Shown in pieces: positions 1 through 64,000 of a DNA stretch of 64,000 bases. This DNA comes from Dicyema japonicum. Its lineage: Eukaryota > Animalia > Dicyemida. Each line of letters starts with the position of its first letter. The first letter of the stretch is position 1. The notes beneath the pieces were generated by a model. That model was not told the DNA's origin. It made no database searches and worked only from the letters and a program-made list of their open reading frames with translations. The stretch spans positions 100,965 to 164,964 of the forward strand of contig RDEW01000063.1 of NCBI GenBank assembly GCA_011109175.1. The letters are read 5' to 3'. The position numbers and the translations under genes were made by a program.

Positions 1-235
1 TAAGGTATCTAGGTCGTCTGCGGAAGTGAGCTTCAGTCCCACAGCCGACAGGTATCCATTCAAAATAGTTGGGAGTGTGACTCTTAGTCTTCCACGGAAA
101 CCGGCTCCCGTATGCATTAGGTAGTTTTCCATGGCGATATTCGCGGGTACTTGAGCATTTAGACGTAAGATATGTCCAAAGAGACTCCATCTTGATCTGA
201 AGATCTCCTCGGATAGTATACNTTTAACATTCATA
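1..235 (-). mobile_element. RTE-clade LINE, 3' fragment
   Basis: Minus strand reads RWSLFGHILRLNAQVPANIAMENY...FRGRLRVTLP...DDLDTL, the same C-terminal motifs as the other RTE copies in the window. Cut by the window edge. Confidence 0.8.
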
Positions 236-267
236 AATCTTTTCTATTTTCCAAACCAAGATCACTG

Positions 268-1072
268 GACTTCAGATGCTTAAGAAAGACATTATAAAGA
301 TTGGTTGAAAATAGAAAATTTCTAAGACTCTAAAAACTACAATTTCTCAGTCAAAATTACAGTTATTCTCAAAATATTATTATTTCAAGTTGTACTAGAA
401 TGACGTTTTGTGAGTGAAATAAGGACTGTTCGAGATTTTCAGACAAATCAATTCTTCTTGCATTGTGTCGTTACATAATGGAATATTGCTTAGTAATTCA
501 GTAGATTTCCTACAAGAATATTTTTATTAACAATTTGCGCGGGAAAGTACAGATCTCTCAGTAATCAAGATTACCTATATAAATTAAAATAAAGAAAATC
601 CGGTAGTGGCCATGATTTCTGCAACTTTTTTTTCATGAAGAGTTTCAGGATTTGTCGGTATTAGTCGAGTTATTTTTGTAGTTTTTCCTTTGGCTTTCGA
701 AAAATTTCAATATCTTTTCCTATTGAGGATACTTGCGTTTTGGGTGTTCTAATAAGCGAGATGGCTTCATTGTTCCTTCATAGACCCACGTAAATTAAGT
801 GGATCCTTTGAATTTTGAGTAAAACCATACGATAAATATTTCTTCTTCAACATTCAATTTGAAGTAATGTTCATTATGCAATTTATCCTTATCTATCAAC
901 TTGTATTCCGTCATTGCTCCATCAAGTAATCTTCCAGTGAAACTGCTTCTATTTGGACTTATGTTCATTTTCCAATGTATCATGGGATTATGCCAACTTG
1001 AATCCGGTCATTTCTCAAGTTCTTTCAAATAAACTGTTTTGTTGCTTTGAGGAACATTATTAATGGCACTTT
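268..1072 (-). mobile_element. hAT (Buster/ZBED5-like) transposase N-terminal pseudogene fragment plus upstream flank, copy 1
   Basis: Frameshifted minus-strand translation gives MLKKKYLSYGFTQNSKDP...MKPSRLLEHPKRKYP and IPL(C)NDT, matching Buster-type YLSYGFT, MKPSRL and IPLSNDT motifs. Near-identical to 36856-37667. Confidence 0.65.
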
Positions 1073-1199
1073 CATTAGATTTTCAATGAAGGACCGAAAA
1101 GTTACTATTTGTTCTACAGCATCTATATAACGCAAGTATCAAGTGTGGGTATGTTCCGTATTGGTGGAAGAATTCTATAGTTAAGATAGTCCGTCATAA

Positions 1200-3050
1200 A
1201 AACCTGCTTTACCCAAGAGGGACCTAGAATGCCACACTGGGCGGTGTACTTAAGAAATACATGCGGACTAACATCCGATTACGTCCGCATGGTGAAGACT
1301 TCGCACGGATTCCAGGCCTGATTTTGAGCAAAATAAAACTTAGAAAGAGGTACCTGCGATTCCGTGCGAAATGCACTTGTGAGGAGAACAGGATCTTATA
1401 TCAGAGGAAGGCGAACGCGTTGAGAAGGGAAATCAGGAAGGCGCTCGTTGACTTCCAGAGCGACAAATGGAGGAGGGCTTGCGATAGGGTGAACTCCGCA
1501 TGGACAGACATCTGGAGTCAACTGAAGCGCCTGTCGGGCAGAGGGGAAGAGTCGTCTGCGCGTACCTTGAGTCATGCGATGGTTCTAAAACCTCGGATCC
1601 GGCTGAAATAGCGAGCATTTTGCAGGTACCTTTGGAGCAGTCACTGCAGTTCGACCGGAGAAATTCGTCGAAATGTCAGCTCGCCAAAGTATTGAGGATG
1701 TCATCTCTACGGAGAGCCGCAAGCGGAGCCACTCGCCGGGGAATCCGAACATGACATAAATAACTGAGGAGGAGGTCCGGGCCGCGATAATAAAATCGAA
1801 AAACAACGAAACGAGCCAGGACAAGATCCCCATGGCCCTTTTCAAGAAAGGACCTGCAAGTCTGCTGGTGACTTTTGTAAGGTTGTTCAAAGGTAGCTTC
1901 AGGTTGGGTTACCTTCCTAGGCGTTGAAGGAAGCAGAACTGGTTTTTGTAAGGAAACCAGGAAAACCTCCTAAAGACCCTAATAGCTACCGCCCTATAAG
2001 CTTGTTACCTGCCGTTGCTAAAATCTTAAAGAGAGTGATACACCAGAGGTTAACCCAAGTATGCATAATAAGAGACACCTTCTCGGACCTTCAGATGGGA
2101 GTCCGTGAGGGGCGTTTTTGTCGGGACTGTTTTTGGAAATTGAGCTCTCATATTCGTGAAAGGAGTAAAAAGCAGTGCACAGCCGCGCTGTTCCTGGATG
2201 TGGAAAGGGCTTTCATCTCGGTCTGGCATAACGGCCTCCGATGCCCACTTGTAGAAGGGGAAATTTCTTTGGAACTAAGGAGCTGGTTATCAAGCATCTT
2301 AGAGGATCGGATGAACTACGTAAGGCATAAAGGTTGCCGATCTAGTTTGTTTAGATCTCACCGGGGAGTTCCACAAGGGTGGTTCTAAGCCCTACCCTTT
2401 TCAATATATATCTGTCTACACTCCCCCTCCCAGCCACTGAGAGGACGGAGATGGCTGTCTATGCGGACAACATACTACTCTGGGATCAGTCGTGGAAACC
2501 AGATGTGGCATGTCGGAGGATTCTGTCGCTTTCAATGAAATCATACGCTGGTGTGGGCGCAGAGGACCTGAGAAATGCAAGTTATCAGTTTTTGGCCGCC
2601 CTAAGCGGTCTAATAATTTGATACATAGAGTGACCATCTATGGGGTACATATAGAGGTTACTGGGTGGTCGATCTACCTTGGAGTGACGTTCAACTCCAA
2701 GTGTAGTTTCGAGAGCACACAGCCCTTGTTAAGAGGCGGGCTGTGCAAAAACTAGGAGCGTTGAGAACTTTTCAGCTGAGTCCCGATGCCAGGGCGAAAG
2801 TGTTCAACGCCATGCTGCTGCCTATGCTCACTTATGGTACGCATTCCTGGTATTACAGCGAGGAACGCAAAAAGTGCCACACCAAGTTGAGGAAGGTTCG
2901 GCGGCGGGCAATACGGTATTCTTAGAAATGTCTTAGGCATTCCCGTGACGTCTTCTACCGTGGATACCCACCGAGTATTCGGTCGACCAGGTCTCCTCTT
3001 CCCAATAATATGCTCAGCAAAATGATTCTTTATGAGCAATATTACTTGTA
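1200..3050 (+). mobile_element. Jockey/I-like LINE, degenerate reverse transcriptase, 5'-truncated
   Basis: KPGKPPKDPNSYRPISLLPAVAKIL, AALFLDVERAFISVWHNGL, GVPQG..LSPTLFNIY, YADN (YADD decayed), YLGVTFNS. Several frameshifts and stops. Confidence 0.9.
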
Positions 3051-4204
3051 AATGTAGATAATATTAGTTACTGTCAGGACGTATCAGTTTGTGCGTCCTT
3101 ACTGACTTTCCGTTAATGCTTTTTTTGCACTCATCACAACAGAAAAATTATATCCGCCATTTATTATTTTATTAATTATTTATTTAATATTAATTAGTTT
3201 TTTTTTACTAATAAAATGTTTAACTATAATTTATTTTTGACATATTTAACTTGGAAATTTATATCCTTTTTTTTGGCTGAGGTAATGATGTCCATCTTTG
3301 AAAATATGTTTTCCTTGATTACCTTTCGGTACTTTCTACACACGAGTTTTGAAGTTCCAATAAGCATCAACATGGCAACTCGGACGAATAGTAACGAATG
3401 ACTCTGAAAAAGTGAACATAGACTGTACATTTTCTCTCGTTTCTACCTGTTCTGGGTTGGTTGTGTGATTTTGAAGGTCTTCGCGACCATGGGAGGTTGA
3501 TACATTTAATAGGGTTGTTTGTTAAATAAATCTAAATAAATTATGTACAAAAAATTAAAAGCCCAAAGTGAGTTAGTCAATTTTGTCATTGAGGTCTATA
3601 GATAGGAAGAATCAAATACTCCATCTTCATCAAATTTCTTAATAAATGTCCCTTCACTCGTAATCATTCATACAGGCTCAGCAGTGTGGATGTCCTTCAC
3701 ATTTTTAGACTTCTCGAAACACTCCAAACAGCAAAATTTTTTGAAGTTTAAATTGGCATATAATTTCCTTGATATCAGGCAAATCTTGTGTTTTTGGGAG
3801 GTGACCTAGAGTGTAGTATATAAACTAGCAGATCCAAACGGATAATCACACAGAAGATAAAGTAGTTAAATGATCCTCGACATCTTCGTCATATTGCTTG
3901 TTTCAGCAATAAAGTAAAATAAGTGTCAATTGTAATTCTTGGCTCAAAGACCGTTTCCGCTTCGCCCAATTGGCTAACCAGAGGTGTTCTCCGATAGATT
4001 GGAAGTAGCGATAGTTTTGAGAATGTGTGCTATTGTTCGCGACAATGCCTACTGTCTCTTGGCAGCTGGTGCCTGATTTGTTTCATTTGTCTAATTACTG
4101 TTCTTTTACCACCATAAAAAGAAAAAGACATCGTTTTCATGTAGCTAGAATGTAGTTATAGAATCAAAAGGGAGAGCAAATGATCGTTTTGTGTGCTACC
4201 TATT

Positions 4205-4668
4205 CACTAGGTTCCACTAAGACAAGTAGAGTACATGATCTTAAGGTGCAATCTGTATTAGAGAACACCAGGGTCCAAATTAAGGTAGACAGTTTTATCC
4301 GTACCTCGGTGCTAGTCAAGCACAATAAACCGGATATTTTGGTTCTAGATAAGAAGTCTGGCCAAGTCCTTATCATAGATGTTGTATCACGTTTCAAGAC
4401 TATTTGTAGACTGTGGAGGTGGAAAAAAAAGAATGTATGATTTTCTTGCAAACGAGATGGAGCAGATGCTTGGTTGCAAAGTCCTCGTTATTCCTATAGT
4501 AATGACGTGGGACGGAATTGCAACAAAGAACCGCAAGGGTTATCTGAAGTAGTTGGGGGTAGATAGGAAGCTCCAGGTCTATCTACAGTCCACTGTGTTA
4601 AAGCAGATTCTAGAGAGCCTGACACTAGAATATAGGAAGCAGAGCCCTGAGAAGCCATATGGTAGGAC
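4205..4668 (+). mobile_element. R2-superfamily (R4/NeSL-like) LINE, RLE-domain fragment
   Basis: KVQSVLENTRVQIKVDSFIRTSVLVKHNKPDILVLDKKSGQVLIIDV, a PD-(D/E)xK restriction-like endonuclease. Homologous to 6813-7348, 16751-17867 and 24790-25130. Confidence 0.8.
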
Positions 4669-4938
4669 TTGTAAAGCTGATTACTAGAAACGAAAGGATT
4701 TGGAGCCGCATAGTGATGAAGCTGGGATTATTGTTCAAAATTATCACGTTGTCGAGTAATGGAAGAATAGTTAAGGAGAGAAATTGATAATGTTAACTAT
4801 ATTTTCAATAATTAAAGATATTTAATAAAAATGGTAATGAAATATCTTTTATCATAGATATTTAATATATAATTAAATCAAACAATTAAGATGAAAATTT
4901 AAATAAAATAAAATTTGACCTAATAAAATTTAGACTAC

Positions 4939-5306
4939 ATGAACAGAACTATTCATTACATCATAATTATTCTGTTTTGCTGTGGATCCATCTCACAAAA
5001 CTATAAAAATGTGTCTATCAAAATTTCATCTTTAAAATTACAATTTTTCCGTGATGATTTGATTTTTGAATTTATTGGAGATGTTAAATAAATCCGACTG
5101 AATTTTAGATGAAGGATGCTTTGAAACACAATCATCTACTGAAATTAAACACAAAAAATCCACGATTAAACATCATTATGTTTCAGATGGTTAGTATTCT
5201 TGACTGCAATTTAGATACAATAAATTTTGAAAAACTAATTTCGTTTGAAAGTAACGCCGTAAAAAAATTGACGAAAAATCAAATAATTGGAATCGTGTGT
5301 GGAGTT
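4939..5306 (+). pseudogene. Type I membrane protein family, copy C (internally deleted, TM interrupted)
   Basis: Starts MNRTIHYIIII like copies A and B, then jumps near 4978 to the late exons. Has a 25-nt GT-AG intron at 5190-5214 and reads ...AVKKLTKNQIIGIVCGV before being cut by an RTE fragment. Confidence 0.7.
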
Positions 5307-5308
5307 CT

Positions 5309-5713
5309 CCATGCAGAGTTGCTCTACTGCGTACCTCCTCTCAGATATCCTCATGCCAGCCGCTTTATAAACCCCAAAATATCGTTTGAAAAGGAAACGT
5401 GCCACAACCATTCTGTGATCACTGTCTACTAGTGTCCCACTGTAGCTCTGAGAATCTGTTAGCAATGCCTTGTATGCAGATATGTAATCTATTTGGTTAT
5501 ATATAGGCTTGATAGTCCCAGATTTGTCCTTTCGGTAGCAGCTCCATGTCGTCTTATGTCTTCTGAGTGCCTGAAATCAGTATTGCATAAAAATAGTTTG
5601 AATGTATTGCAAAGTTTGATAAGCGATTCTCCTGAATGGTTCCTGATCCCAACTTCATTGCTTCCCAAGAGTTTTCGTGACTACACTCACGTTCTGCTTT
5701 TGCGTTCCAAACT
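5309..5713 (-). mobile_element. RTE LINE, APE endonuclease/linker fragment
   Basis: DSQSYSGTLVDSDHRMVVARF (APE SDH motif). Matches 59255-59655. Confidence 0.85.
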
Positions 5714-5715
5714 AA

Positions 5716-6050
5716 TTATTTTTTTATTCCTGACGCGATTTACCAGAACCCTGACAAAAGAAACGTAATCCAGAGGACGTTATCTAGGAGTTGAGATAGA
5801 TTACAAAATTCTCTTCAGAGAATTTTTAAAGAGCTTCTTCAGTTTTGTAAGGTTGGCTTTAATATGGGAGATCCAATTGATTTTCTTTCGGGTACTTTGT
5901 GAGATAATCATATACACCCGCTGTCAAGAATAAACAATATCAGTGATATTGTTAAATTTGTTGGGGAGATGACATTAATGTTTCCGACCTTAGAACCTTC
6001 TTTCTTGAAGTTGGTACAGTACTTAGGTTTCAGACAATGCGAGGGATTAA
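5716..6050. repeat. Unidentified ~330-bp segment present three times (also ~13085-13440 and ~61765-62130)
   Basis: Direct sequence similarity (aactaattattttttt...ccagaggacgttatct...cttcttcagttt...). Minus strand gives HCLKPKYCTNFKKE-like peptide in each copy. Confidence 0.75.
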
Positions 6051-6344
6051 CTTCACGTCGGCTTGAACGAACACGAAAGAATGAATCCAGACTCTTCAAA
6101 TCATCAATTTCGCGGGGGTAATTCTAATTAAGCTTTGATGTCTAATCTCCCATTAACATCTCGTTTAATTATCATAACTCAACAATTTCGCTTAGTATCT
6201 CATAAATCATACAAAATAGTTGTATCATCCATTCAAATTCAATAATATGCTATAACCAAAAATTGAATCATTCAGAGACACTTGTGAATTTCCAATAGAA
6301 TGAAACAATTTATTAAACTAAACAGTTAACATAGATAATAAACA

Positions 6345-6735
6345 CTAATTATAACGCCCGTTTTGCTGCTTTTTACAATTTTCAATGTATTTTTCATAGT
6401 TAATCCATCGAGGAGTAGGGTTCTTATTGATTTTCCTATCCTTATCAAGTTCGTGATGGATGAATTTACAAATTGCTCCATATGCACTGTAAAACTTTTT
6501 GTGGTAGTTCCTGCAAAGATTTATCTTGTATCCTGCTTTACGTGCTTTGTTCATTAACTCATTTTCCTGATGAGAAAAGTAGCAGTTTTCCCCATGTATA
6601 CACGTTCCAGTATCTAAAAAGTTCTTGCAAACCTTTTTCTGTCGTTATTCAAAATGAGTTTCAGAAGGGTTGTTTCCAGTTTCTCTTAAAGACATGTAGC
6701 ACATTCCTAAATATCGCGAACAAAGCTTTAAATAT
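6345..6735 (-). pseudogene. TIS11/ZFP36 (TTP)-like tandem CCCH zinc-finger gene, copy 1
   Basis: CKNFLDTGTCIHGENCYFSH (C-x8-C-x5-C-x3-H), an 18-aa linker ending GYKINL, then CRNYHKKFYSAYGAICKFIH. In-frame TAA at 6645-6647 just upstream of finger 1. The 5' end abuts an RLE fragment at an N base. Confidence 0.8.
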
Positions 6736-6812
6736 CGTCAAATTTCGTGTATTATGAAATTCTTTCAAAATAATTATGAAATGCTGAGTTGATCTTTTAA
6801 AATAAGTGAGAN

Positions 6813-7348
6813 GTTGAGAACACCTGGGTCCAAATTAAAGTAGACAGTGTTATCCGTACCTCGGTGATAGTCACCAGTATAAACCGGACATTGTGGTACG
6901 CGATAAGGAGTTTGGCCAAATCCTTATCATAGAAGTTGGTATCACGTCTTAAGACCGTTTGCAGACTGTGGAGGTGGAGAAAAAAAGAATGTATGACTTT
7001 CTTGCAAACAAGATGGGGCAGATGCTTGGTTGCAAAGTCCTCGTTATTCCTATAGTAATGACGTTGGACGGAATTGCAACAAAGAACCGCAAGGGTTATC
7101 TGAAGTAGTTGGGGGTAGATAGGAAGCTCCAGGTCTATCTACAGTCCACTGTGTTAAAGCAGATTCTAGAGAGCCTGACACTAGAATATAGGAAGCAGAG
7201 CCCTGAGAAGCCATATGGGCAGAGGGTTCAATTGGACAAGGCGCTCTCGGAGTTTTTCAGCAACCAGAATCAAACCTGCCTGAGGAGGCTGGCGAGGAAG
7301 GTTGTTGATTATTAATTATATTAACTTTTTTTGTTTGTTAAATAAAGT
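6813..7348 (+). mobile_element. R2-superfamily (R4/NeSL-like) LINE, 3' RLE fragment
   Basis: KPDIVVRDKEFGQILIIEVGITS...VEKKRMYDFLANK motifs. The 3' end ...aaataaagtgag is shared with the other copies. Confidence 0.85.
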
Positions 7349-8234
7349 GAGGTAAATATTAAATTTTCATAATAATAAAAAAATATAAAAGTACTGAATT
7401 TTTACTTTATTTTTTGATGGTGTCTAAGAATAGTGAAATTCTAAGCAATTTGTCTATTAACTGATAAGTAGATTTCTTTCTAAACCTCATGAAGACTTGA
7501 AATTTTTTGGTGTGATATTCCTGATAATGCAAGGGAAAAAAATGTATTCTAGACTGATTTTAGTACATATGAGCATTCACAAATGCTTAAACAGCTTAAA
7601 CTTGGAAATCCCACGGATTTTAAATAACTAAACGAATTATTCCAAATCACTCAACAACAGAAAAAACTGGTTAGAGGTTTCGAGAAAACGCAATCAATTG
7701 ATTTTGACGTCATTGTCATTTTAAGCTACCAGATTGTCTGTTACTAAGTTTATCTCAACAAAAGCAAAGCAAATGGTGAGGTCTCTCTTCTAATTACCTC
7801 CCACAAACATAGTGATCCCGCGATTCTGTTAAATCAACGGAAAAGTTTTCAATTTTTTCTAATAGCAGATCGAACGTCAATTTCTTTAAAGAAGAACTTT
7901 AGACTAGGTTGAAAAATGGTAGTCAACAATAGAATTCAACAGAAAGGTTGCTTGTCTTGTGATCGAAGTCTGAGTAACTTTGCTACCCTTTGAGCACGTC
8001 TCCAAACCGAGAGAAAGGGTTAATATAACTAACAGCCAATCGTGATTGAAAGCATTATCCATTTTATTGGATTATGAATACAATAGATGTGCCAAAGTGT
8101 GTTACAAAAACATGACCTCCCTCACGATAAAAATCCCTTTTTTCTATTTGAATTTTACTAGTTTCTTCATTATTATTATTAATAGCACTTTCAAAGAACC
8201 AAAAATGTAGTTTAATTATTTAAAGTTCCGCTTG

Positions 8235-10050
8235 TGCCGTATTTTTCTTCAGGTTATTCTTTCTCCCACAATTCTCTTAACTAACTTCCTCCACGCTCCA
8301 CGGTTACTGGCAATTATTCTGAGGGTATCCAGATCATCTCCTGTTTTCAGCATTCGTCCTACATTAATCAAATCTTTGTGTAGAACCTCTGGCAAAGTTA
8401 TGCGAGGTCTTCCACGGAACGAGGTATTCACTTCTGGGCAGAAATAGTACTCTATTGCTATTTTAGCAGGCGTCATCTGGCTCATTCGAAAGATGTGACC
8501 AAACAGACGCCATCTTGATTCAATGATATCCTGACTCAATAATCTTGTATTACATACTTTGTATATATTATTGATTGTAATTTTTTTGGCAGTTGATGCC
8601 ATGCAACAGTCGGAGTTGTTTACGATGAAAGGCATCAAGTTTGTCCATTACCGCTTTTGAGACACCCCAGGTTGCAGAGTTGTACATTAGGACTGGTTTC
8701 ACAAAGGCATTGTATAGTCTTACACGTAATTGTGTGCTAATTTGTTTACGATGATTCCACACTACTCCCATTTTTCTAAAGGCCGAAACGGTGTTAGCAT
8801 CTTCCTGTTAGTGATATTCTCAGCGTCTCAGAGCAAGACCCCAATTTTTTGCAGTAACTCCATTTTTCATCAGTTCGGGTTAATTGGTAGTTGTCTCCGT
8901 CTTTTCCGTATTGATTTTGATGAACCATTTTTCTAAGACATCTGGCATCCTTGTCCGTATATAGTTTAATGTTTTCTCGTCGCTGGATATATAGTCGATA
9001 TCATCTGCATAAATCACTTCAATTTGAGGTAAATCGACAATTAATAGTCTGATATCTCTGAGTGCCGCCTCCAGATATGTCACAAAAATTACCGGTGACA
9101 AGGAATCTCCTTGCGGTACCCCGAACGTAGTCTCGAATGAGACAGACTCCAAATTTCAAAAACGTACACTTAGCTGCGCTGTTCCAAATAATAGACGGAT
9201 CATTCTGACACTTTCCTCGACAACCAACTTCTCCAAGATATCCAAAAGTCTCCCTCTGTGAATAGAGTCAAAGGCTTTGGACATGTCCATGCCAAGGATG
9301 TCAGAGTTCACTTGTACTTTTGATGTGTTGGACAAAGCCATCGATGTCCCCAGACCACATCAGCTGTAGATTTCCTTGACCTGAATCCGCTTTGACAGTG
9401 AGAGAGAAAGTTCTCGATGTCAGTTCCAATCCAGTTCAGCACTATAAGTGATAGTGTCTTGCATAGAATAGTCAATAGTACGATGGGTCTTAAATTCGTT
9501 AAGGGGCCTTTAGCTTTGCCCGACTTTGGTGGTGTGCCATTACCCACAACCAGTGGTGAGTTGTATTTGAATGTTTTGTTGTTTATCTCAGTTAATAGTT
9601 CAGATATCTCGGTCGGTGCATATTTGAGAAGTTCTGCATTTATGTTGTCAGGGACAGCAGCTATATTGTTGTTCAGTTTGTCCAGGAATTTTTTTGTTTC
9701 CAGAATCGTTATCGGGATATTTAGTTCTCGTGCTGCACCATCGAATTGTTTGATGTTTTCCCCGTGGTTTTGATTGAAGGCCTGCTGATAATAACTGAAT
9801 ATGGTAGATAGAATTTCTATTTTGTTTAACANAAATCATTGTTGATTTCATCTAGTCCGCCTTTTACTTTCGTTTCCTGTAAGCACTCAACGGTTACCTT
9901 GTACGATCCAAGATTCACTCATAAATTTCTTCTTTTAGATCCGACTTTAATCCTCTTACATAGAACGAGCTGATGGTGAAAGATCACGAAGAAAAGCACG
10001 AAAAAGACATGTGTGCAATAGAGCCACGTCACAACAGCTCAACCAAAAAT
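8235..10050 (-). mobile_element. RTE-clade LINE with intact 5' end and most of APE missing
   Basis: CLQETK (APE start), NLRPIVLL, QSGFRSRKSTAD, LGMDMSKAFDSI, GVPQGDSLSP, IYADD, RWRLFGHIFR, FRGRPRITLP. Frameshifted. The APE-to-linker jump falls at the N at 9832. Confidence 0.92.
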
Positions 10051-12344
10051 TTTTTCATTAAAAACTTACAAAAATAACTGATAAGACAAGAAAGACGTCA
10101 CACAAAGTTTAAATTTAAATTATTTTTAAATTAATTTTATTTTAACTAAATTTTATTTATTTAAATTTAAAGTAAGTCTATTCTTAAGTCATGTTACCGT
10201 CCTTCATGTGGTTCGCCTTGTCAGGTGGCGTCAGATACAAGCCAAAAGTGTATCCAAAAAGAACCATTTGTAAACGACCACCCAGAGGAGTTCCCCTTTT
10301 TTGGTTCATAAAATTAAATTCATTAAAATTCTGTTAATCGAACGGAAAGGCAAATAAACTAGAATCTACTGCCCACGGCATTCACGATAATTTAGTCTAG
10401 AGATTGCGGACATTCAGGATGACAAACTCCTTCTCCGATGGTTAAAATCTGGTTGTTTTTTTTATTGAATTTCAGTTATATTGATGGCGAAAGACTTGAG
10501 TTTAGAAGACTGCCACAAAATCATTTAATTGATCGACAAACAGTTCAAAACAAACAGTAATGGACTTTTGACTGAGTTGAAGCGAAAATATTGTCCTCGA
10601 TTGATCTGATTGACAGGTCAATCTAAAGGTCTCTGAATATTTCTCCTACTCTCTCGAAATGGTCTTTTTCATGCCTAACTTTGTTTTCATGTTTTAATAT
10701 TTCATGACTATTTTTATGGAAAATTGTAAATTGGTTTACCTTCGTCTCCCTGATTCCGCTTCGAGTTATATTTGCCTGTTTGAACGAATCTTTCAACGCT
10801 CGGTCACTCACTGAGCTTCCTGAGATCTCTAGTCTCACGGTACTCACTTAATTGGAAGGATCCAAATATTTAATTGTGACCTCAAATTCTACTCGACTTT
10901 TCTGACTATGGTAGATTTGGAAAATTATTTTACTTCCCGAGTTTTCGATGTTGTAAATAACTTCTTATTGTGTCAGTAATACCCAATGGACAGATTGTTT
11001 ATAGGATCTAAGAAAAGAGGTGGATTGATGGTTCTGATTTGTTGTAAAAATTACTTCGTCAATCATGTGGTTGGTCTCACCATTGATGTGCATGATTCTT
11101 AGTTTGTTTGAATTTTAATGGTTTTATAATTTTTACGATGTCGAATTTTTTTTATGTTTATTTTACTGTTTCCTAATGGTGTGAACACTATAATTTGATT
11201 CACTATGGCTTTTTGGCCTAAGATTTATTAACCATCGGAGAAACATCATTTTTGTTGTGGATTAGCGTGCCTTCATGTAGTCCATGTTTTAGTGACCATT
11301 CTATGTCATTATTGCATAAAATATAACATTTCACCTTTGCCGCTTCATTAGAGCACAACGATTAAGTTCCAAAAAATGTTACCTAATTGACTTTTATGAG
11401 GTTCCCGGTGGACTTGCAATTATATTCGACTGAAATCTGATTTTCTTATAAAAATTGGATTTTAAAAATTAATTTGTACTCTGAAGTTCTGATCAGGAAA
11501 GTTGGTTACTTGCCAATTTATTCGACTATTTTATCGAAGAATTCATAATAGAAGATCAAAATATTCTGGGCTTCATAAGGAATCCATTCACGCAGAAGAT
11601 TGAATATTTTTATGTTATCCTGCGAGAGACAAGACATTTGCATTTATGGTTAACATGATTAGACCTATTTTTCTTGTATAAAATTCGTGACTCGTTGCTT
11701 ACTTGATGTGTTGGAAAAGAGTCGCAAACTTAAAATTCCGCAATCATGGAAGTGTGGATGGTGTCGTGCTCCTTTCCTGCTGACACGTATAGGAAAATTC
11801 TGGACCAGATCTTATCATAATACAAGTTAACATTATTGGTATCCGGGTGACAATCAACGAACTACAACGTTTTCTTTTCAGACATTAAGTGAATAAATAG
11901 CTCTCTTTGAAGAGACAAATCTTAATCCACGACAGACAAGCTATATGATTCCCTATGCGATTATTAATCATGGATAGAGACAAGTTGGGGACCAAGGGGA
12001 GAGATACCCGACTATTGATTAAAATGTAGATTAATGCCTTGTTTAATGAAAATAAATTTAGACACTATTGGAGATCTGTACATTCAACGAAATCAACAGC
12101 AGATTCCCTAAAAGCCTAAGAATACTGAAGATAATATTAGAAGAGGTCGAAGTCCAGTGAAAAGATGTTAACATACTCGTGAATCTTTGTGTTATCAATA
12201 CTAACTCATACTAACCCAATTAAAGTATTATTGAGATAACGACAGTAGTCAATCATTAATGACACTTCGTCAATCAAAAACGACAATAGTCAATCAATAC
12301 GATATTATTATCTATTTAAGCACTTCACGAGAGCCATACTAATT

Positions 12345-12447
12345 ATAGCCCCGCAGGCGCAGCAAAAGAAACAAGGTTAGATGTCATCCTTTTCCATGCT
12401 CCCCTGTTCCTAGCCAAGGCTCTCATGTTGTCCAGGTCGTCGGCATT
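12345..12447 (-). mobile_element. RTE LINE, extreme 3' fragment
   Basis: ADDLDNMRALARNRGAWKRM matches the RTE C-terminus. Confidence 0.7.
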
Positions 12448-14639
12448 TATTAGACTTTTTTTAATTCAATACGATACTGGACAGAATATTCTCACTTTCA
12501 TTACAGTGAACAATTATAACTACATACTTCTATCATAAAGTCATTAAAACCATTCCGTAACGACTAGCCACACTCCCTTAACGTGTCGTTTGAATAGAGA
12601 AATTGCAGGTTTGAGTACCCATAATTTTGTAGAGTAACATATTTTATTAATATTTTGACTTCACACTATTTGCTTTAAGTAATAAGTGGATCATGTATTT
12701 AACTATTGTTTTACCTATATATTTTACATTACGGAATCATGAAACCTCCTGGTTCTGCACAGAACCACATATACCTGTCGGATTTTGGGAGAGTCCGCTC
12801 TTGGCTGTAACGTTTTTGTTAGCCTAGTTGTCAGCTGATGTCTATACAGAAATTGAAAAACCATTTATCAGAACAAGTTGTCTAGATGATTCTGCAATGT
12901 TTCCATTGCACTCTTTGTGATAAAAGTGGAAGAGGGCGAACCTACTTCTCCAACTCTCTTCGGTATCGGTAGTTTATAATAGATTATTTGAGTTGCATTA
13001 GGTCGGCACAAGCTGATGTTCTCCCTGGGGTTCCTTCCTTTATAAAAAATGAATAAAATAAAATTATTACAAAGATCAAAGGTAAAACCAAACTAATTAT
13101 TTTTTTATCCTGACGCGATCTACCAGAACACTGACCAAAAAAGGTAATCCAGAGGACGTTATCTAGGCGTTGAGATAGATCACAAAACTCTCTTCAGTGA
13201 TTTTTTAAGAGCTTCTTCAGTTTTGTAAGTTTGGCTTTAATATGGGTAATCTAATTGCTCTTCTTTCGGGTACGTTGTAAGATAATAATCATATACACCA
13301 GCTGTCAAGAATAAACAATATCAATGATATTGTTATATTTGTTGGTGGAGACGACATTATTGATTCCGACCTTAGAACATTCTTTCTTGAAGTTGCTACA
13401 GTACTTAGTTTTCAGACAATCGCTATGGATTAACTTCACCTGACGAATTTGGAGGTATATCTCACTAATAGCATCTCTGTATATGATTTTCCGATTTTGT
13501 ACGTATTTCCAAGTTTCCCGATCCATTTGAGAGGTAGGACACTTTGGTTTAGATTTCACAAAACTCTTTAGGTTTGTACGGACTTCAACGTATGAAATTT
13601 ATTATTGAAGGCTTTCGTTATTAGAGGTTTGCTCCTAGTGGTAGTCTTCAAATCTAGCATGAAGTACTAGAGAAACTTCAGATACCAAATCAACTTTGTC
13701 CTCCCTATTCACCTGGTCGATAATCACCTGCAGAGATATGATATTTACCCAACTTTCCGGTTGAGAAATTCGAATGGGCAGTCTTGTACCCATTCTTGTA
13801 CTACGAAGAGTTGTCGGACCACATCAGATGCGTTCTTATTGTTTTGTATATCCGGTTCATTCGCAGGTAGGTAGTGTTCACTTTATTTGTAAAAAAAGAC
13901 TTTTTCATCACAACAAGAAATTATTAACGAGATCCTTATGTTTAATTTTAAAGAATAGATCATTTTGTAATATTCCCAAAGTGATATAAACAACTAAGAT
14001 GATCTCGTGATTTTTGTCATTTTATCTTAAGATTTAAAAAAACATGTAAAGTCTTTACTTAAGAGGTTGGGATAGCGAATTCGTTTCCACGATTTGTTTG
14101 AATATGGGTCACCATAGATCACAGAATCGTTTTAATTAATTTTATTTTTAAGTTTTTTTAATTCTTAAAAAATTTAATTAATGTTTTTATTTTATTACAA
14201 TTTATATATTTGATCTTGTGGGCTAATAAGTAATGTAATGAAAATCTTATAACGATTCCTCAGCCAAAAGGTTAATCAAATGTTAAGTAAGCCGTTTAAA
14301 TGATTGTTTAGTATACAGGTTTTCCATTTCTTCTTCATCAGATCAACAATTTCAAACGGACTTGATCGATGTCATAAATTTGAGTACTTCAAAGAAAGAT
14401 TAAAATTGAACTTTAACTGAAGTTGATATTTACATTGAATATGCGATTTATAGAAATGACAAATAAATCTGGAGTAAATAGTTAGAGTTATAAAAATAAA
14501 ATTTACATGCATTTTCCGAAATCTGCTATCAAGTCGGATTTTGCCAATTTTTATATTGTTTTTGCTTAGGGAATTATATTATTATAGGCACGTACGCAAT
14601 GCCAAGATCATGACAAAGCATGTGCAACACGAAAAGTTA

Positions 14640-14900
14640 ACAATCTAATTAACGTCGCCCATCTTTTTCGTTCCGTTGCCATGTTCCGTAGCATATCTAG
14701 ATCGTCCCATCTTTAAGGCACTTTCCAATCTTCCTAGATCTTCATCTAGAATAACCGGCAGTGTTGTCCTCGGTCTGTCGCGGAAACGAAAAGCTTATAA
14801 GACAAAATACTCCTCCATTGCTATGTTGGTAGGGTCCCCATATCGTGGCGGAGTATGTTTCCAAAGAGCCTCTATCTTGATAAGGAATTATAGACAGATT
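14640..14900 (-). mobile_element. Old RTE 3' fragment inside the duplicated cassette (also 54640-54900 on + and 63250-63500 on -)
   Basis: RLFGNILRH...NIAMEEYF...RPRTTLPVILDEDLG motif in frameshifted translation. Confidence 0.7.
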
Positions 14901-15406
14901 TAATAAAACTCTGACGAAAAATCTGTCTAAATTGATGACAGAAAATGGTACTAAAAATTGAAAACAATTTTCAACTAAGATAACTTTTATTAACAACACA
15001 ACACCGAATGCTTTCACCCAATGAAACGGCATTCAGAATATAAGAGGCACTTCAGGGATAATACAGTAATTTTTCCAACAATTACAAAGTTGTTATTTTA
15101 TGTGTGGAAATACTTTTGGCAGTAAAATACCGAAAGATGACACATTTGTGAATACATTCTTCTAAAAGTCCACGATTGTAGATATCTGTTTTGGAATATT
15201 CCAATTGAATGAACAGCTGCACATTATCAAAAGCGACTCCAAATCCACTTGATCGGGATATTTTAGGAGCATCTTCATAATTTCGAAAACATCAAGGATT
15301 TTTGGTATTCTTTTGTTATAATTGACAAAATTAAAAATTTTGTAAGATTTTAGAATATCGACTGTATTTCAAATAATTATATAAATTCAAATAAATTGAA
15401 GACCGT

Positions 15407-16618
15407 TTAACGAATTAATATTAGTAGTACAAAGCTTAATGGAATGCTTTCTTGTATTTCAGTATGTGATTTCGGTTTGAGATAAATAGCGACAATGACA
15501 CACGTGATATTAGTCCAATAACTCCGAACACGATTCCAATTATTTGATTTTTCGTCAGTTTTTTTATGGCTTTTATTTCAATCGTTAATTGTTCTTCAAA
15601 GCATCCTTCATCTAAAATTCAAACAAATTCAGTAACCGTCTCCAATAAATTGAAAACTCAAATCATTGCGGAAAAATTGTATTTTAAGAGATGAAATTTC
15701 GATAGTCACATTTTTATAGCTTTGTGAGATGAATCCACATTGATAATATCCTCCCAATTTAATTATTTTAAAATTTTTTTCCAGTGAAACGCATTTATTT
15801 CTGTTAATACCAACACAAACAGAAAATCTATAAATACGATATTTATTCCAGATTGTTTAAATGCCGCAATAGTTATAGTAGTATGACTACTTTTCAATGT
15901 ATATTCATAGTTAATATATTTATAGTCAGTATATTTACTTTTTATCATATTATACTCATAATCACTGAAATGCTCATCTGTTTTCTAAGAATTTATGCAA
16001 ACGTGTACAATTTTGTTATTGTCAATATATGATATTTTGATAAGTCCGTTTATTACTGCTCTGATTTTCTTTTGGTTAAATAAAAACCAAATCGGCGTAT
16101 TTGGGTCGTTATTTGGGTTACAGTCATTAGCTAAATAAATTTTAATAAAAACCTTTTCCAGTAAAATAGTATAATCTACCATTAAACTGATATTGCAACT
16201 TGTTTGAATAAATGTAAGAGATAATTATTCGAAAAATAATATGAGTATAACCACATCGGTAGTATCCCCATATTAGTGTTGGATCTTTGTGATATTAGTA
16301 TAACGTTACCAGCTTAAGTACATCAAAAAAACGTACCATAAACAACTTCTTTACTAAGTCAATAGTATAAAACTCATTGTAGAAGTATGGAATAAGTTTA
16401 AATTTTATGAGAAAAAAACAAATCGTACCATTAGTTTCCATACATCTATATGTTTCTCGGAAAGTAAATTGATAAACTATATTCCTAAAGTTAACGAAAT
16501 ATATACTAGAAGGATTATAAATGACATATGAATCAATTAATATATATCTCTCATCACATTTTATTTTGACTATTTTGCTAAACAGTATAATTATGATATA
16601 ATGAATAGTTCTGTTCAT
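15407..16618 (-). pseudogene. Type I membrane protein family, copy A
   Basis: Same exon structure as copy B. GT-AG introns at 16485-16506 (22 nt), 16313-16336 (24), 15985-16008 (24), 15612-15636 (25). N-terminal hydrophobic leader and C-terminal TM (IIGIVFGVIGLI). Several frameshifts. Confidence 0.75.
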
Positions 16619-16750
16619 GTAATCTAAATTTTATTAGGTCAAATTTTGTTTTATTTAAATTTGTATTTTAATTGTTAGATTTAATTATAATTTATATTTC
16701 TATATTTCATTACCATTTTTATTAAATATCTTTAATTATAGAAAATATAG

Positions 16751-17867
16751 TGAGTAGTCCAACTAAGTGAGCGTATCCTAATGCGAATGCACGACACCCT
16801 GATAGCTGGGTCAAGTGTGTCTCCTAGGAAGTACGCCATAATAACGACCGAGAAAACACAGGCAACCCACCTAGGCACTATCAGACTTTTTTTGTCTGCT
16901 AAGTATGGTGTTTATGATGGTGGGCTAGTAATATGAAGGCGTTGATCGAATTACAATGTAATAATTTGATGGAAAAGATCAACTTAAAAACCCTTCATAT
17001 GGTCCTTTTCAGAGCATTGGACAATCCACATGTCGACCTTAATAGGTCGACAATATGCTAAACGGTGACAACTCACCTCGATCGGAGGCGCTGTACACGT
17101 ATTTGCAAGACCGCAATATTTTTTGGGGTCAATCAACAACTACATGTCCCCACTGTAAGTCAAGGAGTATGTCGGTTGATAATTTAGCCATTCGATGTAG
17201 ATCCATGCTCTGCCACGACGGTGTATGGAGCATAACGAGGTAGTAAGGAGTCTTCATCTTCTACTATGCAATAAGTATGGTATTAGCCACACCAGAAAGT
17301 TGCGGACTCATAAGGTGCAATCTGTAGTAGAGAACACCTGGGTCCAAATTAAAGTAGACAGTGTTATCCGTACCTCAGTGATAGTCACCACAATAAACCG
17401 GACATTGTGGTACGCGATAAAGAGTCTGGCCAAGTCCTTATCATAGAGGTAGACATCACGTCTCAAGACCGTTTTCAGACTTTGGAGGTGGAGAAAAAAA
17501 GGAAGTATGACTTTCTTGCAAACAAGATGGGGCAGATTCTTGGTTGCAAGGTCCTCGTTATTCCTATAGTAATAACGTGGGAAGGAATTGCAACAAAGTA
17601 CCACAAGGGTTATCTGAAGCAGTTGGGGGTAGATATGAAGCTCCAGGCCTATCTACTGTCCACTGTGTTATTGCGGATCTTAGAAAACCTGACACTGGAG
17701 ATTAGGAGGCAGAGCCCTGAGATGCCATATGGGCAGAGGGTTCAATTGGACAAGGCGCTTTCGGTGTTGTTTCAGCAACCGGAATCAAACCTGCCTGAGG
17801 AGGCTGGCGAGGAAGGTTGTTGATTATTAAATATATTAACTTTTTTTATTGTATGTTAAATAAAGTG
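16751..17867 (+). mobile_element. R2-superfamily (R4/NeSL-like) LINE, 5'-truncated insertion with target-site duplication
   Basis: CPHCK...VDNLAIRC zinc-knuckle relic, RHNEVV, KPDIVVRDK..IIEV.IT...EVEKKRKYD. Flanked by AGAAAATATAG at 16740-16750 and 17868-17878. Confidence 0.9.
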
Positions 17868-19224
17868 AGAAAATATAGTTAACATTATCAATTTCTCTTT
17901 CTAACTATTCCTTCATTACTCAACAACGTGAGAATCTTGAACAATAATTCTAGCTTTTATCACTATGCCGCTCCGAATCCTATCGTTTCAAAATCAGCTA
18001 TAAAAATCGGCAAAATACGTAAATTTGAAAAAAAACCCACGTCTCTTTAAATTCTTATTAAAGCTTAACAATTGGATTCAGAAAAGCAGTTGTACAATGA
18101 AGGAACACAGCAAAAATTTTTCATTCATGTCGAGGTTTTTTAATTAATGGTTTAACTCCTTCTTTCTTGATGTTTCCTTTTTCGATGTTAGATAATAATA
18201 AGTGGTTAGTGCGTTCACTCACGATTGGCTGTGAGTTAGATTTTTACACTTTTACCTACATTAACAAAGATTATTTTCTTTTTTGCTTTCTCTATTTCTT
18301 AAGCATCGATAGGGTTCCACAAAATCGAGAAACGCTTTTCATCTTTACTCCGTGTTTGATTGGCTATTCATCTTCTATCCGTGATTGCAAAAACCAGAGA
18401 ATCCAAAAGCTAATAAATAGCGACAACAAAAAATGGACGCTGCTCCTCAAACCACTAAAAAATCTAAGGCGAACTGAGTTGACTCCTGTATTGACTTTTT
18501 TATAAAAATATCAATGAGTAGGAAGAAAATGAGAATTTTGCTTTAACGAAGATGAACATCGCCCAATTTATATAAATTGGTTACAAAGTGTGTTAATAGA
18601 AAATCGACAGATCTATTGAAGCACACCATCTGATTTTAATTAGTTCCCAGAATAGGATCTATTTTAAATCCATAGCAACTTCACATCTGACTTCTTGTTC
18701 TCAGATCTAAATAATCTTTGAAGTGACAGGAAACTAGCTTGAGTTCTCCGAAAGGTACAATCTCCCGAAAAAAATAGGACCAATACTCATCGAAGGGGTT
18801 AACAATTAAATCAATTGCTTCCTATTGGATTTCAACCTTGACAACCATCGCAATACATAATCCATGATGCGAATAGTCAACATTGATGAGGTCTTAACCA
18901 GCAGTCTTGTTATTTCAGAGAATATAATTGTTAATATAATTCCAACTGGAGAGAGATTGAAGATCTACTACTGGAGCTTGTAAAGACCTCAGTTCTGGAA
19001 GCATTGCCAAGCCAAAATTATTCAAAATTTTTATTGTATATTGAAGTTTTTCTATATTAGTTTCTATTAATACTTAATTTTATTTTTTTCCATATGATCC
19101 GATGATAGTTTATCTTTCAGCAGCTTTATATACGATTAATTAATCACTAGCGTCTGAGAAAAATTCATTTCACGGCATTCTTCGATTAATGTTATTAAAC
19201 CCACCTTCATTGTTAATATTTCTT

Positions 19225-19468
19225 TGCGATAATTCAATATTCGAGGGAGGATCAAAAAAATGCTTTCACTTCTTTGTTTTCATATCTTGGGTGTATGTTT
19301 TTTTATAGACGATCCGGTTCCGCAGTGAAGTTCATTGATGACGGAGCCACTCGTCAAGTCAAAGCATATTGATGCGTGGAACTTTCAACCGAAATGTGCA
19401 GTATCGTGATTCGAACTAGCGACCTTCAGGCCTCTTGACCAGCAACCGTCACACAACGCCACCCGCCC
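19225..19468 (-). mobile_element. tRNA-derived SINE, copy 2
   Basis: Head with A-box-like TGGCGTTGTGTG and B-box GTTCGAATC (19408-19416). Body (gaaagttccacgcat...cttgacgagtg...ttcactgcg...caaagaagtgaa) is homologous to 29733-30054. Confidence 0.7.
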
Positions 19469-19849
19469 TGGAAAAACAAGGCATCATACTCTTATGTATT
19501 AGATGCTGACCACTACATCTAAATTCAAAGATAACTCTAATGAGATATCTCAAAAAAATACTTTCCGAGGTAGTGAAGCTGACAAAGTCTTGAGAGATGA
19601 AGATCACTTGTGTTTATTGTCTTAGTAGCTTTCTTATTGTCTTAGTGTAACAGATTATCCAGGCGTGTCTTAGTAGCTTACTCGTCATTCCCAGTGTTTT
19701 TTTGATCTGACGCACTTTCTGTACGTTTGTGCTGCATGTAGATCAATAGAATATGTCATTCAAGATTCCTTCCAATAAGGAACCTCAGGTTTTAACAAGA
19801 CTATCTTAGACACTTCTTGAATCAGACAACCTAGTCGCGTACAGGTAAA

Positions 19850-20215
19850 GATTCTTCAGTTACCTCTTGATAAATCCAATCCAAATACAATGCAGACACA
19901 TCCTCATCAAAGTAATCCGAAGACTCGTTTGGGACGTACTACTGGATAGCCCTCCTCTTATTGTGGATGACTGGGAGACTAGCATCGACAGAAAAACGAG
20001 ATTACATAGCACAATTACAGTCTGGAAAATTCCTTCTAAAAGACAAATTAAGCTCTTGGCATCTTCCACCGGACCAGTTATCATTGATTCTTCAAGAAGT
20101 ATTCTCCTGTCCGGAACCTCCGGTGAACATCAGAGACATGATGAAACGTCCAGCATTAGCTGCTGAACGCCTGAGGACAGTTGGGTTTTTCAAGGTAGCG
20201 AGGTCGAGGTTAATT
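19850..20215 (+). mobile_element. I/Jockey-like LINE, 3' fragment
   Basis: AQLQSG...VFSCPEPPVNIRDMMKRP resembles the QLRSG...LFxCP...DLWxxP C-terminus of I/Jockey-type RT proteins. Homologous to 52330-52708. Confidence 0.55.
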
Positions 20216-20619
20216 GGCACCTGAATAATAATTTGAATGTCTCAATGATTGTGACTTCCATTACATCAGAGTGATTTTAATGAAGACCTTAGCAGACTTT
20301 CTAGTGTTTTATGAAAGCCTTCAAAAAGTTTAGTTTTCATTGTGAGGAGATGGTGTTGTTAATTGTTTAGAAACACTGCATCATCGCTGCTAAATGTAGG
20401 AATATCGTTCAGGAAGAGGTTCTACACGATAAGTGACAGAGGAGATCTTACTGGACGAAGTTTAGCATACACTTACGTATTTTGTAGAACATGCTACTAC
20501 ACTCCGCTCAGTTCATTAGGAAGTTACGATCCATATTTTAAATTTTTCTGAATGTCAGAAACAAAGGGGTTACTTGTAAAATTCTATGAGCATTTCAGGA
20601 GATATTTAAAAGTTTTCTT

Positions 20620-21293
20620 CTCTAACTGATCAAAGAATCGTGAATTTTAAAAACTCATCGATGTAAGTCAAGTCACATGAATTTTTTTCTCCACAAATTG
20701 ATTTGAATTTCAGTTCATGTCGCTTTTTAAATCTGTCAAGCCAGCCGTTTAAAGCTTTGAAAGTATCAAATCCAATTTTTGAAGCCGTAAATAAAGCAAT
20801 TTTCTTTATGAAAGGACTTGATATTGGACCTTATCTTCGCGTAGATTCTGAAATATTTCTAAAACTTGATCATCGAATTTAGATTTCTCACAATAAGGCA
20901 TAAGATTCTCATCCTTGTTCAGAAAAGGTACAATTGTTTTTTTTATTCGCGAAATCATGCCTTTACTAGTTTTGTATTTTTTATATCTGTCTTTCAAATA
21001 ATTTGTTCTTCAATATCAATTTCTCAATATCAATTTAGCAATCGTTAATTTTGTTTCGTAGTTAATAACCATTCACAACAAAAATGTAAATAAACGTGTT
21101 AATTAAAATTATATATTTTTAATAAAATATAATTTATTTACTTATATTTCATTCCCCATAATTTTATAGTGCCCCAAAATTTCCATATTTTTTATCGATT
21201 TTCCATTTTACTTTGCCAAAATGTTGGCCAAAAAAATGCCCCAAAATCCGAGGGTGCCCCACCCCTGGGTCTGCCCAATTCGGGGTCGGACTG
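20620..21293 (-). mobile_element. pogo/Tigger-like DNA transposon 5' part (CENP-B/Tc5 HTH plus one TIR)
   Basis: FKALNGWLDRFKKRHELKFKSICGE. TIR-like CAGTCCGACCCCGAATTGGG at 21274-21293 next to TA. No DDE domain found. Confidence 0.75.
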
Positions 21294-21686
21294 TATTGGT
21301 TTTTGATGTGCTTATGTATATACTGTTGCTTTGATTTGTAAAAGCTTTTTTCTAGTTTCAAAGAATTGTCTTCAATAATAAAATTTGTAATTTGTTCAAT
21401 TATTTCTGGTTATTTTTTTCTTAGAACTTTTAGCCCGTACATAATCATAGAAATCCAAATTTTCATCGGAATTTTATAATTTTATATTTTGCAGAAGGTG
21501 ATATATCAAATATTTTTTTCACAGGAATATCGTTTTTTAATCTTAGAATTTGATTAAATAAATCAAATGTGAGTTTTTTTTTTTCGGGTATTTACATTAT
21601 AAACATTGTCTTCCTCATGTTATTTATCGTTAATTTATATATTTTGCATTTTTATTTATAATATTGGGATCGTTATTTATCTTTTT

Positions 21687-22346
21687 ATTATTATAAAGCA
21701 CAACGTCTTGCCATTGGAAATGACAAAACCAGTGCAGTACCAAACATTAATCTTTTGGTTAATTTTCTCCACTTTCCACGATCCTGAGCCAAATCCCTCA
21801 AGTAATCCATATCACCAGCTATAAATAGGAGTGCGGAGTCGGCCAATTCTAAATATAAATCTGATAAATCTGAGTAGAATTCATCAAATAGAGCCGGATC
21901 TTTGTTAATCCAACCACTGTGAGGTGCGTATACATTGATAATGGAGACAATGTCAGTGCTTGCTTTGGCATTCATAAACTTCATTTATAAAACTCCGATG
22001 CGGTCATTAACTGACCATAATCTGTAGATATGGGGAAGAAATTCCATTTTGATGGCAATACCCAGTCCATAGTGCCTGTTGACAGTCCGGAGAAAGATCA
22101 CTTTAAATTTACCACATGTTTCGTCGTGGTTATCTTTGATTTTGGTTTCCTGTAGTTAACCGATTGCGACATCGTAATTATGTAGGTCTTGAGAGAAGGA
22201 GGTCCTTTTCCAAGAAGAGGTTAGGCATCGGTCGTTGAATGAGAACAGCGAGAATTTCTCCAAAAGATAAGGTTCGTACTTTTCAGACATGTTAATACTT
22301 AATTAGAGCCACGTCACCAGCTCAACCAAAACTTTTGAATTTTATC
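21687..22346 (-). mobile_element. Internally deleted RTE LINE with both ends, (TAA)n tail and TSD
   Basis: APE N-half (QETK, YGLGIAI, IINVYAPH, FIAGD) joined near 21810 to the RT C-terminal DYLRDLAQDRGKWRKL. Flanked by TTTATCTTTTT at 21676-21686 and 22347-22357. Confidence 0.8.
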
Positions 22347-23587
22347 TTTATCTTTTTGGGATTTGTATTTAAAATAATAGGATCATTAATTATCTCTCTG
22401 GATGCACTGTAATATTATTAAAAACACATATTTTCGTCTCTCTTCCTTGTACGTAAAATCGTCTGAAATTTCAAATATTTCTTCTACTGATTCATCTTCA
22501 GAAAATGCATTAATCATTCAATTTCATTTTTGCTTCTTGTTCCTGAAGAAATCCCCATGAAGACATTAAGCGGCATATGTCGGGATTTGCATGCATAGAA
22601 TTGTTATAATCGTTTACTAGCTTTAGGTATTTGAATATATCATTTCTAATAGCCAATATCCACTTCTTTATGGATTGGTTTAACCTAAAGATAATATATA
22701 TAACCTCTCTACTTGCCATGGTATCCTAGATGCTCTTGGACGACCAAAACTTGTTTCGTGCCAAATTCTTTTTAAACTTCGTCAAGTGTAGAATTTTGGT
22801 ATTCTTTTCCATTTTAGCTATGCACTAAGACTGGTGTTCGAATTACGCAGGATATCCCCTTTACTATGTTCGATATTTCAGATGCAGATTTTGAGGATCA
22901 ACAACACCAAATTTGCACAAAGAACATATCAGTACAAGAATCTTTTAATAAAATGAAATTAGACCAATATTAATCCTCGTTAAATTCCGAATATTTCATA
23001 AACTCAAAAGGATTTCTGTCACGTGGAGCATATGCTATTAATGGTGCAATTGTTGGTTTAGTTGACTTCAAACGCAGAGACTAAATTAATTACAAAGTTA
23101 AACCTGACAAAGAGCACACTCTTCTTTTTATCAAGCGTCACAGGTGGTCTTATTAATCTGTAGTGACTCTCTAGCTGGATGACTCTGGATGAAGACTCGT
23201 TACAGCGTTCCAGAACTTGTCTCCACGTAATGACATTTCCCCGGGGAGAATAGTTGGATCCTCTTGATGCCACACGGGCAAGGACGTCGACTAAGTTAGG
23301 TGGATCCATTGACGCCATCCCAAGGAAGAAAATAATTTATGACCAACCAGCACACAACATCACATGGTGTCACGCGGCCAAAAACTAAATTATATGATAT
23401 TTAAAAAAATTATAAATTTTTATCATCTTTATTTAAATAATAATTTAATTTAATAAGTTTTATGAAAGATATATAAATCATATTTTCACAATTAATTTAA
23501 GTACTGAAGTTTATTGGAAATTTATTTTTAATTTACGAGCAAGTCTTCAGCCAATGGCGTTTCCAGACTATGGGCGGGGACATAACA

Positions 23588-24500
23588 CAGTGCTGGTAGA
23601 AAAAAACCGGTTTTGCAGTTACAAATTTTTTTAGGCTTATAGCTTTAATTTTTCAACGCAAATCAAAAAAAGTTAACAAAATTAACAGTTAGTAACTTGT
23701 ATCTCGATTATTTGACTTGAAGATCAAGTTTATTTTTTGCCTGGTCTAACGAATATTTTTACTTCTTTAATCAAAATATGCACTACTGGATTCATGTCGT
23801 AAGATTGTGGAGAATTGGATGTTATTTTCATCAAAAATCTTAGCTTTCCACACTGATCGATGACAGGACCCAAATACTGTCGAAAAGTATTTTCATTTTG
23901 TCCTATTTTTCTCCGAAATAACAAATTATTTGTTATTATATTTATATTTTTAGCGGAATTCAATGTTCCACTGACAAAAAGTAAACTTGCTAACTCGTTG
24001 AAAAAAGATACATCCTTTAACACCTCCTCAAACTGTCAGCGTTGTATGCCTCAATTCAGAATGTGAACTTTTTTTCGATAACAGAGTTGCCTTTTTAGTT
24101 AGAAGATCTAAAAAGATGCTTCATCAGAGAAAATAGAAGTTTTTATGCTCCATTATTATTTCGAAATAAAATTTCGGACAATTCAAATCTTTTTAATATT
24201 TTTTCGTTGATAACAACGGTTTACGTGGACATACTTTTCCAAATAAAAAATTAGAATTTAAGCTATCCTAATTGTCTTTCTGAGAGACTCTTACTAGTAA
24301 AATGTTTTTTTTATTTCTCAAAGTGTTCCAATATTTTTTTGATCTTCAATGTCTGTAATAGAAATCAATGCCTGTATTTTAAGCTTTTTAGGAGGTCCGA
24401 ACCAGGAAGCCTCTCAGAATTTCGATATTATTTGAATATTCGAAAAAAAAATCTCCAATTATTTTGTAACTGAAAAACCGATTTTTTTCCACTAGTTCAT
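23588..24500 (-). mobile_element. Tc1-like DNA transposon, degenerate, with TIRs
   Basis: Imperfect TIRs at 23588-23627 (CAGTGCTGGTAG..., like the CAGTGCTGG start of Tc1) and 24462-24500. Frameshifted transposase: RKPLLS, IFSDEASF, LFVSGTLNSAK, SPQSYDMNPVVH. Confidence 0.8.
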
Positions 24501-24789
24501 AAATTTTTTACTTTGAAGTTTCCATCATCAATTTAGTTTTCATGATGCATGACGAAAAATTTTGATAACATAGATTAGTTCTGGTGTCTGTTTTACTGGT
24601 CATATTATCAATCTAGCTACGGGTCTCTTTGCTTGCCCTGACCACCATGGCTCAATGTGAAAGTAATGGATTTTTGGGACCGTTCTGTCTTATTGCCTCG
24701 AATAACAGACAGCACCTACTTAGTCGTAAGACTATTTTTAAATGAAACAATATTTATTTATCATTAATTAATATTTGATTAATATATAA

Positions 24790-25130
24790 TTGTTGGCTGC
24801 AAGGTCTTCGTTATTCCAATAGTATTGACATATGAAGGAATTCCCACAAAGTACCACTAGGGTTATCTAAAGCAGTTGGCGGTAGTTAGTAAGCTCCAGA
24901 CCTATCTACTGTATATTGTATTAAAGAAACCCTAAAGAGCCTGACAGTGAGTATAGGAGGCATAGACGGAGATGCCATATGGGCAGAGGATTGGACAAGG
25001 CGCTCTCGGATTTGTTTCAGGAACCAGAATCAAACCTGCTTGCGGAGGCTGGCGAACAGGCAGGCGAGGAAGGTTGTTGATTATTATATCTTAACTTTTT
25101 ATTGTTGGTTAAATAAAGTGGGGGTAAATT
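24790..25130 (+). mobile_element. R2-superfamily (R4/NeSL-like) LINE, 3' fragment
   Basis: Nucleotide similarity to 17545-17868 including the 3' UTR ...gttaaataaagtg. Confidence 0.75.
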
Positions 25131-25176
25131 AATATATAAATTGTTAGTTAGCTAAACAATATCGGTACATGACAGC

Positions 25177-25441
25177 AGGCTCAATCGCTGCCATTATCAA
25201 GTTCGACTTCCCATAACTTATTAAAAAGGTTGACAGTAGAATAATTGTGGTTCTTTTAGTTTCCAGAGTTGCCAGATTGATAGTATCCACGTGATGGTGA
25301 ACCACAAAAATTGGCACAACGTTCCTCTACAATGCAGTGACTGACCGATCTATAGGAGCGACCAACATTTTCTCCGTCCTATCTAATAGCAGCTGCCCTC
25401 CTACAAGTTAGTGAGGCTGGGGTTACTCAACTAACTAACTA
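25177..25441 (+). mobile_element. I/Jockey-like LINE, short 3' insertion with (CTAA)n tail and TSD
   Basis: ACATGACAGC repeated at 25167-25176 and 25442-25451. Ends in caactaactaacta. TDL*ERP relic. 3' end resembles 52660-52708. Confidence 0.65.
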
Positions 25442-26289
25442 ACATGACAGCCTATGGAATCTAACGGGTTGTCATAGAGGAAGCACTGAAAATGTCCTTT
25501 AAAAACAACCATTATTTTAGAGAATTATAGCGAATCAATCGCCTTCTACAAAAAAATTAAAAAAAGTTGTTTCAGATATCCCAATTACTTTCCTAGCTCT
25601 TCTTAAATTCCTTAAATGTGGATTGAATAAGCGAGTAAAGGTCGAATATTGATTAATGTTTGTCTATGTTAAGACCCTCAGATATCATTGTTGTGTGCAG
25701 ATATGTTCCACGTGTATAATGGGCTCATTCCTCATCCGTACATTAAATAAAGGGATTTTTACTTATGTGTAAACCACATTGCCAAAAAAAGAGTATTTAT
25801 TTGAATTGAGAAAAAATCATATATTAATCATAAACTGTGTCCCAGTGGAAGCATTACGATCTACTAAAAGAATCGTCTCCACATCGTAGAACTCCCATTA
25901 GGATTCTTCTCAAAATACAGCAAGGTCACTTCCTGAGAGCAGTTTAGTAGCTGGTGAGAAACTCAAGAAGAGTTGGGAACTTTTGAAGGATAGAGTCACC
26001 TAATCAGTTGGTTTAACATTTCTTTCTTGGTTTCTTAATTTAATAATAATGTGATCATCAGCACACCCCCGACGTAATCATTACTCATTGGAGAAGTTAG
26101 GGAAAATTAGTTAAGTTGGAGACATTCTGAAAATAATTTTGCTTCTGTTTCAAGTAAACAATAAAGTTTGAAATAAGCGACGAAATAAAGTCTTCTCAAA
26201 GTTATCCATCCCCTCTCCTGCCGAAAGTCAAACGGATCAGGCTTTAACATCAATGCATTCCAGTTTATAAAGTATGGTTTCGCACATGC

Positions 26290-26400
26290 CAAGTTTTCGA
26301 CTATTAGCCTTTTCCATCCATTTGTCTTCTTCCTTGCCTACTGATTTCGTCAAGATCATCTGCATCCATAAGTCACCCCCATCCTCCAAAACGCTTATCT
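26290..26400 (-). mobile_element. RTE-like 3' relic
   Basis: DADDLDEI...GWKRLI resembles the RTE C-terminus. Heavily decayed. Confidence 0.4.
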
Positions 26401-28156
26401 GTGGAACTAAAAAAATTTATGAAATCATTTTGATAACAGCGTCACCACATTATTGGTTTACTTAAATATTTGTAGATAAAATAATATTTAATAAAACCAG
26501 ACGAACAAATTCAAAGATAAATAGAAACAGAAAAAATACCACATAGACGAGAACCAAAAGGACATTCAAAAGCGCTATTTTAGTAATATGGTTTACCGTA
26601 TATTAAATTAAATTTTGTAAATTATTAAATTAAATAATTTATTTTCATGTAATAATATTTTCATATATCTTCGAATTTAAAATTTTTCTCTTTGGCTGAA
26701 CGCAGTGTGCGATTACATCGAATGTGACTGTATGGCATTGATCCGAAAAATGGACTTTATAGAGAAGGTCAATTCTCCAACCAGATCCCACCCATGATGT
26801 GACGAGTCCTTCTTACACTACTCAGATATTAAAAGGATCTCCTATCTTTTCACTGACGAACTACACTTGTGAAGCTTTTCTTCATGACAGTATACGACAC
26901 TCAAATGACATTTTGGAATCAGTAGCTTATGCTTTCTAGGAGTTACGGCTGAAAAATGCGGCAGTCTGAAAATATTAACATATGTGAGCGTCCTAACAAT
27001 GATCTACTCAACAGGAAATATTATTCTCACAAGTCACCATTAGCCTGAGAAATATCCATAAACGGAAAAAAACATAAACCGAATACTACCCGAATGGTTA
27101 GTGTTACAACTACAAAAATTCATACTCTCGTGATTAGTATATGTAACTGTTCATTAATCTAAAATAAAGTGCATTTGTCTTGTCTTTAAGAGCTATAAGT
27201 ATTATGGATCTCATGAAAGTGCTGTTTATTTACTGCTATTCGACATATCTGTAAAAGCCTAAAAACAAATGAATTTTTTAACAACAATGAAAAATGTGTA
27301 ACTTAATAATTGTCTACTTATGAAATTTTTAATATAGAATGCGGTGTAGTTTACATTTTAAAAAACGCATTGGTGTTTATTGCATCAGTCTATCAGGACC
27401 AGGTAGCAGTGGTTAGTGCGGTCGCTTGTGTCGCAGTTTATTCAGTTGGTCAAGAACGGTTGTTGGATTCTGAAACCCCCAGTTAAAATATTCCTGGCAC
27501 CCCTAGTTAACAGAGAGAAGAGGAATCCCAGAGGAGCAAGATAATTGTCAAGAAATATAGCATATAACTACTAATTTCTCGTTGTAATAAAATTGTTCAT
27601 TGTTCATTGTCTCAATTAATTGTGTACTCGATTTGAAGTCGTAAATACTAAATTTAGGCTTATTTCGATAGACGGTTGTAATTTTTCCAAATTTGTTGTT
27701 AATTGTCTATTTGGTAATATATTCAATTTTTTGTAGGAAATCCATCTTTTAAAATTGTTTTCTCTCTTTGCAAAGCGGTAAGAATAGGAACTTGAACCAC
27801 TCCAGTTAACTGAGCTTGATTCGTATCTCTGTTGGTCCTTTAGGTTTTTTATGAAGATATACCAGAGTATGCTGCTAGTTTTACCTACAGATTACAACCG
27901 CCTTTGAATTCCAGGTTCCGAATCCATTATGATTTTGTGTCTATAGTTGTCCAGTCGATCTCTGAATGATTTAATTTAGCTGTCTGTCTCAGTCCCAAGT
28001 CATCCAAACGATCAAATCTTCAGATAGTCAACACTTTTTCTGTAAACTGGCAAAACCGGTTCATTCAAGTCCTGTAAGGCGATACTTTGTTAATAAAATA
28101 AATTGAGGAAGTATATTTTGTGAATTCCTTATATTGATTTACGCGGTCCACGGAAA

Positions 28157-28163
28157 TATATAA
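28157..28163 (+). promoter_or_regulatory. Candidate TATA box for the acidic ORF
   Basis: TATATAA about 30 nt upstream of ATG 28189. Weak evidence in AT-rich DNA. Confidence 0.3.
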
Positions 28164-28188
28164 GCGATTCTTGTCAACTTCGAACAAA

Positions 28189-28566
28189 ATGTGCCGCGGT
28201 GATGATAAGAATACAAAGAATAAACTTAACATAAATTTCATATTACCTGAGGAAGAAGAATTAGCAAGCGAGAATGACCTTAACGACGAGTTCCCCCAGT
28301 TTTACATAGATGATTCAGAACTGCAACAAATTCTGCAACCTGACGAGTCATTCATTTCATGGAGTGATGATGAGGACAACTGGGAGTTTGACGCGTTGCT
28401 AGATATTAACAACGCCTATATTATGTCACAAGTTGAGAAGACTGAATCGGAGAAATCCAGAGATGAATGCAACGTTGATGAATCATTTAATAGCTGCGAG
28501 AAAACCGAAGAATCTAATGATTCAAATGATAAGTCTAAGCCGGAAATAAGTGACATTGTCGAATAA
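28189..28566 (+). CDS. Intact intronless 125-aa highly acidic protein of unknown function
   Basis: Open ATG-to-TAA frame with 37 of 125 residues D/E, set between AT-rich flanks. No TE motifs recognised. Confidence 0.6.
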   Translation: MCRGDDKNTKNKLNINFILPEEEELASENDLNDEFPQFYIDDSELQQILQPDESFISWSDDEDNWEFDALLDINNAYIMSQVEKTESEKSRDECNVDESFNSCEKTEESNDSNDKSKPEISDIVE

Positions 28567-29099
28567 CTTTATTAATTTAATTTATTTTTTTTAATTCATT
28601 TTTATAAATATTTTTGAATATTTATTTATTCATGCTAGTTTTCTTTCACTTGAAGTGGCAGGATGTAAAGAAGTATGTATTCCCTTAATTTATAAGCTTT
28701 ACAAGAAGTCTACATCGAATGCCATATCATCGACTTTTAGTTTTTGTGAAAGTTCCTAGGGAAGCTTATATTGCCAACAAATGGGAAATGAACCTCATTT
28801 AGACTCCGCAATTAGTCAGTCCGAATGTGTGTTAGTTTCACCCTGCATTAAAGGACTCTGCACGTAGTCTGAAAATAATTTGACTTTGATCCCCATTTTA
28901 ACTTAATGACATGTGTTTTCGAGTAGGAGGCTTATTAGTCGTGTGTTGTCTGGGTTGCTAATTTCTTCAGAACCTTAATTAACTTCCTTCCTTTGATTTT
29001 TGACAAAAACAGTTGTTCATTGTTGGCTCGTCTGAGAGAAAGAATCGTGGAACATAAGAAGATCCAATTCAAGTTTAATTTTCAACAAGTAGGGGAAAA

Positions 29100-29715
29100 C
29101 CAGGGTGTTGGTTGCCAGTTTAATTGAAACCGAATATGATCTCATGTAAAGATATCTGCATGGTGCAATGCCCTGCCCAAACTTAGGGGACTCTTTTGGA
29201 CGACAAATTTTGAGGATTGGAATCGGACAAAGGTTAGGACTATATGATTGCTAGGAGCACCGATGCCGATGCTGGAAAATGGTCGATGCGAAGGGATTGC
29301 ACCCGCTGTCCTGTAAAAGATGCGCCGGAAGAGGACCACATAAAGCTGCTCTGAAGGATGTTATCTTCAAGGCTTTGAAGACTACAGGTATCCCATAAGA
29401 GCCTGAACCAGTGTGCCTCGATCGAGGAGATGAAAAGAAACCTGACGGGATGACCAATTTTCATTACACATCCGGAAGATCTTTGTCTGAAACGCAACTT
29501 GTTTTGGCAAATATTTAAGCACGACTCTATTCAAATCGATTCAGACTTTTGGAGCAGCTGCTGCAACTGGGAAAAACTAAAAATCAAGAAATTTTCTTTC
29601 CTCGTGGACTGATACCGATTTACTCCTGTTGTTGTCAAGTCACAGGTTTGCAGGCAGTAAGTGAAGACATGTGCAGGAAATGAAACGTCCAACGTACGAC
29701 ATAGATAGAAACTTT
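29100..29715 (+). mobile_element. CRE-like LINE, 3' fragment
   Basis: RLGL...HRCRC..VDAKGLHPLSC...ALKTTGIP*EPEPVCLDRGDEKKPDGMT, the CCHC plus RLE region typical of CRE-clade elements. Confidence 0.75.
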
Positions 29716-29732
29716 TTCCTTTAACCCAGTTA

Positions 29733-30054
29733 CCCGCGTGGCATAGTTGTTAGGTGTCGGGCAAAGTGGCTTAGGTCACGGGTGCGATTCTCGCAGGTGT
29801 TCACCTGGTGGAAAGTTCCACGCATATACGATGCGGAAAGGGCTTGACGAGTGACGCCATCATCAGTGGAGATTCACTGCGTAACTGGATAATCAAAAGA
29901 AAAAACCAAAGAAGTGAACAGCATTCCTTGGTTCACCCTCTACGATTAGTTATAATAACTGTTCTTTACTTAAATAAAATATGTGTTCTGCACATGCGAA
30001 ACCCTAGGCATTTTACGTGCTTTTGGCAACGCGGTAGTGCTTAATTTTTTTAAT
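29733..30054 (+). mobile_element. tRNA-derived SINE, copy 1, with 13-bp TSD
   Basis: A-box-like TGGCATAGTTG and B-box-like GGTGCGATTC, T-rich end. TTTAACCCAGTTA at 29720-29732 and 30055-30067. Confidence 0.75.
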
Positions 30055-30289
30055 TTTAACCCAGTTATCATGAGGTAATGAAATAAATAATAAACTCTTG
30101 CGCATTCGATTCAAGCATCCATTCTTTGCTGAATAAATAACATAAAGATCGAAGATAGCCAAGAAAAGTACTTAAAGTTAGAAGAAGAAAGACTTTTGGA
30201 ACAAAATACTCTTCAATGAATCATTGACCAATAATCCGTAAAAAAGGGAGTTCAACTTGAGCTTTTGGTTATACTCTAAATACGTGCTT

Positions 30290-32545
30290 TTGTGGCCTAA
30301 GTAAGGTGACGTCATGTGACTCGCCATTTTCAATATTTTACCAAATCCAGTTTAAAAATAAAATCTTCTTTCTCACGTCCAACTGTTCTTTTTCTGTGGG
30401 TACCCTAAATGTAAGAGGACTCAATCCAACATATAAGAAGCTTCAGCTGTCACGTGATTTGGATCACTATAAAGTATCAGTATGCTGCCTACAGGAAACA
30501 AAAATAGACATGCGGGTGGGAAATTATCATTTGATTAGCCTTCCAACAACGTGTCGTCACTATGGTCTTGGATTTGCTATTCATCACACATTGTATAGTC
30601 GTATATCTTGGATGTGGGTTGTTACAGACAGGATTGCGGTACTGCAAATCTGGTAGGGAAGCAAACCAAACTCTACAGTGACAATCATCAACTTATACGT
30701 CTCGACTGGAATCAGGGAATCTGCCAATCCAGAAGAACTAGACAAACCCAATGAGACACAAGACGACGTGGACTGGAACTAAGAAGGATTTGCAAGGAAA
30801 TTACATGAAAATATATAATCAAATTGACTACATACTATGCAGACGAGGTCACAAACATCTCCTCGTAGACTCCAGGTCATTTGGAGGATTAGAGACAAAT
30901 AGTGATCATAAAATTGTGGTTACTTGCATTGGACTATACAAAGTCCATAACCAAATGAAAACACCTTCCAATAAAAAGCAGGAGCAATATGATATCCAAT
31001 TATTACATGACAAGTCAACTCAACAGAAATATGCGTATCAACTAAATCTTGAACTTAATGATATCGACGAAACTAAACCTGTTCATATTATTTGGGACAA
31101 AGTCGATAAAAGGTACAGCATGTGATGTGTTGGGAAGTATTACAAAAGCCCGTAAATTTTACAATCATGATATTTGCGTCCTATCAGAAAACCAGAAAGC
31201 CTTGAGATTGAAGATAGAAAACTCAAGGTCTCCAGAAAAGGCCAAGGAACTTCGGCAACAACGAAACCGAACATTATTAAAAATCAAGCAAACTCAGAAA
31301 TTCCTAACAGCAAAAGAAATAGAAAAACAAATTGAAGACATTGAAAAATATAAAGATGGAGTGAAAATGTTCAAAGCTATTCAATTAATTAATAAGAAAA
31401 AGAGGGCAAGCTCCATAATAATCAATGACATCCTTGGCAGAATAATTATAGATGAAAAGGACAAAGCAGCTACTATATCTGCTTATTACTATCATATGCT
31501 CAACTGGGACAACGAAATAGGCTATAAATTTGGTGCACAAGTCAAGCATGGTTTGGACATCCCAATAAACAAACAAGAAACACTGAATGCAATTAAAAAA
31601 TTGAAAAATGACAGATCGGCAGGACCAGATAATATCCCAGCCGAACATATAAAATATGCCCCAGTGAAGTTGGTAACAATCATTACCAATATACTCAACA
31701 AAATTTTTAAAGAAAACACTACGTTAGACATTGGCAAGGGTTGGTTAATTCCACTGCAAAAACAGGGAAAACCCAAAGGGCTCCTTTCCAACCTAAGACC
31801 AATCATCCTACTAACTACGCTGCATAAAATCTTGTAATTACATTGGAAAGAATCAAAGACAAGGTAGAGTATTTTCTGTCACCAGGACAAAGTGGTTTCC
31901 GGTCAGGCAGATCCACTGCCGATGTCATTTGGACACACAGATGGTCAAGTGCTCTATGCCAAAAATATAAAAAGTGCATAGATGTTCTCGGAATAGACAT
32001 GTCCAGAGCGTTTGCATAGATGTTCTCGAAAATTCTTAACTATCTGGCGTTCTAAGAAGAGCATAACTACGAATTCAAAGCTAAAATTGTATAAAAAATT
32101 CGTGACATACAACATGGAGGATTACGAAACGGGAAATGGACAATCTTGATCAATTTCATAGAAATCAACTAAGAAACATCTTGAGAATACATTTCCCGAA
32201 AAAGATATCAAATTAAGAACTGTACAAAAGATGTGGCTTAAGGCCATTATCAGAGGAGATTCACAAGGCTAGGTGGAGACTTTTTGGTCACATCTTACGA
32301 ATGGATATGTTGACTCCACCAAACATTGCAATGGAGAACTATTTCGCACAACTGAAGGGATCATTCCGTGGCAGGCCTAGAGTGACGTTGCCTTCAATAG
32401 TAAATGATGACCTAATCAGAATAAACAAAACTCGACGAAATGGTAAAGATCTTGACTCACTACGAGCAATGGCCCGGAACAGGGGAACATGGAAGAGGAT
32501 GTGTGGGAGGATATTTGACGTGGCACAAGGGGAACTTAATTAGTC
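30290..32545 (+). mobile_element. RTE-clade LINE with internal deletions
   Basis: GTLNVRGL, CLQETK, NQIDYIL, SDHKIV, AGPDNIPAE, NLRPIILL, QSGFRSGRSTAD, GIDMSRAF, then a jump to the C-terminus RWRLFGHILR / FRGRPRVTLP. The YADD core is absent. Confidence 0.92.
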
Positions 32546-32680
32546 TAATTAATTTTTGAATTCCCGGGAGTGCTTAAAAAATAAAAAAATATCTATAATT
32601 TATGAATCTACCATACTAAATAATAAACCACAACAACAATTAGTAAAATAGTTAATGGAAATTACTCAAATGTGTTAATT

Positions 32681-34920
32681 TTAATGATGGTTGATGTAAT
32701 TCTAAATTATAAAAATAACAACATTGTATTTTCTTTGAAAAATCTCAGCATAGTCATGGATCTCTTTCATATTGGATAGTAAACATACAGTCTCAATTTT
32801 CATAATAATGTTATGAGAAACAAACATGTCCATAATTAAGGAATTATAATACGAAAATGTTAGATTGGTACATTCCCACACAGCCAAAAGCCAAATTCGT
32901 TCATCTGTGTTCACATTTAATAAATTTATCGTTGACTCCATTGACCTTTGGAAATACCTAGGAAATACCTCATATCTAAATCAACAGAAAATATCGTATC
33001 TTTGATTTTACTGGTGATAAGATAATCAAGCTTTTTTATAAACTGAACAATTTTTTCTAAAATGTGTCACGTGGATTCAAATCGCTAAAATCAGAATTCA
33101 AAAAAGTAGGAAAAATATCATTTGGATCACATAATATCTGGCAGATACATCTATAGAAAAAATAGGTGACATCAGTAGAACGGTTTGAGTATTCAATTTC
33201 CCTTTTCAATAAATAAAAATTTTACAATATAAAATCTAGTAGACGATGAGTCCTTATTAAATATCTGGTGTTTGAGGATTTAGCCATATTTTCCACAATT
33301 TTAATTAAAAGAATTAATATATAATTGTCTTCATAGGTAGACAAAGAAAATCTGTCGAAAAAATAATAAATATAATAAATTCACTATAATGGAGAAACAA
33401 ATTCACATTCTTTTCATTTTCGTCTACAAAAATATATTTTAAATACCTAGAAAGACACTTCAACAAACTAAAACGGAGTATATTATTTTTGTCATCTTTT
33501 TTAAACTGTTCAACGCATGACTAAAAATTTATTGTTCTTAAAACTTTGACAGTCCTTCAGAATAGCCAAGATAGGCAAGAAGATCTATACTCAATTTTTT
33601 TACAACACAACGAGGATGACGATAAAAAGCATTTTTCAGTAGTGAAGTTTTATTAACACAATTGAAAGTGCAGTAAGCTAAAAATAAAAAGTAACTTACA
33701 AAAATAGATATCTCCCACGGTTTAAAATCATCCAAAAACATACAATAAAGATAGTATTATATTACACATATCTTTATACGTAATAATGTCATGAAAAGTA
33801 TCAAAATAAAACTATGGATGAAATCTACATATACCATGTATTAACATATGAATTGGTTGATTTATGATTATGTTGGTTAGAATATTCCTGAAATTAAAAT
33901 ATTAAATTACAGAATTAAAATATAATACAGATATTTACAATCATATAAAAAGCGACGGAGAAGCTAAATTTATATTTTAAAATACTCTCAAAAATGGTTT
34001 TAATAATTTATTTTCAATTTTAAATTTAAAACTAATAATCGACTCAAAACACCCGCCAGTAGATCAATGTCATTCAAACGTAGAGCAGATCTGACTAGGT
34101 TATTTAAAGTTGAAACCGAATCATTCTATATTCTTTAATATAAATACAGAATCGGTTATATTTTTACTGAAATTTAAAATTTTCAATAACTTTGTTAACT
34201 ATTTTAGTTTTCTTTTTTTAATAAAACATCCAGATAAATTTACGTCCAGATAAAAAATAAGGTTCTAGGCATTGTGAAAAAAGAATAGAAATTACTGTCA
34301 CATCCATTGCAGTGAAAATAACTTATATGTATAAAATGTCTAAAATTGAGAGAGAATCTACCTCAGAGACTCTGGACTGTTTAGGGTTGAAATAAAATTA
34401 TCAAAATTGGAAATAAAAACATCGTGAAAATTTATTCGTTCAGTTTTTCTATTATTTTCAATGTACTGTTAATTTTGGTTTTTTTTACCGAGTCAACGAG
34501 GGAGAGATACTTTATTTTTCTAATCCAGTCATAAATAACTGATTTAGCAAATCTGGGTCATCGTATTTAGAGAGTGTGAATGATTTAACGTTATTCGATA
34601 AATACGGTAGTTCAGGATTCTTTTCTGATGAAACAATCCTTCTTATTGTAATATTTGATAAATTTGGATAAACTTGAATCATGTTAACAACCTTCTTAAT
34701 GTCAACATTCTTATTAGTTAACTGGATGCAAAAAATGTCTTTCTGCACTACATCTGAAATTTTATTTAAAAATGAATCTTAAAAAGTAGATCTCTCTTAG
34801 AGTGAGGAATCAAATATTTCAATTCGTTAAGAGTTCATTTGGAAATCATTTTCTTGGATTTATCGCTTAATTTTATATATTTTTGTTCTTTAACGTTCGT
34901 TTCGAATATGATTGATGCAT
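32681..34920 (-). pseudogene. Multi-exon host gene or genes of unknown function with tiny introns (disrupted or mis-assembled)
   Basis: GT-AG introns at 32702-32722 (21 nt), 33202-33225 (24), 33424-33446 (23), 33521-33544 (24), 33678-33699 (22) and 34466-34488 (23). Most join long open frames. Residual stops and frameshifts remain, including an 11-nt tandem duplication near 32950-32970. Confidence 0.55.
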
Positions 34921-35009
34921 AATGCATATAATAAAGGTGTTTCCAATAATTGATGACCTTAATATAAATTTAATTTAATTTTTTATTTGAATTTATAAAT
35001 TTGTTTATA

Positions 35010-35990
35010 TTATTTATAATAAGTAAATAATCTTTTCGATTTCAAAGATGTTATACCTAGTAATCGTTCAACATGGCTTTCAAATCTTCTTCTGCGACCA
35101 AATTTCTTAGGATCTATATATTATATATAAATCATTCAAATGAATCAAAAATCTCTATGGATGGAGGTTGGGCTGTTAATATCTCATAAACATACTCTCT
35201 ATCACAATTGTGTCAATATAAATCAACGTAAGTTGGGTTCCATTTTCAACTTTCAGTTCAGAATAATAATTATAAAACTCTTTTATATTAATTCTCCATG
35301 TTCTCATATAAAATGGGATGCTAACATGTAGCTCTGTCTTATTGTATTTAGTTTGTTCCGTTTGGATGAGTATATCGCTTAATTATTATGAATATTATTA
35401 TCGCATTCCTTTAATTTTGTAGTCACAAAGTGCTGTCATATGCAGGCAGAGAATTAACAATGACCAAGATGAGGACTTTGATAGAGCGAATCGGAATCAT
35501 GAAATAGTTTGTGCTTGGACATAAATAAATTACATTTTCCATGTCTTGGTACTTTGGTTAAAGATTTATTTTCCATTATATAGGTGATAGTATTGATCCT
35601 TCGCCCACTTACAAAAATAAAAATCGATTCAGCAGGATTTACTGGATTCCAACAAATGGATTTAACACCTAAATTAACTACTGGATTACATGGATGAGAG
35701 GCAAGTAACATACTTCTGGAAGATGAGTACATCGGGTAGGGTTGATCAAATTTAATTATTAAGCTAATATTGTTAATCATAAAATATTGCCAACTCTCAG
35801 AAAAGCCGCTAAAACTAGGGTCAACGATTTTCACGTCAAATAATGATAGTTCAAAGAAAGCAGCAGAGATCCTGAACAACTATTAATTTAAATTAATTTT
35901 AATATATTCAACCAAAACCACCGTCAAATCTAAAATAACCAATTTCAGGTGATCTCAGCTTCCCTCAACAATCTCCGCATCTTTTCTCAT
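35010..35990 (-). pseudogene. Degenerate host gene with a 141-codon open frame, weakly E2/UBC-fold-like
   Basis: 35454-35879 is open. LIIKFDQPYP...HPCNP...G..IC.WNP resembles the spacing of the UBC core. Further protein-like frames at 35010-35340. Confidence 0.35.
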
Positions 35991-36855
35991 TGTTCTGACT
36001 CTGTCCCTGCGCATTCTTTTGACATGACGAGTCTCCACCGAAATTGTGCCCGGATGTGTAGAAAGAGCCGTCCAGGGGAACTTCTCTGAATGATCGTTGA
36101 CAAATGGTTCTTTTGGATACATTTTGAGTTGTATCTTACGTTACCAGACATGGCAACCACATGATAAACGTTAATTAAGGGAATTAAGAACAGACGAAAA
36201 AAACAGAAACTATAAACAATTAGAACGAAGCACCACATGGCGTTACGTGGCTTTTTTAATCTATTCCAAAAAAGGAAGATGTCGATGAGTGAACAACTAT
36301 TCCTACCAAAAATAAAAACGTCCGAGTTCAACTTTCTTGGAAAAAATTATTATATTTTTACTAACATTGATGAGTAAATTTAATAAAATATTTATTTAAA
36401 AATATAAATTAAAATTTTTTTTAACTGGTCGACCATCATTAATTTATTATACACGTTGTCATTGGTTCCCCTGTGAGTTGTGGATGCGTTTTCTATTTTC
36501 CTGTACGTTTCTTCAACATTGAAAGTAATAGATTTATCAAATTTTTATTGGATAAATATTTGATTCATCAATTAATTGTCATTATGTTTCCTTTAATTCT
36601 GAAGAAATGATTTAGATGTACAATTCCCTCTCAATGGTCTAGGCGGTGTTCACAAAAACATTATGATTCCTTGTTAATTTTATATTTATTACAAATCAAT
36701 TGTTGTCGAATAAAAATACTATGATTTGACTTAATGATGTATTCCAGTATTTACTACATTTCCCAACCATTTGAGCCGATACAAAATTCAATGAACGAAT
36801 ATTCCATTTTTTAACATTCATAAATCCTCTCTATTTCTCTATTTTCCTACCAGAC

Positions 36856-37667
36856 CAGATGCTCAAAAAAGACATTATTAAGATTGGTTGAAAATAGAAA
36901 ATCTCGATGCTATTTCTAATGACTCTAAAAGCTACAATTTCTCAGTCAAAATTACAGTATTCTCAAAATATTATTATTTCAAGTTGTACTAGAATGACGT
37001 TTTGTGAGTGAAATAAGGACTGTTCGAGATTTTCAGACAAATCAATTCTTCTTGCATTGTGTCGTTACTTAATGGAATATTGCTTAGTAATTCAGTAGAT
37101 TTCCTACCAGAATATTTTTATTAACAATTTGCGCGGAAAGTACAGATCTCTCAGTAATCATGATTACCTATATAAATTAAAATAAAGAAAATCCGGTAGT
37201 GTCCATGATTTCTGCAACTTTTTTTTCCTGAAGAGTTTCATCATTTGTCGGTATTAGTCGAGTTATTTTCGTAGTTTTTCTTTTGGCTTCAGAAAATTTT
37301 AATATCTTTTCCTACTGAGGATACTTGCGTTTTGGGTGTTTTAATAAGCGAGATGGCTTTATTGTACCTTCATAGACCCAAGCTAAATTAAGTGGATCCT
37401 TTGGATTTTGAGTGAAACCATACGATAAATATTTCTTCTTCGACATTCAATTTGAAGTAATGTTCATTATGCAAATTATCCTTGGCTATCAACTTGTATT
37501 CCGTCATTGCTCCAACAAGTAATCTTCTAGTGAAACTGCTTCTATTTGGAGTTATGTTCATTTTCCAATGTATCATGGGATTATGCCAACTTGAATCTGG
37601 TCATTTCTCAAGTTCTCTTCAAATTAACTGTTTTGTTGCTTTGAGGAACATTATTAATGGCACTTTA
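36856..37667 (-). mobile_element. hAT (Buster-like) transposase fragment, copy 2
   Basis: MSKKKYLSYGFTQNPKDP...IKPSRLLKHPKRKYP and LSNIPLSNDT. Duplicate of 268-1072. Confidence 0.65.
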
Positions 37668-37819
37668 ACAAGATAATAATATTTACAGCCCCCATGTGCA
37701 GCTAACAGACAACCTCAGGAGGTATCCAAAGAGTCTCCATCGAAGCTTATGATCTCGTGGCTTATTGTTGTATTATATTATTATAAAGCAACTACAGAGA
37801 ATCATATAAACTATAATTC

Positions 37820-37945
37820 TATTCGTGCCGCGTCTGAACAATCCTCTTAATTAGCCTTTCCCATCCCCTCCTGTCCGATGCAAGTGCCGCAGACTAGTAA
37901 GGTCTTCACCGTCCTTTAGTAGTCTGGTGTTGTTGTATACACGCT
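37820..37945 (-). mobile_element. RTE 3' fragment
   Basis: LLKDGEDLTSLRH...RRGWERLIKRI. Confidence 0.6.
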
Positions 37946-39539
37946 TATTTTTAATTGGAGATTTTTTTAATAAAGATATATTTATAATTAAATTTATTTT
38001 AAATAATTTAGATAATCCATTTTTTTGTGATGACGGAAGGTCATAGGGTCCGTCTGACGGTGGCTATTTTCTCTCAGGATGGACAGCGAGATTTGAGGAA
38101 ATAACCAATTTTAGTGGTACCGATTTAAAAAATAAAAAGACGTAAAAACCTGATTGCAGACGAGTAAATGTTCCGTTGCCTCTTCAGCAAAGATATCGGA
38201 AAATACTCACTAGAATAGCTAGTATTAAGCGGGGGGTTTTGATTCGGAATCACTTATTTTCGGGGCAACTTGAAGAGGTGGTTTTCTCTTTATGTGTATT
38301 GACAAATCTGTTCTCAATTTTTTTGATAAGACCATCATTTGTTTACAAGGAGATGTCTCCCTGGATCGCGATATTTTTTACAAGGCATCTGAATAGTTTG
38401 CAGTCGAACCTTTTCTGTTGTGGAAGATACAAGGTTTGTTCGAAAGTTAGTTGAAAGAGTGAGATTGTGTTCATGATATCTTTCGTATTTATTTGCAAGA
38501 GACAGGGAATTGGATCTTTAAACGGTCCTTAATTGATATCCATAAATAACATGTGTTATCTGCCTGGTATGTTTCTTTGTATACTGCCTCATTTCCAAAC
38601 GTTTTGAGATAAAATACACTGGGATGTCTCATAAGTGATGTCCTAAGGCCCCTAGTTCTAATCTCCTTACTGTGGTCTTGACTCAAAGCCAACCCCTGAT
38701 CGGTGGGTTCTCAATGTTGAAGTACTTGTATATTATGTTATTTGCGGGAGGATCTATATATTAAGATGAAATTATTCCAAACACAACTGCAAACCGAGTT
38801 AAATAATACCGTGGTCCTGACGCGTTCCAGTTGATCTCTCAGCTAGCACAGTGATCCAGAGGAAATTTCTGGGAGTTGCGGTCTAAGCGCAGGTGAAGAT
38901 GTATTCTTTTGAATGGCAACGTCCTCTGAATTAAGTGAAACATAAGATCCCACTAGAATACAAGATAAATTTTCAATTAAAAAGAAATTGTAGCACATCA
39001 CACGTGACAATTAATTAATTTAATAACCCAGAGTACCCAGAAAAGTAGTTAAAGTAAACGACTTATTTAGTGTGTCCAGTTTCTGCTTCTACATAAACAA
39101 AGTCCATCCGGATCAACATAAAGGGTACAAGACGTCCATACTTGCATTTGTGGAAACCCCTACCGTGAGTAAGGGAGAGCAAATGATTCTTTATCGCGCC
39201 GGTCTGTCACTGGGCGCCACCTAGACAGGTGACACCACTATAATAGGAAGGGAAAGCAGAAAACATAAACCAATTAGCCACGTAGGACCACATTAGGCAC
39301 GCGGCGCATTGATTAAGCCAACTAAGCACTTATTTTAAAACAAGTTTAACCTTTTCAATTACTTTCACGATATAATAATCAATATTTTAAATTAGTTTTA
39401 ATTTGATTTTAAATTATTTTATTTTTTCAAATAAATTAATGGTGGGGTAGGCATTGAAAAAGCTACGAGAACTCACCCATCTAGTCACACAGTAAAAAAG
39501 GATCATTTGCTACCACAATCCAAGATGAACGTCTTCGTC

Positions 39540-40520
39540 CAAGATGAAGGCATCAAACCTAATCCGGGACCTGCGAAATCTATTTCCATCATTCAACTCA
39601 TCATGGGAAAGATAATCGAGGTCAGAAACTTTCTCAAAGAAATACGACGTCGACGTGTTCTTCCCATAAGACGAAACTGACATACTCTTCCCAACTCCAA
39701 CGCTTCCGGGATACACTGTTATCAGAAAGGATCGCCAGTTTTGCTATGGAAGAAGTAGTCATTACCCTCGTCAAAATTGAGATCGGAAACACAAAAACGC
39801 ATTTGCATTATGATCCTCCATCTCCCATGGAATACATTGGGATCTCAATTCGAACCAAAATTGTAAATATTACAATTTGAACTTTTACATTCCTCTACCA
39901 GCTCCTACCCAAAAAAATTTCCTTCTCCCTTATGTGTTACATCAATAACAACATTTTTGATATGTGCCGACCTCCACACGAAACACGGACCTGGTACAAA
40001 AGCCTTGTCCTCTATCATGGATAATTTCATAATCCTTAACGACTATCGGATGAACACAAGAACACATCATGACAACAAGACTTCACCTAATTTCACCTTT
40101 GCTACTCCCAACATTACTTCTCGTGGAACTGGTCTGTGATCTATGACTTTAGGTACCACCATAATCCATCAAACAAATTTGGAGTGACTTCATAAATGGT
40201 TGAACTCAAATTCAATAGAAGGCTATCAAGTTATTCCGCCGAACAATCTTTGAATTGTGAACTAATCCCTCACAAGAAGCAAGCTAGAAAGCTGGGAGTA
40301 ACATTTGACACCCTCATGGCCTTCAGCACACATGTGTCAAACGTCATTAGTGTTTCGGCACGAATGTTTAAGTTCGTGAAGATGTCGTCTTTAAATTCAA
40401 AAAAATTTTCAAACTGGTCATTTTCCACGTTGTACACCGAATTCATCGAACAGACTATAAGTGATAAATGTGCACTTGAAAAACAAAACTTGCTCAATCC
40501 AGTATGATAAAAACAATCTC
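39540..40520 (+). mobile_element. I/Jockey-like LINE relic (APE pieces plus RT C-terminal piece)
   Basis: PGYTVIRKDR, ICADLHTKH, TSPNFTFATP and ARKLGVTFDTLMAFSTHV. Confidence 0.6.
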
Positions 40521-41559
40521 CCAAATCACAGGACTACTGATAAGGGCAACTTTATTGAGGTCATTGTGAGGAGTCGGGAGGAACATTCATCAAAAATGGA
40601 AAACCCCAAGAAGAACGGTGATGTCGGAATCACCTGATAGCCTTTTCCTTTTAATTAGTGTTTACCTGGTGATTTTTGGAGAAAGTATTTTAGTTAAGCA
40701 CAAGTTCGGGATTAGGGAATCCAATGATGAATTCACATCTGATTCGACATTGTGTAAAATATGAGGATGCTTAAAGAGATTTCGGAGACTCAAGAGGTCT
40801 CCAAACTAAAAGGAAACGAAATTTTGATTTTGTTCAATAACTTTGGGGACGTGTAATCTTGTCTCTTATTTGGACGAGTAAATGTGGCGGTAATCAAATA
40901 GTACTCCTAGTGTGTAGTAAATTACAAGTATTCTTCAGCTTATCTTAGATGATCTCCCTATGAGCATTACCACGTCGACACCAAAACCTACCTAACAAAT
41001 TAACACAAAAACAGGAATAACGTCAAGTAATCAGGTGATCCTAATCACCAAAACCAACTGCGACATCCAAGGGCTGTGAGCATTCATTGTCCCTACCAAT
41101 GAGCGAAAGTGCCAGTTCTCATTCCTGCAGAAGAATTCAATTGAAGATGAAAACCTCCTCGCAGGAATTTGTCTTTAAATCTACAAGTCTTAGTTTCCCT
41201 AAGTAAGTGGGCGATTCAGTTTATGGACACAGGGTGCAAATAGTTGCTCAATTAACAACACCAATGAATTTTTGGTGTCTGGAAGATGCGTAAAAAAGTT
41301 TTAAACACTGACTATTAGATGGTCTCCCAGAACAATTGCATTTTTCTTGCACGAATCGATGACGAACTCTCATAAATATCTTCACATGCTTTATTCTGTA
41401 TGGGTGATATTGTTAAACATTTATGGGATTATCCTTAAAGGATAATGCAGTAAATTGGTCCAATGGTACTTATTTTGCATCGAAATCTAACCTCCAGTGT
41501 GCACATTTGTAGTTGAATTGTACTGGAAACCTTCTCCCAGTTAAAGGTTCTCTCTTAGT

Positions 41560-41800
41560 ATACAGAAGAATAGCATAGTGGTCGATTTTTGAGTTGTAAA
41601 TGACTGACCAGCTCGATGTTGCTGCAAAGCCGGGAGAACATAGCGTGATGTCTGGAAAAGTTAGTGGTCTGACTCCATGAAGGGGGTATAATTTGCCAGT
41701 GGATAAATTGGACATAGTTTAGTGTTTCGGGCAAGAACCTGGCGGAGGCACGTAGATATTCACAATGTCAATTTTTGCATTTGCTGTTGCAAGTGAGATC
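41560..41800 (-). mobile_element. LINE APE endonuclease relic
   Basis: IVNIYVPP...FPDITLCSP...WSV...IDHYAI. Confidence 0.55.
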
Positions 41801-43725
41801 GCGTTTACTTAAATAAATTTATTTTAATAAAGTGATATACAAAAATTTTAAAAATATTTACAAATCGTTTCCTACTATACTGGAGTTATGTTATACATGT
41901 CGTTGATGGTACCCAGTGTCAGATTGGCACGAAAAATGACCATGTGCTAAATTTCTCACCAACTTCACAGGCTCGGATCTTCACAGCATAATCCGGTATT
42001 TCATTTTTTAACTCGAAGTCATTTCCTGGAGTTCCTCAAAAAGTTCAAGTCACCTACCTAAGGGTAACCAATTCCCGCCACAACAAGGATTTTGAATCTG
42101 TTCAAAAAGTAAAGCACATGATTCTATAAGAATCAAATGTCTAGCCGATTTTGGTTAGTACTGAGTTTCAGAAAAAAATCCCTCAAACACAGGCCATATT
42201 TGCTTACAAGATCTGGTTTAAGAGGTCGAGACTTTCACTCTCATTGGCATTGAATTTACTAGCGATTTTTTCAAGGAATTGAATAAGGGTATGTCAGCTA
42301 CATTCAATCGCCTCAAAACACGTGGAGGAGGTCATGTCTAAAGAGTTTAATTTTTTTTAATTGTGTAGTAAAGGAACTATGGAAGTAGGTGGGGACATCT
42401 CTGAGACAATGGAAAATCAGGCTGATTCCTTAGCTCTGAAAGAATTTGGGGGATGTAGAGAAATAGCGTAGACTGTTGTTGTGTCTGAAAAAGGAAGATA
42501 TTATATTGTAAGGTTTTAGTTATTGCAGGGGATCACTGTTGTATGAGAAATGATGGATATCTCTGCATTATTGTGGTTATGTCGATACGGATTGTTGGAG
42601 TTAATTGAATAAAGACCGAGATAGAGGATTATTGAGGACTTTGAGTAAAGTGGGGGATGTCTGACTGTTTTAATCGTATTTTAATAAATGCTGGTTTCAA
42701 CTCTGTCAAATTTATGATTTATTCATCTTTGTGACGAAATTGAGAAATGTATTGTGATACTAAATTATCGCGTCCCCCATCTTATCCACGTCCCTTATGG
42801 TCTAATGATCGACGAATGATTTGAATAGTGAGAAGACTTCGTATGGTAAGAATGATAAATCAACTAATTTTCTAAGAGGAACAAATTACCCATATACTAC
42901 AGTCAGGTCAATTGATGCAAGTATGATGGGAAGATTAAAGTTATTCAAACCATCAGCGATATACTTAGTAAGTGAAGAGAAATGCGTAGATGTTGAATTT
43001 GGAGTTGAAAATAATGCTGTAAGTCCAAAAAAGGAAGTTATTTGGAAAATTGATCAATTATTTTCGAATATGTGAATCATGGAAATTTATGCAGCTTTCG
43101 TGATTGAGGGTATACTCCATCTCATCCATCATCATCCATCCCTCTTCTCTGCTGTCCATCTCTCTTGCTTTTAAAGATCTAATAGCATTTAGTAAGGAAA
43201 GTTAGAGCTATTAGCATATGACATATTTCATAGTCGGGGCATTTCAATTACGTTTTGTGTTTTTTGTATTTTTCATGTATGAATTATCATAGAATTATGT
43301 TAAATTGATTTTTTTGTCAAGTTCCTAAAATTTCGTTCGATCATAAGCATATCAAAGTAATAAGATCATTATCATAAATACAATACCTCAAGAGAAAGTT
43401 CGTTTTCTAGCAGTCTTAGCCGTACCTAAGAGATTCATGACCCAAATCACTTTTCATAAAAATGTGATCGGATATGTAACTGTCGAAAAAAAGTAACTGA
43501 TTGAGCTCACTACCATTCTTAATTCATAGAGATATATACTAATATGTTACATAATTAAAATAAAGATGATTGATTTCTTTATTTTTATCAAAATTATTAT
43601 CATTTTAAAATCTACTCATTCGATCTCTAATTAAAGATCTATTACTTTACTTTTCCTACATTTTCTGGGATAAGTAAAAATTAGACTAATTAAAGCTAAT
43701 AACTCAGTACAGTCTAATTACAGTA

Positions 43726-43744
43726 CAGCCCGACCCCGAAATGG
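43726..43744 (+). repeat. Solo pogo-like TIR
   Basis: TA followed by CAGCCCGACCCCGAAATGG, nearly identical to the TIR at 21274-21293. The two face away from each other, so they are not one element. Confidence 0.55.
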
Positions 43745-43989
43745 TACAATAATTCCTAAATTGTGAGGTTTTCACCAAAAAAATGAGTGTCAATTTTAAT
43801 TGAACTGGTGACGTGGTTTTTAAAATTGTATCTTTAAAACACGTTTCAAATAATCTGTTCACATTGGTCTGATTAAGCCTAATAAAAATGTGGAAAAAGT
43901 ACTTTTATAATTAAAATTACTATAACACATTAAAAACAAGAAAAATTATTAGATTTTTATTTTGATAGAGTAAACGGTTATATAGCGGC

Positions 43990-44790
43990 TGCTCTGACTG
44001 CGTGGCTATTCCTGCTCATTATACGAGCGAGATTCGCTCAAATAACCAATAACGCACACGAGGGGTTCTTATTCGTGTAGCGATCCGATTCCCTAGACGT
44101 CTAAAAAATTCATCATTTAAGAAGGTACCCAGAACTCCATTGGGAATGACGTTGAGCCAGGCACAGCTCTCGGAAGACGCCCCCTGAATACAAACAGGCA
44201 CGGCGATGTTGGCTAGATGAGACTAGCAAATTTTTGAAAGAATTCAGCATATAGCATCGTCCAAGCTTCGCTGAGAGAACGAAAAAAGCAAGGAAAGCTG
44301 ATAGGTGCGTCTCCAGACTTCACGACCATGGCCTGCGTCCTTGTCAATAGAGAATTCAGGTAGAGTGTAGAATCTTCTCGACATGTGAGTCACAGTTCAC
44401 TAGTGATGATAGGTATAAAAGGAGAGAATGGTCTACAGGGTTCCGAATTCCAAGTCCTCCGAGTCTCACTGGCAGCGTGGCTTGCTTCCATGAGTAATTG
44501 TCGAACCGGACTTTGCAGTTACGTTCCGCTGTCATACAAAATATCTTGTTAATCTGTACGAGTTGGTCACATTTGTGAAATAGGGAGCAATCTTCAGGAC
44601 ATAGCAAGCCTCTGTATGTTGAGACTGTTTTTCAGGAGAAGTAATGCTGTATGTATGTCAAGTAGACAGAAGCGGTTCAGAGTGTCTCCGAGTAACAGTA
44701 GTTTTTCACGCATAGCACGTCCTATTGCTTTTATGGTATTGGGGATCGCCGCTATATTACCGTTTACTCTTATTTCTTTTTCTTTGATGA
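43990..44790 (-). mobile_element. CRE-like LINE relic
   Basis: LDIHTALLLLKNSL, WKQATLPVRLGGLGIR, AWLNVIPNGVLGTFLND, WLFERISL. Confidence 0.8.
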
Positions 44791-45679
44791 AAAAATCTGT
44801 CATTTTCATGATGTTAATTAACACTGACGGCTTGAATGGAGTATTATATTTATCAAATTGAATAATTTTTCGTTTTTAAGAATTTTGAATTTTATATCAA
44901 TCTTAAATCTTTGTAACAACCCATTTGATGCGACAGAGTATTTATTTAAAATTGTATAAGCCCATTCTCGAAGAAATAGTTATTGAAACTTTTTTTGGAG
45001 TTCCAGAAACTGGAAAAACGCATTAAAATCTACAAAAATTGAAATTAAACGTTACTTTTAAAATATTATTTTATAAAATCGGCTAGTAAAATTATATAAT
45101 TAATTTTTTTTTCATAATAAAAAATTATTGCCCCAAATAGAGGTGCTAAATTTTATTGATTTGAATACTTTTGGTAGAAAATTTAGATAACCCCCAAGAG
45201 TTTTCCAATAACCTAGAAATTAAAGTATTTATATCTCCTTAATCACGATTTTAATAAAATTATGAAAATTTTATCTTATAATTTGTATGTTAAGCTGAGT
45301 AATGTCAAATTATTCCATTTACCTCCGGAAGATTGTCTGTTTTACCAAATTATTTCATTACCACATTCTAAATATACGACGAGGTAGTTTTATTATAGAA
45401 TTTGCAAAAATTGACATTCGTGTAAATTTCTGATTTGAATGTGGCAAAACTTAACGGAGTTAATATTAATCTTACTTAAATGAGTTGTTTTTATAATTTT
45501 GCCAGAATTTCTAATTTTCGATTTTGTTGAGCAACAGTCTTCCCCTCAAGCGACTTTGAAGTTTTATTCCAGAGCCCTGCAAAATAGATAGTTCCCACAG
45601 CTCTGCACTTATTCCATCAGCCATAGAAGAATCAGGTCATTTGGATTCGTTCTGTAAACGATCTTTAAATAAAAATTCC

Positions 45680-46000
45680 GTGTTTCCTAAATTTTTTACG
45701 AATTGAACCCTTTATGAAACATTGGAGAGGTCAGGTTCTAGAATTTCTGTTAGATAAATCAAAGTCATTATCTGAGGCTCAGGAAGAAATCCCATATATA
45801 ACAACAGCGACGAATGTGGGATGAACATAAAGAATGTGACCATCAATACCGAAGTCAGCAACGCAATCGTCCGTGTCCTTTTTTGAGACAAATTCGATAC
45901 GCCTGAATTCCGCAGTGTACTTCGTGCCTTACTTGCTGTCGCAAATTAACTACGACTGAACGAAGTATCAAGTGAAATGAAGAAACTTGGTCATTGTCTT
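45680..46000 (-). pseudogene. Possible class A GPCR C-terminal half (TM5-TM7) relic
   Basis: ASKARSTLR...SQKRTRTIALLTSVLMVTFFMFIPHS followed by LIYLTEIL and KKFRK, across frameshifts. Pattern resemblance only. Confidence 0.3.
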
Positions 46001-46156
46001 TTGTCAGCAGATCCAGCATCTTTAAATAATTCAGTAAAAAGAATTTCAAGCTCTTTTTGGATTTTGACATTTTGTGGGCTCCAGCATATCTTTTTTAGTG
46101 AAAGACGAATGAATATAATGTTTTATTAAATTTTTATGATAATAAGTTGTAAGATT

Positions 46157-46238
46157 GCCAACATGGCCGAGCGGTCTAAGGCGGCAGCTTTAGGTGCTGT
46201 TATCTTCGGATGCGTGGGTTCGAATCCCACTGTTGGTA
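46157..46238 (+). tRNA. tRNA-Leu (anticodon UAG)
   Basis: Acceptor stem GCCAACA/TGTTGGT, D-arm GGCCGAGCGGTCTAAGGC, anticodon loop TTTAGGT, long variable arm, T-arm GGTTCGAATCC. No encoded CCA. Followed by a T5 run (Pol III terminator). Confidence 0.95.
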
Positions 46239-47419
46239 TTTTTCTAATTTTTATTATATATTTTTTTAAAAATGTAATTTTATAGTAGATTTTTTTATAT
46301 AGTTATTTTTTAAAACCACCTTAGTTTTTGGGTGTTATGATGAGAATAATGTAGCAAACTCAAAAGAAATTTTTTTGAAATAAAATAAGCGCAGTTTCTT
46401 CTTTGATACAAACAATTCACTCTTCCAGTCTATTTTGAACTACTTACCAACGTTAAATTTGCCGATTAAACAATGCGACCAAACAGCATTATTTGTCGCT
46501 TTAGTGTTTCGAAATCCTTTTCCCAGAAATGAGTATTTTCTGTATATCTATTCTTGTAAGATTAAATTACTTGCTGATTTAAAAAGATTCTTCGACTCCT
46601 ACAGAATCTGCAGAAATCAGAGATATAAATAATTTGATAGTCAGACCGACAGATAAACCTTTACTAGTTCCTCAGCTAAATCAATAGGAGAGGTTTCTAA
46701 TTCAAACCAACACCGACGTGCTTGTATGGTTACTGAAAGATCTTTTGATCAGTGGTTGTATTAATGTCCTCGCTATTGTTGGTACCCATCTATGACGATA
46801 CTCTCTGCATCAGACAAAAACTTTAGCTTGATATGACATGTGACGTCGATTGATATGGATATCATGGCCTTATGTTAAAGAACCTCAGAAAGATTCCCAC
46901 GACAAGGCAATAAACGGAACCTAGAAACGTGCTCTGTAGTGTGCTAGATTCCCCTCTAAACTGAACCGCTCGGCCTAGACAGATAAGGAGAAGCCATTGG
47001 TTAGCTTTGTTCTTCCACATAGTCCCAGTAGTCACGTTGTATGCCACCGTTAAAGCCGAGTAGGCTTAGGGAGAATTACGATGACATCTTGACCTGACTG
47101 GTACACGTTCTGTGATCCACTTTACCTAGGTGACGACAATGTCTTGATGGTATTCATAAGAATCCATAGAATCCAGTACGAGGGAGGAGCATCGGGAAAG
47201 AATGAGGATTTTGGCGGAGCGCATCGGGATCACGTGATAGTTAGTTTTGGTTTTACCGTAATCTTGGGTGTTAAATAAATAAATAAATATCTTCATTCTA
47301 CCGAGAGACTATTCCGCTCCGTGGCGACGAGTTTTGGCTTAGACCTCACTTCCATGACAAATTGCTTTTAATCACTTCGCTGGATAAGGGTTCTACTGGT
47401 ACGTATTGGTATCACGCGA

Positions 47420-49640
47420 TTAGTTAGTTCGCGTTTATCCTTGGTCTTCGGAATAATTCCATGTTGAGACGTTCCGTGGATCGCACCTTTTTGAGGCGAG
47501 TTTGCTTCCAATGCTGTGGAGAAAAGCTTCCGTCTTCGCGCCTACAGCTCCAGTTGTTTCCATAGCAATGAGAGCGAAATGGTAATGGTCTTACTTATAG
47601 ATCTTCTTAACTTCCGCCTAGTCGGCTGCGTCTCCAGGAGAATGTGTCGCTGTCAGCAATCTGGCTCCTGAGAAGTGTCCACACTCGTTGCGTCCCAGAC
47701 GAGTGATTTCCCGTGGGAGAATGGGAATAACGTCATTCCATCCGGCTCTTTCGTCGCCTCTGTCTAAGCCCAATGATTCCAATTGGGCAGGAAATTCCGC
47801 AGCCTTGAGGCTCGAAAAATGATGTCATTGAGGGCTGTATGGCGTGGGGCTCGATTAGCACTCCCTCGGCAAGAAAGTGGAAGTAATCCTTTCGTATCAA
47901 CATTCCGCAACGGCATTTGTGTATCTGGCATATGTCCAGTCCTAGGCGTAGTGCCACCCGATCCTCAAGCTGTTTTCATCAAAGAGGGTCCCGAAATGTG
48001 GACAAAGTAGGGCCTCGAGCCAGACACCATTTCCGCGATGTGCGGCCGACTTAATGCTTTAGTCGGTGTTGGTTGGCGCTTTTTTTCGCGGCCTCCAGAG
48101 TGCTCATACATGTGATTGAGTCCTAATTCTTCTGGCAAGCGAAGTTCGACGGGAATTCCAAGTTCAACTCACCCACAACTTGCAAACTCTGTCAAGCTCT
48201 GAGTCCAAGGTATGTTCGGTTGCGTTACGTAAGACTGCTTGGGCCAAGCGACTGCAGCTTGCAAGGGATGAAAAGTAGGCAGGCAGGGCGGCTTCAAGGA
48301 GGGATCTCAACCCAATGCCCCCATTTCTCGCAGGTTGTTTGCACATAGTCCAGCCTAGATCATCGAATTTGACATTCAGTATTGACTCCGTCGATCGTCT
48401 CAGAGTCCATCAGCCGACAATAGTGCATTCCGGTGAACATCTCAAAATGTACATCATCTTCGACACGGAAATACATTTCTTGAGCAAGAAAAAAGACACA
48501 TGTGCATCCAAAGATGATACTCTCTTTGTAAAGGCTTCATTATTCTTACTGGTAAGCATTTTCCAGCTCATCGTTTCCAAGGGCAGCCAAGGAAGTGTAC
48601 CTTGTCCAAGGAGGATATGCTGAAACTGAAAGTAGGGATCTGAATTCTTGGCAGGTAGTAGAAAATTTGGAGATGAGCAGCAAATATTGATCAGTTCCGA
48701 TTTTATAACATTGACAATTAAACCCCATTCGTTTGGAGCTGGAATGGTTGAAGAAATATCCTGATGTACGTTCTCCATGGGCCAGCGATTGTGGCTTCGT
48801 CCAAGTCCCACAGGTTGAGTTCACAGTTTTATGCTTCTTGCCACTGTGTCAATTGTCATTGCAAAAAGCAAAGGTTCTAGAGGACTCCTGCTGAACGCCT
48901 GTACGTGAATAAACAATATCGTTTCCGTTAACGAAGGCTCAGTCCGTCCCATACAATAAATGTACAGTCGTCTAATCTCTGGAGCTTTCTTACAACAGAA
49001 TTCCAAAATACAGTCTCTCCTCAGCATGTTGAAGGCATTTGGTATATCAAACTTCAGGCTTAGCCTTTGGATCTGAGAATTATTGTTGTTGAAGTAACTC
49101 CTCGCGGCGTGGACTGCTGCCTCGCAACCGCCGGTCACTCCCACCACAAGTTGAGCCGGAACAGCTCTTCAGCAACATTGTGGGAAACTCTCCGGGCAGC
49201 GATTTTAGTAGCAAGCCTTCGAAAGTATGTACCGAACGCAATTGGGCATACACCATCTCCTTTTTGGAATGTCAATAGATGTCCACAAAAAAGATCTCTA
49301 ACAAATTTTGGAATATCACCATTAACTATTCGAGTGAGCAGCAAGATGATAGACGTTAATAAGAGACGGCCGGCTTCAGCAGTAGCTTCAGAGGTTAAGT
49401 CCTTTATATGCTTGGGCGCAGTCCGTTTAGCCCTCCGCAGCTGCTGGGTGCAAAAGACTTTATTCCACGCACTACTTCAAATTCCGTGGAAGTAAATGCC
49501 GGGAGGTCTTCTGGCATTGTCAAGTTCCGCTGGTTCGGTGGTGGTCAGGCTGCTTCCTTCTCAATAACTCCAAGACTTCACGGCTTTAACAGCGCTTTGT
49601 CACAAGACACCACTCTTACAGCTGCGCGAACGTCCCCTTT
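47420..49640 (-). mobile_element. CRE-like LINE (RT plus RLE), degenerate
   Basis: [81 protein letters not shown]. Confidence 0.88.
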
Positions 49641-49779
49641 ATCAGTTTCGGTTCACCCTCTCTGAAATGCTTTAGAATCTTCTGTTTACTCACAGCTTCT
49701 GTAGACAACTGTTTGCACCGAAATACTTGCTCATGCTCGATTCCAGAGTCTTTAAAAATTGAAAAAAAAAACTACAGTC

Positions 49780-49890
49780 GTATCCTTTTAATTTTCCATT
49801 ACTTGTATCGAGACCCATTGGTTCAAGCTGAGATGGAAAGCCTGTTTTTGTGAATCTTCTTTGAGCAGCCATGACCAATTCAGTGGTCCA
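49780..49890 (-). mobile_element. CRE-like RLE-proximal relic
   Basis: KTGFPSQLEPMGLDTSNGK resembles the LEPxGL..DGKRPDG motif. Confidence 0.45.
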
Positions 49891-50170
49891 CATGAGTTTG
49901 TCAACATACTTGACTTTATGACTGATTCCCTGTGAAGAGACAAGATTGGAAAGACAATTTACACGACACCAGATTGAGAAGTTATCACTAGATTCTTGTG
50001 TTCCGAACTACTCATGGACCATAATATCTACGTTTTTAATGATTTCTCTGTTGGATACTTCGTAATTGGTCCATTTGAAATATTTGTGCTTAGTAGAAAC
50101 AAACATACACGTCAAAAATTTAATTTATTGTAATATTATTAATAAAATGATCACTGAATATGAATTAACT

Positions 50171-50350
50171 TTATTGCGCATTAATATAATTCTAAATTAT
50201 AAAAATAACAACATTATAATTTGTCCGGAAAATTACAACATAATTATAGAGCTCTTTCATATTGGATAGTAAACAAATATTCTCAATTTTCATAAGAATG
50301 TTAAGAGAAACTAAAATGTCCATATATTTACGTGCTATTATAAAAATAAG
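50171..50350 (-). pseudogene. Paralogous C-terminal fragment of the 32.7-kb orphan gene
   Basis: MDILVSLNILMKIENICLLSNMKELYNY versus MDMFVSHNIIMKIETVCLLSNMKEIHDY. Identical 21-nt intron at 50192-50212 and a matching NYINxx-stop last exon. Confidence 0.65.
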
Positions 50351-52329
50351 GATTAACAGGATTAACACGATTTCGCTCAGAGGATTCTTTCTGTAGTGTT
50401 AAGTGGATACACTTATGAAGTTAGGTTGGTTTTGTTGTCTATCTTAGTTTTCCAGAAGTCATTAAACCATTAAATAGGTTTAAAAATGGGACTTAGAAAA
50501 AAATAAGATACATTTTATATGGACGTCATTAATATAAATAACATTTTGATGCTGTCCACTTATATGCCGACTGCATGATGTGACGTGACACAAAATATTA
50601 CAAAATTTAATAATTCTCTAATAACTATCCAATAATTCATTAATCTGCGAAACCATCATTTTGGGTTATCACAACTTCAGCATTGACCACAACATTATCA
50701 TACAACTACGAGCGACAACCGTATCCAACGAGGCGGGCTACAATGGACGACCTTCCCAGTTGGACTTGATGACATTATTTTCGGTGCGGGATCAGTTGGA
50801 AACTTTCTTCCTTTCCATTAACCCAGTGATCTAATGATTCAACAACATCACCGACAATGTCTGATCCATGTCCCTCAATCTACGCGTCCACATCATTTTG
50901 GGTTGTCTTGGAGTCAATCTTCAAGCAATTACTTCGATTTATCCCCAACACTCCTTAAGTGAGCTGTTGCTTCAGTAGTGTCCTTCTATCAAATCTGGTC
51001 TTCAAAAAATTTCTGATAGCTTTCAAATCCGAAACAAAAAACAGCTGGATGGTATTCGAAAATATTGGTAGTCATGACAGCTACAACTTTTTCATCCACG
51101 TGATAAAGGAAGTTTACTCATCATTCGTCATCTACTCCCATTCATGGATGATTCGAATTCCATCACATGTTTACGGTCGAAATAGTAATCATCTCAATCA
51201 ATTGATTTCAGTGTGCACATGTCGAACTGAGCCAAATTCATTAAAACGAGTTTTTAAACAAAACTTCAGAATCTCTTTTTCTCATGGTTTAGAATTCTGC
51301 TACAATCTGACTAAATTTTACACTGGATTCACTTTAGAACCAAAAAGTATAGATTTACCGAGATCCCCAAGTCATTCGATTTCTTTACATTTGAGGCTCG
51401 TTTTTTTGCCTGCTTGTAGTTTGGAAATTCAAATCTGAAGAATTTTGCGATCTCCTCCTACAAGAGATTATAGTGATGACATTTATAGTTTTAATCTCGT
51501 CAGAAGGAAGCGCATTTTTCTCTGATGAATATCTCAAAGACTAAGTAAAACTGCAGGTAGTCTTCATGTTTCTATCATAATCTAATCTATACGGATTTTA
51601 TCCACCATATCCCTTGTTGTTATGGCAAAGTGGTATCCTGAAATTTTCGTTCTTCTCCCATAGGATTAAGTTTGCAGGGTTATCGATATTTCAATTCTGT
51701 TCAAGGATATTGTAAGTATGTTAGCATTCCATTAACTTTATTAGTAAAATTTCTGAATTATTAGAAATTTCTAATACAAGCAGCGTTCATCTCAAAACCT
51801 ATGTGAGTATCATAGTTTCCACACACAGTTTCTACGTGGAGTTCAAATAAATCATTGCATTTGTTCCATTGTTGCTCATTGATTTTTTACTTTATGAAAT
51901 TATTTTTATCTCTTCTTTTTTCGGGCATCTGAAATTTCTATAAGTTTGCCAAAATTTTGAGATATCGCTCCTCAATGTTTTGGAATCCAAGTCGGATCTT
52001 CACATTCTGTAACTTACTAACTAGCATTTACTTTCCTGTATATTTTTATACTCACCTACCCGAATTTTGAAATTTTGTTAAAATAAAATCCAAGGATGTG
52101 AATAATTTGTACACACTTTCTTAATTGTTTCAAAATATTGACTTCATCCACGTTATCTCTATAATTGTGTAACTGTTATGTTCGATTATGAGCTTATCAA
52201 ATATTTCATCCCCTATGACAACACTCTCAAGAGTTTTCTTCAATATGGCTTATTCAATCAAAGTTCTCATTATTTTTTAATTTGTCTATTCGATCTCTGA
52301 AAATCCGATTACGTGAACTGGGTAAAATT

Positions 52330-52708
52330 CTTCAGTCTCCACCTGATAAAACCAAGTTAAAGATAATACATGACCACATCTCCACCAAAGCCAATCCAAG
52401 ATTGTTTTGGAACGATCTGTTGGATGGCTCTCCCCCATTGATAAATGACTCGGAGGATACCCTTACAGAGAAACAAGGAGGACCCTTACACAACTACGTT
52501 CTTGACACTTTCTACTCAGAGCCGAGTTGGGTTCTTGGTTTCCACGTCCGGAGAAATTATAATTAATTCACAAGAAGCTTTCCCCTTAAAGGGACCTCAG
52601 GTGAACATCAAAGACCTATAGAAGCGTTCAACACTAGCTTCTGAACTCCTGAGTTTGACTGGCCTGCTACAAGGGAGGGAGGTCAGAGTTAATAATACTA
52701 ATTAACAT
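52330..52708 (+). mobile_element. I/Jockey-like LINE, 3' fragment
   Basis: ETRRTLTQLRS motif. Homologous to 19850-20215 and to the 3' end of 25177-25441. Confidence 0.55.
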
Positions 52709-52775
52709 GAAATCTTTTATTAAACAAAACCCGGCATGCGGGAAGGTGGCCCTGCAAATACAGTCAGCCGCCCAG

Positions 52776-55700
52776 TATAATTAAAGATATTTAATAAAAA
52801 AGGTAATGAAATATTTTTATCATAGAAATATAAATTATAATTAACTCGAACTATTAAAATACAAATTTAAATAAAATAAAATTTGACCTAATAAAATTTA
52901 GATTACATGAACAGAACTATTCATTATATCATAATTATACTGTTTAGCAAAATACTCAAAATAAAATGTGATGAGAGATATATATTAATTGATTTATATG
53001 TCATTTATAAGAATCCTTCTAGAGTAAATATTTCATTTACTTTAGGAATTTAGATTATCAAATTTACAATCCAATGAACATATAGATGTATGGGAAACTA
53101 ATGGTACCGATTTGTTATCTTTCTCAAACATAAAATTTAAACTTATTCCATACTTCTACAATGATTTTTATACTATTGACTTAATTATAGAAGTTGTTTA
53201 TGGTACGTTTTTTTGATGTACTTAAGATGGTAAACGTTATACTGAAATCACAAAGATACCACAAACTAATTATGGGGATTACTACCGATGTGGTTATCAT
53301 ATTATTTTTTCAAATAATTTATTCGTTAAAATTTATTCAAACAAGTTGCAATATCACGATAATGGTTTGTATATTTACTGGAAAAGGTTTTAATTAAGAT
53401 TTATTTAGCTAACGACTGTAACCCAAAAAATGACCCAAATACGCCGATTTGGTTTTTATATCACAAAAACAATCCGATCACTAATAAGTGGAATTATCCA
53501 AATATCATATATTGACAATAACAAAATTGTACACGTTTGCATTAATTCTTAGATAACAGATGAGCATTTCAGAGATAATGATTATAATATGATAACAAGT
53601 AAAGCTATTGACTATAAATATATTGACTATGAATATATATTGAAAAGTAATCATACTACTATTACTATTGCGGCATTTAAACAATCTGAGAATAAATATC
53701 GTATTTATAGATTTTCTGTTTGTGTTGGGATTAAAAAAAATAAATGCGTTTCACTGGAAAAGAATTTTAAAATAATTAAATTGGGAAGATATTATCAATA
53801 TGGATTCATCTCACAAAGCTATAAAAATGTGACTATCGAAATTTCATCTCTTAAAATACAATTTTTCCGCATGATTTGAGTTTTCAATTTATTGGAGACG
53901 GTTACTGAATTTGGTTGAATTTTAGATGAAGGATGCTTTGAAGGACAAATATCGATGGAAATAAAGGCCGTAAAAAAACTAACGAAAAATCAAATAATTG
54001 GAATCGTGTGTGGAGTTGTTGGACTAGTATCCATATGTGTTATTGTCGCTATTTATATCAAACCGAAATCACATATTGATATTCAGGAAAGCATTCCATT
54101 AAGCTTTGTAACTAACTAATATTAATTAGTTAAACGGTCTTCAATTTATTTGAATTTATATAATTATTTGAAATACAGTCGATATTCTAAAATCTCACAA
54201 AATTTTTAATTTTGTCAATGATAACGAAAGAATAGACAAAAATCACTGATGTTTTCGAAATTATGACTAAGATGCTCCTAAAATATCCACGATTAAGTGG
54301 ATTCGGAGTCACTTTTGATAATGTGCAGCAGTTCATTTAATTGGAATATTCCAAAACAGAAATCTACAATCGTGGACTTTCTGAAGAAAGTATTCACATT
54401 TGTGTCATCTATCGAGAATTTACTGCCGAAAGTATTTCCACCCATAAATTAACAACTTTGTAATTGTTGGAATTACTTATTTATCTTTGAAGTGCCTCTC
54501 TTTTTTTGAATGGCGTTTCATCGGTTGAAGCATTCGTTGTTGCGTTGTAAAAAAGTTATCTTACTTAAAAATTGTTTTCAATTCTTAGTAGCATTTTCTG
54601 TCATCAATTTAGATAGATTTTTCGTCAGAGTTTTATTAAATCTTTCTATAATTCTTTTTCAAGATGGAAGCTCTTTAGACACATACGCCGCCACAATATG
54701 GGGATTCTGCCAACATAGCAATGGAAGAGTATTTTGTCTTAGAAGCTTCTCATTTCCGCGACCGGTCGAGGACAACATTGCCGGTTATTCTAGATGAACA
54801 TCTAGGAAGATTGGAAAGTGCCTTAAAGATGGGGACAATCTAGATATGCTACGGAACATGGCAACGGAATGAAAAAGATGGGCGACGTTAATTAGATTGT
54901 TAACTTTTCGTGTTGCACATGCTTTGTCATGATCTTGGCAACGCGTACGTGCCTATAATAATATAATTCCTACGCAAAAACAATATAAAAATTGGCAAAA
55001 TCCGACTTGATAGCAGATTTCGGAAAATGCATGTAAATTTTATTTTTATAACTCTAACTATTTACTGCAGATTTATTTGTCATTTCTATATAAATCGCAT
55101 ATTCAATGTAAATATCAACTACAGTTAAAATCCAATTTTAATCTTTCTTTGAAGTACTCAAATTTATGACATCGATCAAGTCCTTTTGAAATTGTTGATC
55201 TGATGAAAAAGAAATGGAAAACCTGTATAATAAACAATCATTAAAACGGCTTAATTAACATTTGATTAACCTGTTGGATGAGGAATCGTTATAAGATTTT
55301 CATTACATTACTTATTAGCCCACAAGATCAAGTATATAAATTGTAATAAAATAAAAACATTATTTAAATTTTTTAAGAATTAAAAAAACTTAAAAGTAAA
55401 ATTAATTAAAACATTCTGTGATCTATGGTGACCCATATTCAAACAAATCGTGGGGACGAATTCGCACTCCCAACCTCTTAAAAAAAGACTTTACTTGATT
55501 TTTTTTTTTAAATTTTAAGATGAAATGACAACAATCACGAGATCATCTTAGTTGTTTATAACAATCTGGGAATAATATAAAGTGATCTATTCTGTAAAAT
55601 TATACAAAAGGATCTCGTTAATAATTAGTTGTTGTGATGAAAAGCTTTTTTTTACAAATAAAGTGAACACTACTTACCTGAGAATGAACCGGATAGACAA

Positions 55701-55890
55701 AACAATAAGAACGCATCTGATGTGGTCCGACAACTCTTCGTAGTACAAGAATGGGTACAAGACTGCCCATTCTAATTTCTCAACCGGAAAGTTGGGTAAA
55801 TATCATATCTCTGCTGGTGATTATCGACCAGGTGAATAGAGAGGACAAAGTTGAGTGGGTATCGGAAGTTTCCCTACTATTTCATTCTAT
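52776..55890 (+). repeat. Inverted copy of the 13665-16741 cassette; left arm of an inverted repeat with 62268-64000+
   Basis: Reverse-complement alignment. 54125-55890 pairs with 62268-64000 inside the window. Confidence 0.9.
52907..54119 (+). CDS. Type I membrane protein family, copy B (about 358 aa if two frameshifts are corrected)
   Basis: GT-AG introns 53024-53045 (22 nt), 53203-53226 (24), 53365-53408 (44), 53529-53552 (24), 53901-53925 (25). Leader MNRTIHYIIIILFSKILKIKC, TM IIGIVCGVVGLVSICVIVAIYI, short tail to TAA. Frameshifts near 53460 and 53870. Confidence 0.7.
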
Positions 55891-56542
55891 AATGAGGTCA
55901 GAAATCCAATTGAGACACAAAGACCCTCACAAGCGGATATGATTTTCAAATTGCCTGTTATGGCCATCCTTCGCCGGAATGGCCAGTCTCTCTTAGCATT
56001 TTGAACATGAATTGTTTGTAATGTCCTCTGTTTCCGAATAATTACCTCCAATAAATTGATAAAAATTAAAAATTTCCTTTTTGATTATCCGTTTGAAGAC
56101 TTCAACACATGGGAGATCTTGGGTTTTTTCGGAACTAAGATCTTGGATAGTAAATATAAAAGGAAGTGAACTCTAGATTCTTATCTGACAGATTTTTTGA
56201 CGGCGTTTAGAGTGCTTGCTTCCAAAATTATCAAGTTTGTCGAGACTTTCGGTCGGCTTGAACGAACACGAAAGAATGAATTCAGACTCTTCAAATCATC
56301 AATTTCGCGGGGGTAATTCTAATTAAGCTTTGATGTCTAATCTCCTAGTAACATCTCGTTTAATTATCATAACTCAACAATTTCGCTTAGTCTCTCATAA
56401 ATCATACAAAATAGGGTGTGTATCATCCATTCAAATTCAATAATATGCTATAACCAAAAATTGAATCATTCAGAGACACTTGTGAATTTCCAATAGAATG
56501 AAACAATTTATTAAACAAAACAGTTAACATAGATAACAAACA

Positions 56543-56958
56543 CTAATTATAACGCCCGTTTTGCTGCTTTTTACAATTTTCCATGTATTTTTCATAGTTA
56601 ATCCATCGAGGAGTAGGGTTCTTATTGATTTTCTTATCCTTATCAAGTTCGTGATGGATGAATTTACAAATTGCTCCATATGCACTGTAAAACTTTTTGT
56701 GGTAGTTCCTGCAAAGATTTATCTTGTATCCTGCTTTACGTGCTTTGTTCATTAACTCATTTTCCTGATGAGAAAAGTAGCAGTTTTCCCCATGTATACA
56801 CGTTCCAGTATCTAAAAAGTTCTTGCAAACCTTTTTCTGTCCTTCCTAAATATCGCGAACAAAGCTTTAAATATCGTCAACTTTACGTGTTTTATGAAAT
56901 CTTTCAAAATAATTATGAAATGCTGAGTTGATCTTTTAAAATAAGTGAGACGTGTCAT
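56543..56958 (-). pseudogene. TIS11/ZFP36-like tandem CCCH zinc-finger gene, copy 2
   Basis: Same two fingers and 18-aa linker as copy 1. Candidate ATG at 56958 and candidate 22-nt intron gtaaagttgacgatatttaaag. About 60 nt missing upstream of finger 1 relative to copy 1, which shifts the frame. Confidence 0.75.
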
Positions 56959-56960
56959 AT

Positions 56961-57320
56961 TCATCCAAGACTATATTTGAAATATATGAAGGCCTTACTT
57001 CTCAATAGGTAGTCCAACATCTTCCTCCCATTGATTTTCAAATCGACATTAGTAACAATCTTCAGCACCCTTATGGGGATCATCCAGTCGTTTTCGGAGA
57101 CCAAAAATCTCTCCTCGACTATTCGAAAAGTGCGACAATCTACCGAAAGGTGGGTCCAATGGCTGCCATGATAGACGATTAAAAGGTCATAGTCAGGCAT
57201 TACTCTAAGGTGATAATCTATCGACTCTCTCTGGAGATAGTTTGCATTATATCTCTCCCAAACTAACAAAAAGTAATCAAATTCATCGAATGGTCCCAGA
57301 GGGTGAACGTAGGGAGGCAA
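56961..57320 (-). CDS. Uncharacterised open frame (~120-130 codons), possibly an exon
   Basis: Long open frame with protein-like composition, no upstream ATG in frame. Absent from the other duplicate. Confidence 0.4.
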   Translation of the reverse strand: MPPYVHPLGPFDEFDYFLLVWERYNANYLQRESIDYHLRVMPDYDLLIVYHGSHWTHLSVDCRTFRIVEERFLVSENDWMIPIRVLKIVTNVDLKINGRKMLDYLLRSKAFIYFKYSLG

Positions 57321-57594
57321 TTTTATACTTTTCAGATGAAATATATTTTAGTTATTGTGGAGAGTGAAAAATAATTCGCACGTGCACTGATAGATTTCCG
57401 ATTGCAGGATTTATATTCTGGTTGGATTATGAATACAATAGATGTGCCAAAGTGTGTTACAAAAACATGACCCTCCCTCACGATAAAATCCCTTTTTTCT
57501 ATTTGAATTTTACTAGTTTCTTCATTATTATTATTATTAGCACTTTCAAAGACAAAAAAATGTAATTTATTTAATTAAGGTTCCGCATTTGCCG

Positions 57595-60160
57595 TATTTA
57601 TCTTCAGGTTATTCTTTCTCCCACAATTCTCTTAACTAACTTCCTCCATGCTCCACGGTTACTGGCAATTATTCTGAAAGTATCCAGATCATCTTCTGTT
57701 TTCAGCTTTCGTCCTACATTGGTCACGTCTTTGTGTAGAACCTCTGGCAAAGTTATGCGAAATCTTCCACGGAACGAGTTATTCACTTCTTGGCAGAAAT
57801 AGTTCCCCATTGCAGAATATTTTAGCAGGCGTCATCTGGCTCATTCGAAGGATGTGACCAAACAGACGCCATCTTGATTCAATGACATCCTGACTCAATG
57901 GTCTTGTATAACATACTTTGCATAGATTATTGATTGTAATTTTTTTGGCCAGTTGATGCCAAGCAACAGTCGAAGTTGTTTACGATGGAAGGCATCAAGT
58001 TGTTCCATTACCGTTTTGAGACACCCCAGGTTGCAGAGTTGTACATTAGGACTGGTTTCACAAAGGCATTGTATAGTCTTACTCGTAATTGTGTGCTAAT
58101 TTGTTTACGATGATTCCACACTACTCCCATTTTCTAAAGGCCGCTAAGGCTAACATCTTCCTGTTAGTGATATTCTCAGCGTCTCAGAGCAAGACTCCAA
58201 TTTTTTGCAGTAACTTCATTTTTCATCATTTTGGGTTAATTGGTAGTTGTCTCCGTCTTTTCCGTATTGATTTTGATGAACCATTTTTCTCGGACATCGG
58301 GCATCTTTGTCCGTATATAGTTTAATGTTTTTTCGTCGCTGGATATATAGTCGATATCATCTGCATAAATCACTTCAATTTGAGGTAAATCGCCAATTTA
58401 TAGTCTGAAGTCTCTGAGTGCCGCCTCCAGATATGTCACAAAAATTACCGGTGACAAGGAATATCTCTGCGGTACCCCGAACGTAGTCTCGAATGGGACA
58501 GACTCCAAATTTCCAAAACGTAGACTTAGCTGCGCTGTTCCAAATAATAGACGGATCATTCTGACACTTTCCTCGACAACTCACTTCTCCAAGATATCCA
58601 AAAGTCTCCCTCTGTGAATAAAATCAAATGCTTTGGACATTTCCAAGCCAAGAATGTCAGAGCCCACTTGTACTTTTGATGTTTTGCACAAAGCCATCGA
58701 TGTCCTCAGACCACATCAGCTGTAGATTTCCCTGACCTGAATCCGCCTTGACAGTGAGAGAGAAAGTTCGATGTCAGTTCCAATCCAGTTCAGCACTATA
58801 AGTGATAGTGTCTTGCGTAGAGTTGTCAATAGTACGATGGGTCTTAAATTCGTTAAGGGGCCTTTAGCTTTGCCCAGTTTTTGTGATGCAATTAGTGTGC
58901 CATTACCCACATACAGTGGTGAGTTGTATTTGAATGTTTTGTTTATTTTCCTTTATTTCCCTCGTTCTTTTCTCTATTTTATACAGGGTTGCGCATGACT
59001 CTTAGAGTGTGTTCCTTTGCCTGGTCCTGACATGTTTCTACCGGTAAACGTAGGTTCCTCTGCAATTTAGATAGTTCTTCAGGCACGTGGTCATAGTGTC
59101 CACTAAATACTTCGGTTTTAATCCAACTGCTGAATGGGCCGTGGACTTTATTTCATCGATGATGTCTCGCCACAGCTCCCCAGGCATTTTTTCTTTATTC
59201 CACTGTCTGATCTTTTCTCTCAATGTATTTTGATAGCTATCCCGAGTCGGTCCCACCATGCAGAGTTGCTCTACTGCGAACCTCCTCTCAGATATCCTCA
59301 TGCCAGCCGCTTTATAAACCCCAAAATATCGTTTGAAAAGGAAACGTGCTACAACCATTCTGTGATCACTGTCTACTAGTGTCCCATTGTAGCTCCGAGA
59401 ATCTGTTAGCAGTGCCTTGTATGCAGATATGTAATCTATTTGGTTATATATAGGCTTGATAGTTACAGATTTGTCCTTTCGGTAGCAGCTCCATGTCGTC
59501 TTATGTCTTCTGAGTGCCTGAAATCAGTATTGCATAGAAATAGTTTGAATGTATTGCAAAATTCGATAAGCGATTCTCCTGAATGGTTCCTGATCCCCTT
59601 CCATGGCTTCCCAAGAATTTTTCGTGACTCCACTCACGTTCTGCTTTTGCGTTCCAATCTCCGGCGATGTATGTCATGAACGATGTTTCCAAAGATGCAT
59701 GTAATTGCGACAGGGAGGAATGGAAGTCGTCTAGTTCGTCGCCATTGATTGATACTCTCACCGAAGTTGGTGCATATACATTAATAAAGGAGATTATGGA
59801 ATTGTTCCTTTCACTGTATTTTAATTGTAAAACACATATTCTATCCCTCACCCTCCACGTCTTGTGGATTCAATTGTTCAGTTCTTTTTGTATTGCAAAT
59901 CCCATGCCATAGTGTGGGCAATTCGAAGGGTGCAGAATCAGGCGGAAATCATTGTTGATTTCATCTAGTCCGCCTTTTACTTTCGTTTCCTGTAAGTACG
60001 CAACGGTTACCTTGTACGATCCAAAATCCACGCATGAATTTCTTCTTTTAGATTTGACTTTAATCCTCTTACATTGAACGAGCTAATGGTGAAAGATCAC
60101 GAAGAAAAGCACGAAAAAGACATGTGTGCAATAGAGCCACGTCACCAGCTCAACCAAAAA
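57595..60160 (-). mobile_element. RTE-clade LINE, duplicate of 8235-10050, retaining APE but lacking part of the linker
   Basis: DRICVLQL, FINVYAPT, YIAGDWNAK, NLRPIVLL, IYADD, RWRLFGHILR. Confidence 0.92.
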
Positions 60161-63100
60161 TTTCTTCATTAAAAACTTTCAAAAATAACTGATAAGACAA
60201 GAAAGTCGTCATACAAAGTTTAAATTTAAATTATTTTTAAATTAATTTAAATTTTATTTATTTAAATTTAAAGTAAGTCTATTCTTAGGTAATGTTACCG
60301 TCCGTCATGTGGTTCGCCTTGTCAGGTGGCGTCAGATATAAGCCAAAAGTGTATCCAAAATGAACCATTTGTAAACGACCATACAGAGGAGTTCCCCCTT
60401 TTTGGTTCATAAAATTAAATTCATTAAAATTCTATTAATCGGAACGAAAGGCAAATAAACTAGAATCTACTGTCCACGACATTCACGATAATTTAGTCTA
60501 GCGATTTGCGGACATGAGGATGACAAACTCTTTCTCCGATGGTTAAAATCTGGTTGTTTTTTTATTGAATTTCAGTTATATTGATGGCGAAAGACTTGAG
60601 TTCAGAAGACTGCCACAAAATCATTTAATTTTCGACAAACAGTTCAAAAACCAAATTCTACCCTTGAAATACTCAACCCTGGTTTTGAGGTTACTCTCAG
60701 AGTAATAGTTAGTTCCTGACGGATTCATCCTACGATTGGCGGTCGGAAGATAAGGTAAGGGATTGGACTAAAGAGTTCCTTTTCCAAATTCTTCTCTTCA
60801 TGAGATTCAAAAAATAATGGACTTTTGACTGAGTTGAAGCTAAAATATTGTCAAAATTGATCTGATTGACAGGTCAATCTAAAAGGTCTCTGAATATTTC
60901 TCCTACTCTCTCGAAATGGTCTTTTTAAATGGTCTCTTTCATGCCTAACTTTGTTTTCATGTTTTAATATTTCATGACTTTATTTTGATGGAAAATTGTA
61001 AATTGGTTTACCTTCGTCTCCCTGATTCCGCTTCGAGTTATATTTGCCTGTTTGAACGAATCTTTCAACGCTCGGTCACTCACTGAGCTTCCTGAGATCT
61101 CTAGTCTCACGGTCCCCTCTTAATTGGAAGGATCCAAATATTTAATTGTGATTTCAAATTCTACTCGACTTTTCTCAATATGGTATATTTGGAAAATTAT
61201 TTTACATCCGGAGTTTTCGAGGTTGTAAATTGCACTTCTTATTGTGTCAGTAATACCCAATGGACAGATTATTTATAGGATCTAAGAAAAGAGGTGGATT
61301 GATGGTTCTGAATTGTTATAAAAATTAGATCACTTCGTCAATCATGTGGTTGGTCTCACTATTGATGTGCATGATTCTTAGTTTGTTTGATTTTTTAATG
61401 GTTTCATAATTTTTGGGTAGGGATACCCGACTATCGATTAAAATGTAGATTAATGCCTTGTTTAATGAAAATAAATTTAGATACTATTGGAGATCTGTAC
61501 ATTCAACGAAATCGACAGCAGATTCCCTAAAACCTTAAGAATACTGAAGATAATATCAGAAGAGGTCGAAGTCTTCTGCAATGTTTCCATTGCACTCTAT
61601 GTGATAAAAGTGGAAGAGGGCGAACCTACTTATCCACCTCTCTTCGGTATCGGTAGCTTATAATAGATTATTTGAGTTGCATTAGGTCGGCACAAGCTGA
61701 TGTTCTCCCTGGGGTTCTTTCCTTTATAAAAAATGAATAAAATTCAATTATTTCAAAAATCAAAGGTAAAACCAAACTAATTATTTTTTATCTTGACGCG
61801 CGCAATCTACCAGAACCTTTACCAAAGAAAGGTAGTCCAGTGGACGTTATCTCGACGTTGAGATAATTACAAAACTCTCTTCAGTGATTTTTTAAAGAGC
61901 TTCTTCAGTTTGGTAAGTTTGGCTTAATATGGGTAATCCAATTGCTTTTCTTCTCGCGGTACGATGTGAGATAAATCCTATACACCCGCTGTCAAGAATA
62001 AAAAATATCAATCATATTGTTAAATTTGTTGGTGGAGATGACATTATTGATTCCGACATTAGAACTTCTTCTTGAAGTTGGTACAGTACTTAGGTTTCAG
62101 ACAATGCGAGGGATTAACCTCACGTGACGAATTTTGAAATATATCTTACTAAATAACATCTCTGTATATGAAACTCTTTAGGTTTTGTTACGGACTTCAA
62201 CGTATGAAATTTATTATTGAAGGCTTTCGTTATTAGAAGCCCTGCACCTAGTGGTATCTTCCAAATCTAGCATGAAGTACTAGGGAAACTTCCGATACCA
62301 ACTCAACTTTGTTCTCCCTATTCACCTGGTCGATAATCACCAGCAGAGATATGATATTTACCCAACTTTCCGGTTGAGAAATTCGAATGGGCAGTCTTGT
62401 ACCCATTCTTGTACTACGAAGAGTTGTCGGACCAAATCAGATGCGTTCTTATTGTTTTATCTACCGGTTCATTCTCAGGTAGGTAGTGTTCACTTTATTT
62501 GTAAAAAAAGCTTTTCATCACAACAAGTAATTATTAACGAGATCCTCATGTATAATTTTACAGAATAGATCACTTATATTATTCCCAGATTGTTATAAAC
62601 AACTAAGATGATCTCGTGATTGTTGTCATTTCATCTTAAAATTTAAAAAAAATCAAGTAAAGTCTTTTTTAAGAGGTTGGGAGTGCGAATTCGTCCCCAC
62701 GATTTGTTTGAATATGGGTCACCATAAATCACAGAATTGTTTTAATTAATTTTATTTTAAGTTTTTTTAATTCTTAAAAAATTTAAATAATGTTTTTATT
62801 TTATTACAATTTATATATTGATCTTGTGGGCTAATAAGTAATGTAATGAAAATCTTATAACGATTCCTCAGCCAACAGGTTAATCAAATGTTAAGTAAGC
62901 TGTTTTAGTCACTGTTTAGTATACAGGTATTCTATTCCTTTTTCATCAGATCAACAATTTCAAACGGACTTGATCGATATCATAAATTTGAGTACTTCAA
63001 AGAAAGATTAAAATTGGATTTCAACTATTGTTGTTATTTACACTGAATATGCGATTTGTATAGAAATGACAAATAAATTTGCACTAAATAGATAGAGTTT

Positions 63101-64000
63101 TAAAAATAAAATTTACATGCATTTTCCGAAATCTGCTATCAAGTCGGATTTTTCCAATTTTTATATTGTTCTTGCGTAGGGAATTATATTATTATAAGCA
63201 TGTACGCGATGCCAAGATCATGACAAAGCATATGCAACACGAAAAGTCAACAATCTAATTAACGTCGCCCATTTTTTTCAATCCGTTGCCATGTTCCGTA
63301 GCATATCTAGATTGTCCCCATCTTTAAGGCACTTTCCAATCTTCCTAGATCTTCAGCAGTGTTGTCCTCGGCCGGTCGCGGAAACGAGAAGCTTATAAGA
63401 CAAAATACTCCTCCATTGCTATGTTGGTAGGGTCCCCATATCGTGGCGGAGTATGTGTCTAAAGAGCTTCCATCTTGAAAAATTATTATAGAAAGATTTA
63501 ATAAAACTCTGACAAGAAGATCTGTCTAAATTGATGACAGAAAATGGTACTAAAATTGAAAACAATTTTCAAGTAAGATAACTTTTACTTACAACGCAAC
63601 ACGAATGCTTCAACCAATGAAACGCCATTCAAAATATGAGAAGCACTTCAGTAATTCCAACAATTACAAAGTTGTTATTTTATGGGTGGAAATACTTTCG
63701 GCAGTAAATTCCGAAAGATGACACACTTGTGAATACATTCTTCTGAAAGTCCACGATTGTAGATTTCTGTTTTGGAATATTCCAATTGAATGAACAGCTG
63801 CACATTATCAAAAGCGACTCCGAATCCACTTGATCGGAGCTATTTTAGGAGCATCTTAGTCATAATTTCGAAAACATCAAGGATTGTTGGTATTCTTTCG
63901 TTATAATTGACAAAATTAAAAAATTTGTAAGATTTTAGAATATCGACTGTATTTCAAATAATTATATAAATTCAAATTAATTGAAGACCGTTTAACGAAT

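Follow-up and report, generated by a model that had tools for sequence, protein, structure and literature searches.

Lineage-specific multi-copy families of surface proteins are known from parasites, such as the Giardia VSPs, the RIFIN and STEVOR proteins of Plasmodium and the products of the schistosome micro-exon genes. Dicyemids attach to the renal epithelium of their hosts and feed through it, and to our knowledge almost nothing has been described of their surface proteins. Among animals, introns shorter than 30 bp have been found only in the myxobolid cnidarians and in Dicyema japonicum, and 'GTa' and 'AG' are what remains of their splice signals (Hadjez et al. 2026, PMC13644364). The D. 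japonicum genome has a GC content of 36.7%, is 49% repetitive and contains many LINEs (Lu et al. 2019, PMC6736024).

We analysed a stretch of 64,000 nucleotides of D. japonicum DNA (assembly GCA_011109175.1, contig RDEW01000063.1, positions 100,965 to 164,964), hereafter the window, which is repeat-rich, has ~35% GC and carries one tRNA-Leu gene and several fragments of LINE reverse transcriptase and endonuclease; its GC content and LINE richness are consistent with the published genome (PMC6736024). At 52907–54119 of the window, an earlier note made from the sequence alone had proposed a hidden family of membrane proteins with tiny introns. The locus has a gene-like anatomy and several copies in a defined layout, the visible copies carry lesions and have diverged neutrally, a residual coding signature persists, and relatives are not detectable in the searches described below. 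We consider it likely that the copies are decaying non-processed (duplicated) pseudogenes of a dicyemid-specific orphan gene for a type I single-pass membrane glycoprotein.

Gene model of copy A and its predicted product

The copy at 52907–54119 (copy A) was modelled with the following predicted elements:

52776 to 52906, plus strand: conserved 5′ flank, common to copies A, B and C, starting with the TATA-like TATAATTAAAG
52907 to 54119, plus strand: copy A, a putative gene relic whose six exons are separated by five tiny introns, giving 358 codons only with X at two breaks
52907, plus strand: start codon ATG of copy A
52907 to 53023, plus strand: exon 1, 39 codons, with the hydrophobic leader followed by K-I-K-C-D-E-R-Y
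53024 to 53045, plus strand: intron 1, 22 nt, GTAAAT...TTTAG, its GT and AG retained in copy B
53046 to 53202, plus strand: exon 2, carrying the NGT sequon
53203 to 53226, plus strand: intron 2, 24 nt, containing in-frame TGA and TAA, identical in copy B
53227 to 53364, plus strand: exon 3, its 3′ end weakly similar to the end of exon 5
53365 to 53408, plus strand: intron 3, 44 nt (49 nt in copy B), the least certain of the five
53409 to 53528, plus strand: exon 4, its frame broken in copy A
53463 to 53475, plus strand: break 1 of copy A, in exon 4, 2 nt fewer than in copy B and beside an A run; copy B reads through
53529 to 53552, plus strand: intron 4, 24 nt, with an in-frame TAG at its end
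53553 to 53900, plus strand: exon 5, the longest exon, with the NHT and NVT sequons and a Cys pair, broken in copy A near its end
53869 to 53873 (near 53871), plus strand: break 2 of copy A, in exon 5, 1 nt fewer than in copies B and C
53901 to 53925, plus strand: intron 5, 25 nt
53926 to 54119, plus strand: exon 6, with a juxtamembrane Cys, the transmembrane helix, a 19-aa tail and a TAA stop
54117 to 54119, plus strand: stop codon TAA of copy A
54120 to 55889, plus strand: 3′ flank that moves with the gene, common to copies B (15415 to 13655) and D (64000 to 62268)

The earlier note had joined scattered short ORFs into one protein by removing five GT-AG introns of 22, 24, 44, 24 and 25 nt. 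All five segments are present, but their removal alone does not give one ORF, and the 358-codon reading of copy A requires, besides the removal of the five introns, that the frame be repaired by 2 nt in exon 4 and by 1 nt in exon 5. Frameshifts near 53460 and 53870 had been named in the earlier note, though only as places at which to check raw reads. An exhaustive path search over copy A, covering every GT-AG segment of 18–70 nt, found no five-intron path to a single ORF. The donors read GTA in three of the five introns, and four of the five measure 22–25 nt. A six-intron path giving an uninterrupted ORF of 319 codons was rejected: its introns are atypically long (34–53 nt), its frames depart from those of the model throughout exon 3 and in part of exon 4, and it leaves out a stretch, conserved in copy C, that runs from late exon 5 into early exon 6. 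A ciliate-type genetic code, prompted by the tiny introns, was likewise dropped on account of the in-frame TGA within intron 2.

The predicted protein begins with a short hydrophobic leader encoded in exon 1 (core Y-I-I-I-I-L-F, preceded by a basic residue; best 9-residue Kyte-Doolittle mean 2.73), continues into an ectodomain of ~300 aa with five cysteines after the leader and three N-x-T sequons (NGT, NHT and NVT), and ends with the transmembrane helix of exon 6 (19-residue Kyte-Doolittle mean 2.96, with no other segment above 1.3), followed by K-P-K, and a 19-aa tail. By Kyte-Doolittle profiles and residue inspection, the hydrophobic leader, cysteines, sequons, single transmembrane helix and ~19-aa tail that had been listed before are thus all present in the copy A model. 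The ectodomain had also been described as rich in Tyr and Ile, and I does reach 15.9% and Y 8.2% of the predicted protein (FYMINK 47.7%), but this is no more than AT-rich sequence of ~30% GC yields. These features suggest a type I topology and a former role of the product at the membrane surface. The ends of exon 3 and exon 5 are weakly similar (E 0.018, in a single comparison), which hints at an old internal domain duplication. A single-sequence AlphaFold2 model of exon 5 only had a pLDDT of 34 and was unusable.

Duplicated copies and searches for relatives

Three further members of the family were delineated, the last of them by its flank:

15407 to 16618, minus strand: copy B, full-length and heavily decayed, with 14 exon gap events and one in-frame stop, its five GT..AG pairs retained
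4808 to 5306, plus strand: copy C, in which the 5′ flank and codons 1–13 continue in frame into the last part of exon 5, followed by intron 5 and an incomplete exon 6 that breaks off within the transmembrane helix at 5306
62268 to 64000, minus strand: 3′ flank of copy D; copy D itself lies beyond the window, and its stop codon would lie ~6 nt past the end

Related copies had been placed earlier at 15407–16618 on the minus strand and at 4939–5306 on the plus strand; the former is the full-length copy B, and the latter belongs to the partial copy C, whose extent is 4808–5306. The unit of copy A (52776–55889) aligns with B over 3.1 kb at 91% identity, and position 52776 is a sharp limit of its homology to B and C. 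The 3′ flank of A recurs in inverted orientation in the final 1.7 kb of the window (62268–64000), up to base 64000, so a fourth copy, D, is implied just past 64000, in agreement with the earlier proposal. Using the exon peptides in tblastn, no further divergent paralogues were found in the window beyond A, B and C, and no recognisable coding sequence was found in the 3′ flank (54120–55889). The 107-codon ORF that starts at the ATG of copy B is open only because it reads through intron 1 and alternately leaves and re-enters the ancestral frame.

Surrounded by repeats and decayed LINE fragments, the copies are arranged in two collinear blocks ~50 kb apart, namely block X (4808–16740), running from C on the plus strand to B on the minus strand, and block Y (52776 to beyond 64000), running from A on the plus strand to D on the minus strand. 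In each block the genes converge on a centre that holds the same decayed LINE. All five GT..AG segments are found in B and intron 5 is found in C, while ~1.8 kb of 3′ flank is common to A, B and D. Because introns are kept in all copies, the family was spread by segmental duplication at the DNA level, and not as retrocopies nor as an obvious mobile element. A giant element with 3-kb inverted ends was considered as well and rejected, the block centre being an old LINE, and B and D sitting in collinear duplicated blocks.

Family and relative searches were run exon by exon. Pfam returned sub-threshold noise only for each exon (DUF7202 at E 0.05 and transmembrane-segment families), PHROGs gave no match for any exon, and the PDB sequences gave adenosine kinase only (E 0.15), which is noise. 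No match was found for exon 5 by a word search of 5.8 billion proteins. An ESM Atlas feature search yielded nothing usable, and scans of viral and metagenome contigs were empty. With HMMER, exon 5 hit three proteins among 1.84 billion representatives, each matched stretch scoring at most 11 bits, with an independent E-value of at least 5e4 per stretch at the library size; the whole-protein E-values were summed over 4–9 repeats. Over some 30 residues, the start of exon 5 resembles the repeat unit (F-x-D-N-D-x-x-x-M-T-S-x-A-I) of the repeat proteins P0001 and P0002, in which 5–9 repeats contribute to the whole-protein E-values. Kinship with these was rejected, the matches being taken as chance with E-values inflated by the repeats. 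The earlier statement that no known family is recognisable is thus upheld, with no credible match in Pfam, PHROGs, PDB sequences or the protein, viral and metagenome scans.

These searches also bear on a different origin, namely that a mobile element carried the gene as cargo, or that the gene encodes an envelope-like glycoprotein derived from a virus, and that it spread by transposition instead of segmental duplication. We take the combination of a possible signal peptide, a potentially glycosylated ectodomain, a transmembrane helix and a short tail to recall viral or retroelement envelope proteins, and the sharp ends of the unit, the absence of CACGTG from the 3.1-kb unit of A (0 occurrences) and the LINE fragments nearby would also suit such an origin. 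We nevertheless regard it as very improbable: no similarity of the exons to transposase, reverse transcriptase, envelope or capsid was found in Pfam, PHROGs, PDB sequences or viral contigs, five predicted spliceosomal introns interrupt the gene, no terminal repeats of the unit's own were seen, and B and D lie within larger collinear blocks of ~11 kb that also bear the old LINE, which is a signature of segmental duplication.

Coding signature and probable decay of the copies

Codon-position base composition over the modelled exons gave a chi-square of 34.4, which lay above all 1758 of 1758 random placements in the window and was reached by only 0.7% of the exon sets taken from stop-free ORFs in simulated sequence with the same dinucleotide make-up. 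The excess of G at codon position 1 was 0.092 versus 0.022 ± 0.022 in the simulations, and none of 1000 simulations reached it. In the threading controls, six or seven small introns sufficed to give an ORF at a few percent of random places, and ~15% of random 1.2-kb placements were bridged with at most seven operations (introns of 18–60 nt plus frameshifts). Threading alone discriminates the locus from random places only moderately and is weak evidence. Overall, the locus stands moderately beyond chance. The composition signal, the ordered layout from start codon through leader, ectodomain, anchor and tail to the stop, and the genome-typical intron sizes together argue for a real protein-coding gene, now or recently.

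The threading controls nonetheless raise the alternative that the locus was never a gene, being a set of chance open frames in an AT-rich repeat, bridged by small GT..AG segments that can always be found. This would fit the ~15% of random 1.2-kb placements that can be threaded with at most seven operations, the one 106-codon ORF expected per ~128 kb at this composition, the lack of relatives in any search and the poor AlphaFold2 single-sequence model of exon 5 (pLDDT 34). It appears quite improbable, however, as the composition signal and the G excess at position 1 exceed those of stop-free simulated ORFs, the elements follow a coherent order from the ATG through the leader, ectodomain, one strong transmembrane helix, basic residues and short tail to the stop, the size of 22–25 nt seen in four of the five bridging segments is typical of the genome, and B and C each restore the frame exactly at the breaks of A.

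Comparison of A with B yielded identities of 90.2% in exons (14 gap events in 1.07 kb), 90.6% in introns (one gap event, in intron 3) and 93.3% in flanks (14 gap events in 1.9 kb). The supposed contrast of conserved intron positions with diverging exons is therefore not a real one. Mismatches between A and B fell on codon positions 1, 2 and 3 in the ratio 35/29/38, and with pS of 0.094 and pN of 0.097 the dN/dS was 1.04; it was ~1 everywhere, including exon 6, which encodes the transmembrane helix and the tail (mismatches 7/4/10 by codon position). When exon 2, parts of which are frame-shifted in B, and exon 3, which aligns poorly, were excluded, second codon positions differed by ~6.3%, equal to the 3′ flank. 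Over ~1.7 kb of this flank, A, B and D are related in a star-like manner: A carries 48 private substitutions and 5 private gap events, B 60 and 9, and D 40 and 12.

Lesions are present in all three visible copies: A has lost 2 nt and 1 nt in the assembly, B has 14 exon gap events and a stop, and C is internally deleted and truncated. The 1-nt loss in exon 5 occurred in A, since C agrees with B there. On the neutral scale set by the flank, the exons of A would be expected to have gained some three indels as well as one to two nonsense changes, and two and none were seen, respectively; as this lesion count matches the neutral expectation, the near-intact look of A is no evidence of constraint. 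From its two indels in the assembly and the neutral pattern, we infer that copy A is a pseudogene as well. According to the earlier note, neutral dN/dS together with read-confirmed frameshifts in all copies would make this a dead family, and within the window we found a dN/dS of 1.04 and three visible copies that are disabled in the assembly.

The confidence interval of dN/dS is roughly 0.65–1.75, and because B, clearly dead, supplies half of the path, it leaves some room for moderate constraint on the A branch alone. Moreover, the published D. japonicum assembly is a merger of an Illumina (Platanus) and a PacBio RS II (Falcon) assembly, and with this method the small indels of A, of which one adjoins an A run, could be consensus errors. 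The family might then be a living one, in which A, possibly together with D, still functions as a gene, the two frameshifts are assembly errors, and the dN/dS of ~1 of these fast-evolving lineage-specific surface glycoproteins arises from a mixture of diversifying selection on the ectodomain and a dead copy B. Consistent with this, A has no in-frame stop and just two small indels, one beside a homopolymer, the 5′ flank with its TATA-like box is 96% conserved among the copies, the assembly method permits indel errors, and the dN/dS interval is wide. Yet second codon positions change at the rate of the non-coding flank (~6.3% each), two independent errors within 1.07 kb would be required, the lesion count of A equals the neutral expectation derived from the flank, and the region is rich in repeats and LINEs with the other two visible copies plainly dead, so that we hold a living family to be unlikely. 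Should the indels of A indeed be assembly errors, A, the unseen D, or both would be intact and might belong to living, very fast-evolving dicyemid-specific surface glycoproteins without relatives, masked from annotation by their ultra-short introns and used at the cephalopod kidney interface, which we regard as distinctly unlikely.

The evidence bears on what the earlier note had made of the family. A lineage-specific family expanding by segmental duplication had been envisaged, and its multi-copy nature and duplication at the DNA level are borne out by the introns kept in all copies, but the expansion is not, the three visible copies being disabled. Since every visible copy is broken and has drifted like junk DNA, the family appears to be a dying lineage-specific one and not an expanding one. 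The suggested working family of variant-surface or host-interaction proteins also finds no footing here: the visible copies are disabled, no intact copy was found in the window, the A–B divergence is unconstrained (dN/dS 1.04, with no codon-position bias), and a dN/dS above 1 confined to the exposed part was not seen. Intact members may exist elsewhere in the genome, outside the window.

Under the favoured reading of decaying duplicated pseudogenes, the ancestral gene would have comprised six exons and five ultra-short introns and encoded a protein of ~358 aa. Its N-terminal hydrophobic leader would have directed the product to the secretory pathway, the all-beta-looking ectodomain of ~300 aa with its cysteines and sequons would have been exposed, and the one C-terminal transmembrane helix would have served as the anchor, with the 19-aa tail on the cytoplasmic side in a type I topology. 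The gene with ~1.8 kb of its 3′ flank would have been duplicated as DNA, introns included, within the LINE-rich segmental duplications (blocks X and Y). After duplication, the visible copies would have drifted without coding constraint and acquired the frameshifts, the stop and the large deletion.

Significance and comparison with known systems

For genomes with ultra-short introns, the locus serves as a caution, namely that a plausible multi-exon orphan gene can be built from short ORFs, yet comparison of the paralogues exposes a drifting relic. It also documents a predicted dicyemid-specific gene for a single-pass membrane protein without detectable relatives. An intact and expressed member, should the genome hold one outside the window, would be a candidate surface molecule of the parasite.

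Like the non-processed pseudogenes of segmental duplications, the copies carry introns and flanks that were copied together with the gene, frameshifts, a stop and deletions, and substitutions spread evenly over codon positions with dN/dS of ~1. They differ from typical cases in that no intact copy was seen in the window and that the state of A hinges on two indels in the assembly. The family shares with the Giardia VSPs, RIFIN/STEVOR and the micro-exon genes its orphan and multi-copy nature, a predicted membrane anchor, and a parasite as its bearer, and its hydrophobic leader may correspond to their signal peptide. In contrast to these families, with which it has no sequence similarity, its visible copies are decaying, and neither intact arrays nor diversifying selection were seen in the window. 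The closest likeness in gene structure is to the ultra-short-intron genes of D. japonicum itself (PMC6736024, PMC13644364): although one predicted intron measures 44 nt, the remaining four of the five fall at 22–25 nt, three of the five begin with a GTa donor, and the acceptors are plain AG.

Duplicated blocks and their shared LINE

Two collinear blocks of ~11-12 kb each, ~50 kb apart, were identified, and at the ends of both lie convergent copies of the membrane-protein gene. A decayed LINE occupies the centre of each.

4808-16740, block X
52776-64000, block Y
57400-59900 (-) and 8067-10550, decayed LINE at the centre of both blocks
59501-59851, endonuclease-like LINE ORF fragment
58716-58910, LINE ORF fragment resembling the start of a reverse transcriptase
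57604-57810, C-terminal-like LINE ORF fragment

The three ORF fragments were recognised by eye, and the central LINE predates the duplication of the blocks. Alignment of X with Y yielded 88-98% identity, in pieces and with some internal rearrangement, as exemplified by the out-of-order match of 5309-5713 to 59256-59660. Single N bases are found at positions 222, 6812 and 9832. Two of them coincide exactly with repeat boundaries in block X, suggesting assembly joins inside the duplicated region.

Other repeats, LINE pieces and a tRNA gene

Further repeated and annotated features were identified as follows.

4424-4662, 6980-7218, 17494-17732 and 24789-24923, short dispersed repeat family (84-98% identity)
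364-1023 and 36958-37616, repeat pair of ~660 nt (94-98% identical, 36.6 kb apart)
52321-52653 and 19844-20175, old repeat of ~330 nt (70% identical)
1924-2755 (+) and 30306-31837 (+), further LINE pieces
46156-46239 (+), single tRNA-Leu gene, anticodon TAG

The short dispersed family is situated close to the membrane-protein gene copies, and the 52321-52653 stretch of the old repeat lies immediately upstream of copy A, a probable six-exon gene relic. Of the further LINE pieces, the first matched RVT_1 over 1924-2388 (E 2e-18). In the second, 30306-30656 resembled Exo_endo_phos below threshold and is followed by a 262-codon ORF without a Pfam match. The tRNA gene was called by both ARAGORN and Rfam.

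Motif counts, reading frame and internal similarity of the gene copies

CACGTG occurs 13 times in the whole window versus 5.4 expected (~2.4-fold), with no occurrence in the 3.1-kb unit of copy A (52776-55889) and one in the unit (13655-16740) of copy B, the decayed full-length copy. On this measure the window resembles repeat or young DNA. From its ATG, copy B carries a 107-codon ORF (16295-16618, -) that runs through intron 1 and twice regains the ancestral exon 2 frame, because the small deletions in this copy sum to multiples of three; such re-entry is probably due to chance.

In copy A, the end of exon 3 (53274-53354) displayed a weak similarity to that of exon 5 (53784-53864), with 9/27 residues identical (E 0.018) and the pattern G-x-Y-Y-x-x-G ... 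K-[LI]-Q-[YF] common to both, which may be the trace of a two-domain ectodomain.
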